In this document: positions 1 through 64,000 of the stretch, piece by piece | How the letters are laid out: the number at the start of each line of letters is the position of its first letter | Numbering within the stretch: position 1 is the stretch's first letter | NCBI GenBank assembly: GCA_030390025.1 | Contig: JASTWF010000324.1 | Location: forward strand, 372,001-436,000 | Reading direction: 5' to 3' | Source of the DNA: Squalus acanthias | Taxonomy: Eukaryota | Length of the DNA: 64,000 nucleotides | Notes under the pieces: model-generated | Database searches by the model: none | The model's input: the letters and a program-made list of their open reading frames with translations, nothing else | Told to the model about the DNA's origin: nothing | Position numbers and translations under genes: made by a program

Positions 1-293
1 CCAGAGATTCATCTCTTCACCACATCGCAATCAGCAAACGCCACTCACTGATCTGAAGGCGAGGCCGAAACCTACAGAAACCGGAGGGAGAGGGAATACA
101 TCTTACAAATTACTGCAATAAATCTGCATATATCTCTATTAAAATCAGTGATGGGTTATGAGGAAAAGACTGTCATGCCTGTTAAGGTGTATTTGTGTAT
201 CAGAGGCATGCCTGAGCTTTTAGCTCTGCTCCTTACTGTGTCAAAGCAGGACAGGGGATTGAATTACTTTACTGCAAGACTGAGGTCGAGCTT

Positions 294-533
294 CTGTGTG
301 TGTGTATCTGTGTGTCTGTGCGTGTGTGTGTGTCTGTGTGTCTGTGTGTGTGAGTGTGTCTGTGTGTCTCTGTGTGTGAGTGTGTCTGTGTGTCTGTGTG
401 TGTGAGTGTGTGTCTGTGTGTGTGAGTGTGTCTGTGTGTCTGTGTGTGTGTGTGTCTGTGTGTCTGTGTGCTCTGTGTGTGTCTCTGTGTGTTCTGTGTG
501 TGTGTCTGTCTGTGTGTGTGTGAGTGTGACTGA
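294..533. repeat. (TG/TC)n low-complexity microsatellite
   Basis: Alternating tgtgtc/tgtgtg run. It explains ORFs 148..405 and 269..538. Confidence 0.95.
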
Positions 534-1013
534 CTCACTGATACAGATTACAGTGAATACTTTAGGATTAGACTGATGTTAAAACAAGTCACAATGAGCA
601 GCAGTCTGATGGTAAAATGTTCTTTCTGGTCCTTTAAATCCTCTCCAGCTAACATCAGCTAACTCACAACAGACCAGGGCCACTCCTGAACCTGGCAATA
701 TATTTACCATCGAGCTACCCAGACACACCTGGGCAGCAGGCTCGGAACACGAGAATCCCTTTCAACACAGCAAGTTGCCGAGTGCATCCTGTGTTGTGGT
801 GGATTAGTGCTGTGAATCGATGCTGAGGGGAAGCTCACGCACAGAGATTCTGTTGCAAGGTTTCTCAATACTTCAATTATCATTTCACAAAAGGTAGCTG
901 AACAGTGTGAGGCAGAGTGTCATTGATCGGTCTGCCAGGGGGTCACGAAGTCTCACAGCAGTGTCAGCGTCTCGTAACTGAGGTAAAATACACCAAAACA
1001 ACTTAAAGGCATT

Positions 1014-3811
1014 TACACTGTCCCATCAAACACTCCCAGGGCAGGTACAGCATGGGTTAGATACAGAGTAAAGCTCCCTCTACACTGTCCCATCAAACAC
1101 TCCCAGGGCAGGTACAGCACGGGTTAGATACAGAGTAAAGCTCCCTCTACACTGTCCCATCAAACACTCCCAGGGCAGGTACAGCACGGGTTAGATACAG
1201 AGTAAAGCTCCCTCTACACTGCCCCATCAAACACTCCCAGGGCAGGTACAGCACAGGTTAGATACAGAGTAAAGCTCCCTCTACATTGTCCCATCAAACA
1301 CTCCCAGGCCAGGTACAGCACGGGTTAGATACAGAGTAAAGCTCCCTCTACACTGTCCCATCAAACACTCCCAGGGCAGGTACAGCATGGGTTAGATACA
1401 GAGTAAAGCTCCCTCTACACTGTCCCATCAAACACTCCCAGGGCAGGTACAGCACGGGGTTAGATACAGAGTAAAGCTCCCGCTACACTGTCCCATCAAA
1501 CACTGCCAGGGCAGGTACAGCACGGGTTAGATACAGAGTAAAGCTCCTTCAACACTGTCCCATCAAACACTCCCAGGGCAGGTACAGCATGGGTTAGATA
1601 CAGAGTAAAGCTCCCTCTACACTGCCTCATCAAACACTCCCAGGGCAGGTACAGCACGGGTTAGATACAGAGTAAAGCTCCCTCTACACTGTCCCATCAA
1701 ACACTCCCAGGGCAGGTACAGCACGGGTTAGATACAGAGTAAAGCTCCCTCTACACTGTCCCATCAAACACTCCCAGGACAGGTACAGCACTGCTTAGAT
1801 ACAGAGTAAAGCTCCCTCTACACTGTCCCATCAAACACTCCCAGGGCCGGTACAGCACGGGTTAGATACAGAGTAAAGCTCCCTCTACACTGTCCCATCA
1901 AACACTCCCAGGGCAGGTACAGCACCGGTTAGATACAGAGTAAAGCTCCCTCTATACTGTCCCATCAAACACTCCCAGGGCAGGTACAGCGGGCGTTAGA
2001 TACAGAGTAATGCTCCCTCTACACTGTCCCGTCAAACACTCCCAGGGCAGGTACAGCACGGGTTAGATACAGAATAAAGCTCCCTCTACACTGTCCCATC
2101 AAACACTCCCAGGGCAGGTACAGGACGGGTTAGATGCAGAGTACAGCTCCCTCTACACTGTCCCCATCAAACACTCCCAGGGCAGGTACAGCACAGGTTA
2201 GATGCAGAGTAAAGCTCCCTCTACACTGTCCCATCAAATACTCCCAGGGCAGGTACAGCACGGGGTTAGATACAAAGTAAAGCTCCCTCGACACTGTCCC
2301 ATCAAACACTCCCAGGGCATGTACAGCACGGGTTAGATACAGAGTAAAGCTCCCTCTACACTGTCCCATCAAACACTCCCAGGACAGGTACAGCACTGCT
2401 TAGATACAGAGTAAAGCTCCCTCTACACTGTCCCATCAAACACTCCCAGGGCCGGTACAGCACGGGTTAGATACAGAGTAAAGCTCCCTCTACACTGTCC
2501 CATCAAACATTCCCAGGGCAGGTACAGCACCGGTTAGATACAGAGTAAAGCTCCCTCTACACTGTCCCGTCAAACACTCCCAGGGCAGGTACAGCACGGG
2601 TTAGATACAGAGTAATGCTCCCTCTACACTGTCCCGTCAAACACTCCCAGGGCAGGTACAGCACGGGTTAGATACAGAATAAAGCTCCCTCTACACTGTC
2701 CCATCAAACACTCCCAGGGCAGGTACAGCGGGCGTTAGATACAGAGTAATGCTCCCTCTACACTGTCCCGTCAAACACTCCCAGGGCAGGTACAGCACGG
2801 GTTAGATACAGAATAAAGCTCCCTCTACACTGTCCCATCAAACACTCCCAGGGCAGGTACAGGACGGGTTAGATGCAGAGTACAGCTCCCTCTACACTGT
2901 CCCCATCAAACACTCCCAGGGCAGGTACAGCACAGGTTAGATACAGAGTAAAGCTCCCTCTACACTGTCCCATCAAACACTCCCAGGGCAGGTACAGCAC
3001 GGGGTTAGATACAAAGTAAAGCTCCCTCTACACTGTCCCATCAAACAGTCCCAGGGCAGGTACAGCATGGGTTAGATACAGAGTAAACCTTCCTCTGCAC
3101 TTTTCCATCAAACACTCCCAGGGCAGGTACAGCACGGGTTAGATACAGAGTAAAGCTCCCTCTACACTGTCCCATCAAACAGTCCCAGGGCAGATGCAGC
3201 ACGGGTTAGATACAGAGTAAAGCTCCCTCTACACTGTCCCATCAAACACTCCCAGGGCAGGTACAGCACGGGTTAGATACAGAGTAAAGCTCCCTCTACA
3301 CTGCCCCATCAAACACTCCCAGGGCAGGTACAGCACGGGTTAGATACAGAGTAAAGCTCCCTCTGCACTGTCCCATCAAACACTCCCAGGGCAGGTACAG
3401 CACGGGTTAGATACAGAGTAAAGCTCCCTCTACACTGTCCCATCAAACAGTCCCAGGGCAGGTACAGCACGGGGTTATATACAGAGTAAAGCTCCCACTA
3501 CACTGTCCCATCAAACACTCCCAGGGCAGGTACAGCACGGGTTAGATACAGAGTAAAGCTCCCTCTACACTGCCCCATCAAACACTCCCAGGGCAGGTAC
3601 AGCACGGGTTAGATACAGAGTAAAGCTCCCTCTACACTGTCCCATCAAACACTCCCAGGGCAGGTACAGCACGGGTTAGATACAGAGTAAAGCTCCCTCT
3701 GCACTGTCCCATCAAACACTCCCAGGGCAGGTACAGCACGGGTTAGATACAGAGTAAAGCTCCCTCTGCACTGTCCCATCAAACATTCCCAGGGCAGGTA
3801 CAGCACGGGGT
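1014..3811 (+). repeat. 67-bp tandem satellite array (~42 units)
   Basis: Unit ctacactgtcccatcaaacactcccagggcaggtacagcacgggttagatacagagtaaagctccct. Period is 67 (tcccatcaaa at 1021 and 1088). Confidence 0.97.
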
Positions 3812-4949
3812 AGACAGGTTTTAACTGTGCTATGAGATTGGATGAGTCCTCGCGAGGGATCAATGATATTACAAAATTTTAACCCCTCGAGTGCTGATAT
3901 TGAACAGTGATGATTTCTGTTGTGACTGACACCGTCACTTATTCTGCGTGATTCTTCGTGTCATCGTGTGCTCCCGAAATAAATCTTTCCCGACATCCTC
4001 TCTGTATGATTGGCTGCGGCTCTGTCGTTCAGTTGTACTGCAGTCTGACATCTTACTGCCCAATCCACTCACCAGTCTCTGTGCACCTGGAGTCACTTCC
4101 AGCCCTCTTCACAGTCCCGCAAGCCTCGTGAAGAACAGCAATGCTCCCAACATTGACCTCTGGAGGACACCTGCCTTCTCCATCTGGACATTACTCTTAC
4201 CTCAGTCTATATTTGTATAATTAAACTCAATGATTATTGTGGCACTCTTGTTTGTCCAATTTTTTTCTAATTCCTATACCTCTCCCTTCATCTAACTCCT
4301 CTTCATTGGACGAGCATCAAAAATAAACTCCAAAATGGGGAACAGTCCCTTTCTAATGCTTAACACGGACCAGATAGATTCATCTCTCATATCATCGCTA
4401 TGTTCAGATGATGTAACTGCCTTCTCCTTTTAAGAGCGGTTCATGATGAGGAATTTCTCTCACTCTCTAACGAGGGTTATGATGAAATTCTCTCGCTCTT
4501 TGATGGGCTCCTGATGGTGAGACCCCTGTAAACGATAAGATCCTCTCTAATGGGGCAGGAATTTGATGGAAGCCCCTGTGTCTCACTGGGCTCATTTGTC
4601 CGTCACACGAGGGATTGTGAGGAGCGAGCAGTTGAGGATGAGCTGGGACTGGGAGCAGCTCTTCTGGTGCAAGTGTGTCCAATGGGGTAAGGCCACTAAC
4701 TCCTACTCTGGGAGCCTCTCTCCTCGGCCGCAGGATTGTCCCCAGGATTCCGGCAAGTTCCTCACCCCCAAGAATTTTCTGTCCTTTAAAATATTTTAAA
4801 AGTTTATTCAACTAAAATGGAGGTAATTTTTCCCTCATGTTTGTATTGAAATTATCAACATATTATTCTCTGCAAAGTTTTATTTATTTAAAGCAGAGTT
4901 TCAGAAACAAAGACACAAACCTGCATTTGCTTAGCATCTTTTCATATCT

Positions 4950-5205
4950 TAAGGAGTTTTGATAGAATAAATCAGGAGAAGCTGTTTCCAGTGGCAGGAG
5001 GGTCGGTAACCAGAGGACACAGATTGAAGATACTTGGCCCAAGAACCAGAGAAGGAGATGAGGAGAAATTGTTTTTAAGCAGCGAGTTGTTGTGATCTGG
5101 AATGCGCTGCCTGAAAGGGCGGTGGAAGCAGATTCAATAGTAACTTTCAAAAGAGAATTGGATAAATACTTGAAAAGGAAAAATTTGCAAGGCTCTGGGG
5201 AAAAA
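4950..5205 (+). mobile_element. CR1 LINE 3' ORF2 fragment
   Basis: 'ctgtttccagtggcaggagggtcggtaaccagaggacacagattgaag...tggaatgcgctgcctgaaaggg' matches the CR1 copies at 41960-42230 and 15420-15600. Confidence 0.8.
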
Positions 5206-5211
5206 GGAAAA

Positions 5212-5400
5212 TAGGAGCACAGATATCTCGAAGGGTTCCAGGGCTGGAGGAGATTACAGAGATAGGGTGGGGCGAGGCAATGGAGGGACATGAAAACTGT
5301 GATGAGAATTTGAAAAATCGAGGTGTTGCCGGACCGGGAGCCAGTGTAGGTCAGCGAGCACAGCAGGTGATGGGTGAACGGAACTTGGTGCGAGATAGGA
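5212..5400 (-). mobile_element. L2 LINE 3' fragment
   Basis: Minus strand encodes 'LADLHWLPVRQHLDF' and 'LAPPYLCNLLQP', motifs from the C-terminal part of L2 ORF2. Confidence 0.8.
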
Positions 5401-5629
5401 GACTAGGAAGGTTCCAGATTTGGTCCTGTAGTCAACTGATTTCATCGAGGGTGGCGGTTAGGGAGCTACAATTGGCCCCAACAATGCTGGGCGAGGGAAG
5501 GGAACAACATCAGCCAGGGTTCCTGCTGCTGGTCACCATCTAATCACCCTTGCTGAAAGGTGCATGTGTGTGTCAGATGATGATTGGATTCAGGCTCAAC
5601 TGTGATGTCCCCAGATATAACTGGATTCA

Positions 5630-6876
5630 AAAGAAATAACTGGCCTTTCTATAGCATCTAATAACAACCACAGGATGCCCCAAAGCACTTTACAGCCAAT
5701 GAAGTACTTCTGAAGTGTAGTCACTGTTGTAGAGTAGGAAACGCGGCAGCCAATTTGCGCACAGCAAGGTCCCACAAACAGCAATGTGATAATGACCAGA
5801 AAATCTGTTTTAGTGATGTTGCTTGAGGGCCCCAGGACACCGGGGAGAATTCCCCTGCTCTTCTTCGAAATAGTGGCTGTTGGATCTTTTATATCCAACT
5901 GAGAGAGCAGACGGGGCCTCGGTTTAACGTCTCATCCGAAAGACTGCTCCTCCGACAGTGCAGCGCTCCCTCAGTACTGCCCCTCCGACAGTGCAGCGCT
6001 CCCTCAGTACTGCCCCTCCGACAGTGCAGCGCTCTCTCAGTACTGCCCCTCCGACAGTACAGCGCTCCCTCAGTACCGCCCCTCCGATAGTGCAGCGCTC
6101 CCTCAGTACTGCCCCTCCGACAGTGCAGCGCTCCCTCAGTACTGCCTCTCCGACAGTGCAGCGCTCCCTGAGTACTGCCTCTCCGACAGTGCAGTGCTCC
6201 CTCAGAACTGCCCCTCCGACAGTGCAGCACTCCCTCAGTACTGCCTCTCCGACAGTGCAGCACTCCCTCAGTACTGCCCCTCCGACAGTGCAGCACTCCC
6301 TCAGTACTGCCCCTCCGACAGTGCAGCGCTTCCTCAGTACTGCCCCTCCGACAGTGCAGCACTCCCTCAGTACTGCCCCTCCGACGGTGCGGCGCTCCCT
6401 CAGTACTGCTCCTCCGACAGTGCAGCACTCCCTCAGTACTGCCTCTCCGACAGTGCAGCGCCCCCTCAGTACTGCCCCTCCGGCAGTGCGGTGCTCCCTC
6501 AGTACTGCCCCTCCGACGGTGCGGCGCTCCCTCAGTACTGCTCCTCCGACAGTGCAGCACTCCCTCAGTACTGCCTCTCTGACAGTGCAGCGCCCCCTCA
6601 GTACTGCCCCTCCGGCAGTGCGGTGCTCCCTCAGTACTGCCCCTCCGACAGTGCAGCGCTCCCTCAGTACTGCCCCTCCGACAGTGCAGCACTCCCTCAG
6701 TACTGCCTCTCCGACAGTGCAGCGCTCCCTCAGTACTGCCCCTCCGACAGTGCGGTGCACCCTTAGCACTGCACTGGAGTGTTGGCCTGGATTCTGTGCT
6801 CAAGTCTCTGGAGTGGGACTTGAACCCACAACCTTCTGACTCAGAGGCGAGAGTGCTGCCCACTGAGCCATGGCTT
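5630..6876 (-). mobile_element. tRNA-derived DeuSINE-type SINE with an internal 33-bp tandem expansion (~5950-6760)
   Basis: Reverse complement of the SINE at 41345-41795 (A/B-box head at 6810-6875, 'gagacgttaaaccgaggcccc' core, L2-like tail). Unit cagtactgcccctccgacagtgcagcgctccct is repeated ~24 times. Confidence 0.85.
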
Positions 6877-7653
6877 CAACACCCACACCAAGAGTGGCCA
6901 AATGTGCGAGGACAGCTGGTGCCTGAGGGAAGGAGCCCCCAGCATGTAATCTTCGAGCAAGAGGAAGGAGAAGGAGAATGGGAAGAAAAGAGAAGCCCAA
7001 CGATACTGAAAGTTCGATAATGGAGAACGGGAAAAGGAAAGGAACAAAAGAAAGAGAAGGAATGTAATCGATAACCTCGTGTTTGCCTTATTGACAGCAC
7101 ATCCTTTGTGCGCCCCAACTGCTGGGACATTCATCTGTTGGGAGGGAATTCCTTCGCTAATTGCGGGGCTGTTTGCTCATGCCCGAAGATCACATGATAC
7201 GCACACTTGGCCTCGCCATTCCCCGTCCCATCAGTGCGAGCCAATCAGGCACTTGCTTCCATGCTGGGTGACTGGAACTAGCCGACGCAAACAGCATCTG
7301 GTAATTCCTTAATAAAATAAAAATCTGTGCAGGGACTGGATCAGATATCCACCCAGTGCCTGGCAGACTCACAGATATCCCCGATTTCATTAACACTCTC
7401 CTGACTGAGACTGACTAAACACGTCTATTCAGCACTAAAGACACAGAGTAGCTTAGATTTAAGCCTCGGGTTTAGGAGCAGGTCGAAGGGCAGCCTGATG
7501 GAGACAGATGAAGAGAAAGTTTCTCCCAGACCCCCAACCAGTCCCAGCTGTTCAAACTAATTTTTCCATTTTGCAACTTCAAATAAATGCCAAAGTCTCC
7601 ATTTTAGTACAGAATTGAAAATAAACTGGATTAGCAGGGCAAAAGCATAGTCG

Positions 7654-8477
7654 GCAGGATTAGAGTCAGGCCACAGTGAGGCCTGGGACTGTAGGATTAG
7701 AGTCAGGCCGCAGTGAGGCCTGGGACTGCAGGATTAGAGTCAGGCCACAGTGAGGCCTGGGACTGCAGGATTAGAGTCAGGCCGCAGTGAGGCCTGGGAC
7801 TGCAGGATTAGAGTCAGGCCACAGTGAGGGCTGGGACTGCAGGATTAGAGTCAGGCCACAGTGAGGCCTGGGACTGCAGGATTAGAGTCAGGCCACAGTG
7901 AGGGCTGGGACTGCAGGATTAGAGTCAGGCCGCAGTGAGGGCTGGGACTGCAGGATTAGAGTCAGGCCGCAGTGAGGGCTGGGACTGCAGGATTAGAGTC
8001 AGGCCGCAGTGAGGGCTGGGACTGCAGCATTAGAGTCAGGCCACAATGAGGCCTGGGACTGCAGGATTAGAGTCAGGCCACAGTGAGGCCTGGGATGGCA
8101 GGATTAGAGTCAGGCCGCAGTGAGTCCTGGGACTGCAGCATTATAGTTAGGCCGCAGTGAGGCCTGGGACTGCAGGATTAGAGTCAGGCAACAGTGAGGC
8201 CTGGGATGGCAGGATTAGAGTCAGGTCGCAGTGAGGCCTGGGACTGCAGGATTAGAGTCAGGCCGCAGTGAGGCCTGGGACTGCAGGATTAGAGTCAGGC
8301 CACAGTGAGGCCTGGGACTGCAGGATTAGAGCCAGGCCACAGTGAGGCCTGGGACTGCAGCATTAGAGTCAGGCCGCAGTGAGGCCTGGGACTGCAGGAT
8401 TAGAGTCAGGCCGCAGTGAGGTCTGGGACTGCAGGATTAGAGTCAGGTCACAGTGAGGCCTGGGACTGCAGGATTAA
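7654..8477 (+). repeat. 37-bp minisatellite (~22 units)
   Basis: Unit gcaggattagagtcaggccacagtgaggcctgggact, with copies at 7654 and 7691. Confidence 0.95.
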
Positions 8478-8672
8478 CATTAGCTCAGTCTGTTCTATTT
8501 CAATGTTCTTCTGATATTTTTGAACTGTCCCTAAATGCAGGAAAATGGAACTCCCTGAGACCCTGTACCTTGCTCTGCCAGCTGCTGTCATTAACCTTAA
8601 GACTCTTGAAGGTGATCCTTTGCCTAGAAATTGGATTGGTGAGTGGAGATGCTGGGCCTTCAGATACAGGTT

Positions 8673-10168
8673 ACTCTCACTCTCTCTAACACACTCACAC
8701 ACTCTCTCTCACACACTCTCACTCACTCTTACTCTCTCACTCTCTCTAACACAGTCACTCACTCTCTCACTCTCTCTAACACACTCACTCACTCACTCTC
8801 ACACACTCTCACTCACTCTTACTCTCTCACTCTCTCTCACACTCTCACACTCTCTCTCTCACACTCTCACACTCTCTCTCTCACACACACTCTCGCTCTC
8901 ACAATCTCTCACTCTCTCTCACTCTCTCTCACACACTCTCACTCTCTCACTCTCCCACTCACTCTCACACTCTCTTTCTCACACACACTCTCTCACTCTC
9001 TCACTCTCTCTCACACACTCACTCTCACACTCTCACTCTCACACACACTCTCTCTCACACACTCTCTCTCACACACACACACTCTCACACTCTCTCTCTC
9101 ACACACTCTCTCACGCACTCTCGCTCTCTCACTCTCTCTCACACACTCCCACTCTCACTCTCTCTCTCACTCTATCTCACTCTCTCTCACACACTCTCGC
9201 TCTCTCACTCTCACACACTCTCACACACTCTCACTCTCACTCTCACACTCTCTCTCTCTCACTTTCACTCTCACTCTCTCTCACACTCTCGCTCTCTCTC
9301 ACACACTCACACACTCTCACTCGCACTCTCACACTCTCTCTCTCTCTCACACTCTCACACACTCTCACTCACACTCTCACACTCTCACTCTCACACTCTC
9401 TCACTCTCTCTCTCTCACTCTCTCTCACACACTCTCTCTCTCACTCTCTCTCACTCTGTCTCACTCTCTCTCACACACTCTCGCTCTCTCACTCTCACAC
9501 ACTCTCACACACTCTCACTCTCACTCTCACACTCTCTCTCTCTCACTCTCTCTCACTCTCACACTCTCTCTCTCACTCTCTCTCACACACTCTCTCTCAC
9601 ACTCTCACTCTCACTCTCACACTCTCACTCTCACACTCTCTCACTCTCTCACTCTCACTCTCTCTCTCACTCTCTCTCTCTCACTCTCTCACACACTCTC
9701 ACTCACACTCTCACACTCTCACTCTCACACTCTCTCACTCTCTCTCTCTCACTCTCTCTCACACACTCTCTCTCTCACTCTCTCTCACTCTCTCTCACTC
9801 TCTCTCACACACTCTCGCTCTCTCACTCTCACACACTCTCACACACTCTCACTCTCACTCTCACACTCTCTCTCTCTCACTCTCTCTCACTCTCACACAC
9901 TCTCTCTCACTCTCTCTCACACACTCTCTCTCACACTCTCACTCACACTCTCACTCTCACACTCTCTCACTCTCTCACTCTCACTCTCTCTCTCACTCTC
10001 TCTCTCACTCTCTCTCTCACTCTCTCTCTCTCACTCTCTCTCACACACCCTCGCTCTCTCACTCTCTCTCTCACTCTCTCTCACACACTCTCTCTCTCTC
10101 TCTCTCTCACTCTCTCTCACACTCTCTCTCTCTCTCTCTCTCTCACACACTCTCACTCTCACTCTCTC
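8673..10168. repeat. (CA/CT)n low-complexity tract
   Basis: Almost only C, A and T. The long S/H/T/L ORFs are artefacts. Confidence 0.95.
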
Positions 10169-10674
10169 ATGGTGCTGTGGGTGAGCTGCTCTCTGGATGG
10201 TCCGTGTGGGGTCGGGTATCTGCTTACTCTGCCCTTCCTGTGAAGATATAAAGGGCGACAATCATAAGAGCAAGTGCAGAATGAAGGTACGGTAAATTCA
10301 TCCACATCAATCCTCACTCTCACCTTCTACGGAATGTCATCCGGGTTTACATTGTCTCGGACAATTCCTAAGACTGGGAGGGAAGGGAAGATAAGAGAAT
10401 GATGGCCTTTCAATAAGGACCTTGTCTATTGCCACCATCGTCTCTCGCCACCTCTCTCACGTTCTGTCATTGCTGCTCGATCGCCCTTTGCTCAAACTGG
10501 GAGACTTCCTGGAGAGCACGAGACTCTCCTCCGATGCCAGGGGCTGATCTTCTGTTAAAAGTCACCTTCTCCTGCAAAGACTTATGAGTCGTTCATTACT
10601 GAAAGCAGTATTTATAGTGGGACACCCTCTGACATATGGTGCGGCCTCTCCCTATTCATTAGGAACAAGTCAAG

Positions 10675-10852
10675 GGGTACGATAGTGTAATGGGTCCATT
10701 ACTGGACTAGTAATCCAGAGAACCTGAGCTCCAAATCCCACCCTGGCAGCTTGAGACTTTGAAGATTGAATAAATCTGGAAATAAAAAGCTGGGATCAGT
10801 AAAAGTGACCCTGAAGCTGTCAGATTGTTGGAAAAACCCAACAGGTTCACTG
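10675..10852 (+). mobile_element. tRNA-derived SINE 5' fragment
   Basis: tRNA-like head 'gatagtgtaatggg...ctggactagtaatccagag...ctccaaatcccacc' followed by SINE-like body sequence. Confidence 0.55.
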
Positions 10853-10904
10853 CTGTTATTTCAGATGATGAGGGACGGTCGGACTAGACAGAGTCCAGAC
10901 ATCA

Positions 10905-11590
10905 TCACTTGTACAAGACCTTGGTTAGACCTCCGTTACAGTACTGTGTCCAGTTTTGGTCTCCTCACATGGTGGGTGATATTGAGGCTTTGGAAAGGGT
11001 GCAGAGGAGGGTAACTAGACTGATTCTCATTTTAAAGCATCTTGGTTATCAAGATAGGCTCAATGAACTGGGACTGTACACTTTAGTGAAGCAAAGACTT
11101 AGGGGTGATCTGATCGAGGTTTCTAGGATGATGAAGGGAATGTTAGGGAGGACCAGGGGTCACAATTTTAAGTTGTGTAAGGCCAGATCGAGGTTAGAGG
11201 TCAGGAGGTGGTTCATATCCCGGAGAATAGTGGGCCTCTGGAACAGGCTGCCGGTTCGTGCGGTGAACACTGATTCGCTGAATTCCTTCAAGCGAGAGCT
11301 GGACCTGTTTCTGGCCGGGGCGGAGATCAGCTCGCACAGGAGGGAGGGACTGCAGGGAATTCAGGGCCAGAGTGATCTCCGGGACTCATTTCGATCGCCT
11401 AGATGGGTCAGAGAGGAAATTCCCAGATTTTTTTCTCCGGTTTTTAATTTGTTTTTTTGCCTCTCCCATAGATCACGTGGTTTGGGGTGGGGTGGGGAGT
11501 CTAGACATTGTGATACACAAGGGATCGCAGTTGTGGGGGACAGGCTGGATGGACCAGAGGGTCTTTACCTGTTTGTCATTGTTCGTATCA
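10905..11590 (+). mobile_element. CR1 LINE 3' fragment (RT C-terminal region and 3' UTR)
   Basis: 'YKTLVRPPLQYCVQFWSPH...LERVQRR...RLRGDLIEV...WNRLP'. Confidence 0.9.
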
Positions 11591-11789
11591 TCATAATCGG
11601 GGACAAACTACCAGGACCTATAGGTGAGTACGGAGTCAAAAGGGAGTGTGACAAGTTCCTCAGAGCAGAGGACCCTTCCAGTTACAACAGGCAAGTTGCT
11701 GGTGAGTTGTGGCTCGATGTGTTGGACCTAATGCGAGCCCTGGAGCTTTGCTTGGTTGCGTTAGGGAATCAGATGGGAATCTTTTTAAA

Positions 11790-12175
11790 AGCCAGTGCAC
11801 GGGTACAAAAAGCAATCAGAAAGGCTAATGGAATGTTGGCCTTTATCTCAGGAGGCTGGAATACAGAGGGGAGAACGTTATGCTGCAGCTGTACGGAGCT
11901 CTGGTCAGATCCCACCTGGACACTGCGCTCAGTTCTGGGCCCCGCACCTCAGGAAGGATATATTGGCCTTGGAGGGGGAGCAGCGCAGATTCACCAGAAT
12001 GATACCTGGGGCTCAAAGGGTTAAATTATGAGGTTGCACAGACTGGGCCTGTATTCCCTTGAGTTTAGAAGGTTGAGGGGTGATCTAATCGAGGTGTTTA
12101 CAATGATAAAGGGTTTGATAAGGTAGATAGAGAGAAACGATTTCCTCTGGTGGGAGAGTCCAGCACAAGGGGGCG
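11790..12175 (+). mobile_element. CR1 LINE fragment, frameshifted
   Basis: 'IRKANGMLAFIS' and '[29 protein letters not shown]' lie in different frames. Confidence 0.85.
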
Positions 12176-12294
12176 GAACCTCTATCTCTCTCACTCTCTG
12201 CCCTCCCATCTCTCATTCTCCCTCCGCTCACCCTGCCTCTCTCTGAATCTCAGTGGCACTGGTTCACTTACTCTACCTATCCCAGGTCTCTCGG

Positions 12295-12482
12295 TGCCCT
12301 CTCTCCCTCCCTCTCTCTCTCCCTCTCTCTCTCTCTCTCCCTCTCTCTCTCGCCCTCCCTCTCTCTCTCTCCCTCTCTCTCTCTCCCTCTCTCCCTCTCT
12401 CTCTCCCTCTCTCTCTCTCTCTCCCTCTCTCTCTCTCTCTCACCCTCTCTCTTTCTCCCTCTCTCTCTCCCTCTCTCCCTCT

Positions 12483-12513
<31 letters not shown>

Positions 12514-12597
12514 CTCTCTCACCCTCTCTCTCCCTCCCTCTCTCTCTCTCTCCCTCTCTCTCTCCCTCTCTCTCCCCCCCTCTCTCTCTCTCTCTCC

Positions 12598-12628
<31 letters not shown>

Positions 12629-12650
12629 CCTTTCTCTCGCTGTCTCTCTA
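12295..12650. repeat. (CT)n polypyrimidine microsatellite
   Basis: Pure C/T tract. Confidence 0.95.
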
Positions 12651-13219
12651 TTATAAGAAGGTTCACAAGAATTGAAACACAGTGTAAAATCCAATTTCCC
12701 CCGGATCAGAGTGGTGATGTGTCAGGAGATCGGCTCGGGTAACCCCTCCAGTAATTGCCTCACCCCTCTCCTGTTTCAGCGAAGGTGAGAAGAATTATTC
12801 AATTACCTATCTGCCGTGGCACGAGCTCTCCACAAGTCTAACTGACAACGCAGCCAACAAGGATTTCTCTGTCACTCTGGGAATGGGAGGAAGGATGAAT
12901 GTGACGGCTACACGGACCATCAATATCAACTAATATAAACGTCAAGCTCACCATTTTACTCACAGCTATTTCCCAGGCTACTGATTACATTAGCACATAA
13001 TAGAGCGAGCTGCTCTCAGCACTTCCCTCTCTCTCCCCTCCCCAGCAATGTGGCAGCGGCCGCCTACAATGAAACAAGTTCATTCTCTAACGTCTGCAGC
13101 CGGAGTAAATCTTCCGGGTGTCAGTGAAGCCCGATTCCGTGTCCTCGCCAGGATTGAATGATTTCCAGCCTGACTCCATAAGAGGAGATTTTAAAGCATT
13201 TCCACCAGTTTCCCTCCTA

Positions 13220-15772
13220 ATAATGGGAAACAAGGAAATGGCAGAGGCATTGAACAAATATTTTGAATCTGCCTTCACAGTAGAAGCCACTAAAAACATC
13301 TCAGTAATAATAGAAAATCAAGGGGCAAAAGGGAGGGAGGAACTTAAAACAATCACTATCACGAGAGAAAAAGTGCTTGGCAAACTTATGGGTCTAAAGG
13401 CTGACAAGTCCCCTGGACCTGATGGCCTGCATCCTAGGATCTTAAAAGAAGTGGCTACAGAGATAGTGGATGCATTGGTTGTAATCTTCCAAAATTCCCT
13501 TGACTCTGGAAAAGTCTCAGCGGATTGGAAAACCGCAAATGTAACGCCCTTATTCAAAAAAGGAGGGAGACAAAAAGCAGGAAACTATAGGTCAGTTAGC
13601 CTAATATCTGTCACTGGGAAAATGCTCGAATCCATTATTAAGGAAGTAGTAGCAGGACATTTAGAGAATCATAATACAATCAAGCAGAGTCAACATAGTT
13701 TTATGAAAGGGAAATCGTGTTTGACAAATTTATTAGGGTTCTTTGAGGAGGTAACGAGCAGGGTGGATCAAGGGGAACCAGTTGATGTAGTGTATTTGGA
13801 TTTCCAAAAGGCATTCGACTAACAGAAAACAGAGAGTCGGGATAAATGGGTATTTTTCAGGATGGCAACCTGTAACTAGTGGGGTGCCACAGGGATCAGT
13901 GCTGGGGCCTCAACTATTTACAATCTATATTAATGACTTGGATGAAGGAAGCGAGTGTACTGTAGCCAAATTTGCTGATGATATCAAGATAGGTGGGAAA
14001 GCAAGTTGTGAGGAGGACATTAAGGGGGAAAAATTCGGTATCGCCCCGTTTGGGGCGCAATTATAGGCCGGGCGCAAAGTTTAGCGCCCAGTGCTAATTA
14101 TCACCTCCGACTGCAAACTTGGCTTCTATCGCCCCTGGAGGTGATTGGAGAGCTAAATCAGGCGCTACACACCTCTGTTAAGGCGCTAACGCCGAGGAGC
14201 GAGGCGCTACCTCAGAGCGCTGGCGAAGCTCATGTGATGTCAGTCAGCAATGGAACACAGACACACTGGCGCCGGCCAGTTCTTAAAGGGGAGGGTCAAT
14301 CTTGCTCTCCATCCACACCCTGCTCATTGCAGCCTTGAATCTCGGCCTGGAGAGACCTGTACATCAATTCTGCTGGAAAGAACAATGGAGAGGCCCAGGG
14401 AAAGAGCTCAGAGTGCAGCCCCCACAGTCTCTTCTAAATCAATACAAGGAAGGGCAAATCAAAATGAACCTGCAAAGTGCTGCTCAGTACCCAAAACTCC
14501 TTCACACAGCGTTGAATCTCTCCAGAAGTCTCTCTCTCTCTCAGAATGCGTGGTGCAAAAATGTCGCCGACAAAAAAAAGGCAGGAAGCGGCTTTAAATA
14601 GCGCTCCCCTAGTCCCTTCCTGACTGCAAAACGCTCCCCTTAACCTGTCGTTGCTAGCGGCAGGCGGTAAGGCAGGGGGCGCCACTCAATATCTGGTCCG
14701 GGGCGCTACCGGGGCGTTGCGCACTCGACTGACGTGACGATCTGCGGGCGCAGGAGATCGTGGCGGTAGTGTTTAGTGCCGCCGCAAAATATCTGGTCAA
14801 TTTCGCGAGTGGCGCAAACATCGCCGCGCACGAGCGCTAGTTGCTTTGGGAGGCGCATAGCAACCGAATTTTCCCCCCAAAGAGTCTGCAAAGGGATAGA
14901 GACAGGTTAAGTGAGTGGGCAATAAGGTGGCAGATGGAGTATAATGTGGGAAAATGTGAGGTTATCCACTTTGGCAGAAAGAATAGAAAAGCAAAATATT
15001 ATTTAAATGGAGAGGGACTACAGAATGCTGAGGTACAGAGGAATCTGGGGGTCCTCGTACATGAAACACAAAAAGTTAGCACACAGGAACAGCAAGTAAT
15101 TAGGAAGGCAAATGGAATGTTGGCCTTTATTTCAAGGGGGATGGAGTATAAGAGTAAGGAAGTCTTGCTACAACTGTACAGGGTGTTGGTGAGACCACAC
15201 CTAGAGTACTGCGTACAGTTTTGGTCTCCTCATTTAAGGAGGGATATACTTGCATTGGAGGCAGTTCAGAGAAGGTTCACTAGGTTGATTCCTGGGATGA
15301 AGGGCTTGTCTTACGGGGAAAGGTTGAGCAGGTTGGGTCTACACTCATTGGAATTTAGAAGAATGAGAGGTGATCTTATTGAAACATATAAGATTCTGAG
15401 AGGGCTTGACAAGGTAGATGCAGAGAGGGTGTTTCCCCTCGTGGGGGAGTCGAGAACTAGAGGGCACAATTTCAGAATAAGGGGTCACCCATTTAAGACA
15501 GAGATGAGGAGGAATTTCTTCTCTCAGAGGGTCGTGAATCTTTGGAATTCTCTACCCCAGAGAGCTGTGGAGGCTGAGTCATTGAATATATTCAAGGCTG
15601 AGATAGACAGATTTTTGAACTACAGGGGAGTTGAGGGTTATGGGGAGCGGGCAGGAAAGTGGAGTTGAGGCCAAGATCAGATCAGCCATGATCTTATTGA
15701 ATGGCGGAGCAGGCTCGAGGGGCCAAATGGCCTACTCCTGCTCCTATTTCTTATGTTCTTATGTTCTTATGT
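13220..15772 (+). mobile_element. 5'-truncated CR1 LINE (RT domain and 3' UTR) with an internal deletion near 13818, interrupted by a MITE at 14024-14877
   Basis: 'KSPGPDGLHPRILKE...YLDFQKAFD', '[20 protein letters not shown]...FADD' and 'SLQRDRDRLSEWA...WNSLP'. Ends in a (ttcttatg)n tail at ~15748-15772. Confidence 0.93.
14024..14877. mobile_element. Non-autonomous DNA transposon (MITE), probably PIF/Harbinger-type
   Basis: Terminal inverted repeats GGGGGAAAAATTCGGT ... ACCGAATTTTCCCCC, with GC-rich subterminal arms. It splits the CR1 RT between 'CEEDIK' and 'SLQRD'. Confidence 0.75.
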
Positions 15773-16028
15773 AACCTGTCTCGCACTTCTCTCTTTTTCT
15801 CTGCTCCTCTCATCTGTCCCTCGCTCGTCCTTTGACGAACCCTCTTGCTGTCACTCCCTCTCTCACTCCCAATCTCCTATTTACTATATCCCTCCTTCTC
15901 TCTGCCTCTGTATCAATTCTGCTCCTTTATACCCCTTCTCTATTGGTCACCTTTTCGGTTTCTCTCTGTTTTCACACTCCCTCTCTCTCTCACACATTGT
16001 CTCTCTCTCTCTGATAGTTGCTCTCTCT

Positions 16029-17003
16029 ATACACTGTCCCATCAAACACTCCCAGGGCAGGTACAGCACGGATTAGATACAGAGTAAAGCTCCCTCTACA
16101 CTGTCCCATCAAACACTCCCAGGGCAGGTACAGCACGGGTTAGATACAGAGTAAAGCTCCCTCTGCACTGTCCCATCAAACACTCCCAGGGCAGGTACAG
16201 CACGAGTTATATACAGAGTAAAGCTCAATCTACACTGTCCCATCAAACACTCCCAGGGCAGAACAGCACGGGTTAGATATAGAGTAAAGCTCCCTCTACA
16301 CTGTCCCATCAAATACTCCCAGGGCAGGTACAGCACGAGTTAGATACAGAGTAAAGCTCAATCTACACTGTCCCATCAAACACTCCCAGGGCAGGTACAG
16401 CACGGGTTAGATACAGAGTAAAGCTCCCTCAACATTGTCCCATCAAACACTCCCAGGGCAGGTACAGCACGGATTAGATACAGAGTAAAGCTCCCTCTAC
16501 ACTGTCCCATCAAATACTCCCAAGGCAGGTACAGCACGGGTTAGATACAGAGTAAATCTCCCTCTACACTGTCCCATCAAACACTCCCAGGGCAGGTACA
16601 GCATGGGTTAGATACAGAGTAAAGCTCCCTCTACACTGTCCCATCAAACACTCCCAGGGCAGGTACAGCACGGATCAGATACAGAGAAAAGCTCCCTCTA
16701 CACTGTCCCATCAAACACTCCCAGGGCAGGTACAGCACGGGTTAGATACAGAGTAAAGCTCCCTCTACACTGTCCCATCAAACACTCCCAGGGCAGGTAC
16801 AGCACGGATTAGTTACAGAGTAAAACTCCCTCTACACTGTCCCATCAAACACTCCCAGGGCAGGTACAGCACGGATTAGTTACAGAGTAAAGCTCCCTCT
16901 ACATTGGCCCATCAAACACTCGCAGGGCGGTACAGCACGGATTAGATACAGAATAAAGCTCCCTCTACACTGTCCCATCAAACACTCCCAGGGCAGGTAC
17001 AGC
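16029..17003 (+). repeat. 67-bp satellite array (~14 units), left flank of the LTR element
   Basis: Same unit as 1014-3811. Ends abruptly at ...ggtacagc|TGTAG. Confidence 0.97.
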
Positions 17004-17575
17004 TGTAGAATTCGCAAAATTATCGCGATTTTATAATAATGAGAAGGAGACAAAAAGTTTCGTACAAACAGCTTTATTTCAGCAGAATGCTGTCAGGTTT
17101 CAAAACGGACACAAACAGCCTGTAAAATGGCCGCCACGCCTCGTGGCAGAATGTTCTAGACTTTCAGTAGGCAGACAAGATGGCGTTTCAATAAACATTT
17201 CAGCAAGATCGGACAGGACTCAGCACATTTGAGATAATGACAAGACGCGATGGGTTTGCATTTCAAACATAAATACTGGAATCGGTTTTCCAGGTACAAA
17301 CGAGGGCTATTGTACTGAGCGATCAAGGACCCATCCAAAGACATTGATATGCAAATTCCCCACGGCTCTACGATGAGAGAGCCGTTCGCGGGTACTCACA
17401 GCAAGCATTTGGAAGCCCCAAAACCCCTCCAGGGAGACTACTAACCGGTTCCACAATGGGAGAAATATTAACGGGTACTCAGACAGTTACAAGTATCACC
17501 GTAACCCATTAAAGACTGAGATCACCCCATACAAGAAGTTTTGAGCGCCAAAACATGACAAAAGATAGACATTAA

Positions 17576-17612
17576 GATTGGGCGGGAAAATAGGAATTAC
17601 AGCACTATAACT
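17576..17612 (+). promoter_or_regulatory. Putative LTR Pol II promoter (ATTGG/GC box and TATA-like element)
   Basis: gattgggcggg lies ~30 bp upstream of ctataa, which is followed ~25 bp later by a pyrimidine-rich start region. Confidence 0.5.
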
Positions 17613-18411
17613 GTAAAGTACAACCGCCCATCTCTCTCTTGCTGCTTTGACTCGCTGGAAGGCTGCTGAACTGCCTGACGACTCTGGACTCTGATCCGCC
17701 AGGATCAACCTCGTGGCTTGCCGCGAAGATCTGTGGAGAACTGGGCTGCGAAGACCTGGAAGTGGGCGCACCATCCCGAGAAGTCGGTAAACGGTGTTGG
17801 AACCGAAGGCCCGAGAGGAGATGAGATGAGATGAGATGAGAAGAGAAGAAGACGACAATACGTATCGCCACGGTCAGTAAACCCCGACTGCGCCTCTAAA
17901 TATAAGGACCATTTCTTCGAATTCTATCGGCTACTCCACAACTGGTGTTGGTCCGAAAAGACTCTTCTTTGAATTTTACCGGCTAACGGGTGCCGGGCAT
18001 AGGAAGACTCTTCTTTGAGTTTTGTCAGAGTTCCGAGGACAACACAGATCTTCATGACAGCAGACGGTCCAGCCTGCTAGCCGGAGCAGAAGCGAGCAAA
18101 CAAGTGGGGTACAGAGACCCCTGATCAACACGTGGATAGTCAGGTGCTGCGGTAAAAACATCCGAGCAGAGTTTCGGAATTCTCCGAGTTATCACGAGTG
18201 GTGAGCATGAGTCTCGATCCTACAAATCTAGATTAGGACAGGTATTGATAGGGGAGGGTTTAAGTTTTAAGGATAATTATAATGTGTGTCCCCTTTTACG
18301 ATGTGTCGTGCGCTCCTCGTTTCCCTAAACCTAGTTGCATAAATGTATGTAAGTTTGTACTGTCATTAATCTGTGCTTATGACATGTATTTCGTAGTCTT
18401 GAATAATATGC

Positions 18412-18417
18412 AATAAA
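18412..18417 (+). terminator. Putative LTR polyadenylation signal
   Basis: AATAAA preceded by a T/GT-rich region and followed by T-rich sequence, inside the LTR. Confidence 0.5.
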
Positions 18418-18573
18418 GATTTTCCATTTCGCACTATTCAACCGGGTCTACCTGAGTTTTCTCTGCATTATTGCTCTCGCACCTAAGTCCAGTGTCAGAA
18501 CCGTAAGGGCAAGTGGGTCGAACCACTCACAGGTGTCTAGTGTTACCAGGCTGGCTGGAGACCAGAACAGGCA

Positions 18574-18905
18574 AACATAGAAACATAGAATCTAGGAACA
18601 GGAGTAGGCCATTCGGCCCGTCGAGCCTGCTCCGCCATTCAATACGATCATGGCTGATCATCCAAATCCAGTACCCTGTCCCTGCTTTAATCCCCACAGT
18701 ACACATATCCCACCCTACCCCCGTAACCCCACGTATTTAATTCCCCCTAACATATCCCCTCCTATCCCCACATATTTAATCCCCCCTAACACGAAGGGTC
18801 AATTTATCATAGCCAAATCAACCTAACCCACACATTTTTGGACTGTGGGAGGAAACCGGAGCACCCGGAGGAAACCCACGCAGACACGGGGAGAATGTGC
18901 AAACA
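18574..18905 (-). mobile_element. HE1-like (V-SINE core and CR1-type tail) SINE fragment inside the LTR
   Basis: 'ggaggaaaccggagcacccggaggaaacccacgcagacacggggagaatgtgcaaac' is the reverse V-SINE core. 'aacatagaaacatagaa...aggccattcggccc...gctccgccattcaat' is the reverse CR1 3' tail (compare 15690-15770). Confidence 0.75.
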
Positions 18906-18967
18906 AGGCCTAACCCCGCACTAGCACCCAGGCTAAGCACAGAGCCACCCGAAACCCCTTACAGATA

Positions 18968-20767
18968 ATGGCGACCACGAAGGGACACTGGCAGCGAGAA
19001 AATAATGTGTTAGACCCTGGTATGAATGTGCAAAATGTTATGGAAGAGAGAATAGCCGATTATGTTTTTGGAAAAGTGAATTTGACTAAGAGATGGATAA
19101 GTGACCTGCTGGTGGATAAGCGTCCACTAGAGGCAGCCGTGAGGTGGACAGGCAGCAAGGAACATAAAAAATCTGTAGAGAAAGCGGTCTGGCTGATGTG
19201 TTATAAAAGGCAAGTCCAGCTTTCGGACCAGGTCATCATAGCGCAGGCAGCTCAGATCAAGGGTTTAGAGGTGGAAATGGACGAGAAGGTCGCAGGGGGG
19301 CAGCAGCTCATCGCGTCTTTAAATGCGTTGCATCAAGAACGCCAGTTAGTCGCCAACCACCATAAGGCGAAAATAGATTACCTCGAGTGCCAGGTCACTG
19401 AGGCAAAATTAAATGAGGGCAGAATAAGGGAGCGATGTGCCCGCCTAGCTGCTCAAATAAAAGCCCAGGAAGAGAGCTTAAAGGGGGTTAGGGCGGCATA
19501 TAAGATGGCCCTCGAGGATAAACATGAGGGGGCCGATCACAGCGTCTGCCAAAGAGAGATAGGGAACCTTAAAGAGGCCCTGAACAAAGCGCACGGCATG
19601 GTGTGCCTTATCAGCCCGTCAGCACACCAGCCGCCGGTGGGTGGGGAATTTCAGAAATCCCCACCGAACAAAGCAGAGGAGGTATTTGCCACTGTGCCCT
19701 CCGCGCCACCCAGCTATTCGGCAACCTGGGTAAGGGAGGAAGTGGTAGAAGTAGAGGAAGAGGTCCCCGAGGTAGGACAGCCCCCTAAAGTAGTAGTGAA
19801 GCCGGGAGCGTTGTGCCCACTTACGGGTATCAAGAGGGGCCCGGAGGGAGACAATGGGGAAGAGGGGAATCTCCTCAACCAGCTTGTGTTGCCTCACAGC
19901 GCACACCAGCTGAGGGCTATGATTAGCCACGTACGGAAGCTGTCCGAGTCAGACGACCCTTCCGTACATTTCAGGGAGGTAGAGCAGACCGCGGCCATTA
20001 ACGGCTGCGACGATGGGGAAAGGGCAAAAATGCTGCTGTTCTCTTTAGACAGCTCGATCCTCCAGTGTCTCTCAGACGTGAGCAAAAGGGGTAATAGGAC
20101 CTATGAGGAGTTAAGAGATGAGGTCCTGGAAGTGTTGGGGGCGGACGACGAAGGTCCGTTTGTGAGATTGGGACAGACTATGCAGATGGAGGGAGAACCC
20201 CAGAAGGTTTTCGCCGACAGGCTGTGGCCTGTCTATCAGCGTAGTTGCCCAGGCGCGCCCGAGCGCGTTGATTTAGACGCCGTTGGTTTAGCTCACTGGC
20301 TCAGATGTATAGTAGCCAACAGCTTACCAGCCGTGAGGGAGCAGGCCAAAGCGTGGTTTGATCCCATTAACCCCGCCACAACAGAGGAGTCGGTCCTAAA
20401 TCGACTCACGGTAGGGTACCGTAATACCAGGAGTACGGGGGCACGTCCCCTTAAGGGTAAGGTGCATGAGGCGCGGCCCACAGCCCCGGCTCAAAAGGAG
20501 CGGCATCAGGAGGGAAATCGCGTCCCACAAGCCAGTAATGCTTGTTTCGGATGCGGAAAAACAGGGCACTGGCGCAAGAACTGCAGGAATCCTTGGAAGG
20601 AGTCCAGGGATAAAAATCCCGCAGTCCGAGCCCAGGCGCCTGTCTCCGATAGGGGAGCTGGTGCACCTATCCATCCCGATGCGATCGAATCAATGTTAGG
20701 AGCCATGCGGTCTCTCATGATTTTGCACGGGAAGGTAGCAACAGCCCCATGCAACCCGGACTTCTGA
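18968..20767 (+). CDS. gag: Gag polyprotein (599 aa)
   Basis: Uninterrupted ORF. N-terminal coiled coil, PSAPPSY late domain (19697-19717), capsid-like 'HFREVEQTAAINGCDDGERAKMLLFSL', and CX2CX4HX4C knuckle CFGCGKTGHWRKNC (20543-20584). Confidence 0.9.
   Translation: MATTKGHWQRENNVLDPGMNVQNVMEERIADYVFGKVNLTKRWISDLLVDKRPLEAAVRWTGSKEHKKSVEKAVWLMCYKRQVQLSDQVIIAQAAQIKGLEVEMDEKVAGGQQLIASLNALHQERQLVANHHKAKIDYLECQVTEAKLNEGRIRERCARLAAQIKAQEESLKGVRAAYKMALEDKHEGADHSVCQREIGNLKEALNKAHGMVCLISPSAHQPPVGGEFQKSPPNKAEEVFATVPSAPPSYSATWVREEVVEVEEEVPEVGQPPKVVVKPGALCPLTGIKRGPEGDNGEEGNLLNQLVLPHSAHQLRAMISHVRKLSESDDPSVHFREVEQTAAINGCDDGERAKMLLFSLDSSILQCLSDVSKRGNRTYEELRDEVLEVLGADDEGPFVRLGQTMQMEGEPQKVFADRLWPVYQRSCPGAPERVDLDAVGLAHWLRCIVANSLPAVREQAKAWFDPINPATTEESVLNRLTVGYRNTRSTGARPLKGKVHEARPTAPAQKERHQEGNRVPQASNACFGCGKTGHWRKNCRNPWKESRDKNPAVRAQAPVSDRGAGAPIHPDAIESMLGAMRSLMILHGKVATAPCNPDF
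18969..18986 (+). promoter_or_regulatory. Primer-binding site, tRNA-Arg(UCG)-type
   Basis: TGGCGACCACGAAGGGAC is the reverse complement of GTCCCTTCGTGGTCGCCA, which I recall as the 3' end of vertebrate tRNA-Arg(TCG) plus CCA. It lies directly after the LTR end. Confidence 0.85.
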
Positions 20768-21871
20768 CTGGAACCGGCACAGCCCGCCTACCTGTGTCCC
20801 CTAGAAAGACGCGCACAGGAGGGGGTCTCCTGTAAGGAGGCCAGGTTGAAAGAGCAGGCCTTGCAGGAGGAGAACGCCCGCTTAATAGGGAAAGTAGACG
20901 AGCTGGAAGGGCAGCTTAGAGAGCAGGCCCTGCGGGAGGAGAACGCCCACTTAATGGGGAAAGTAGATGGGCTAGAAGGGCAGCTTAGAGAGATAAAAGC
21001 AGCCTACAGGGTAGCCAGAAGCAGGGATTTAAATCAGTGCAAACTGTATAAGCCGGGTGCGCAAGGGCCAACCACAGGGGCCAAACCTGCGAGTGGGGAC
21101 TCGCAGCCCCGGGTAGGGCCACAGGACACACAGGCAGGCAAAGCAGCTTGCATCAGGGGAGAGGACATCCTGGCGAAATGCAGGATCCTTTATTGGGGTT
21201 GGGAGTCAGATGAGGAAGAGTTCGAGGAGCTCGACCAAGATAGTGACACAAGCGAAGAGGAGCTGGAATCGGAGGACGAAAGGGTCGCCCCCGATTCAGG
21301 TATAGGGTAGATAGGGACTGCAGATGGAGATCCACACAGGGTGGAGACAGAAGCTGCAGGTCCCGAGATCAGGGGGGCGGAGCTAGGGGAGGCGGGGCCA
21401 GCGGCTGTGGTGGGACCACAGGACGTGGCAATGGAAGCCTCAGAACCCAGTCCGTCCGCCTTGGAAGTCTTGCCCTCGAGGGAGGTAGGGATTGCGAGTG
21501 AAGGGCCGCCGACTGGGCCAAGTAGGGCGGTGCCAAAGGCTGCAGATCCCGAGTTCAGGGAGGCGGAGTCAGGGGAGGCGGAGCCAGCGACTGTGGTGGG
21601 ACCACAGGTCGCCACGGTGGAAGTCTCGAAACCCGGTCTGTCGGTCCTGGAGTTCCTGCCCCCGGTAGTTCCCCGTAGGTCAAGTCGGACACCCCAGCCT
21701 AGGAAGATGTGGGTAAGCCCCCAGAGTGTCCCAAGGCGTAGGTTCAAGGCTAAGGCAGCCCAGGGAGATCCCAGTCCCAGCGCAGCAGCGACAAGCTGCG
21801 GCAGATCAAAGGAAGGGGTCAGTGCCCCCCCACCGTTGGGAAAAGCTTGTGGCCGCCTTCACAGAATTTGA
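20768..21871 (+). CDS. ORF X: in-frame continuation of gag (coiled-coil repeat, acidic tract, 62-aa repeat, Arg/Pro-rich tail), with one internal TAG at 21308-21310
   Basis: Track ORFs 20846..21310 and 21341..21871 are both in the gag frame. The linkers 20768-20845 and 21311-21340 contain no stops. Confidence 0.6.
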
Positions 21872-22147
21872 GTAGGCCGCCCTGGGAACGGGCGGCGCTG
21901 TACAGTTATAAGATAAGTGATAAGTTTTATAGTTTATAAGTTTTAAGTTTGAAGTTTGATAGTTAAAATTTTAATAAGGAAAATGGTAAAATGATGGGAG
22001 TTAGAGATAGGAATAGTTAAAGTCTATCCAGTGCACATGTCTTCTTACGTGAGGCGAGGTCAGGGGACCCGCTCACCCTTCACAAAAGCCAGAGACTCTT
22101 GGGAGGCTGGCTACCTCATTCTATCTGATCACAGGAACCAAGGAAGG

Positions 22148-23899
22148 ATGGAACGGATTCTGGTAGTGCTCGCGGCAATCGGATGTGGACTGGCCTATCG
22201 AGGCCGCACAAAGGATGTCGTGGTGTTTGGATGCTCCGGGGACACGGCCCCCATCGCGGTGGATGGGACCGGAAGGCGAGAGGCTGAGGAGACCGCCACT
22301 TATTTCCACAAAGGAAGGTGGCCAGGATGGCTGGGAACGAATTCAACTGAATATTCCTGTACATCGGGATTTGCCTACAAAGAGACTTCTTTAATGTGCC
22401 CCAAAGTGAGGATCATCGCACCCAGAGTGCCATTGAGCCGATGGTGGTGGCTACGAAAGCTGAGCAAAAACATGAGGAACTCTTCGGTCGAGTGGGAGCG
22501 ACTGGGTAATAATACGCATCGGACAATTACGGGGACTAACGGACAATTGAGAGTCTGTTGGGACAAATGGTGGGAACCGGATGAGGAAATCTATGTATGT
22601 ATGTGGGGGTCAAAGCACATTTGCCCCAAAGGCATCTCCATATTTTTCATCAATCAGTGGCAGGATAATGGGAAAGGGATGAGGTGGGATGCAAGCACCA
22701 GGGGGTGCGGGGCCCCATACTCTCCAATCCCGGTAAACGCCACTGAACTCATTACGCGCCCACGCAAGGCCCCGCCCACAATTCTGGTGGTTCTAGCTAA
22801 GGAAGAAGGGTGCCCTAAAACCAGGAAGGGACCCGGAAATGGTTTGGTACTGGTCCCTACAGACCAGCTACTATTTCAGGGGGTACATTACGCGGTGGCC
22901 TCGGTGATTTTAAACCTCACCGAGGTGCGGTTGCCGGAGTGGTGCCCCAAAGAGACGGAACAGTTATATCACGTCCTGTTGACCAAGATGTTTAGGCAAT
23001 TTTATGAGTTCGATTTCGCGGAAATTGATAAAACAAGTTTGTACACCGCACCACATGAAGTTTTGGGTCAGGTGGGGAGACAAAGAAGGGATGTTGTGAA
23101 CGACATGTTCACTGCTTTCAATGCAGGTACATCTGTGGTCAACGCTCTAGACAGCGTGGAGCTGCAGACCCAGATTAATGGCTTAAAAACACAATTGAAG
23201 AACATTCTCACAGATGAAAATAAGGTGGTTGGGTCTGGGTTACATGAGGACGAGGCCATGACGCTACACTTAAAGGAAATTATAGCAGAGCTGGAGAAGC
23301 ATGCGAGAACGGTAAATGCCCTGATTAGGGAAGATCGGAATGCATCCGATCAAGCTGCGCAGAATGAGGTGTGCGTGCTTTACGGGGCGTGGTTACTGTG
23401 CGAGGGCCGCAGTAATTTGGAGGATTTAAAACAAGGTTTGGTCCCTTCCTGGATAAGTAACAAACATCTGCAGGCGATCCACCCTTTTCAGAACGCATTA
23501 AGCCCGTGCCAGCTCAAGCTAGCTTCAGAAGCATACCCAATCCCCGTGGACTGCGGACGGTCAAATCATACCATTATGGGTGTAGTTTTACGTATGCCGG
23601 TTTTGGGTGACACAGCAAAGCCCGCCCCGGTGTATCGGGTAGAGAACATTGGTGTCATTCAGGGGGGAGCCCACATTCGCTATGCAACGGTTCCACCTTA
23701 CGTCATCCGCTGGGAGCAAACGATGACAGGTACAGATCTCTCTGGTTGTCGTGGCAGGGGAGCACACATAATCCTGTGTCCCCAGCACTTGAATGCCTTT
23801 TTATCACCACAGTGCGGGTTCAGAACGGCTGGCGCCAAGCCCATGAATTGCAACATGGAGGCAATGGCACAAGATCGGGTTAGATACAGCACGGGTTAG
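22148..23899 (+). CDS. env: Envelope/fusion glycoprotein, C-terminally truncated
   Basis: ATG 22148 follows a splice-acceptor-like ctgatcacAG (22133-22134). Signal peptide MERILVVLAAIGCGLA, several NxS/T sequons, furin site RQRR (23078-23089), fusion-peptide-like segment, heptad repeat and Cys-rich region. No TM helix; the stop codon is supplied by the satellite. Confidence 0.82.
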   Translation: MERILVVLAAIGCGLAYRGRTKDVVVFGCSGDTAPIAVDGTGRREAEETATYFHKGRWPGWLGTNSTEYSCTSGFAYKETSLMCPKVRIIAPRVPLSRWWWLRKLSKNMRNSSVEWERLGNNTHRTITGTNGQLRVCWDKWWEPDEEIYVCMWGSKHICPKGISIFFINQWQDNGKGMRWDASTRGCGAPYSPIPVNATELITRPRKAPPTILVVLAKEEGCPKTRKGPGNGLVLVPTDQLLFQGVHYAVASVILNLTEVRLPEWCPKETEQLYHVLLTKMFRQFYEFDFAEIDKTSLYTAPHEVLGQVGRQRRDVVNDMFTAFNAGTSVVNALDSVELQTQINGLKTQLKNILTDENKVVGSGLHEDEAMTLHLKEIIAELEKHARTVNALIREDRNASDQAAQNEVCVLYGAWLLCEGRSNLEDLKQGLVPSWISNKHLQAIHPFQNALSPCQLKLASEAYPIPVDCGRSNHTIMGVVLRMPVLGDTAKPAPVYRVENIGVIQGGAHIRYATVPPYVIRWEQTMTGTDLSGCRGRGAHIILCPQHLNAFLSPQCGFRTAGAKPMNCNMEAMAQDRVRYSTG

Positions 23900-26800
23900 A
23901 TACAGAGTAATGCTACCTCTACACCGTCCCATCAAACACTCCCAGGGCAGGTACAGCACGGGTTAGATACAGAGTAAAGCTCCCTCTACACTGTCCCATC
24001 AAACACTCCCAGGGCAGGTACAGCACGGGTTAGATACAGAGTAAAGCTCCCTCTACACTGTCCCATCAAACACTCCCAGGGCAGGTATAGCACGTGTTAG
24101 ATACAGAGGAAAACTCCCTCTACACTGTCCCATCAAACACTCCCAGGGCAGGTACAGCACGGGGTTAGATACAGAGTAAAGCTCCCTCTACACTGTCCCA
24201 TCAAACACTCCCAGGGCAGGTACAGCACGGGGAAGATACAGAGTAAAGCTCCCTCTACACTGTCCTATCAAACACTCCCAGGGCAGGTACAGCACGGGGT
24301 TGCATACAGAGGAAAGCTCCCTCTACACTGTCCCATCAAACACTCCCAGGGCAGGTACAGCACGGGGTTAGATACAGAGTAAAGCTCCCTCTACACTGTC
24401 CCATAAAACACTCCCAGGGCAGGTACAGTACAGGGTTAGGTACAGAGTAATGCTACCTCTACACCGTCACATCAAACACTCCCAGGACAGGTACAGCACG
24501 GGTTAGATACAGAGTAAAGCTCCCTCTACACTGTCCCATCAAACACTCCCAGGGCAGGTGCAGCACGGGTTAGATACAGAGTAAAGCTCCCTCTACACTG
24601 TCGCATCAGACACTCCCAGGGCAGGTACAGCAAGGGATCGATACAGAGTAAAGCTCCCTCTACACTGTCCCATCAAACACTCCCAGGGCAGGTACAGCAC
24701 AGGTTAGATTCAGAGTAAAGCTCCCACTACACTGTCCCATCAAACACTCCCAGGGCAGGTACAGCACGGGGTAGATACAGAGTAAAGATCCCTTAACACT
24801 GTCCCATCAAGCACTCCCAGGGCAGGTACAGCACAGGTTAGATACAGAGTAAAGCTCCCTCTACACTGTCCCATCAAACACTCCCAGGTCAGGTACAGCA
24901 CGGGGTAGATACAGAGGAAAGCTCACTCTACACTGTCCCATCAAACACTCCCAGGCCAGGTACAGCACGGGTTAGATACAGAGTAAAGCTCCCTCTACAC
25001 TGTCCCATCAAACACTCCCAGGGCAGGTACAGCACGGGTTAGATACAGAGTAAAGCTCCCTCTACACTGTCCCATCAAACACTCCCAGGGCAGTTACAGC
25101 ACGGGTTAGATACAGAGTAAAACTCCCTCTACACTGTCCCATCAAACACTCCCAGGGCAGGTACAGCACAGGTTAGATACAGAGTAAAGCTCCCTCTACA
25201 CTGTTCCAACAAACACCCCCAGGGCAGATACAGCACGGGTTAGATACAGAGCAAAGCTCCCTCTACACTGTCCCCATCAAATACTCCCAGGGCAGGTACA
25301 GCACGGGTTAGATACAGAGTAAAGCTCCCTCTACACTGTCCCATCAAACACTCCCAGGGCAGGTACAGCACGGGTTAGATACAGAGTAAAGCTCCCTCTA
25401 CACTGTCCCATCAAACACTCCCAGGGCAGGTACAGCACGGGGAAGATACAGAGTAAAGCTCCCTCTACACTGTCCCATGAAACACTCCCAGGACAGGTAC
25501 AGCACGGGACAGATACAGAGTAAAGCTCCCTCTACACTGTCCCATCAAACACTCCCAGGGCAGGTACAGCACAGGTTAGATAAAGAGTAAAGCTACCTCT
25601 ACACTTTCCCATCAAACGCTCCCAGGGCAGGTACAGCACGGGGTTAGATACAGAGTAATGCTACCTCTACACCGTCCCATCAAACACTCCCAGGACAGGT
25701 ACAGCACGGGTTAGATACAGAGTAAAGCTCCCTCTACACTGTCCCATCAAACACTCCCAGGGCAGGTACAGCACGGGTTAGATACAGAGTAAAGCTCCCT
25801 CTACACTGTCCCATCAAACACTCCCAGGGCAGGTATAGCACGTGTTAGATACAGAGGAAAACTCCCTCTACACTGTCCCATCAAACACTCCCAGGGCAGG
25901 TACAGCACGGGGTTAGATACAGAGTAAAGCTCCCTCTACACTGTCCCATCAAACACTCCCAGGGCAGTTACAGCACGGGTTAGATACAGAGTAAAACTCC
26001 CTCTACACTGTCCCATCAAACACTCCCAGGGCAGGTACAGCACAGGTTAGATACAGAGTAAAGCTCCCTCTACACTGTTCCAACAAACACCCCCAGGGCA
26101 GATACAGCACGGGTTAGATACAGAGCAAAGCTCCCTCTACACTGTCCCCATCAAATACTCCCAGGGCAGGTACAGCACGGGTTAGATACAGAGTAAAGCT
26201 CCCTCTACACTGTCCCATCAAACACTCCCAGGGCAGGTACAGCACGGGGAAGATACAGAGTAAAGCTCCCTCTACACTGTCCCATGAAACACTCCCAGGA
26301 CAGGTACAGCACGGGACAGATACAGAGTAAAGCTCCCTCTACACTGTCCCATCAAACACTCCCAGGGCAGGTACAGCACAGGTTAGATAAAGAGTAAAGC
26401 TACCTCTACACTTTCCCATCAAACGCTCCCAGGGCAGGTACAGCACGGGGTTAGATACAGAGTAATGCTACCTCTACACCGTCCCATCAAACACTCCCAG
26501 GACAGGTACAGCACGGGTTAGATACAGATTAAAGCTCCCTCTACACTGTCCCATCAAACAAACCCAGGGCAGGTACAGCACGGGGTTAGATACAGAGTAA
26601 AGCTCCGTCTACACTGTCCCGTCAAACACTCCCAGGGCAGGTACAGCACGGGTTAGATACAGAGTAAAGCTCCCTCTACACTGTCGCATCAAACACTCCC
26701 AGGGCAGGTACAGCACGGGATAGATACAGAGTAAAACTCCCTCTACTCTGTCCCATCAAACACTCCCAGGGCAGGTACAGCACGGGTTAGATACAGAGTA

Positions 26801-27780
26801 AAGCTCCCTCTACACTGTCCCAACAAACACTCCCAGGGCAGGTACAGCACGGGTTAGATACAGAGTAAAGGTCCCTCTACACTGTCCCATCAAAAACTCC
26901 CAGGGCAGGTACAGCACGGGTTAGATACAGAGTAAAACTCCCTCTACACTGTCCCATCAAACACTCCCAGGCCAGGTACAGCACAGGTTAGATACAGAGT
27001 AAAGCTCCCTCTACACTGTCCCATCAAACACTCCCAGGGCAGGTACAGCACGGGTTAGATACAGCGTAAAGCTCCCTCTACACTGTCCCCATCAAACACT
27101 CCCAAGGCAGGTACAACACGCGTTAGATACATAGTAAAGCTCCCTCTACACTGTCCCATCAAACACTCCCAGGGCAGGTACAGCACGGGTGAGATACAGA
27201 GTAAAGGTCCCTCTACACTGTCCCATCAAACACTCCCAGGGCAGGTACAGCACGGGTTAGATACAGAGTAAAACTCCCTCTACACTGTCCCATCAAACTC
27301 TCCCAGGGCAGGTACAGCACGGGTATGATGCAGAGTATAGCCCCCTCTACACTGTCCCATCAAACACTCCCAGGCCAGGTACAGCACGGGTTAGATACAG
27401 AGGAAAGCTCCCTCTACACTGTCCCATCAAACACTCCCAGGGCAGGTACAGCACGGGGTTAGATACAGAGTAAAGCTCCCTCTACACTGTCCCATCAAAC
27501 ACTCCCAGGGCAGGTACATCACGGCATTATATACAGAGTAAAGCTCCCTCTACACTGTCCCATCAAACACTCCCAGGGCAGGTACAGCACGGGGTTAGAT
27601 ACAGAGTAAAGCTCCCTCTACACTGTCCCATCAAACACTCCCAGGGCAGGTGCAGCACGGGTTAGATACAGAGTAAAGCTCCCTCTACACTGTCCCATCA
27701 AACACTCCCAGGGCAGGTACAGCACGGGTTAGAGACAGAGTAAAGCTCCCTCTACACTGTCCCATCAAACACTCGCAGGG
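23877..27780 (+). repeat. 67-bp satellite array (~58 units)
   Basis: Same unit as 1014-3811, fused directly to the truncated env. Confidence 0.97.
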
Positions 27781-27783
27781 GAG

Positions 27784-28138
27784 ACAAGAAAGAAAGAATG
27801 TAAAACTTGCATTTATATAGCGTCATTCATGACCTCATGACTTCCCAATGTGCTTTACAGCCAATGAAGTACGTTAGAAGTGTAGTCACTGTTGTAATAT
27901 TAGAAACATGGCAGCCAATTGTACACAGCGAGCTCCCACAAACAGCATTGCAATAATGCCCAAATAATCTGTTTTAGTGTTGTTGATTGAGGGATAAATA
28001 CTTGCCCAGACACCTCATCCAAAGGACGGCACCTCCGACAGTGCAGCGCTCCCTCAACACTGCACTGGAGTGTCAGCCTCGATTTATGTGCTCAAGTCTC
28101 TGGACTGGAACTTGAACCCACAACCTTCTGACTCAGAG
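27784..28138 (-). mobile_element. DeuSINE-type SINE, internally deleted
   Basis: Reverse of the head (cttgaacccacaaccttctgactcagag) and tail (cttgcatttatatagcg) seen in the copy at 41345-41795. Confidence 0.8.
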
Positions 28139-29640
28139 GTGTATGTTTGTGTGTTGGTGTATGTGTGAGTGTGTCTGTGTCTGAGTATGCACATGTGTTT
28201 GTGTGTCTATGTGTATCTGTGTTTGTATATGTCTGCGTTGGTGTGTGTTTGTGTGAGTATGCGAGTGTGTGTGAGTGTGTGTGAGTGTGTGAGAGTGCGT
28301 TTGAAGTGTGCGAGTGTGAGTGTGTGAGTGTGTGTGAGTGTGCGAGTCTGTGTGAGTGTGTGAATGCATGAGTGTGTGAGAGTGTGAGAGTGCATTTGAG
28401 TGTGCGAGTGTGTGAGTGTGTGTGAGTGTGTGTTTGAGTGTGTGAGTGTGTGTTACTCTGTGTGAGTGTGAGTGAGTGTGAGTGTGTGAGTGTGATTGTG
28501 TGTTAATGTGTGTGTGAGTGTGTGTTAATGTGTGTGTGTGAGTGTGTGAGTGTGTGTTAGTGTATGTGTGAGTGTGTGTGTGTGAGTGTGATTGTGTGTG
28601 TGTGTGTGAGTGTGTGATTGTGTGTGTGTGAGAGTGATTGTGTGTGTAAGTGTGAGTTTGTGTGTGAGTGTGAGTGTGTGAGTGTGAGTGTGTGTTAGTG
28701 TATGTGTGAGTAAGTGTGAGTGTATGTGCATGTGTGTGAGAGTGAGTGAGTGTGTGTGAGTGTGAGTGTGTGAGTGTGAGTGTGTGAGTGTGTGTGAGTG
28801 AGTGTGTGTGAGTGAGTTTGATTGTGAGTGTGTGAGTGTGCGTGAGTGTATGAGTGTGTGTGAGTGTGAGTATGTGAGTGTGAGTGAGTGTGTGAGTGTG
28901 AGTACGTGAGTGTGCGACTGTGAGTGTGTGAGCGTGAGTTTCTGTGTATGTGTGAGTGTGTGTTAATGTGTGTGTGTGAGTGTGTGAGTATGAGTGTGTG
29001 TTAGTGCATGTGCGAGTGAGTGTGAGTGTGTGAGTGTATGACTGTGTGTGAGTGTCAGTGTGGGTGTGTGAGTGTGAATGTGTGAATGTGTGTGTGTGAG
29101 TGTGGGTGAGGGTGTGTGCATGTGTGTAAGTGTGTGTGAGTGTGTGTTTGTGAGTTTGTGAGTGTGAGTGAGTGTGTGTGAGTGTGAGTTTGTGAGTTTG
29201 AGTATGAGTGTGTGAGTGTGAGTGAGTGTGAGTGTGTGTGTGTGAGTGTGTGTGTGAGAGTGCGTGTGTGAGTGTGTGTGTGTGAGTGAGTGTGTGTGAG
29301 AGTGTGTGAGTGAGTGTGTGTGTGAGTGAGTGTGTGAGTGTGTGATTTTGAATGTGTGTGTGAGTGTGAGAGAGTGTATGAGTGTGTGTGAGTTTGAGTG
29401 TGTGTGGGTGAGTGTGAGTTTGTGAGTTTGAGTATGAGTGTGTGAGTGTGAGTGAGTGTGAGTGTGTGTGTGAGTGTGAGTTTGTGAGTTTGAGTATGAG
29501 TGTGTGAGTGTGAGTGAGTGTTTGAGTGTGTGAGTTTGAGTGTGAGTATGTGAGTGTGAGTGAGTGTGAGTTTGAGTGTGAGTGTGAGTGTGTGAGTGTG
29601 AGTGAGTGTGTGAGTTTGTGAGTTTGAGTGTGAGTGAGTG
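28139..29640. repeat. (TG/AG)n low-complexity tract running into the gap
   Basis: G/T/A dinucleotide mosaic. Reverse complement of ~61089-62475. Confidence 0.95.
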
Positions 29641-30140
29641 NNNNNNNNNNNNNNNNNNNNNNNNNNNNNNNNNNNNNNNNNNNNNNNNNNNNNNNNNNNN
29701 NNNNNNNNNNNNNNNNNNNNNNNNNNNNNNNNNNNNNNNNNNNNNNNNNNNNNNNNNNNNNNNNNNNNNNNNNNNNNNNNNNNNNNNNNNNNNNNNNNNN
29801 NNNNNNNNNNNNNNNNNNNNNNNNNNNNNNNNNNNNNNNNNNNNNNNNNNNNNNNNNNNNNNNNNNNNNNNNNNNNNNNNNNNNNNNNNNNNNNNNNNNN
29901 NNNNNNNNNNNNNNNNNNNNNNNNNNNNNNNNNNNNNNNNNNNNNNNNNNNNNNNNNNNNNNNNNNNNNNNNNNNNNNNNNNNNNNNNNNNNNNNNNNNN
30001 NNNNNNNNNNNNNNNNNNNNNNNNNNNNNNNNNNNNNNNNNNNNNNNNNNNNNNNNNNNNNNNNNNNNNNNNNNNNNNNNNNNNNNNNNNNNNNNNNNNN
30101 NNNNNNNNNNNNNNNNNNNNNNNNNNNNNNNNNNNNNNNN
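29641..30140. other. Assembly gap (500 N)
   Basis: Run of N. Confidence 1.
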
Positions 30141-30342
30141 CCCAGCCTCTGACCTGCTCTTGTTGCCACAGTATTTTTCTGGCTGGTCCAGTTAAGTTTC
30201 TGGTCAATGGTGACTCCCAGGATGTTAACGGTGGGGGATTTGGCGATGGTAATGCCGTTGAATGTCAAAGGGCGGTGATTAGACTCTCGCTTGTTGGAGA
30301 TAGTCATTGCCTGGCACTTGTGTGGCGCGAATGTTACCTGCC
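30141..30342 (-). mobile_element. CR1-clade LINE RT C-terminal fragment
   Basis: Minus strand reads 'PLTFNGITIAKSPTVNILGVTIDQKLNWTSQKNTVATRAGQRL'. Confidence 0.75.
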
Positions 30343-31424
30343 AATTATGGTGGAGCGACTAAAATCAGGGATTCGCAAGAGGCCAGAATTGTAGAAGCGC
30401 AGAGATCTCGGAGGGCTGGAGCATAAAAGCACCTTGAAGGTTAATTACTTCAGGGTCAGCGCTGGGAGCAGGCGTGAGGGTCACGACTGGGTCATTGACA
30501 GTGATGGTTCCTACCAACCTTCAAGTTCAGCAAGAGTGCAGTCTCCGAACACATAGTCCAACGCAGTGCTGCCGTTGATCAATCTGAGACTGTGGACAGT
30601 GTCCAGACCCCGATCCAAGGCAAATGTACTTTCTGTGATTTCAATAGTTTGTTCCGCACACAGAATGACTCTGTGCCCATGTGTCAGTAACTCTACACCG
30701 GCCTAGTTACTGATGAGCCGTTTACACAGAAGTGTCCAGTTCCTTAATCCTGGCTCCTTGAACAGAGGCATGCGTTACAGAAGAATTATGTCCCATTCAT
30801 TTATCTACAGCCTGTAATGTTCCTCTTGAATGTCTATTCATCCCAGCTCAGCTTTCACTGGATTTCGAACAGGCTTTAATCCATCCGACATCAATGCAAA
30901 CCATTCATTACACGATTAATTGATGTTTGTTGAAATCTGCCCGAGTATAAATACCATGAACGGCCAACTTATTAGGCATGGAAGAACTATTAATATCAAA
31001 ATGAAATAGGTATTGACACGGGGACAGAGGGTGTTTCTCACTCAGTGCTGTAGAACAGGACAAAGTTCCACTCAGTTATCAATTAGACCCGGTTACACAG
31101 AATATTACTGCCCAGAAACAGGCCATTCGGCCCAACAGGTCCATGCTGGTGTTTCTGCTCCACACCAGCCTCCTCCCACCTTACTTCATCTCACCCTGTC
31201 ACCATATCCTTCTGTTCCTTTCTCCCTCATGTGTTTATCCGGCTTCCCCTTAAATGCAGCTCTGCTATTCGCCTCAACCACTCCCTGTGTTCGTTGGGGA
31301 TGATTTGTAGCTTCGGCCATTGGGGAATTGGGGGGTTAATATTGGGTCGTATCTCAGCCAGCAAAGAGGGCATTGACGCCATGTCTGGAGTGGCCTTTAT
31401 TGTTCCGAAACATAGATTCATAAA

Positions 31425-32236
31425 ATAGATTCATAGAAACTTACAGAACAGAAGGAGGCCATTCGGCCCATCGTGCCTGTGCCGGCTCTTTGAAAGAGCT
31501 CTCCAATCAGTCCCACTCCCCAGCTTTTTGTCTGTAGCCCTGTGAGCTCCTCATCCTCCAGTACCCGGCCGACTCCCTTTTAAAATTATTGATGGAATCA
31601 GCTTCCACCACCTTTTCAGGTCGAGTGTTCCCGATCCCCACAACTCAGTGAAAACATTTAAGAACATAAGAAATAGGAGCAGGAGTCGGCCATTCGGCCC
31701 CTCGAGCCTGCTCCGCCATTCAGTAAGATCATGGCTGATCTTCGACCTCAACTCCACTTTCCCGCCCGATCTCCATATCCCTCGATTCCCCTAGAGTCCA
31801 AAAATCTATCGATCTCAGCCTTGAATATACTCAATGACTGAGCATCCACAGCCCTCTGGGGCAGAGAATTCCAAAGATTCACAACCCTCTGAGTGAAGAA
31901 ATTCCTCCTCATCTCAGTCTTAAATGGCCGACCCCTTATCCTGAGACTGTGACCCCTAGTTCTAGACTCTCCAGCCAGGGGAAACAACCTCTCAGCATCT
32001 ACCCTGTCAATCCCCTTCAATCTTATATGTTTCAATGAGATCACCTCTCATTCTTCTAAACTCCAGAGAGTATCGGCCCATTCTACACAATCTCTCCTCA
32101 TAGGACAGCCCTCTCCTCCCAGGAATCAATCTAGTGAGCCTTCGTTGCACCGCCTCCAAGGCAAGTATATCCTTCCTCGGGTAAGGAGACCAGAACTGCG
32201 CACAGTACTCCAGGTGTGGTCTCACCAAAGCCCTCA
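31425..32236 (-). mobile_element. CR1 LINE 3' fragments (two adjacent tails)
   Basis: '[17 protein letters not shown]...[12 protein letters not shown]' and 'RRNFFTQRVVNLWNSLP'. Reverse tails agattcata and aagaacataagaa. Confidence 0.88.
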
Positions 32237-32819
32237 TCTCCCCTCTCGATCTTTTTCCAATGATTTTGAACCCTGGAGTATTTGAAAGAGACAGGAAGCA
32301 AAAACTGAACAGGATTTGGGGGGGTGGGGGGGGGGGGCGGAGGTGAAGAGTTTTGGGAAATGGTCAATGGTGAGGTCAAAGAATAGACCATGGAAGATCT
32401 GTAGGTGACGCAGCAAAGCGGGGGTGGGGTTTAATTCGAGAGAGGAGGGAACTGATGGGTGATGGCGCTGCACTATCAGTGGAGCAAGAGGAAGGGTCTG
32501 CAGTGATAGGGGGAGGTCCCAGATGGGGTTCGTACCCTCAAAAGCTTGTTAAAAAATCAATAAAAATTACATTGCGTTCTGTAACATTATTCGCTTCCCG
32601 TATTTCCATGCGATCAGCAAATCAGGCTTATAACCAGGTGAGTTGTGTAACATTAATCAGCACTGATTAATAAGTCACAGTGGGACGCTCCATCTACTCT
32701 ATCAGATCCTTTCATAAAAACAGAAAATGCTGGAAACACTCAGCAGGTCAGGCAGCGACTGTGGAGAGAGAAACAGAGTCAACGTTTCAGGTCACTGACA
32801 TTTCATCACAAATATCGAA

Positions 32820-33000
32820 TCCCTTTATCATTTTAAACACATCACCTCTCAACCTTCAAATCTCATGTGAAGACAAACCAAGTTTATGCAACCTGTCCTC
32901 ATAATTTACCCCTTTTAGCTCCGGGATCATTCTGGAGAATCTGCGCTGCCCCCCCTCCAAGGCCAATATATCCTTCCTGAGGTGCGGGGCCCAGAACTGG
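32820..33000 (-). mobile_element. CR1 LINE fragment
   Basis: '[37 protein letters not shown]'. Confidence 0.8.
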
Positions 33001-33159
33001 ATGGGTTCAAGGACCACCTGCCCACCTGGGCTCCTATTGTACCAATCTCTGCCAGTTTCCGCCTCCCCTCCTGAAGTCGCGAGTCTTGCTGGGGTACGGG
33101 TCAGTGTGACACTGTCACGCTCAGTCTTCACATGTGCGTCTGGACACGGGATGTTGGCA

Positions 33160-34160
33160 GACTTGCATTTCTATAGCGCCTTTCACCACCTCAGGACGTC
33201 CCAAAGCGCTTTACAGAAAGTGAAGTACTTTTTGAAGTGTAGTCACTGTTGTAATGTACGAAACGCGGCTGCCAATTTGCACACAGCAAGCTCCCACAAA
33301 CAGCAATGTGATAAATGATTGGATAATCTGTTTTAGTGATGTTGGTTGAGGGATAAATATTGGCCCAAGACACCGGGAAGAACTCCCCTGCTCTTCTTCG
33401 AAATAGTGGCCATGGGATCTTTTACGTCCACCTGACAGAGCAGACGGAGCCTCGGTTTAATGTCTCATCCGAAAGACGGCACCTCCGACAGTGCAGCGCT
33501 CCCTCAGTACTGCCCCTCCGACAGTGTGGCACTCCCTCAGTGCTGCCCCTCCGACAGTGCAGCACTCCCTCAGTACTGCCCCGACAGTGCCGCACTCCCT
33601 CAGTGCTGCCCCTCCGACAGTGCAGCACTCCCTCAGTACTGCCCCTCCGACAGTGCAGCACGCCCTCAGTACTGCCCCTCTGACAGTGCAGCACTCCCTC
33701 AATACTGCCCCTCCGACAGTGCAGCACTCCCTCAGTACTGCACCTCCGACAGTGCAGCGCTCCCTCAGTACTGCCCCTCCGACAATGCGGCGCTCCCTCA
33801 GTACTGCCCCTCCGACAGTGCGGCGCTCCCTCAGTACTGCCCCTCCGACAGTGCGGTGCTCCCTCAGTACTGCCCCTCCGACAGTGCAGACTGCCCCTCC
33901 GACAGTGCGGCACTCCCTCAGTACTGCCCCTCCGACAGTGCAGCACTCCCTCAGTACTGCCCCTCCGACAGTGCGGCACTCCCTCAGTACTGCCCCTCCG
34001 ACAGTGCAGCACTCCCTCAGTACTGCCCCTCCGACAGTGCAGCACTCCCTCAGTACTGCCCCTCCGACAGTGCAGCACTCCCTCAGTAGTGCATGAATTT
34101 TGTGCTCTGGTCTCTGGAGTGGGATTTGAACCCACAACCTTTTGACCCAGAGGTGAGAGT
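33160..34160 (-). mobile_element. DeuSINE-type SINE with an internal 33-bp tandem expansion (~33483-34088)
   Basis: Same structure as 5630-6876, with ~18 units. Confidence 0.85.
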
Positions 34161-35898
34161 GCTACCCATTAAGCCATGGTCGATGCCTAAATTTCGAAAA
34201 GGTATCTTTTTAAATAAAATTAAAATTGCAAAGCCCGTGTTTATTTTACAAAGTTCTGCAAAACGCAACAAATAAAAGGGGGACAAAAGTCATCGCGGGG
34301 TGGGAATTCTGGAACCCCGATCTTTCAGCTTTGCCCCCCTAAAAATGAAGCCGAGAATCTCAATCGGTGGGGGGCTGTTGGGAGTGGCTCCTTCTCTGGC
34401 CTCCCCCACACTTCTCCCCTCGTCTCAGCGGCAGGTCGGAGGCATTCCTGGGCTACCCCGAGAATTCCACCGGCCCAGCCGACAGCAGCCATGCGTTGAG
34501 GGCCTTGGATCTGAAAAAGCAAACGGCAGTCAGTCCCAGAAGGAGCGACTGACCGAGGCCCCAGTCAGCAGATGGCGTGGGATCTTCCTCCTCACTCCGA
34601 GCGGCCTCTTGCTCTTCCTGTCAAAGCAGTACGGCGGAGCTCCGGGTTTCTGCTGCCTGGGTAGAGCTTCCCCACCACGCATCCCATGTGCCGCCTCTTG
34701 GCATTTGGTCGCGAATGTGCCAAATATCTACATTTTTATGGAGTGAATAAAGGAAATAGAAGCTGGATCTTTTACCGTCAACATTTGTTTCCCCTTTCAG
34801 GATTTCAGGGAGTTAAAGTGAAGAAATGTTGGAAATCTCCAGCGCTCTACTTGCGTCCCGCTGCACTCTCAGTGTAATTACTTGCTTTTTGCCCATCAGA
34901 GGCTTTGATCCAGGGCCATTCTGAGCATTTTCTGAAGCTGCTGGTCTGCCCTCGCTAGTTTCCGTGTTTGCCATGCTCACGTTAATGAGGGCTGGTGTAA
35001 CGCCAGCCTGGAATTAGGTCAGTGATTGTTGTTGAGGTGCCTTGCCAGTCCATAATGAAGCTGGCGTGGTTGCTAAACTGAAGCACTGTGAGGTTGCTAA
35101 GGCGATAAAGACTAGTCTAATGCTAGTCTATGGCAAGCCCTAAACTAACAAGGGCTGGTCTATTGCCAGTCTATAAATAGGACTGTGTGGTTGCTAAGGT
35201 AACGAAGGATAATATATGCCAATCTACATTGGAGCCTGTATGATTCCTCAGCTAATTGGGCCTTGTCTAGTGCCAGTCTAAAAATAGTCCTATGTGGTTG
35301 CTGAGGCAAAGAAGCCTGATCTCACACCTCTCTATGCCGAGGCCTGGAAGGTTGCTAAGATGACGAATGTTGATCAAATGCCAGTCTATATTAAGCCCTC
35401 GACCTGCTCCTCGGCTAATGAGGGCTGTTGCGGTATGAGTCTATACTTAGGCCTCTGTGATTCCTCAGATAACAAGGCCCTGGTTTAGTGCCAGGCCTTT
35501 TATAAGAGATCCCTGTGGTTGTTAAGCTGATGATTAGGTCTGAGGGTTTGGAATATTTTTTTGGGGAGGTGGGAGGGAAGGAGATTTGATGCCTGCAGCT
35601 GGTGGATCCCTCGACTTGCAATGAGATTAGTTTAAATTTCCAAATGAGACAAGGGTTTAAGCATGAAGGGAAAATCCACTCTTACCTTATAAACATCCGC
35701 AGCTGCCGCTACATGGAGACCATCAAGGCACGCTGACAAACTTGGTGGGGCAGCTGCCAATATATTTATTGACACATTCAATATCCAGGATGGAGCCAGG
35801 GTTGAAAACAATAGGAGTGGAGACAACGTAAATCTAATCGTACCTTGGGTTTAGAAATCTTGTAGAACGTAGGAGGGAATAAATGGAAGAACCTGTAA

Positions 35899-36102
35899 TT
35901 AAACCGAGGCCCCGTCTGCCCTCTCAGGTGGATGTAAAAGATCCCACGGCACTATTTTGAAGAAGAGCAGGGGAGTTCTCCCCCGTGCCCTAGGCCAATA
36001 TTTATTCCTCAACCAACATCGCTAAACAGATTATCTGGTCAGTATCACATTGCTGTTTGTGGGATCTTGCTGTGCATAAATTGGCTGCTGCTTTTCCTAC
36101 AT
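35899..36102 (+). mobile_element. DeuSINE-type SINE central fragment
   Basis: 'ttaaaccgaggccccgtctgccctctcaggtggatgtaaaagatcccacggcactattt'. Confidence 0.8.
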
Positions 36103-36960
36103 CAGGAGAGGAGGGGACCCGTACCCCAGTGAGAGTCAGCACCTTCAGGAGAGGAGGGGACCCGTACCCCAGTGAGAGTCAGCACCTTCAGGAGAGGAGG
36201 GGACCCGTAATACAGTGAGAGTTAGCGCCTTCAGGAGAGGAGGGGACACGTACCCCAGTGAGAGTTAGCGCCTTCAGGAGAGGAGAGGACCCGTACCCCA
36301 GTGAGAGTCAGCACCTTCAGGAGAGGAGGGGACCCGTACCCCAGTGAGAGTCAGCACCTTCAGGAGAGGAGGGGACCCGTACCCCAGTGAGAGTCAGCAC
36401 CTTCAGGAGAGGAGGGGATCCATACCCCAGTGAGAGTCAGCACCTTCAGGAGAGGAGGGGACCCGTACCCCAGTGAGAGTCAGCACCTTCAGGAGAGGAG
36501 GGGACCCATACCCCAGTGAGAATCAGCACCTTCAGGCGAAGAGGGGACCCGTACCCCAGTGAGAGTCAGTACCTTCAGGAGAGGAGAGGACCCGTACCCC
36601 AGTGAGAGTCAGCACCTTCAGGAGAGGAGGGGACCCGTACCCCAGTGAGAGTCAGCACCTTCAGGAGAGGAGGGGACCCGTACCCCAGTGAGAGTCAGCA
36701 CCCTCAGGAGAGGAGGGGTCCCGTACCCCAGTAAGAGTCAGCACCTTCAGGAGAGGAGGGGACCCGTACCCCAGTGAGAGTCAGCACCTTCAGGAGAAGG
36801 AGAGGAGGGGACCCGTACCTCAGCGAGAGTCAGCACCTTCGGGAGAGGAGGGCACCTGTACCCCAGTGAGAGTCAGCACCTTCAGGAGAAGGAGAGGAGG
36901 GGACCCGTACCCCAGTGAGAGTCAGCACCTTCGGGAGAGGAGGGCACCTGTACCCCAGTA
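36103..36960 (+). repeat. 43-bp minisatellite (~19 units)
   Basis: Unit caggagaggaggggacccgtaccccagtgagagtcagcacctt, with copies at 36103 and 36146. Confidence 0.95.
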
Positions 36961-36964
36961 AGTC

Positions 36965-37205
36965 ATCACCTCCATGCTCCCCTCCAAGTCACACACCAGC
37001 CTAACTTGAACATATATCGGCCATTCCCTCATTGTCGCTGGGTCAATATCCTGGAACTCCCTACCTCACAGCATTGTGGGAGTACCTTCACCACACGGAC
37101 TGCAGCGGTTCAAGAGAAGAAGGCCCACCATCACCTTCTCAAGAGGCAACTAGGGATGGACAATAAATGCCTGCCTTGCCAGTGAAGCTCATATCCCCAA
37201 AATAA
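36965..37205 (+). mobile_element. LINE 3' tail fragment
   Basis: Same family as 46670-47025 ('cctggaactccctacct...ggactgcagcggttcaag...caataaatgc'). Confidence 0.7.
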
Positions 37206-37393
37206 ATAATTAAAAATATTTCTCCCCTCCCCCTCACCTTCTGAGGCCAATTGTGACTTCCATTCTCCCAACCTTTCAACATCCAACCTGAATCCAATTC
37301 CTCCTGAGCCCTGATCCTCTGAGGCCCAATCATATCCTTGCAATGTGTCGCAATGTCATAACACCAAACTTTTTTTGAAAGATTATGATACTA

Positions 37394-39019
37394 AGGCCGC
37401 GATTTCCCCTACCTCGGCGGGTCGGTGGCGGGTCCCAGCCTCGCTGCTGGCTCCATCCCGGCCTCCGACATAACTTTACCCTGATTGGGCTTGTTAAGCC
37501 CGCCCAGTGAGGTTCCTGGCCAATTAAAGGAAGCGGGTCTGATGACTTCATTTGATGATGCATCATCAGCCGGTTTCCTTAAAGGGACCATGCGCAAATT
37601 CACTTTGACATTTGTGCTGTCAGTGTTCTGCAGCATTGAGGTGCTGCAAACATTGACATTCACTGCACAAAGATGCACGGCTGCACCCAGGCTCTCCCAT
37701 GACTCCCTCCATATGGAGGGAGTTACAGCACGCTCCTTACTCACCTTACTCCTTACTCACACCAACTTACCTTGCACTTCCACCCATCCATCTCTATCTA
37801 CATTATCACTTCCCCATCTCACTAGCCACCCCTCACACTCACCCTCAATCCTAGTCCAATCATATCAACTAACAACACACAAGGGTAGGCACTTGGGTGT
37901 TTTAGCCAATGTTCATATGAAGTTTCTGTTAATGTGCTGTCAAACATTGAAATCTTTATTTTCAACACTTTGCATTCTTGGACAGATTTGTGTGCACCTT
38001 TTGGAAGAGGCTTAATGAGTTACAGTGAATGGTGAGACATAACGGTACCCCCCGCAATGGTGGTGAGTGTGAAAGGAATGGCTTGGGCATTGTAGGGATG
38101 CTTTATGTTGTTGGTGTGGGGTGGTGCCAACCTGGCGCATCATGTGGCAGCCAGGGTGTGCAGCATCAAGTGAAATAAATCTGGCCATGGTGAGGCCATC
38201 TCTGGTGCCCCAGGCAGCAATGTGGTTGGGTGCTGATGCCCTGTGTACTCTGCAGCATCAGTTGATTGCGGAGAAGTTTGGTGTGGTTGTTGGTGCTGCT
38301 GGTGTGCCTGCTGCTGCTGGTGTTGGGGCTGATCGTGGTCAGATTCTGAGGACCAAGGTGAGAGAGTATAAAGTGCACCCATGCTGATGGAATAGATGGC
38401 AGCTGAAGTAGAGATGACAGAAGCGATCTGTCAATGGTGGGAGAGGTAATGAGGTCAGACTGGATGGAGACTTGTGTAAAGACTTGCAGCATCCTGAACC
38501 TGTAGTGGAAATGCAGTTTAGAGAAGCTAGTGTTTAAGGGAACATTTCTCAATCAGCTGGGAGCTTTGACTTGACATTAGAAGCTGTCGACTCATCAGCT
38601 GATTCAATGGCCAATGACCTCCCGCCTCAGCATCACAGACAAGGTCTAGGCACAGCGGGAAATCCGTGGGTGACCTGTCAAATCTAAAAAGCTGGGGAAA
38701 AAAAGCATTTTTTTTACAAAGTCAATTCTCCACCCCACACAGATATATTCATTTAATTTTTTAGCAATTCCAATCACACTACAGGCCAAACGTCCTCCAG
38801 CACTCCTGTTCGAAAGCTCTCCTCATTTCCACCTTTGCCCAAGTCATCTTCCTTCTCCTGAATCACATTGATAAGTGGCTGTAAACAAGCCACTAATGAT
38901 TTGAATTGCCTCCACCGTCACTGCCTGTCGGGTCTGCTTGACCCGCTGTCAATCATTTTAAATTTCACAGCTGACCCGCCACCAATCTCATCCGCTGAGT
39001 GCCGGCAAAATCGCAGCCT
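37394..39019. mobile_element. PIF/Harbinger-type DNA transposon deletion derivative
   Basis: TIRs AGGCCGCGATTT ... AAATCGCAGCCT flanked by TA(A)/(T)TA. Contains a plus-strand remnant 'AAPRLSHDSL' resembling the start of Harbinger Myb/SANT proteins, and a convergent minus-strand Q/H-rich remnant. Confidence 0.6.
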
Positions 39020-39219
39020 TAATCTCTGTTTTTAAAAAGATGTATATGAGGATCTATCTTTCCTGTAGCTCTGCCCATCTCCTTGAGGATTCTGATCAGT
39101 TGCAAAGCCCATTAAATGGTTATTGCAGTCCTCCATAACGTTGAATCGAGGTAGAAATCTTCAACACATGGCACCTCTGTATCTCATCTTGAAACGATGT
39201 GTGTCCTCTCCATTAGCAA

Positions 39220-40955
39220 GACCGCCTACTTCCACCTCCGCAACATCACCCATCTCCGCCCCTGCCTCAGCCCATCTGCTGCTGAAACCCTCATCAATGC
39301 CCTTTGCTACTGCTAGACTCGACTATACCAATGCTCTCCTGGCCAGACTCCCAGCTTGCACCCTTCAGAAACTTGAGCGCATCCAAAACTCTGCCGCCCA
39401 CATTCTAACTCACACCAAGTCCCGCTCACCCATCACCCCAGTTGCAAGTTGGATCCAAAACTGGCTCAGAGACAGGAAGCAAAGGGTAATGGTCGAAGGG
39501 TGTTTGTGACTGGAAGGCTGTTTCCAGTGGGGTTCCGCAGGGCTCAGTACTGGGTCCCTTGCTTTTTGTGGTATATATCAATGATTTAGACCTGAATGTA
39601 GGGGTATGATTAAGAAGTTTGCAGATGATACTAAAATTGGCTGTGTGGTTGATAGTGAGGAAGGAAGCTGTAGACTGCAGGAAGATATCAATGGACTGGT
39701 CAGGTGGGCAGAAAAGTGGCAAATGGAATTCAATCTGGAGAAGTGTGAGGTAATGCATTTGGAGAGGGCTAACAAGGAAAGGGAATACACGTTAAATGGT
39801 AGGACACTGAGAAATGTAGAAGAACAAAGGGGCCTTGGAGTGCAGGTCCACAGATCCCTGAAGGTAGCAGGCCAAGTAGATAAGATGGTTAAGAAGGCAT
39901 ACAGAATACTTGCCTTTATTTGCCGAGGCATAGAATACAAGAGCAGGGGGGTTATGCTTCAACTGTATAAAACACTGGTTAGGCCTCAGCTAGAGTACTG
40001 TGTACAGTTCTGGTCACCACATTACAGGAAAGATCTGATTGCACTAGAGAGGGTGCAGAGGAGATTTACGAGGATGTTGCCTGGGCTGGGGAATTTTAGC
40101 TATGAGGAAAGATTGGAGAGGCTGAGGTTGTTTTCTTTGGAACAGAGGAGGTTGAGGGGAGATTTAATTAAGGTGTATAAAATTATGAGGGGTCTAAATA
40201 GAGTGGATAGGAAGGATCTATTTCCCTTAGCAGTGGGGTCAAAAACCAGATTTAAAGTAATTGGTTGGAGGTTTAGAGGGGATTTGAGGGGAAATTTCTT
40301 CACCCAGAGGGTGGTGGGGGTCTGGAACTCACTGCCTGAAAGGGTGGTAGAGGCAGGAACCCTCATCACATTTAAAAAGTGCTTGGATGTGCACTTGGGG
40401 TGCTGTAACCTACAGGGCTACGGACCAAGAGCTGGGATGAGGCTGGAGAGCTCTTTGTTGGCCGGCACGGACACGATGGGCCGAATGGCCTCCTTCCGTG
40501 CTGTAACTTTCTATGATTCTATGATGCTCGCTGACCTACATTGGCTGCCGGTTCAGCAACACCTCAATTTTAAAATTCTCATCCTTGTTTTCAAATCCCT
40601 CCGTGGCCTCGCCCCTCCCTATCTCTGTAACCTCCTCAAACCCTACAGCCCTCCTACAGCCCACTCCTCTAATTCTGGCCTCTTGAACATCCCCAATTTC
40701 ATCGCTCCACCATTGACGGCCGTGCCTTCAGCTGCCTGGGCCCCGAGCTCTGGAATTCCCTCCCTAAACCTCTCCCCCTCTCTCTCCTCCTTTAAGACGC
40801 TCGTTAAAACCTCCCTCTTTGGCCAAGCTTTTGGTCACCTGTCCTAATATCTCCTTATGTGGCTCGATGTCAAACTTTGTTTGATAATCGCTCCTGTGAA
40901 GCACCTTGGGACGTTTTACTATATTAAAGGCGCTATATAAATGCAAGTTGTCGTT
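39220..40955 (+). mobile_element. L2 LINE 3' fragment interrupted by a CR1 insertion
   Basis: 'RLDYTNALLA...IQNSAAHILTHTKSRSPITP' (to 39440) resumes as 'LADLHWLPVQQHLNFKIL' (from ~40524). Tail 'ggcgctatataaatgcaagttgtcgttgttg'. Confidence 0.85.
39441..40523 (+). mobile_element. 5'-truncated CR1 LINE
   Basis: 'WIQNWLRDRKQRV', 'KFADDTKIG' and 'LVRPQLEYCVQFW'. Ends in a ttctatga repeat tail. Confidence 0.92.
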
Positions 40956-41344
40956 GTTGTGTGTGGTGAGTGAGAACACAGAAGACGAGGTTTCAGCTGA
41001 CACAGATACGTCCCTCACAGCTTCCACCAGCCTCATTGTTCGGGTTCTGATAAATCTTTCATCGCAATCCGAAAAGACAAATCTAACATTTATGATATTA
41101 CTCAGCCACAAATTCGGACCTTTTACAAAATTCATGAGCTGGAAGTTATAGAGTCAATCAAAATGTCAAAAGTTGATCGTGGAATGTTGGCCCAGGCCCT
41201 CAGTGAGGATTACATCGAGTCTCCAGCTCCGAGACAGGCCATTCGGCCCCTCCGGTCAATGCTCCACATGAGCCTCCTCCCACCTCACCGGACATTTCCT
41301 GCATCTTCAGCTGTTGTTCTTTTTAAAGTATTAATTAAACAAGG

Positions 41345-41795
41345 TGTCAGCCGTGGCTCAGTGGGCGGCGCTCTCAACTCTGAGTCAGAAGGTTGTGGGT
41401 TCAAGTCCCACTCCAGAGGCTTGAGTACAAAATCCAGGCTGACACTCCCAGTGCAGTGCTGAGGGAGCGCAGCACTGTCAGAGGTGCCGTCTTTCAGATG
41501 AGACGTTAAACCGAGGCCCCGTCTGCCCTCTCAGGGGGAAATAAAAGATCCCACGGCACTATTTCGAAGAAAAGCAGGGAATTCTCCCCAGTGTCTCGTC
41601 CAATCAGTATCACAAAAAACGATTATCTGGTCCTTATCACGTTGCTGTTTGTGGGAGCTTGCTGTGCGCAAATTAGCTGCCGTGTTTCCTACATTACAAC
41701 AGTGACTACACTTCAAAAAGTACTTCATTGGCTGTGAAGCGCTTTGGGACGTCCTGAGGTTGTGAAAGGCGCTATAGAAATGCAAGTCTTTTCTT
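41345..41795 (+). mobile_element. Near full-length tRNA-derived DeuSINE-type SINE
   Basis: A-box 'tggctcagtggg', B-box 'ggttcaagtcc', core 'ggtgccgtctttcagatgagacgttaaaccgagg', and a 3' tail shared with the L2 copies (aggcgctatagaaatgcaagt). Confidence 0.85.
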
Positions 41796-41959
41796 TATTT
41801 TGTGTTGCCCTGGTTGATGAGTGATGACAGCTCAGGATTATCCCAGATTCAATCGCCTGGCTGTGCTGAGTCAGTTGACCCCAATTGGGGCTCAAATTGG
41901 GGACCTGCAACTGGCCTTAGAGCCCCCAACTGTTTAGTGGGAAAAACAATCAAGTGTTG

Positions 41960-42232
41960 TGTGGAGAGACTGGAGAAGCTGGGGTGGATCTCTTTAGAGC
42001 AGAGAAGGTTAAGGGGAGATTTAATAGAGGTGTTCAAAATCATGAAGGGTTTTGATAGAGTAAATGAGGAGAAACTGTTTCCAGTGGCAGGAGGGTCGGT
42101 AACCAGAGGACACAGATTGAAGGTGATTGGAAAAAGATCCAGAGGGAAAATGAGGAGATTTTTTTTATGCAGCGATCTGGAATGCACTGCCTGAAAGGGT
42201 GGAGGAAGCAGATTCAATAGTCTGATTCTATG
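41960..42232 (+). mobile_element. CR1 LINE 3' fragment
   Basis: 'LEQRRLRGDLIEVFKIMKGFDRV...RGHRLK'. Confidence 0.85.
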
Positions 42233-42408
42233 AGTTCAAGCCCCCACCCCTTTCTGGAAAGTTTGTGTTTGGGGACGTCGAATACGGACAGGATTGGACT
42301 CAGTTCTGACGACTTTAATGGTAGAATAGTCTAGCCGTGCTCACCGTCAGACCTCGCACATGCAGAGCAGGCACTTGGCAGAGTTAATTGGGCAGCCAGC
42401 GCGAGTGG

Positions 42409-42437
42409 AACCCTAACCCTAACCCTAACCCTAACCC
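42409..42437 (-). repeat. Short interstitial telomere-like repeat (CCCTAA)4
   Basis: aaccctaaccctaaccctaaccctaaccc. Confidence 0.8.
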
Positions 42438-42654
42438 AACATCAGCACCTCCGAGAGAGGAGGATTGAGCCTTGGGGGGAGGGGGGAAAGAAATCATTGC
42501 AAAACTGGGGTGGGTGGGAGACCGGGGGTAGGGACTTTTCTCCCAAGTCTCCCAGGTTTCAAAACAATCAGAGAAGATCCCTGCTCTCGGAAAGCTTTGT
42601 ATATGCCAGGACCCACCCCCCCCCTGCCACCCCCCCCCCCCACCCCCCCCCACC

Positions 42655-43300
42655 TATTTCCGTAACATCGCCGCACTCCGCCCCTGCCTCAGCTCATCTG
42701 CTCCTGAAACCCTCATCCATGCCTTTGTTACCTCCAGACTTGACTATTCCAACCCACTCCTGGCTGGCCTCCCACATTCCATCCTCCATAAACTTGAGGT
42801 CATCCAAAACTCTGCTGCCCCGTGTCCTAACTCGCACCAAGTCCCGTTCACCCATCACCCCTGTGCTCACTGACCTACATTGGCTCCCGGTCCGGCAACT
42901 TCTCGATTTCAAAATTCTCATCCTTGTTTTCAAATTCCTCCACGGTCTTGCCCCCACCCTATCTCTGTAACCTCCTCCAGCCCCACAACCCTCCGAGATC
43001 TCTGCACTCCTCCAATTTTGGCCTCTTGCGCATCCCTGATTATAATCGCTCCACCATTGACGGCCGTGCCTTCAGCTGCCTGGGCCCCGAGCTCTGGAAT
43101 TCCCTCCCTAAACCTCTCCGCCTCTCTCTCCTCCTTTAAGATGCTCCTTAAAACCTCCCTCTCTGACCAATCACCTGTCCTAATATCTCCTCATGTGGCT
43201 CGGTGTCAAATTTTGTCTGATAATCGCTCCTGTGAAGCACCCTTGGGACGTTTTACTACGTTAAAGGCGCTGTATAAATGCAAGTTGTTGTTCTTGTTGT
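42655..43300 (+). mobile_element. L2 LINE 3' fragment
   Basis: 'RVLTRTKSRSPITPVLTDLHWLPVRQLLDFKILIL' and 'GRAFSCLGPELWNSLP', with a (ttg)n tail. Confidence 0.88.
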
Positions 43301-43304
43301 TGGA

Positions 43305-43625
43305 TAATCAACACCAATCACGAGTGATTATCAATCATCGTTCACAAGGATTTTTCCAACTAAACACATTGGATTATTAACAGCAAAAACAAGGGATTAT
43401 CATCACCAATCAGAAGGGTATATCAGCGTCAATCACACGGTATCAGCAACACCAATTAGAAGGGATTATAAAAATCATTCACACGGGGTCATCAACACCA
43501 ATCGCAAGGGATCATCATCATCAATCCCGAGTGAGTTTAACAAAAATCATAAGGGACTCTAAACAACAATCACAAGGGAATATCAACAACAATAATAAGA
43601 AAATATTAACACCAATAATAAAGAA
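43305..43625 (+). repeat. Degenerate ~25-bp tandem repeat
   Basis: Recurring atcaacaccaatcacaagggatt-like unit. Confidence 0.7.
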
Positions 43626-43656
43626 TCTGGGGAAGAGATAGCAGAGGCATTACTAT

Positions 43657-44192
43657 ATCCTTACCTAAGAAAGGATATACTTGCCATAGTGGGAGTGCAG
43701 CAAAGGTTCACCAGACTGATTCCTGGGATGGCAGGACTGTCGTATGAGGAGAGATTGGGTCGACTAGGCCTGTATTCACTAGAGTTTAGAAGAATGAGAG
43801 GGGATCTCATTGAAACATATAAAATTCTGACAGGGCTAGACAGACTGGATGCAGGGAGGATGTTTCCCCTGGCTGGAGGGTCTAGAACGAGGGTCACAGT
43901 CTCAGGATACGGGGTAGGACATTTAGGACTGAGATGAGGAGAAATTTCTTCACTCAGAGGGTGGTGAACCTGTGGAATTCTCTACCACAGAGGGCTGTGG
44001 AGGCCAAGTCACTGAATATATTTAAGGAGGAGATAGATCGATTTCTCGACACAAAAGGCCTCAAGGGGTATGGGGAGAGAGCAGGAATATGGTATTGAGA
44101 TAGAGGATCAGCCATGATCATATTGAATGGCGGAGCAGGCTTGAAGGGCCGAATGGCCGACTCCTGCTCCTATTTTTCGATGTTTTTTCTAT
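43657..44192 (+). mobile_element. CR1 LINE 3' fragment
   Basis: '[44 protein letters not shown]' plus the 3' UTR hairpin region. Confidence 0.9.
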
Positions 44193-45692
44193 GCTTCTAC
44201 ACATATTTAATAATTTGTTAACAAAAGGTGTAGTGCCAGAGGACTGGTGGATAGCTAACATAATACCTATATTTAAGAAGGGAGATAGAGCCTGTCCAGG
44301 GAATTATAGACCAGTCAGCTTAACATCAGTGGTAGGAAACATAATAGAATCCCTACTAAAGGAGAGAATAGAAGAACATCTAGAAACCAAAAATATAATA
44401 ATGAATAGTCAGCATGGATTTCAAAAGGGAAAGTCTTGCTTGACTAACCTCATTGAATTTTTTGAAGAGGTAACAGAGAGATTAGACAATGGTAATGCAG
44501 TAGATATAATTTATCTAGATTTTCAAAAGGCCTTCGATAAGGTACCCCATAATAGACTGATGAACAAAGTCAGAGAATGCAGAGTCAGGGGACAAGTAGC
44601 AGAATGGATAGCTAGCTGGCTTCAAGACAGGAAGCAGAGAGTAGGAGTAAAGGGTAGCTATTCACAGTGGCAGAAGGTGGGTAGTGGTGTTCCACAAGGA
44701 TCAGTGCTGGGACCACTGTTGCTCACAATTTACATTAACGATTTAGACTTTGGAATCAAAAACACAATTTCTAAATTTGCGGATGACACCAAATTGGAGG
44801 GATAGTCAATACTGAGGAGGACTGCAACAAATTACAGGAGGACATTAATTAACTCGCAGAATGGGCATATAATTGGCAAATGAAATTCAATACAGGTAAA
44901 TGTGAGGTATTACATTTTGGTAGGAAGAATAGGAAGGTCACTTATTACTTGGAGGGTGTGAGTCCAGGTGGGGTAGAGGAACAAAGGGATCTCGGAGTAC
45001 AAATACACAAATCACTAAAAGTTGCGTCACAGGTTAGCAAGGCCATAAAAATAGCAAACCAAGCACTTGGGTTTATTCCTAGAGGTATAGAATTGTAGTT
45101 AATTGTAGGGAAGTTATGTTAAACCTGTATCGAACCTTGGTTAGACCGCACTTGGAGTACTGCGCACAGTTCTGGTCGCCATATTATAAAAAGGGTATAG
45201 AGGCACTGGAGAGGGTGCAGTGAAGATTTACAAGGATGATACCAGAAATGCGAGGGTATACATATCAGGAAAGGATGAACAGGCTGGGACTCTTTTCTCT
45301 TGAAAAAAGAAGGCTGAGGGGTGACCTAATCGAGGTCTTTAAAATTATGAAAGGTTTTGATAAAGTGGATACAGAGAGAGTGTTTCCACTTGTGGGGAAG
45401 AGCATAACTAGAGGCCATCAATATAAGATAGTCACCAAGAAATCCAATAGGGAATTCAGAAGAAACTTCTTTACCCAAAGAGTGGTGAGAATGTGGAACT
45501 CGCTACCACAGGGAGTGGTGGAAGCGAATAGTATAGATGCATTTAAGGGGAGGCTAGACAAACATATAAAAGAAAAGGGAACAGATGGTTATGATGATAG
45601 ATTTAGATGAGGAAAGACGGGAGGAGGCTCGAGTGGAGCATAAACACCGGCATGGACTGGTTGGGCCGAATGGCCTGTTTCTGTGCCGTGTA
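44193..45692 (+). mobile_element. 5'-truncated CR1 LINE RT region, frameshifted
   Basis: 'NYRPVSLTS...[11 protein letters not shown]...[10 protein letters not shown]...FADDTK' through 'WNSLP' and the 3' UTR. Confidence 0.93.
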
Positions 45693-45694
45693 CC

Positions 45695-47760
45695 CTATGG
45701 AATCCTATGGATTATCTGTACCCAAACCATCTCCTCTTTGAAGGCCTCCCGTTGTTGAATTATTGGTTTCCCTACCAATCTTTGATTCCAATCCACCTGG
45801 ACCCGATCCCTTTTCAACTCAGTGAAGTTAGCCCTCCTCCAGTTATGTATTTTTATGCTTGATTGCACCATGTCCTTTTCCATAACTATTCTAAACCTGA
45901 TGATATTATGATCACTATTCCCCAAATGCTCTCCCACTAAAACATGCTCCACTTGCCCCACTTCATTCCCCAGAACTAGATCCAGCACTGCTTCCGTTCT
46001 CGTTGGGCTGGAAACACACTGATCAAGAAAGTTTTCTTGTACACGTTTCACTAATTCCTCCCCCTTGTTGCCCGTTACACTGTTACTATCCCAGTCTATA
46101 TGAGGATAATTGAAGTCCCCCATTATCACTACGCTATAGTTCTTGCATATTTCTGTAATTTACCTGCAAATTTGCTCCTCTATCTCCTTCCCACTATTTG
46201 CTGGCCTATGGTATACACCCAGCAGCGTGATAGCTCCCCTATTGTTCCTTAATTCTAACCAAATAGACTTTGTCTTTGGCCCCTCAACTACATCATTGCT
46301 CTCCAGTGCTGTAATAGTTTCTTTGATCAATACTGCCATCCCCAGCCACCCACCCCACCACCATCTCCTTTTATCCCTTTCCCATCTTTCCTGAATACCT
46401 TATAGCCAGGAATATTGAGTTCCCAAACCTCCCTTTCTTTGAGCCAGGTCTCTGTTATTGCAGGATTAGTTTAACCCCCCCCCCTCACAGCACTAGTTAA
46501 CCTTTCCACGAGGACATTGGTCTCACCTCTGTTCAGGTGCAACCCATCCACCTTGAACAGGTCCCTCCTTCCCCAGAACTGGTCCCAATGCCCCAGGAAT
46601 CTGAAGCCCTCCTTCCTGCATCATTTCTCCAGCCACGCATTAACCTGCTCATCTTACCATTCCTGTACCCTCTACAAGATGCACTGCAGCAACTCGCCAA
46701 GGCTTCTTCGGCAGCACCTCCCAAACCCACGGCCTCTTCCACCTAGAAGAACAAGGGCAGCAGGCGCATGGGAACACCACCACCTCCAAGTTCCCCTCCA
46801 AGTCACACACCATCCTGACTTGGAAGTATATCCCCATTCCTTCATCGTCGCTGGGTCAAAATCCTGGAACTCCCTCCCTAACAGCACTGTGGGAGTACCT
46901 TCACCACACGGACTGCAGCGGTTCAAGAAGGCGGCTCACCACCACCTTCTCAAGGGCAACTAGTGATGGGCAATAAATGCTGGACTTGCCAGCGACGCCC
47001 AGTCCCATAAACGAATAAAAAAAACCTCACTAGTGCATGGCACTGGGAGTAATCCAGAGATTACTACCTCTGAGATCCTGCTTTTTAACTTGCTCCCGAG
47101 CTCCTGAAACTCTGACTGCAGGACCTCAACCTTTTCCTTCCTGTCATTGGTTCCCACATGGACCATGACTTCTGGCTATTTCCCTCCCCTCTCAAAATGT
47201 ACTGCACCCTCTAGTGATGTCCTTTACCCTGACACCAGGGAGGCAACACACCATGTGGGACTCAACATCAGCAGTTGTAGAAATGCCTGTCTATCCCTCT
47301 GACTATCGAATCCCCTATGACCACTGCATTCCTACACTTTGCTGTGCCTCCCTGTGCAGTCTTTTGCCCTGCGGTGCTGTAGATATTCCCTAGACTGCAT
47401 TCCCCCGAGGTGTCAAAACCCTCGCCGGTGTTCAGCACTGGAAACTGGTTTGAGAGTGCCACACTCCCACAGCATTCCTGCAGTGCCTGCCCCTTCCTAC
47501 CCTGCTGGATGGCCACTCACTTACTATTCTCCTGAACGCTCTGTAGCTGCAGGGTGACCACCTCCTGCAACGTGCACCCCAGGAAAATCTGAGCCTCCCG
47601 TATGCCCCGGTGTGACTCCAGCCTCTCCTCAAACTGAGAAACTCTCAGCTCGAGTTCGAGCAACTGGACACACTTCCTGCACACATGGTTACCAGGACAC
47701 ATGAAGCGTCCTGGAGTTCCCACACGGCACAGGAATTGGAGGCAACGGGTCTCAGCTGTC
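45695..47760 (-). mobile_element. CR1 LINE 5' part: degraded ORF1 (zinc finger and SGNH esterase) and ORF2 APE endonuclease
   Basis: 'CPGNHVCRKC', 'VVIGDSIVRG', 'VHVGTND', then 'IMGDFNYPHIDW...LDLVL...LGNSDHN'. Confidence 0.85.
46670..47025 (+). mobile_element. LINE 3' fragment nested in the CR1 ORF1
   Basis: 'YKMHCSNSPRLLRQHLPNP...GSKSWNSLP...FKKAAHHHLLKGN', ending in an A-rich tail. Confidence 0.75.
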
Positions 47761-48002
47761 CCATCACTTTACTTCAAAGTCTATCTACTTATGTTATATA
47801 AATATATATACGTTCTTAGTATCCCTTTACTGATATTTATTATTTAATTATTTATGTATACCAGATTTTGATTTAATTCAATTTGGATCCCTTTAATGTT
47901 GGTATACTCTGTTTCGTAAATTTTAATTTAATCCCTTTAGATTTAATTAATTACTCTGATTATTTATATTACTGTTGACACTTGGTTTAAATTACTAAGC
48001 AC

Positions 48003-48388
48003 CTCATTGAAACATACAAGATTCTGAGGGGGATTGACAGGGTAGATGCTGAGAGGTTGTTCCCCCTGGCTGGAGTGTCTAGAACCAGGGGTCACAGTCT
48101 CAGGATAAGGGCTCGGCCATTTAGGACTGAGATGAGGAGGAATTTCTTCACTCAGAGGGTTATGAATGTTTGGAATTCTCTACCCCAGAGGGCTGTGGAT
48201 GCTCAGTCGTTGAGTATATTCAAGGCTAAGATCGATAGATTTTTGAACTCCAGAGGAATTAAGGGATATGGAGATCGAGCGGGAAAGTGGAGATGAGGTC
48301 GAAGATCAGCCATGATCTTATTGCATGGCGGAGCAGGCTCGAGGGGCCGTATGACCCACTCCTGCTCCTAATTCCTTATGTTCTGATG
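48003..48388 (+). mobile_element. CR1 LINE 3' end
   Basis: 'FPLAGVSRTRGHSLRI...WNSLPQ' plus 3' UTR. Confidence 0.88.
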
Positions 48389-48403
48389 GTCCCCCAATGC
48401 ACT

Positions 48404-48650
48404 GAATTCCCACTCTCCCCAAATTCCCCCTCTCACCAAATTCCCCCTCTCACCAAATTCCCCCTCTCCCCAAATTCCCACTCTCCCCAAATTCCCCCTC
48501 TCCCCAAATTCCCACTCTCCCCAAATTCCCCCTCTCCCCAAATTCCCCCTCTCCCCAAATTCCCACTCTCCCCAAATTCCCCCTCTCCCCAAATTCCCCC
48601 TCTCCCCAAATTCCCCCTCTCCCCAAATTCCCACTCTCACCGAATTCCCG
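48404..48650 (+). repeat. 17-bp C-rich minisatellite
   Basis: Unit aaattccccctctcccc. Confidence 0.9.
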
Positions 48651-48963
48651 TTGCCACTCTGTTTAGCAGATTCACACAGCTCTGTGTGTTTGGCAAATAT
48701 CGCTCTAATAAAGACCTTTTAGAAACAAACTAGTTACAACTAGTCAGCCAACAGCCAGCCACAACAATTAACTTCTGATCAGATACCACTTACAGCTGAC
48801 TGACTGTTCACTGCCACTGACTCGCAGTTTGAAAGTAAGAAAATTACGTTAAATTTCAGTTTGATACAAGACCCAATCTGTACTATTTACTCACTACTTA
48901 CCAGTGAATTCCCACACTCAGCAAATTCCCATTCCGAATCAGCTGAGCACACACTGCAATGTT

Positions 48964-50113
48964 AGGAACTGTACCCCAGGGAGAGTCTGGAACTGTACCC
49001 CAGGGAGAGTCAGCACCTTCAGGAACTGTACCCCAGTGAGAGTCAGCACCTTCAGGGTCTGTACCCCAGGGAGAGTCAGCACCTTCAGGAACTGTACCCC
49101 AGGGAGAGTCAGCACCTTCAGGGTCTGTACCCCAGGGAGAGTCAGCATCTTCAGGAACTGTACCCCAGAGAGAGTCAGCACCTTCAGGAACTGTACCCCA
49201 GTGAGAGTCAGCACCTTCAGGAACTGTACCCCAGGGAGAGTCAGCACCTTCAGGAACTGTACCCCAGGGAGAGTCAGCACCTTCAGGAACTGTACCCCAG
49301 AGAGAGTCAGCACCTTCAGGAACTGTACCCCAGGGAGAGTCAGCATCTTCAGGAACTGTACCCCAGTGAGAGTCAGCACCTTCCGGAACTGTACCCCAGT
49401 GAGAGTCAGCATCTTCAGGAACTGTACCCCAGTGAGAGTCAGCACCTTCAGGAACTGTACCCCAGTGAGAGTCAGCACCTTCAGGAACTGTACCCCAGTG
49501 AGAGTCAGCATCTTCAGGAACTGTACCCCAGTGAGAGTCAGCACCTTCAGGAACTGTACCCCAGTGAGAGTCAGCACCTTCAGGAACTGTACCCCAGTGA
49601 GAGTCAGCACCTTCAGGAACTGTACCCCAGTGAGAGTCAGCACCTTCAGGAACTGTACCCCAGGGAGAGTCAGCACCTTCAGGAACTGTACCCCAGGGAG
49701 AGTCAGCACCTTCAGGAACTGTACCCCAGTGAGAGTCAGCACCTTAAGGAACTGTACCCCAGAGAGAGTCAGCACCTTCAGGAACTGTACCCCAGTGAGA
49801 GTCAGCATCTTCAGGAACTGTACCCCAGTGAGAGTCAGCACCTTCAGGAACTGTACCCCAGTGAGAGTCAGCACCTTCAGGGTCTGTACCCCAGTGAGTG
49901 TCAGCACCTTCAGGAACTGTACCCCAGGGAGAGTCAGCACCTTCAGGAACTGTACCCCAGGGAGAGTCAGCGCCTTCAGGAACTGTACCCCAGGGAGAGT
50001 CAGCACCTTCAGGAACTGTACCCCAGGGAGAGTCAGCACCTTCAGGGTCTGTACCCCAGGGAGAGTCAGCACCCTCAGGAACTGTACCCCAGGGAGAGTC
50101 AGCACCTTCAGGA
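48964..50113 (+). repeat. 33-bp minisatellite (~34 units)
   Basis: Unit aggaactgtaccccagtgagagtcagcaccttc. Confidence 0.95.
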
Positions 50114-50936
50114 CAAGACAGGATGAAGTCTGGAAAAAATACAAAAGTTAATTCCCTTGAGATTGGAAGGGAACTTTATGGGGGATGACCAGCAGTGTGG
50201 GCAGTTAGACTCTCCCAGCCAGCGTCCTGCACTGAATGTGGTCTCTCTCCCATCCCGACCCACAGACTGATATCTGCCCGCAGTCACTGGCAACAAGATG
50301 TCAGCATTTCAGGAGATGCCTAGTTAAGCAGCAGATGTTAGCGTATATCTGACTGAGTTGTTAAATTAAATCGAGTTTATTGAATTATAATGAGATTGGG
50401 GCCAAGCCTTGCAGCCGATGCTAGTCATTGTCTGTGGGCGGGGTATTGCAAGCACCTGGTACAAAGCATGGAACAGTGTTGTTGACACACTGCTCCCCAC
50501 ACAATCTCCAAATGCAAACATATGCTGCTGTTGATGTGAAAAGACCTTTCTGTGTAGCTCAGGGTCTTGTTTAGTTTGCACTCCGGGGACAGGTTGGGGT
50601 CAAGTGGCTTGTAGCATCAGCACAATTCCCTTGGAGAGGAAAATCAACGGGACACTTGAGCGGAAGAAAAGGCTTATTGAGACTCTCAATAAATTCTGTG
50701 CTGCCTCCTGCCCCAGCCCTGCTCTTCATCAACATTCATCAGCTGGCCTGCTCTTCAGTTCCTTTTTAAATAAATAATATTTATTTGTATGGAGTGGGTT
50801 TTGCTGCCCGCCCCCCACCACCCCAGGCTCAAGCTGGCGTACAGTTCCAGGGACCCCCTCCAGTGCCTTCACCAAACCACAGCAAGATATTCAACTGTGG
50901 GAGGATCACAGCTGAACCAGTTGCTGTCCTCAGCAG

Positions 50937-53900
50937 ACACACTCACACTCTCACACTCACACACACACTCACTCACACACTCACTCACACACTCACACCC
51001 ACACCCACACTCACACTCACACACACACACTCACTCACACTCACACACTCTCACACTACCACACTCACACTCACACTCACACACACACACTCTCACACTC
51101 ACACACACACTCAATCACACTCACACTCACACACATACTCACTCACACACTCACTCACACACACACACACACACTCACACTCACACACTCACTCACTCAC
51201 ACTCCCACACACACACTCACTCACACACTCACACACACACACTCACTCACACTCACACACTCCCACACTCACACACACTCATACTCACTCACACACTCAC
51301 ACTCACACCCACACCCACACACTCAAACTCACACCTACACCCACACTCACACTCACACACTCACACTCACACCCACACCCACACTCACTCACACACTCAC
51401 ACCCACACCCACACTCACACTCACACTCACACACTCACACTCAATCACACACACACTCACTCACACACTCACACACACACTCACTCACACACTCACACTC
51501 ACTCACACACTCACACTCACACCCACACCCACACTCACTCACACACTCACACTCACACCCACACCCACACTCACACTCACACACTTACACTCACACTCAC
51601 ACCCACACCCACACTCACACACTCACAATCACACCCACACTCACACCCACACCCACACTCACACTCACACACTCACACTCACACTCACACACTCACACTC
51701 ACACTCACACACACACACACACTCACACTCACAATCACACACTCACACTCACACCCACACCCACACTCACACTCACACACTCACACTCACACTCACACAC
51801 TGACACTGACACTCACACACACACTCACACTCACACACTCACACTCACACTCACACACACACTCACACTCACACTCACACACTCACACTCACACTCACAC
51901 CCACACTCACACCCACACCCACACTCACAATCACACACTCACTTACACACACTCACACTCACTCACACTCACTCACTCACACTCACACACACACACACTC
52001 ACGCTCACACACTCACACTCACACAGTCACATTCACTCACTCACTCACACTCACTCACTCACACACTCACACTCACTCACTCACACTCACACACACACAC
52101 ACTCACGCTCACACACTCACACTCACACACTCACACTCACACCTACACCCACACTCACACACTCACACTCACACCCACATCCACACTCACTCACACACTC
52201 ACACTCACACCCACACTCACACTCACACTCACACCCACACTCACTCACACACTCACACTCACACCCACACCCACACTCACACTCACACACTTACACTCAC
52301 ACACACACTCACACTCACACAGTCACATTCACTCACTCACTCACACTCACTCACTCACACACTCACACTCACTCACTCACACTCACACACACACATACTC
52401 ACGCTCACACACTCACACTCACACACTCACACCTACACCCACACTCACACACTCACACTCACACCCACACCCACACTCACTCACACACTCACACTCACAC
52501 CCACACCCACACTCACACTCACACTCACACCCACACCCACACTCACTCACACACTCACACTCACACCCACACCCACACTCACACTCACACACTTACACTC
52601 ACACTCACACCCACACCCACACTCACACACTCACAATCACACCCACACTCACACCCACACCCACACTCACACTCACACACTCACACTCACACTCACACAC
52701 TCACACTCACACTCACTCACACACACACACTCACACTCGCAATCACACACTCACATTCACACTCACACCCACACCCACACTCACACTCACACACTCAGAC
52801 TCACACTCACACACTGACACTCACACTCACACACACACTCACACTCACACACTCACACTCACACTCACACACACACTCACACTCACACTCACACACTCAC
52901 ACTCACACCCACACTCACACCCACACCCACACTCACAATCACACACTCACTTACACACACTCACACTCACTCACTCACACTCACTCACTCACACTCACAC
53001 ACACACACACTCACGCTCACACACTCACACTCACACAGTCACATTCACTCACTCACTCACTCACACACTCACACTCACTCACTCACACTCACACACACAC
53101 ACTCACGCTCACACACTCACACTCACACACTCACACTCACTCACACACTCACTCACACACTCACACTCACGCTCACACTCACACTCACACACTCACACTC
53201 ACTCACTCACACACTCACACTCACTCACTCACACACTCACATACTCACACTCACTCATTCACACACTCACACAGACTCACACACTCACATACTCACACTC
53301 ACTCACACTCACACACTCACACACACTCACACACACACACACTCACTCACACACTCATTCACACTCACACACTCACACCCACACCCGCACTCACACTCAC
53401 ACTCACACACTCACACTCACACCTACACCCACACTCACACACTCACACTCACACCCACACCCACACTCACTCACACACTCACACTCACACCCACACCCAC
53501 ACTCACACTCACACTCACACTCACACCCACACCCACACTCACTCACACACTCACACTCACACCCACACTCACACTCACACACGTACACTCACACTCACAC
53601 CCACACCCACACTCACACACTCACAATCACACCCACACTCACACCCACACCCACACTCACACTCACACACTCACACTCACACTCACACACTCACACTCAC
53701 ACTCACACACACACTCACTGAGACTCACACTCACACACTCACTCACTCACACTCACACACTCACTCACACTCACACTCACACACTCACTCACTCACACAC
53801 ACACTCACTCACACTCACACACTCACACACTCACATACTCACACTCACTCACTCACTCACACACTCACTCAGACTCACACACTCACATACTCACACTCAG

Positions 53901-56900
53901 TCACACTCACACACACACTCACACACTCACACTCACAAACTCACCCACACTCACACACTCACACTCACACAAACTCACACACTCACCCACACTCACACAC
54001 TCACACTCACACATACTCACACACACACACTCACTCACACACTCATTCACACTCACACTCTCACTTCCACACACTCACACACACACACTCACTCACACTC
54101 ACACACTCACAAACACACACTCACAAAAACACTCACTCACACTCACACACTCACTCACTCACACTCACACACTCACACTCACACTCACATTCACTCACTC
54201 ACTCACACACTCACACTCACTCACTCACTCACACACTCACTCACACACTCACACACTCACACTCACACACTCACACTCACTCACTCTCCCTCACACACTC
54301 ACTTATCACACTCACACTCACACTCACACACTCACTCACTCACACTCACACTCACACACTCACACACTCACACTCATGCTCACACACTCACACTCACACA
54401 CTCACATTCACTCACTCACACACTCACACACTCACACTCACTCACACACTCACTCACACTCACACTCACACTCACACTCACACACTCACACACTCACACT
54501 CACACTCACACACACTCACACTCACTCACTCACTCAGACTCACTCACACACTCACACGCTCACACACTCACACTCACACACTCACATTCACTCACTCACT
54601 CACACACTCACACCCACTCACACACTCACTCACACTCACACACTCACACTCACAAACTCACACTCACACACTCACACTCACACACTCACACTCACAAACT
54701 CACACTCACACACTCACACTCACTCACTTACACTCACTCACTCACACTCACATACTCACACTCACTCACACACACTCACATGCTCACTCACACACTCACT
54801 CAGACTCACACACTCACATACTCACACTCACTCACACTCACACACACGCTCACACACTCACACTCACACACACTCACACACACACACTCACTCACACACA
54901 CACACTCACACTCACACACACTCACACACACACACTCACTCACACACTCATTCACACTCACACACTCACATCCACACACTCACACACACACACTCACTCA
55001 CACTCACACCCACACACTCACACTCACACACTCGCACTCACACACTCGCACTCACACACTCACACTCACACACTCACTCACTGACACTCGCACTCACACA
55101 CACTCACACTCACACACTCACTCACTCACACTCACACACTCACTCACACTCACACACTCACACTCACACTCACACACTCACACTCACTCACTCACTCACT
55201 CACACACTCACATACTCACACTCACTCACTCACTCACCCACACTAACTCAGACTCACACACTCACATATTCACACTCACACACACACTCACACACTCACA
55301 CTCACACACTCACACTCACACACACTCACACACTCACACACTCAGTCACACTCACACACTCACACTCACACACACTCACTCACACACTCATTCACACTCA
55401 CACACTCACATCCACACACTCACACACACACACACTCACTCACACTCACACACTCACAAACACACACTCTCAAACAAACACACTCACACTCAAACTCACA
55501 CACACACACACACACTCACAGACACACACACACTCACACACTCACTCACACTCAAACTCACACACTCACTCACACTCACACTCACACACTCACACTCACA
55601 CACACACTCAAACTCACACTCACTCACACTCATATACTCACACTAAAACTCACACACTGAAACACTCACTCACACTCACACACTCTCACTCAACTCACAC
55701 ACTCACACGCACACACACACACTCAAACCCACACACACTCATACACTCTCTCACACTCACACCCACACATTCACACTCACACTCAGTCACACTCACACTC
55801 ACACACTCACACTCACACCCACACACTCACACTCATACACTCACACACACACTCGCACTCACACACTCACACTCACACTCACTCACTCACACTCACACAC
55901 ACACACTCACACTCACACACTCACTCACACTCACACTCACACACTCACTCACTCACACTCACACACTCACACTCACACTCACATACTCACATTCTCACTC
56001 ATACTCACACACTCACACTCACTCACTCACTCACCCACTCAAACTCACTCACACACTCACTCGCACTCACATACTCACACTCACACACTCACACTCACAC
56101 ACTCACACTCACACACTCACACTCACTCACTCACTCACACACTCACACTCACTCACTCACTCACACACTCACACACTCACTCAGACTCACATACTCACAT
56201 ACTTACACTCACTCACACTCACACACTCACACACTCACTCTCACACACTCACACCCACTCACATTCACTCACACACACACTCACTCACACTCACACACTC
56301 ACACTCACACTCACACTCACTCACACACTCATTCACACTCACACACTCACATCCACACACTCTCACACACACACTCACTCACACTCACACACTCACAAAC
56401 ACACACTCACGAACACACACACTCACACTCAAACTCACACACTCACACACACACACACTCACACACTCACAAACACACTCACTCACACTCAAACTCACAC
56501 ACTCACACACTCACTCACACTCACACACTCACACTCAAACTCACACTCACTCACACTCACATACTCACACTCAAACTCACACACTCAAACACTCACTCAC
56601 ACTCACACACTCAAACTCAAACTCACAAACTCACACTCACACACACACACTCAAACTCACACACACTCATACACTCTCTCACACTCACACACACGTTCAA
56701 AATCACACACTTACACACTCACTCACACACACACTCACTCACACACTCTCACACACACTCACACTCACACACACTCACTCACACACACACACTCACACGC
56801 TCACTCTCACACACACACTCACACACACACACACTCACACACACTCAGACTCACTCACACACTCACTCACACTCACACTCACACACTCACACACTCACAC

Positions 56901-59900
56901 TCACTCACTCACTCACACACTCACACGCTCACACACTCACACTCACACACTCACATTCACTCACTCACTCACACACTCACACCCACTCACACACTCACTC
57001 ACACTCACACACTCACACTCACAAACTCACACTCACACACTCACACTCACACACTCACACTCACAAACTCACACTCACACACTCACACTCACTCACTTAC
57101 ACTCACTCACTCACACTCACATACTCACACTCACTCACACACACTCACATGCTCACACACACTCACTCACACACTCACTCAGACTCACACACTCACATAC
57201 TCACACTCACTCACACTCACACACACGCTCACACACGCTCACACACTCACACACACACTCACTCACACACACACACTCACTCACACACTCATTCACACTC
57301 ACACACTCACATCCACACACTCACACACACACACACTCACTCACACTCACACCCACACACTCACACTCACACACTCGCACTCACACACTCGCACTCACAC
57401 ACTCGCACTCACACACTCACACTCACACTCACACACTCACTCACTGACACTCGCACTCACACACACTCACACTCGCACACTCACTCACTCACACTCACAC
57501 ACTCACTCACACTCACACACTCACACTCACACACTCACACTCACACACTCACACTCACTCACTCACCCACACTCACTCAGACTCACTCACTCACATACTC
57601 ACACTCACACACACACTCACACACTCACACTCACACACTCACACTCACACACACTCACACACTCACACACTCACACTCACACACACTCACTCACACACTC
57701 ATTCACACTCACACACTCACATCCACACACTCACACACACACACTCACTCACACTCACACACTCACAAACACACACTCTCAAACAAACACACTCACACTG
57801 AAACTCACACACACACACACACACACTCACACACTCACAAACACACACACACACTCACACACTCACTCACACTCAAACTCACACACTCACTCACACTCAC
57901 ACACTCACACTCACACACACACTCAAACTCACACTCACTCACACTCATATACTCACACTGAAACTCACACACTGAAACACTCACTCACACTCACACACTC
58001 TCACTCAAACTCACACACTCACACGCACACACACACACTCAAACTCACACACACTCATACACTTTCTCACACTCACACCCACACATTCACACCCACACTC
58101 AGTCACACTCACACTCACACTCACACACTCACACTCACACCCACACACTCACACTCATACACTCACACACACACTCGCACTCACACACTCACACTCACAC
58201 TCACTCACTCACACTCACACACACACTCACACTCACACACGCACTCACACTCACACTCACACACTCACTCACTCACACTCACACACTCACACTCACACTC
58301 ACATACTCACATTCTCACTCATACTCACACACTCACACTCACTCACTCACTCACCCACTCACACTCACTCACTCACTCACCCACTCAAACTCACTCACAC
58401 ACTCACTCACACTCACATACTCACACTCACACACTCACACTCACACACTCACACTCACACACTCACACTCACTCACTCACTCACTCACGCAATCACACTC
58501 ACTCACTCACTCACACACTCACTCAGACTCACATACTCACATACTTACACTCACTCACACTCACACACTCACTCTCACACACTCACACACACTCACACTC
58601 ACTCACACACACACTCACTCACACTCACGCACTCACACTCACACTCACTCACACACTCATTCACACTCACACACTCACATCCACACACTCTCACACACAC
58701 ACATACTCACACTCACACACTCACAAACACACACTCACGAACACACACACTCACACTCAAACTCACACACTCACACACACACACACTCACACAGTCACAA
58801 ACACACTCACTCACACTCAAACTCACTCACACACTCACTCACACTCACACACTCACACTCAAACTCACACTCACTCACACTCACATACTCACACTCAAAC
58901 TCACACACTCAAACACTCACTCACACTCACACACTCACACTCAAACTCACAAACTCACACTCACACACACGCACTCAAACTCACACACACTCATACACTC
59001 TCTCACACTCACACACACGTTCAAAATCACACACTCGCACACTCACTCACACACTCACACTCACTCACACACTCTAACACACACTCACACTCACACACAC
59101 TCACTCACACACACACACTCACACACTCACTCTCACACACACACTCACACACACACACACTCACACACACTCACACACTCACACACACTCACTCACACAC
59201 ACTCACCCACACTCACACACACACATTCACACATTCACACTCACATACCCACACTGACACTCACACACAGTCATACACTCACACACTCACACTCACTCGC
59301 ACATGCACTAACACACACTCATACTCACACACTCACACACACACATTAACACACATTCACACATACACAGAAACTCACGCTCACACACTCACAGTCGCAC
59401 ACTCACATACTCACACTCACGCACACATACACTAACAAACACTCACACACACATTAACACAAACTCACACTCACTCACACTCACACTCAGACAAACACAC
59501 TCACACACTCACAGACTCACACTCACACACTCACTCACACTCACACACTCACACTCACACACACACTCACTCACACTCACACACATGCACATACACTCAC
59601 ACTTACTCACACATACACTAACACACACTCACACTCATACACTCACACACACTCACACACTCACACACACACTCAAAATCACACACTCACACACTCACAA
59701 TCAAACTCACTCACACACACTCACTCACAAACACTCACACACTCACACTCACACACTCACACTCACACACACACTCACTCACACTCACACACACACTCAC
59801 TCACACTCACACTTACTCACACATACACTAACACACACTCAGACTCACACACTCACACTCACACACAAACTCACACTTACACACACAATCACTCTCACAC

Positions 59901-62475
59901 ACTCACACTCACACTCACATACTCACATTCTCACTCATACTCACACACTCACACTCACTCACTCACTCACTCACACACTCACACTCACTCACACTCACAC
60001 ACTCACACTCACACACTCACACACACTCACGCACTCACTCACACACACACTCACTCACACACTCACACTCACACACTCACACTCACACACAAACTCACAC
60101 TTACACACACAATCACTCTCACACACTCACACTCACACTCACATACTCACATTCTCACTCATACTCACACACTCACACTCACTCACTCACTCACTCACAC
60201 ACTCACACTCACTCACTCACTCACACACTCAAACTCACTCACACACTCACTCACACTCACACACTCACACTCACACTCACACACTCACACTCACACACTC
60301 ACACTCACACACTCACACTCACTCACTCACTCACACACTCACATACTCACACTCACTCACTCACACACTCACACACTCACTCAGACTCACACACTCACAT
60401 ACTCACACTCACTCACACTCACACACTCACACTCACACACTCACACACACTCACGCACTCACTCACACACACACTCACTCACACTCACACACTCACACTC
60501 ACACACACACACTCACTCACACACTCATTCACACTCACACACTCACATCCATACACTCTCACACACACACTCACTCACACTCACAAACTCACAAACACAC
60601 ACTCACAAACACACACACTCACACTCAAACTCACACACTCACACACACACACACACTCACACTCACACACTCACAAACACACACACTCACACACTCACTC
60701 ACACTCAAACTCACACACTCACACACTCACTCACACTCACACACTCACACTCAAACTCACACTCACTCACACTCACATACTCACACTCAAACTCACACAC
60801 TCAAACACTCACTTACACTCACACACTCATACTCAAACTCACAAACTCACACTCACACACACACACTCACACTCACTCACACTCACACACTCATACTCAA
60901 ACTCACAGACTCACACTCACACACACTCACTCACACTCACAAACTCACAAACACACACTCACAAACACACACACTCACACTCAAACTCACACACTCACAC
61001 TCACAAACACACACACTCACACTCAAACTCACACACTCACACACACACACACTCACACTCACACACTCACAAACACACACACTCACACACTCACTCACAC
61101 TCAAACTCACACACTCACACACTCACTCACACTCACACACTCACACTCACACTCAAACTCACACTCACTCACACTCACATACTCACACTCAAACTCACAC
61201 ACTCAAACACTCACTCACACTCACACACTCATACTCAAACTCACAAACTCACACTCACACACACACACTCACACTCACTCACACTCACACACTCATACTC
61301 AAACTCACAAACTCACACTCACCCACACACACTCAAACTCACACACACTCATACACTCTCTCACACTCACACACACATTCAAAATCACACACTCACACAC
61401 TCACTCACACACACACTCACTCACACACTCTCACACACACTCACTCACACACACACACTCACACACGCACTCTCACACACACACTCACACACACACACTC
61501 ACACTCACTCACACTCACACACTCATACTCAAACTCACAAACTCACACTCACACACACTCACTCACACTCACAAACTCACAAACACACACTCACACACAC
61601 TTACACACATGCACACACCCTCACCCACACTCACACACACACATTCACACATTCACACTCACACACCCACACTGACACTCACACACAGTCATACACTCAC
61701 ACACTCACACTCACTCGCACATGCACTAACACACACTCACGCTCACACACTCACAGTCGCACACTCACGTACTCACACTCACACACTCACTCACACTCAC
61801 ATACTCACACTCACACACACTCATACACTCACGCACACTCACACACTCACAATCAAACTCACTCACACACACTCACTCACACACACTCACACACTCACAC
61901 TCACACACTCACACTCACACACACTCACTCACTCTCACACACATGCACATACACTCACACTTACTCACACATACACTAACACACACTCACACTCACACAC
62001 TCACACTCACACACAAACTCACACTTACACACACAATCACTCTCACACACACACAATCACACACTCACACACACACACACAATCACACTCACACACACAC
62101 ACTCACACATACACTAACACACACTCACACACTCACACACACACATTAACACACACTCACACACACATTAACACACACTCACACACTCAAACACACACTC
62201 ACACACACTCACACACTCGCACACTCAAATGCACTCTCACACACTCATGCATTCACACACTCACACAGACTCGCACACTCACACACACTCACACACTCAC
62301 ACTCGCACACTTCAAACGCACTCTCACACACTCACACACACTCACACACACTCGCATACTCACACAAACACACACCAACGCAGACATATACAAACACAGA
62401 TACACATAGACACACAAACACATGTGCATACTCAGACACAGACACACTCACACATACACCAACACACAAACATAC
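50937..62475. repeat. ~11.5-kb (CA/CT)n low-complexity tract with internal block duplications
   Basis: cacact/cactca mosaic. Rare words such as 'acagtcacattc', 'ctgacactcgcactc' and 'gttcaaaatc' recur in duplicated blocks. Confidence 0.97.
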
Positions 62476-62832
62476 ACCTCTGAGTCAGAAGGTTGTGGGT
62501 TCAAGTTCCAGTCCAGAGACTTGAGCACATAAATCGAGGCTGACACTCCAGTGCAGTGTTGAGGGAGCGCTGCACTGTCGGAGGTGCCGTCCTTTGGATG
62601 AGGTGTCTGGGCAAGTATTTATCCCTCAATCAACAACACTAAAACAGATTATTTGGGCATTATTGCAATGCTGTTTGTGGGAGCTCGCTGTGTACAATTG
62701 GCTGCCATGTTTCTAATATTACAACAGTGACTACACTTCTAACGTACTTCATTGGCTGTAAAGCACATTGGGAAGTCATGAGGTCATGAATGACGCTATA
62801 TAAATGCAAGTTTTACATTCTTTCTTTCTTGT
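62476..62832 (+). mobile_element. DeuSINE-type SINE, inverted copy of 27784-28138
   Basis: Reverse complement match including the same internal deletion and the same junctions. Confidence 0.85.
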
Positions 62833-62835
62833 CTC

Positions 62836-64000
62836 CCCTGCGAGTGTTTGATGGGACAGTGTAGAGGGATCTTTACTCTGTATCTAACCCGTGCTGTACC
62901 TGCCCTGGGAGTGTTTGATGGGACAGTGTAGAGGGAGCTTTCCTCTGTATCTAACCCGTGATGTACCTGCCCTGGGAGTGTTTGATGGGACAGTGTAGAG
63001 GGAGCTTTCCTCTGTATCTAACCCGTGCTGTACCTGGCCTGGGAGTGTTTGATGGGACAGTGTAGAGGGGGCTATACTCTGCATCATACCCGTGCTGTAC
63101 CTGCCCTGGGAGAGTTTGATGGGACAGTGTAGAGGGAGTTTTACTCTGTATCTAACCCGTGCTGTACCTGCCCTGGGAGTGTTTGATGGGACAGTGTAGA
63201 GGGAGCTTTACTATGTATCTAACGCGTGTTGTACCTGCCTTGGGAGTGTTTGATGGGGACAGTGTAGAGGGAGCTTTACGCTGTATCTAACCCGTGCTGT
63301 ACCTGCCCTGGGAGTGTTTGATGGGACAGTGTAGAGGGAGCTTTACTATGTATCTAACGCGTGTTGTACCCTCGTGTTTGTTGGGACAGGGTAGAGGGAG
63401 CTTTACACTGTATCTAACCCGTGCTGTACCTGCCCTGGGAGTGTTTGATGGGGACAGTGTAGAGGGAGCTTTACTATGTATCTATCCCGTGCTGTATCTG
63501 CCCTGGGAGTGTTTGTTGGGACAGTGTAGAGGGAGCTTTACTCTGTATCTAACCTGTGCTGTACCTGGCCTGGGAGTGTTTGATGGGACAGTGTAGAGGG
63601 AGTTTTACTCTGTATCTAACCCGTGCTGTACCTGCCCTGGGAGTTTTTGATGGGACAGTGTAGAGGGACCTTTACTCTGTATCTAACCCGTGCTGTACCT
63701 GCCCTGGGAGTGTTTGTTGGGACAGTGTAGAGGGAGCTTTACTCTGTATCTAACCCGTGCTGTACCTGGCCTGGGAGTGTTTGATGGGACAGAGTAGAGG
63801 AAGTTTTACTCTGTATCTACCCCGTGCTGTACCTGGCCTGGGTTTGTTTGATGGGACAGTGTAGAGGGACCTTTACTCTGTATCTAACCCGTGCTGTACC
63901 TGCCCTGGGAGTGTTTGTTGGGACAGTGTAGAGGGAGCTTTACTCTGTATCTAACCCGTGCTGTACCTGGCCTGGGAGTGTTTGATGGGACAGAGTAGAG
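62836..64000 (-). repeat. 67-bp satellite array, reverse orientation
   Basis: Unit gggagtgtttgatgggacagtgtagagggagctttactctgtatctaacccgtgctgtacctgccct. Confidence 0.97.

Follow-up and report, generated by a model that had tools for sequence, protein, structure and literature searches.

A truncated endogenous retrovirus copy in Squalus acanthias, probably from a high-copy, non-autonomous family lacking the pol enzymes

The 64,000-nt stretch of the Squalus acanthias genome analyzed here (the window; contig JASTWF010000324.1, positions 372,001 to 436,000) contains a truncated and inactivated element at 17004-23880. It is probably one copy of a non-autonomous derivative, present in high copy number, of a young endogenous retrovirus (ERV). 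The pol-less family to which it belongs is a non-autonomous ERV, a kind already known, and full-length sisters in the same genome probably lent the enzymes for copying this variant.

Organization and Condition of the Window Copy

The layout described in the initial annotation was confirmed over the whole of 17004-23880, comprising a 5′ long terminal repeat (LTR), a primer binding site (PBS)-like 18-mer, an open 599-aa gag, an interval without enzymes and an env that stays open until its truncation (Table 1). The program-made list of open reading frames places gag at 18968-20767 (599 aa), two frames in the interval at 20954-21310 (118 aa) and 21431-21871 (146 aa), and an env-like frame at 22037-23899 (620 aa), the env sequence itself ending at about 23876, where 67-nt satellite begins. 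LTR ends were set by comparison with the LTR pairs of other copies; the window 5′ LTR matches both LTRs of a pol-containing copy, C8 (93%), as well as the LTRs of a pol-less copy, C4. The gag start codon (18968) overlaps the PBS-like 18-mer, which is identical in sequence in pol-containing and pol-less copies and which we take to be a putative match to tRNA-Arg; a genome search for a tRNA gene end matching it gave 16 pattern matches, with none of the nine examined being a tRNA.

Table 1. Features of the window copy and its flanks, in window positions.
Feature	Position	Strand	Remarks
67-nt satellite array, 5′ flank	15873..17003	.	BLAST ladder with 67-nt spacing; junction ...GGTACAGC / TGTAGAATTC
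5′ LTR, TGTAG...CTTACA	17004..18963	+	~1633 nt of LTR, split by the SINE
Private SINE within 5′ LTR	18575..18901	+	327 nt; GCAAA at both edges; junctions read
gag, 599 aa, open	18968..20767	+	ORF list; TGA stop at 20765-20767
PBS-like 18-mer, TGGCGACCACGAAGGGAC	18969..18986	+	Begins TGG; 5-nt spacer after LTR end
Protease-start remnant, LEPAQPAYLCP	20768..20799	+	In gag frame past the stop; common to pol-containing copies; 5′ breakpoint alignment
Filler, 230 nt	20800..21029	+	Sits where ~3.6 kb of PR-RT-RNase H-IN is in pol-containing copies
Preserved pol 3′ end	21030..21871	+	Last integrase SH3-like residues plus acidic, proline-rich, basic Pol tail
env, first 614 of ~820 aa	22037..23876	+	Ends ahead of second heptad repeat; membrane anchor and tail also absent
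67-nt satellite array, in place of env 3′ end, PPT and 3′ LTR	23882..27783	.	Same satellite as 5′ flank; BLAST ladder and junction

An inverted twin lies 55 kb away, 99.2-99.5% identical and with flank and truncation in common, and the window copy is one half of a segmental duplication. The SINE in its LTR was found in none of 29 other loci, the 99%-identical twin included. Its env stops short of the second heptad repeat, the membrane anchor and the tail, and the polypurine tract (PPT) and the 3′ LTR are missing as well. The SINE insertion in the LTR, a stop codon in the frame behind gag and the loss of the env C-terminus and 3′ LTR leave the copy dead and itself incapable of the packaging, reverse transcription, integration and particle contribution proposed below; the earlier view of it as young and potentially active does not hold for what is a truncated half of a duplication.

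The predicted Gag carries PSAP/PPSY (aa 244-250) and PTAP (aa 504) motifs and one CCHC knuckle (C-X2-C-X4-H-X4-C, aa 526-539), the zf-CCHC Pfam match of which, at E = 0.0035, is below the Pfam cutoff. Its N-terminus includes a coiled coil (aa 106-183), the sole confident portion of the structure model. Foamy viruses express Pol apart from Gag, and their Gag is without a Cys-His knuckle; the position of pro-pol, which continues the gag frame immediately after its TGA, and the CCHC knuckle do not fit a spumaretrovirus-like ERV.

The Interval between gag and env

The interval had been described as about 1.4 kb without enzyme motifs; it measures 1269 nt, and the absence of enzymes was borne out by a profile search, which found no Pfam family there, and by tblastn searches with segments of a pol-containing sibling (PR-RT, RNase H and IN), which had no match in the window except for the post-integrase tail. 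The interval thus holds no protease, reverse transcriptase, RNase H or integrase core, but a remnant of pol, its post-integrase tail, is present. That it is mostly open reading frame was also correct: a single frame runs on from gag past the TGA stop, with one in-copy stop, a TAG at 21308-21310 in the pol 3′ end. The idea of an unusual reading frame in place of pol was not supported. Alignment with pol-containing copies indicates that about three quarters of this frame, termed X, is preserved 3′ pol, preceded by the first 11 codons of protease, with only the 230-nt filler left unmatched in pol. The tail following the integrase is ~280 aa long and shares 81% amino acid identity with that of C8, in an alignment that includes 25 filler residues; a weak Pfam match to SH3_Tf2-1 in C8 is located immediately upstream of the breakpoint. 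The pol 3′ end also contains an internal 141-nt repeat (21338-21478 and 21524-21664).

The 230-nt filler codes for a segment resembling a coiled coil, in which a 69-70-nt (23-aa) unit is repeated in tandem. The filler, with one, two or more repeat units, occurs in each of the 19 other pol-less loci and in every one of 40 scored genome matches. It has no blastn match in the 16-kb locus of C8, and tblastn gave only a weak similarity to the gag coiled coil (36% over 47 aa). Homologue searches with the filler and with X found none, and X is without a detectable domain. Of 20 pol-less loci, 11 have an X that runs open as far as its usual end.

The parent element may produce Gag-Pro-Pol by readthrough of the TGA, in which case the derivative would produce a Gag-X fusion instead. 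As no stable RNA structure was found downstream of the gag stop (z −0.4 to −1.3), this suggestion draws on the in-frame arrangement and on UGA-CUAG, a readthrough context; in the window copy the stop is followed by CUGG, not CUAG.

A Pol-Less Family and Its Pol-Containing Siblings

A sample of 30 gag loci, the window copy and 29 others, was drawn from thousands of copies. Nineteen of the 29 have the pol-less layout and are co-linear with the window copy through the interval, in agreement with the expectation of a family rather than a single deletion, and a full pol in every other copy was not what the sample contained. The ten loci diverging after gag include nine with an in-frame protease (DTG) behind the stop and eight with a reverse transcriptase (YVDD). 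First-look counts of candidates, which are not a census, were 1573 for a probe across the pol-less junction, 1269 for a reverse transcriptase probe and 3409 for a gag probe. All 40 scored junction matches were 90-100% identical and spread over many contigs, the layout being found on chromosome-scale scaffolds as well, and the top 40 reverse transcriptase matches were 99-100% identical.

A pol-containing helper candidate had been proposed, and one that shares LTR ends, PBS and gag with the pol-less copies (94-97% identity) was found in nine of the 29 loci; it is not a separate group, as first supposed, but the element's own full-length sibling. Pfam families in C8 are RVP, RVT_1, RT_RNaseH_2, RNase_H, Integrase_H2C2, rve and, weakly, SH3_Tf2-1. 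In a comparison with PDB structures, the reverse transcriptase of a pol-containing copy matched foamy virus PR-RT best (E = 9e-47), then those of MLV, Ty3 and HIV. The reverse transcriptase of lokiretroviruses forms the sister branch to that of all other retroviruses.

Examination of LTR pairs and target-site duplications (TSDs), as the initial annotation had advised, points to insertion by integration. The LTR pair of C8 is 99.06% identical and that of C4 99.5%, both with TGTAG...CTTACA ends and the TGG 18-mer 5 nt downstream. C8 is flanked by a 4-bp TSD, AATC. Ten copies were probed, with both ends obtained for only three, all pol-less; two of these have a perfect 4-bp TSD (CCGC and GAAG) and the third matches at three of four positions. 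In the 9.2-kb pol-less provirus C4 the two flanking tetranucleotides differ (AGAG and GATA) and do not form a TSD. C4 retains both LTRs, the PBS and a purine-rich tract ahead of the 3′ LTR, and its gag, X and env are all open (599, 347 and 820 aa). Paired TG...CA LTRs with a PBS, a TSD of fixed length (4 bp) and enzyme domains in the autonomous member identify the family as an ERV; enzymes absent with cis elements kept, a deletion shared by many insertions and a candidate partner with matching LTRs and PBS are the marks of a trans-mobilized one. The TSDs, together with young LTR pairs and the evidence of recombination described below, suggest mobilization by the partner's enzymes.

Selection and Recombination

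The dN/dS ratios between copies, calculated from open-frame copies only, have a median for gag of 0.24 among pol-less pairs (n = 28) and 0.25 among pol-containing pairs (n = 6), and are 0.15-0.18 for env (3 pairs) and 0.54 for X (10 pairs). In a clade composed entirely of pol-less copies within the sample, gag dN/dS is 0.20-0.34 (p ≤ 4e-5 against neutrality). These values, for which the initial annotation had called, indicate that in pol-less copies both gag and env have been subject to purifying selection.

On the gag tree the presence or absence of pol requires seven changes, at least five of them forced by starred branches, and a monophyletic grouping of the pol-less copies is rejected in an AU test (delta lnL 220.5, p = 1.5e-47). 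An earlier version of the tree, from LTR and gag together, gave the same outcome. This interleaving of pol-less and pol-containing copies suggests recombination. Selection on gag and env could accordingly have been imported from pol-containing genomes, since the clade of pol-less copies alone may have pol-containing members outside the sample.

In the dN/dS framework of Belshaw and colleagues, the genes of ERVs complemented in trans are reportedly predicted to become free of constraint. The pol-less family appears to combine constraint on gag and env as strong as that of its helper with recombination with that helper, and may therefore represent a natural case in which to ask how small a retrovirus genome can become without losing the ability to spread as a particle-forming parasite of another retrovirus.

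Proposed Origin and Alternatives

In the explanation favored here, the ~3.6 kb of a pol-containing parent that codes for PR, RT, RNase H and IN would have been exchanged in frame for the 230-nt filler, to give a derivative retaining both LTRs, the PBS, gag with its TGA, 11 pro codons, the ~280-aa Pol tail, env and the PPT. Its genomic RNA would be packaged, reverse-transcribed and integrated by the protease, reverse transcriptase and integrase of Gag-Pol from pol-containing siblings in the same cell, with the derivative's own Gag and F-type Env probably helping to build the particles. Co-packaged RNAs would undergo frequent template-switch recombination, which may explain the interleaved gag tree.

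A stronger form of this explanation, in which the pol-less lineage is a satellite retrovirus, is possible but somewhat doubtful. Such a lineage would be an adapted, long-lived parasite of the pol-containing virus that relies on its own Gag and Env, takes only enzymes from the co-resident helper, recombines with it when the two are co-packaged and now numbers ~10^3 copies, at least as many as the helper; Gag-X would be under selection, perhaps for particle incorporation, competition with the helper Gag-Pol or chromatin tethering via the Pol tail. The purifying selection on pol-less gag and env, found also inside the clade that is pol-less only in the sample, is consistent with this reading, as are the in-frame nature of the deletion, a dN/dS below 1 in an X that is open in over half of the pol-less loci, and junction candidates at least as numerous as those for reverse transcriptase. 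The dS among copies (~0.10-0.15) is far above the 0.5% divergence of the LTR pair of the single pol-less provirus compared, which argues for long replication as a lineage. However, constraint on X is much weaker than that on gag or env, and X is intact in 55% of loci over 1.1 kb where gag is intact in 50% over 1.8 kb; this is no better than gag predicts, and X therefore gives no sign of special preservation after insertion. The failure to find a homologue or domain for X also speaks against a selected function, recombination with pol-containing copies can bring in gag and env already selected there, and the pol 3′ end may have been retained only for its env splicing signals.

Recombination after co-packaging could be imitated by gene conversion among copies in the genome. 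That the interleaving is due to gene conversion or ectopic recombination of integrated copies, with trans-mobilization still holding, is unlikely, even with thousands of copies at 90-99% identity as potential partners and with C4 lacking a TSD, as expected from recombination between proviruses. Two of the three pol-less copies with both ends recovered nevertheless keep perfect TSDs, and strong purifying selection on gag is what would be expected if the variation arose in replication. Less probable still is that pol-less copies are made recurrently from pol-containing genomes by splicing or by deletion at a reverse-transcription hotspot, which would produce the interleaving without recombination. 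A GT does follow the 5′ breakpoint in pol-containing sequence, but the shared sequence at the 3′ breakpoint starts upstream of the nearest AG, and all pol-less copies examined carry the same filler, which neither blastn nor tblastn located in the 16-kb pol-containing locus; a recurrent origin is improbable because so complex a replacement would have to arise identically again. Finally, a provirus rearranged once only, or a misassembly within a satellite array, to which the truncation, the surrounding 67-nt satellite and the inverted twin might point, is ruled out as the origin of a layout found with TSDs on many contigs and chromosome-scale scaffolds, and applies only to the truncation, which like the SINE is private to this locus or pair.

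Comparison with Known Elements

ETn/MusD, IAP I-delta-1, HERV-H (RTVL-H) and ENS-3 are trans-mobilized deletion derivatives. Together with ENS-1, these internally deleted ERVs resemble the Squalus element in having the LTRs of an autonomous partner that they outnumber or rival; they usually lose env, and their remaining genes are under relaxed constraint, whereas the Squalus element retains gag and env, both constrained. Helper-dependent, replication-defective exogenous retroviruses such as the Friend SFFV/F-MuLV complex include a pol-deleted genome with gag- and env-derived genes that is packaged by its helper and recombines with it, as is proposed for the Squalus element, but are exogenous laboratory or pathogenic complexes rather than a germline family of thousands of copies. 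EAV-HP is an alpharetrovirus-related, low-copy element of birds. Chicken EAV-HP proviruses likewise lack the whole of pol and retain gag and env sequence, although the published insertion is also without parts of gag and env (PMC3554524). EAV-HP is not known to have an in-frame Gag-delta-Pol reading frame or to be under purifying selection.

BHIKHARI (Bik-1 and Bik-2) are non-autonomous endogenous lokiretroviruses of zebrafish, described in a preprint that also lists ENS-1 as a non-autonomous variant (bioRxiv 10.1101/2024.03.25.586437). BHIKHARI is similarly a recently active, multi-copy fish LTR element without pol, with a Gag of ~600 aa (617 aa in Bik-1) and an N-terminal coiled coil, but gag is its sole gene, env being absent along with pol; the Squalus element differs in having env, a Pol tail, a putative gag-pol readthrough frame and a Gag CCHC knuckle.

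An Env of Predicted F-Type Fold

The env product of another copy is full-length at 820 aa. Env of the window copy has a signal-like segment from aa 38, seven N-glycosylation sequons and a furin-type RQRR site (aa 348-351; 23078-23089), beyond which lies an F-like fusion subunit. Its likeness to F proteins, proposed at the outset, is one of fold: the structure model predicts that Env folds like paramyxovirus F, with matches to paramyxo- and pneumovirus F proteins (Foldseek top E = 7e-9, 94 matches at E ≤ 1e-3; VIA Z 8-9.8) and to foamy virus prefusion Env (Z 8.2). Pfam PF00523 gave no match in Env at E ≤ 1 or in 11 Env homologues at E ≤ 0.1, in contrast to the lokiretrovirus Env, for which a match at E = 2.2e-7 is given (PMC7947760). 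Lokiretroviruses, as described there, and foamy viruses share with the Squalus element, by its predicted fold, an Env of paramyxovirus F type, and a Gag N-terminal coiled coil; the main text of that report contains no occurrence of sharks or Chondrichthyes (PMC7947760). The family contributes an unannotated Env lineage of predicted F-type fold that bears on the link between the lokiretrovirus, foamy virus and paramyxovirus fusogens.

Named relatives of Env are eight proteins of sharks and a skate and one of coelacanth, in keeping with a cartilaginous-fish host. Gene models from several chondrichthyan genomes already contain pieces of Env, as "uncharacterized protein" or in chimeras such as "Niban 1-like".

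Organization of the Window Copy

The open reading frames of the window were called under the standard code, and the four that were listed are tabulated below with the other features of the element. A search for repeats at 14-34 kb of the window identified no LTRs, only a microsatellite-like array at ~28.3 kb. The gag ATG overlaps the PBS-like 18-mer, therefore no leader separates the PBS from gag. The 18-mer presumably pairs with tRNA-Arg; however, a search for a tRNA 3′ end matching the PBS gave 16 pattern matches in the genome, none of the nine examined being a tRNA by ARAGORN (or, for three of them, by Rfam), and no tRNA was detected by ARAGORN within the window. In Pfam searches the sole match among the four ORFs was a zinc knuckle in gag, below threshold; when the protease-reverse transcriptase (PR-RT), RNase H and integrase (IN) pieces of a sibling retaining pol (pol+) were compared with the window by tblastn, only the post-integrase tail matched. 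With no PR, RT, RNase H or IN found by either method, the layout described in the initial annotation is correct; gag and env are separated by a short gap, as stated there, of 1269 nt rather than ~1.4 kb.

Features of the pol-less element and its surroundings (window coordinates)
Feature	Coordinates	Strand	Description
67-nt satellite array	15873-17003 and 23882-27783		both sides of the element
5′ LTR	17004 (TGTAG) to 18963 (CTTACA)	+	ends set by comparison with LTR pairs of other copies
SINE	18575-18901		'catagaaacatagaatc...' type, in 5′ LTR, GCAAA on both flanks
gag	18968-20767	+	ORF, 599 aa
PBS-like 18-mer	18969-18986	+	begins TGG, five bases after LTR
Protease start	20768-20799	+	LEPAQPAYLCP, common with pol+ copies
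Filler	20800-21029	+	230 nt, coiled-coil-like, 23-aa tandem repeat, absent from pol+ locus
ORF	20954-21310	+	118 aa
3′ end of pol ORF	21030-21871	+	last integrase SH3-like residues and Pol tail
ORF	21431-21871	+	146 aa
env-like ORF	22037-23899	+	620 aa

The copy is embedded in a 67-nt satellite array, and its env ends at ~23876, without the last ~206 Env residues, the PPT and the 3′ LTR. The satellite phase is nearly continuous across both junctions (...GGTACAGC, element, GGGTTAGATACAG...), which is unexpected of a provirus whose 3′ part was lost once it had inserted. An inverted twin (L033, G000:C2495:450807-457395), located outside the window at a distance of 55 kb, is 99.2-99.5% identical; it shares the upstream satellite flank and the env truncation but not the SINE. 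The pair is therefore a segmental duplication of an already truncated element, into which the SINE came later. The SINE in the LTR shows recent SINE activity in the S. acanthias genome. The intact ORFs had been read as marks of a young, particle-forming element, of which the youth stands and the activity does not, given the SINE in the LTR, the stop within ORF X and the missing env end, PPT and 3′ LTR; that gag and the env fragment are still open is a sign of a young copy and not of an active one.

ORF X and the Remnant of pol

The gag frame runs on for 367 codons past its TGA stop in the window, interrupted by one internal TAG (21308-21310). Breakpoint alignments and tblastn against the pol+ copy divide this frame, ORF X, into a protease start, a filler and the 3′ end of the pol ORF. 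The filler stands for 3616 nt of the C8 copy, the pol+ reference, and the replacement is in frame after allowing for a frameshift private to C8. The Pol tail, of ~280 aa, is acidic, proline-rich and basic, with 81% amino acid identity to the pol+ copy over the aligned stretch. ORF X is thus not a foreign gene that replaced pol, as had been proposed; judged from these alignments, the gag-env interval represents an in-frame Gag-stop-delta-Pol arrangement. Within 20768-22147, RT, RNase H and the IN core are absent, and the pol remnants recovered by tblastn and alignment are the protease start and the post-integrase tail. A splicing origin of the pol deletion was rejected on the breakpoint alignment. 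As to the source of the filler, no protein homologues of X were found at similar length, nor any for residues 1-95 among longer proteins, and a 36% match between the filler and the gag coiled coil of the element itself (47 aa, E = 0.004, search space 16 kb) is too weak to be relied on.

In other pol-less copies X forms one uninterrupted frame, 339-428 aa long depending on the number of repeat units. Its reading frame reaches the usual end in 11 of 20 pol-less loci; the corresponding figures for an open gag are 10 of 20 among pol-less and 4 of 9 among pol+ loci. Since one TGA is all that separates gag from the in-frame pro-pol, the parent would produce Gag-Pro-Pol by readthrough, and the derivative would likewise produce Gag-X. 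The UGA is followed by CUAG in the pol+ copies and in the complete pol-less provirus on C4, and by CUGG in the window copy; UGA-CUAG is a known readthrough context. A stimulatory RNA structure was not apparent in the 86 nt from the gag stop onward, which fold no more stably than shuffled sequence.

Among the listed sequencing runs holding the stretch, none is recorded as RNA. Contigs of four runs only guessed to be RNA cover the filler (e.g., 20805-21017), and word depth in such runs is several-fold higher over env from ~22045; these contigs and depths do not count as evidence of transcription. Immediately before 22045, contigs of two of the guessed-RNA runs (X7 and X15) carry the same 11-letter loose end, its letters absent from the window; this may be the site of an env splice acceptor, 8 nt into the env ORF, and if this candidate is real, Env would start at the Met at aa 38 (22148). 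Runs of other organisms hold 7-29% of sampled words of 20500-21300, which is no evidence of the host range of the family.

A Family of Pol-Less Copies and Their pol+ Siblings

A gag DNA probe gave 3409 first-look candidates in the 3.7-Gb genome, and all 40 scored were 93-100% identical. From these thousands of copies 30 loci were sampled, the window and 29 others, 19 of the latter being co-linear with the window through the gag-env interval and ten losing their match at 20740. Nine of the ten diverging loci encode a protease (LLDTGAS) in frame after the gag stop, followed in eight by a reverse transcriptase (YVDDLL). In the remaining one, L016 (G000:C8:123926261-123931029), gag is followed directly by an LTR that begins where pol+ and pol-less copies start differing; this locus may be a nested insertion or a further deletion type. 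A 251-nt probe for the pol-less junction gave 1573 candidates (40/40 scored 90-100% identical, on many contigs) and a 251-nt RT probe 1269 (40/40 scored 99-100% identical), together approximating the gag count, all three figures being first-look candidate counts and not a census. The pol-less layout therefore belongs to a family, as anticipated, and is not a one-off deletion from a lineage whose other copies all carry full pol at this position.

The C8 copy (L031+L032) is 13.5 kb long with LTRs of 1599 nt, the pair 99.06% identical, and a 4-bp TSD (AATC). Pfam identifies RVP, RVT_1, RT_RNaseH_2, RNase_H, Integrase_H2C2 and rve domains, with SH3_Tf2-1 weak. Its pol is broken. Its LTR ends and PBS are the same as those of the window copy, providing a candidate for the pol-containing helper that had been postulated. 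A private insertion of ~0.9 kb between env and the 3′ LTR (L031+L032 positions 11516-12425) is a repeat also found, inverted, at window 14017-14848.

The expected ends of 10 pol-less copies were examined, with 601 nt taken for the 3′ end. The 5′ LTR start was found in nine and the 3′ LTR end in three; two of the three copies with both ends have perfect 4-bp TSDs (CCGC and GAAG), and the third matches at 3 of 4 positions (TGGG/CGGG). The complete pol-less provirus on C4 (L037+L010+L038, G000:C4:81118850-81130550) is 9.2 kb long with LTRs 99.5% identical and with gag (599 aa), X (347 aa) and env (820 aa) all open. The CCGC and GAAG duplications and the C4 LTR pair bear out the expectation of pol-less copies with paired LTRs and TSDs. 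The C4 provirus itself has no TSD (flanks AGAG and GATA). The GATA after its 3′ LTR has the same letters as those between U5 and the PBS, pointing to an end left unprocessed or to sequence exchange with another provirus.

Selection and Recombination

The comparison of dN/dS between copies called for by the initial annotation was performed by the pairwise Nei-Gojobori method on copies with open frames, and constraint was found on both gag and env of pol-less copies. Synonymous divergence among copies is ~0.10-0.15, far above the 0.5% LTR-pair divergence of C4, the sole pol-less provirus with both LTRs compared; most differences therefore arose during replication of the lineage.

Pairwise dN/dS between family members
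Gene and copies	Pairs	dN/dS
gag, pol-less copies	28	median 0.24
gag, pol+ copies	6	median 0.25
gag, clade pol-less-only in this sample	6	0.20-0.34, each p ≤ 4e-5 vs neutrality
X	10	median 0.54, range 0.47-0.90
env, three pol-less copies	3	0.15, 0.16, 0.18

In a tree built from unaltered gag, with 20 pol-less and 9 pol+ rows and L016 left out, the pol label needs seven changes, and well-supported branches force at least five. The AU test rejects a tree grouping the pol-less copies (delta lnL 220.5, p = 1.5e-47), with the same outcome for an LTR+gag tree in which L016 is counted as pol+. Because the complex replacement is common to all pol-less copies examined, a single origin of the pol-less form is the economical reading, and together with the interleaving it would imply repeated LTR-gag exchange between pol-less and pol+ forms. 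The most likely route is template switching between co-packaged RNAs, the usual retroviral one, by which LTR-gag sequence would be exchanged; gene conversion between integrated copies would be an unlikely route to the same exchange. Sampling is the chief limitation: 30 of thousands of copies were analysed, and dN/dS was calculated from open frames alone.

Env, Reverse Transcriptase and Gag

A HMMER search of 1.84 billion representative proteins identified 36 Env relatives at E ≤ 1e-3, and the ten looked up comprise eight from sharks, one from coelacanth and one without a name. The shark sources include Mustelus, Chiloscyllium, Heterodontus, Scyliorhinus and the sawshark Pristiophorus, and the closest named relatives are from skate and sawshark (67-72% identity). 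Pfam assigned no family to any of 11 Env relatives. In two public chondrichthyan gene models (P0004 and P0008) Env pieces are fused to host genes, probably as annotation chimeras; one model bears the name 'Niban 1-like', and the other is that of a C2H2 zinc-finger protein.

An AlphaFold2 model of Env, built on a 29-sequence alignment, is confident for residues 260-614 only. Foldseek searches of the PDB with this model gave 94 matches at E ≤ 1e-3, the rows listed all being paramyxovirus or pneumovirus F proteins, with hPIV3 F the best (E = 7e-9, TM 0.25-0.40), in agreement with the F-protein-like Env proposed from the sequence. The top eight of an independent all-against-all alignment are seven F proteins and the foamy virus prefusion Env, at Z scores of 8.0-9.8 over 220-272 aligned residues, just above background by the tool's own note. 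Env also carries a furin-type RQRR at aa 348-351, and in a full-length copy the subunit following it is ~450 aa with a membrane anchor. Taken together, the predicted fold, the furin-type site and the anchored subunit point to an F-type class I fusogen. Env sequence similarity to PF00523 is described as the lokiretrovirus hallmark (PMC7947760); Pfam detects no such similarity in the window Env, although its predicted fold agrees with F. Sharks are absent from the main text of that paper.

The solved structure that best matches RT is foamy virus PR-RT (E = 9e-47), followed by MLV/XMRV RT (3e-39), Ty3 (5e-29) and HIV (~1e-14). Gag contains PSAP/PPSY and PTAP motifs and one CCHC knuckle. Its single-sequence AlphaFold2 model (mean pLDDT 41) is not good enough to search for similar folds, with confidence confined to the coiled coil (aa 106-183), and PDB sequences matched only at the nucleocapsid knuckle (E ≥ 0.012). 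The nearest Atlas clusters are retrotransposon Gag families (0.92), taken as a lead only.

Comparison with Known Non-Autonomous Elements

Non-autonomous ERV derivatives are well known, including ETn/MusD, IAP I-delta-1 and HERV-H. Chicken EAV-HP insertions lacking all of pol have been described (PMC3554524), as have the lokiretrovirus-derived BHIKHARI elements of zebrafish, which encode only Gag (10.1101/2024.03.25.586437), whereas the shark family retains gag and env. It differs from the known derivatives in keeping both genes under constraint as strong as in the helper, in preserving an in-frame Gag-delta-Pol putative readthrough frame, in an abundance that rivals the helper's by first-look candidate counts, and in a clear signal of recombination between pol-less and pol+ forms. 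A non-exhaustive literature search found no published description of the family. Its reading as a 'satellite retrovirus' is tentative and rather doubtful.

Other Features of the Window

A 244-aa ORF at 14934-15668 (MEYNVGKCEVIHFGRKNRKA...) resembles a non-LTR retrotransposon reverse transcriptase in its C-terminal portion and may be a fragment of one. A strand-skewed repeat array with a period of 8-14 nt and a GC skew of +0.8 occupies 28261-29900, and a 12-kb stretch at 50000-62000 has almost no G on the + strand (GC skew ~-0.96).

Follow-up and report, generated by a model that had tools for sequence, protein, structure and literature searches.

A pol-less gag-X-env provirus of Squalus acanthias with a conserved open frame behind a UGA-CUG gag stop

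In a 64,000-nucleotide stretch of Squalus acanthias DNA (the window), the gag frame of a provirus runs on past a UGA-CUG stop into a conserved open frame of 367 codons (ORF X) that begins with a Gag-derived coiled coil, and the element lacks pol; these points are established. On the sequence evidence, a minor Gag-X readthrough product probably takes the Gag-Pol slot in a non-autonomous gag-X-env family. The element itself, a truncated provirus with gag, X and env but no pol, belongs to a high-copy family of cartilaginous fish. The present copy is dead and incapable of activity, its 3' end having been lost.

Organisation of the provirus and its reading frame

The element is embedded in a 67-bp satellite and has the following parts.

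17004-18962, + strand: probable long 5' LTR and leader, boundaries inferred
18969-18986, + strand: candidate primer-binding site, an 18-mer starting with TGG and preceded by TACA plus 5 nt
18968-20767, + strand: gag, 599 codons, 57% to a skate protein
about 19169-19516, + strand: gag N-terminal coiled coil, predicted from the model helix (residues 68-183)
about 19817-20440, + strand: gag capsid domain, from fold matches of the structure model
20540-20587, + strand: the one CCHC knuckle of gag (zf-CCHC, E 0.0035)
20765-20771, + strand: candidate readthrough site UGA-CUG-G, from the sequence and a stop in register in diverged contigs
20768-21871, + strand: ORF X, 367 codons in the gag frame
21872-22147, + strand: non-coding AT-rich spacer of 276 nt, without pol
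22133-34, + strand: candidate env splice acceptor (pyrimidine tract 12/17)
22148-23881, + strand: env, an F-type fusion protein, about 70% identical to proteins of skate and sawshark
23078-23089, + strand: furin-type RQRR in env

The LTR and leader begin with TGT directly past the 67-bp satellite, end in TACA and contain TATAA (17901) and AATAAA (18412); a SINE-like piece with matches elsewhere in the window is inserted at about 18574-18905. The candidate primer-binding site, putatively for tRNA-Arg, shares bases with the opening ATG of gag, and the invariant Met is residue 25. An LTR end at 17940 was discarded for the better primer-site candidate at 18969. Fold matches of the modelled capsid had E values of 0.002-0.03, the best being HTLV-1, MLV and HIV-1 capsids (E 0.002-0.007) and none reaching E<=0.001. 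No pol was found between gag and env in the element, and the 64-kb window contained no 3' LTR. From 23882 the satellite truncates env before its membrane anchor. The rear part of Env had Baculo_F, Gypsy and Fusion_gly as Atlas neighbours (0.91-0.94), and the Env structure model had a pLDDT of 31. No related loci were found in metagenome contigs (Gag alignment, Env) or viral contigs (Gag alignment, protein P0008), and phage records gave no match to the element.

Translation bore out the single frame of 968 codons (18968-21871) described in an earlier note made from the letters of the window, with TGA at 20765-20767 and TAG at 21308-21310 as its only internal stops; the terminal stop is TGA (21869-21871). 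CTG G directly 3' of the gag TGA and the two ATAGGG copies flanking TAG 21308 were likewise found as described there. So were LEPAQPAYLCPLE after the gag stop and PGALCPLT upstream of it; the resulting LCPL echo across the stop is real, and taken alone it is weak. The first in-frame ATG of ORF X is at 20954 (codon 63). The five other frames over 20768-21871 have 5-18 stops each, and composition-matched random sequence of the length of ORF X had a mean of 10.7-12.8. One stop or none was obtained in 0, 0 and 1 of 5000 simulations under three composition models, a chance figure that is somewhat overstated because two internal duplications (periods of 69 nt and 186 nt, both divisible by three) supply part of the length. 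A minus-strand ORF at 21190-21858 had no family match and was regarded as a shadow.

Make-up and conservation of ORF X

ORF X and its surroundings contain the following smaller features.

20782-20826, + strand: predicted hairpin, beginning 14 nt past the gag stop (from +15), -20.7 kcal/mol
20834-21040, + strand: C-terminal segment of the Gag coiled coil, present here a second time and bearing a 23-codon tandem repeat, from the profile score
21203-21280, + strand: acidic Asp/Glu-rich block (14 D/E in residues 151-180)
21308-21310, + strand: internal TAG, from translation; no stop at the matching codons in one diverged contig
21338-21664, + strand: Pro/Gly/Ala/Glu-rich unit of 62 codons, present twice in frame (79% identity, period 186 nt)
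21674-21754, + strand: basic Arg/Lys-rich block (residues 301-330 contain 10 K/R and lack D/E)
21869-21896, + strand: terminal stop of X, then a 7-bp GC hairpin (21876-21896), both arms kept in a diverged run X16 contig

To score the coiled coil, a profile was built from 15 Gag N-terminal pieces, with X excluded from the building. Against X residues 23-91 it gave 31.8 bits, a score reached by 0 of 994 controls (494 shuffles, at most 6.9; 500 heptad-block shuffles, at most 15.0); the reversed sequence scored 0.3. As judged from sequence, the Gag coiled coil is thus duplicated at the head of X, which the earlier note had not seen. The whale-shark Gag piece P0045 resembles this copy more closely (53% over 34 aa) than the element's own Gag does. 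A Pro/Gly linker, the acidic block, the two Pro/Ala/Glu-rich units and the basic tail follow, in blocks called disordered. One run X16 contig has an additional in-frame copy of the 62-codon unit.

Segments X1 and X2 of ORF X contained no protease or RT family at E<=1, and segment X2 was without similarity to Gag or to segment X1. A homologue search for X over proteins of 201-643 aa gave no match, and X had no Atlas neighbour at 0.9 (best 0.86, unnamed). The aspartic protease and reverse transcriptase that follow the stop in a Gag-Pro-Pol readthrough product are lacking here. A decayed protease or pol was rejected as the source of X: no such family matched, the DSG near the TAG has no hydrophobic lead-in, and the stretch around it is not conserved.

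Contigs from four of 20 listed runs, representing three organisms (X1 and X11, organism A; X16, organism B; X9, organism D), were compared with 20400-22400, over which all 30 bins were covered in 4/4 runs. Ten indel rows were found at a share of at least 20% (X 2, spacer 6, env 2). The two in X (+2 and +4) belong to one contig and add up to +6, the six in the spacer are of 1-2 nt each, and the two in env compensate each other; no uncompensated frameshift in X was seen among the 10 rows. The contrast between X and spacer (p=7e-5) is overstated because the six spacer rows stem from about three contigs. X has seven length changes whose size is known (69, 186, +6, +9, +39, +189 and -188), and six of them are in frame (p 0.007), the count leaving aside four joints with unknown inserts (48, 49, 156, 1063) and one strand-switch joint. 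The exception is an out-of-frame replacement in one run X1 contig (depth 22.6).

Among the 40 substitution rows displayed of 202, 26 were in X, of which 13 fell at third codon positions, 10 were synonymous and 0 created a stop. The synonymous share in X (10/26, against 0.24-0.31 expected; p about 0.14) is an excess that is not significant; the same 40 rows gave 4/7 synonymous in gag and 4/7 in env. Of 187 loose-end rows 24 were displayed; the 15 of these that lie inside X were all stop-free in the gag frame by eye. The frame, start and end of X are kept in contigs diverged by 10-15% or more. Asn-Gln-Cys-Lys is retained through synonymous changes in diverged contigs, and in one diverged run X16 contig the terminal stop stays in position as a different stop codon (by eye). 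A frameshifted X, or one full of stops, in other copies with dN/dS near 1 had been named beforehand as a finding that would speak against the Gag-X reading; the out-of-frame run X1 contig apart, X was neither in the rows displayed for contigs of the three organisms.

The block 21171-21326 is replaced by diverged sequence in runs X11 (loose ends) and X16 (joint). Its last nine codons, which correspond to the TAG site if no indel intervenes, had no stop in the one lineage inspected by eye, and the internal TAG is probably a lesion of the present copy or its sub-lineage. The acidic block (21203-21280) sits within the replaced stretch.

The gag stop and its counterparts in lokiretroviruses

Type II readthrough is defined by UGA followed by CUA or CGG, the alphavirus range being UGACUD, and by conserved in-frame coding after the stop; for UGA-CUA the definition has a stem-loop as a conditional element. 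UGA-CUG lies within the alphavirus range and UGA-CUA-G is present in record 19 of run X16; conserved in-frame coding is seen in ORF X. In the available parts of the two sources, UGA-CUA is given as the type II readthrough motif, UGACUAG as allowing readthrough of some 1.3% or more when it occurs in human genes, and UGACUG as present in Trocara virus, an alphavirus (PMC13517186; PMC3159437). The codon before UGA-CUG in the element is TTC, a departure from the classical context; the last gag codon is Gln in record 19 of run X16, four run X9 contigs, skate Gags and P0003. The predicted hairpin was no more stable than shuffled sequence (z -0.39 for 60 nt, -0.68 for 100 nt and -1.71 for 150 nt).

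Record 19 of run X16 diverges upstream, has the stop in register and continues with CUA-G (loose-end table, by eye). Leu-Glu-Pro directly after the stop is kept in this record through three synonymous changes, as is expected if the codons after UGA are translated. Four run X9 contigs are different upstream and match from 20765 onward (by eye). The gag stop, whose conservation in sister copies had been proposed as a check, is therefore in register in two diverged relatives (contigs, by eye).

The gag ends of lokiretroviruses were compared in the supplement of PMC7947760. TGA-CTA was found in 6/6 consensus sequences looked up, in frame with pol in the three that were readable, and a seventh has TGN-CTA; nine others carry the annotation of a single open gag-pol frame (PMC7947760). 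In the available text on lokiretroviruses neither 'readthrough' nor 'stop codon' occurs, and 0/6 cartilaginous-fish genomes are reported there to contain them (PMC7947760). The literature searched gave no match for lokiretrovirus readthrough. As far as these excerpts go, the element shares with lokiretroviruses a coiled-coil-led Gag with a retrovirus-like capsid, an F-type Env with an RXKR-like furin site (Env resemblance by eye) and UGA-CUR at the end of gag. Lokiretroviruses differ in encoding pol after the stop, and the element in having a Gag CCHC knuckle and an extra N-terminal Env part of about 200 aa. Lokiretroviruses carry gag, pol and env between two LTRs, whereas the element has no pol and this copy misses its 3' LTR. 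It was not classed as a lokiretrovirus because, with pol absent, the RT criterion cannot apply. Since 6/6 lokiretrovirus gag ends are UGA-CUA, the signal of the element was plausibly derived from a gag-pol junction. UGA-CUA at those junctions is moreover a type II context unlisted for retroviruses in the available parts of the 2026 review (PMC13517186).

Gag-X, its rivals and related strategies

The earlier inference that the gag-pol signal is reused for Gag-X is supported by the stop in register in two diverged relatives, the frame conservation of X in three organisms, the absence of pol and the lokiretrovirus UGA-CUA at the gag-pol junction; no test refutes it, as far as sequence can tell. 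On the unspliced RNA most ribosomes would halt at the gag UGA, and a few percent would read through UGA-CUR, adding the 367-residue X tail. The readthrough signal would have been inherited from a gag-pol junction, and Gag-X would replace Gag-Pol at Gag-Pol stoichiometry. Gag-X may assemble together with Gag, as a minor constituent of particles. Its extra coiled coil would pair with the coils of Gag, either the element's own or that of a helper, and the disordered tail of acidic, repeat and basic blocks could bind RNA or partners. Reverse transcriptase and integrase would be supplied in trans by a helper.

Readthrough might also occur with the X protein mattering little, the open frame shielding the unspliced RNA from nonsense-mediated decay and X being an expanded remnant of a low-complexity Gag-Pro linker. 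Ribosomes running through a long region after a stop can protect an RNA from decay, most of X is low-complexity and variable in length, and its synonymous excess is not significant. The pol frames of at least two lokiretrovirus consensus sequences open with low-complexity linkers (by eye, from the part of the data available; PMC7947760), while the available parts of the review treat the link between readthrough and decay as unresolved (PMC13517186). This account is unlikely, given that X retains a recognisable Gag coiled coil, that Leu-Glu-Pro and Asn-Gln-Cys-Lys persist through synonymous changes and that the end stop of X is in place. Still less probable is that X began as a second-gag piece recombined in upon loss of pol and is now a decayed leftover, open only since the family is young and G-rich. 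Such an origin would agree with a Gag-derived start closer to another Gag lineage than to the own Gag, with the internal TAG and with the want of an annotated X homologue among proteins of 201-643 aa. Yet Gag homology spans only about 70 of the 367 codons, the composition-matched controls average 10-13 stops, and frame, start and end survive a divergence of 10-15% or more while the adjacent spacer gathers indels of 1-2 nt.

Two accounts dispense with readthrough. Accessory ORFs of retroviruses are often expressed by splicing, and X could come from a spliced mRNA with a leader or gag exon, CTGAC over the stop serving as branch point and AG 20803-04 as acceptor. The branch-point-like CTGAC does lie about 36 nt before this AG, the most pyrimidine-rich (13/17) of the 21 in 20700-20900. 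The idea is weakened, to the point that we give it little credence, because the A of the AG is synonymously replaced in 97% of run X1 depth and in all of runs X11 and X16, although it is kept in most of the X9 depth. Codons upstream of the AG are moreover conserved as protein in a diverged contig, and in the displayed rows (24 of 187) no loose end fell at 20805. It is very improbable that X is a separate protein, with ribosomes reinitiating or starting internally at the CUG behind the stop or at ATG 20954. Initiation at CUG is known, and ATG 20954 has G at +4; in a diverged relative, however, CUG has become CUA with Leu kept, and conservation as protein extends to the codons before ATG 20954.

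To our knowledge, a leaky stop after retroviral gag is known only as a switch metering Pol. In the literature searched, the coverage of which is incomplete, no retroelement was found described in which readthrough extends gag into an ORF that encodes no enzyme. In the present element the gag stop seems to have persisted beyond the loss of pol and to meter a different, Gag-derived product. If so, the Gag-Pol slot would be reusable for a structural or helper-binding domain, and the very high copy number of pol-less, env-bearing elements would gain a testable handle. A more far-reaching proposal is advanced tentatively: the family may be a high-copy, envelope-bearing shark/ray satellite retrovirus in which the readthrough switch was retained and Pol was swapped for a purpose-built domain with a second Gag coiled coil at its head, the Gag-X coil capturing a helper's Gag or Gag-Pol or competing with it. 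If true, retroviruses would have their own equivalent of the coat-protein readthrough domain of plant viruses, and a non-autonomous element would have a novel means of parasitising its helper.

Comparable strategies were found in the available parts of several sources. In the coat-protein readthrough domains of polero- and enamoviruses a leaky stop yields a minor, C-terminally extended structural protein, as proposed for Gag-X (PMC9553062), and the same leaky-stop principle applies to the furovirus CP extension and phage Qbeta (PMC3159437) and to coltivirus VP9' (PMC13517186). By these excerpts they are unrelated RNA viruses with no sequence homology to the element, and their extensions replace no polymerase gene. 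Among retroviruses, gamma- and epsilonretroviruses, SnRV, SSSV and ZFERV resemble the element in having an in-frame stop past the zinc knuckle, which in them is read through on unspliced RNA; their product is Gag-Pro-Pol, unlike the non-enzymatic X tail (available parts of PMC13517186). The retroviral gag stop contexts listed there are UAGGGA, UAGGGC, UGAAGA, UGACGA and UGAAGU, none of them UGA-CUR (PMC13517186). SnRV has UAG-GGC against UGA-CUR in the element, a difference in one virus that may not define clade Huo (PMC13517186, in part).

The zebrafish element BHIKHARI Bik-1 differs in being described as a single long ORF, the available part of the source mentioning neither env nor a readthrough extension (10.1101/2024.03.25.586437). 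Like the present element, it is pol-less and helper-dependent, with a Gag of about 600 aa comprising a coiled coil and a capsid, and according to the same excerpt it was recently active (10.1101/2024.03.25.586437).

Gag ends in lokiretroviruses

In the lokiretroviruses, a pol-bearing comparison group, gag ends at TGA-CTA in all six of the consensus sequences looked up in part of the PMC7947760 supplement, and at TGN-CTA in a seventh. Nine further consensus sequences are annotated in the same material with fused gag-pol frames. The TGA-CTA gag end is not mentioned in the portions consulted of the PMC7947760 main text or of the 2026 readthrough review (PMC13517186).

The env region

Contig depth over the start of env (22075-22400), a poor measure for such a comparison, was several times that over gag and ORF X in the contig sets of sequencing runs X1, X11 and X16. 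This higher depth hints that env is common to further families, perhaps including the helper, the presumed autonomous virus providing enzymes in trans. The N-terminal ~200 residues of Env (22148-22750) gave weak matches to CRTAM (E values of 0.49 and 0.93) and may form an immunoglobulin V-like domain.

Gag start, hairpin and surroundings

A candidate primer-binding site is overlapped by the first ATG of the gag frame (18968-18986 for the two together). The first Gag residues encoded from this ATG are also present in relatives; the Met that does not vary is residue 25. Two further features were located as follows.

21876-21896: 7-bp GC hairpin, directly 3' of the ORF X stop
16027-17003 and 23882-27783: 67-bp satellite array around the provirus

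The hairpin is retained in one diverged contig and is possibly a packaging or splicing element. The array replaces the 3' end of the provirus, possibly through a deletion running through the array or through an assembly join. Upstream, a piece at 13200-15790, presumably of a CR1/L2-type LINE from its sequence appearance, is split by another insert at ~14025-14880.
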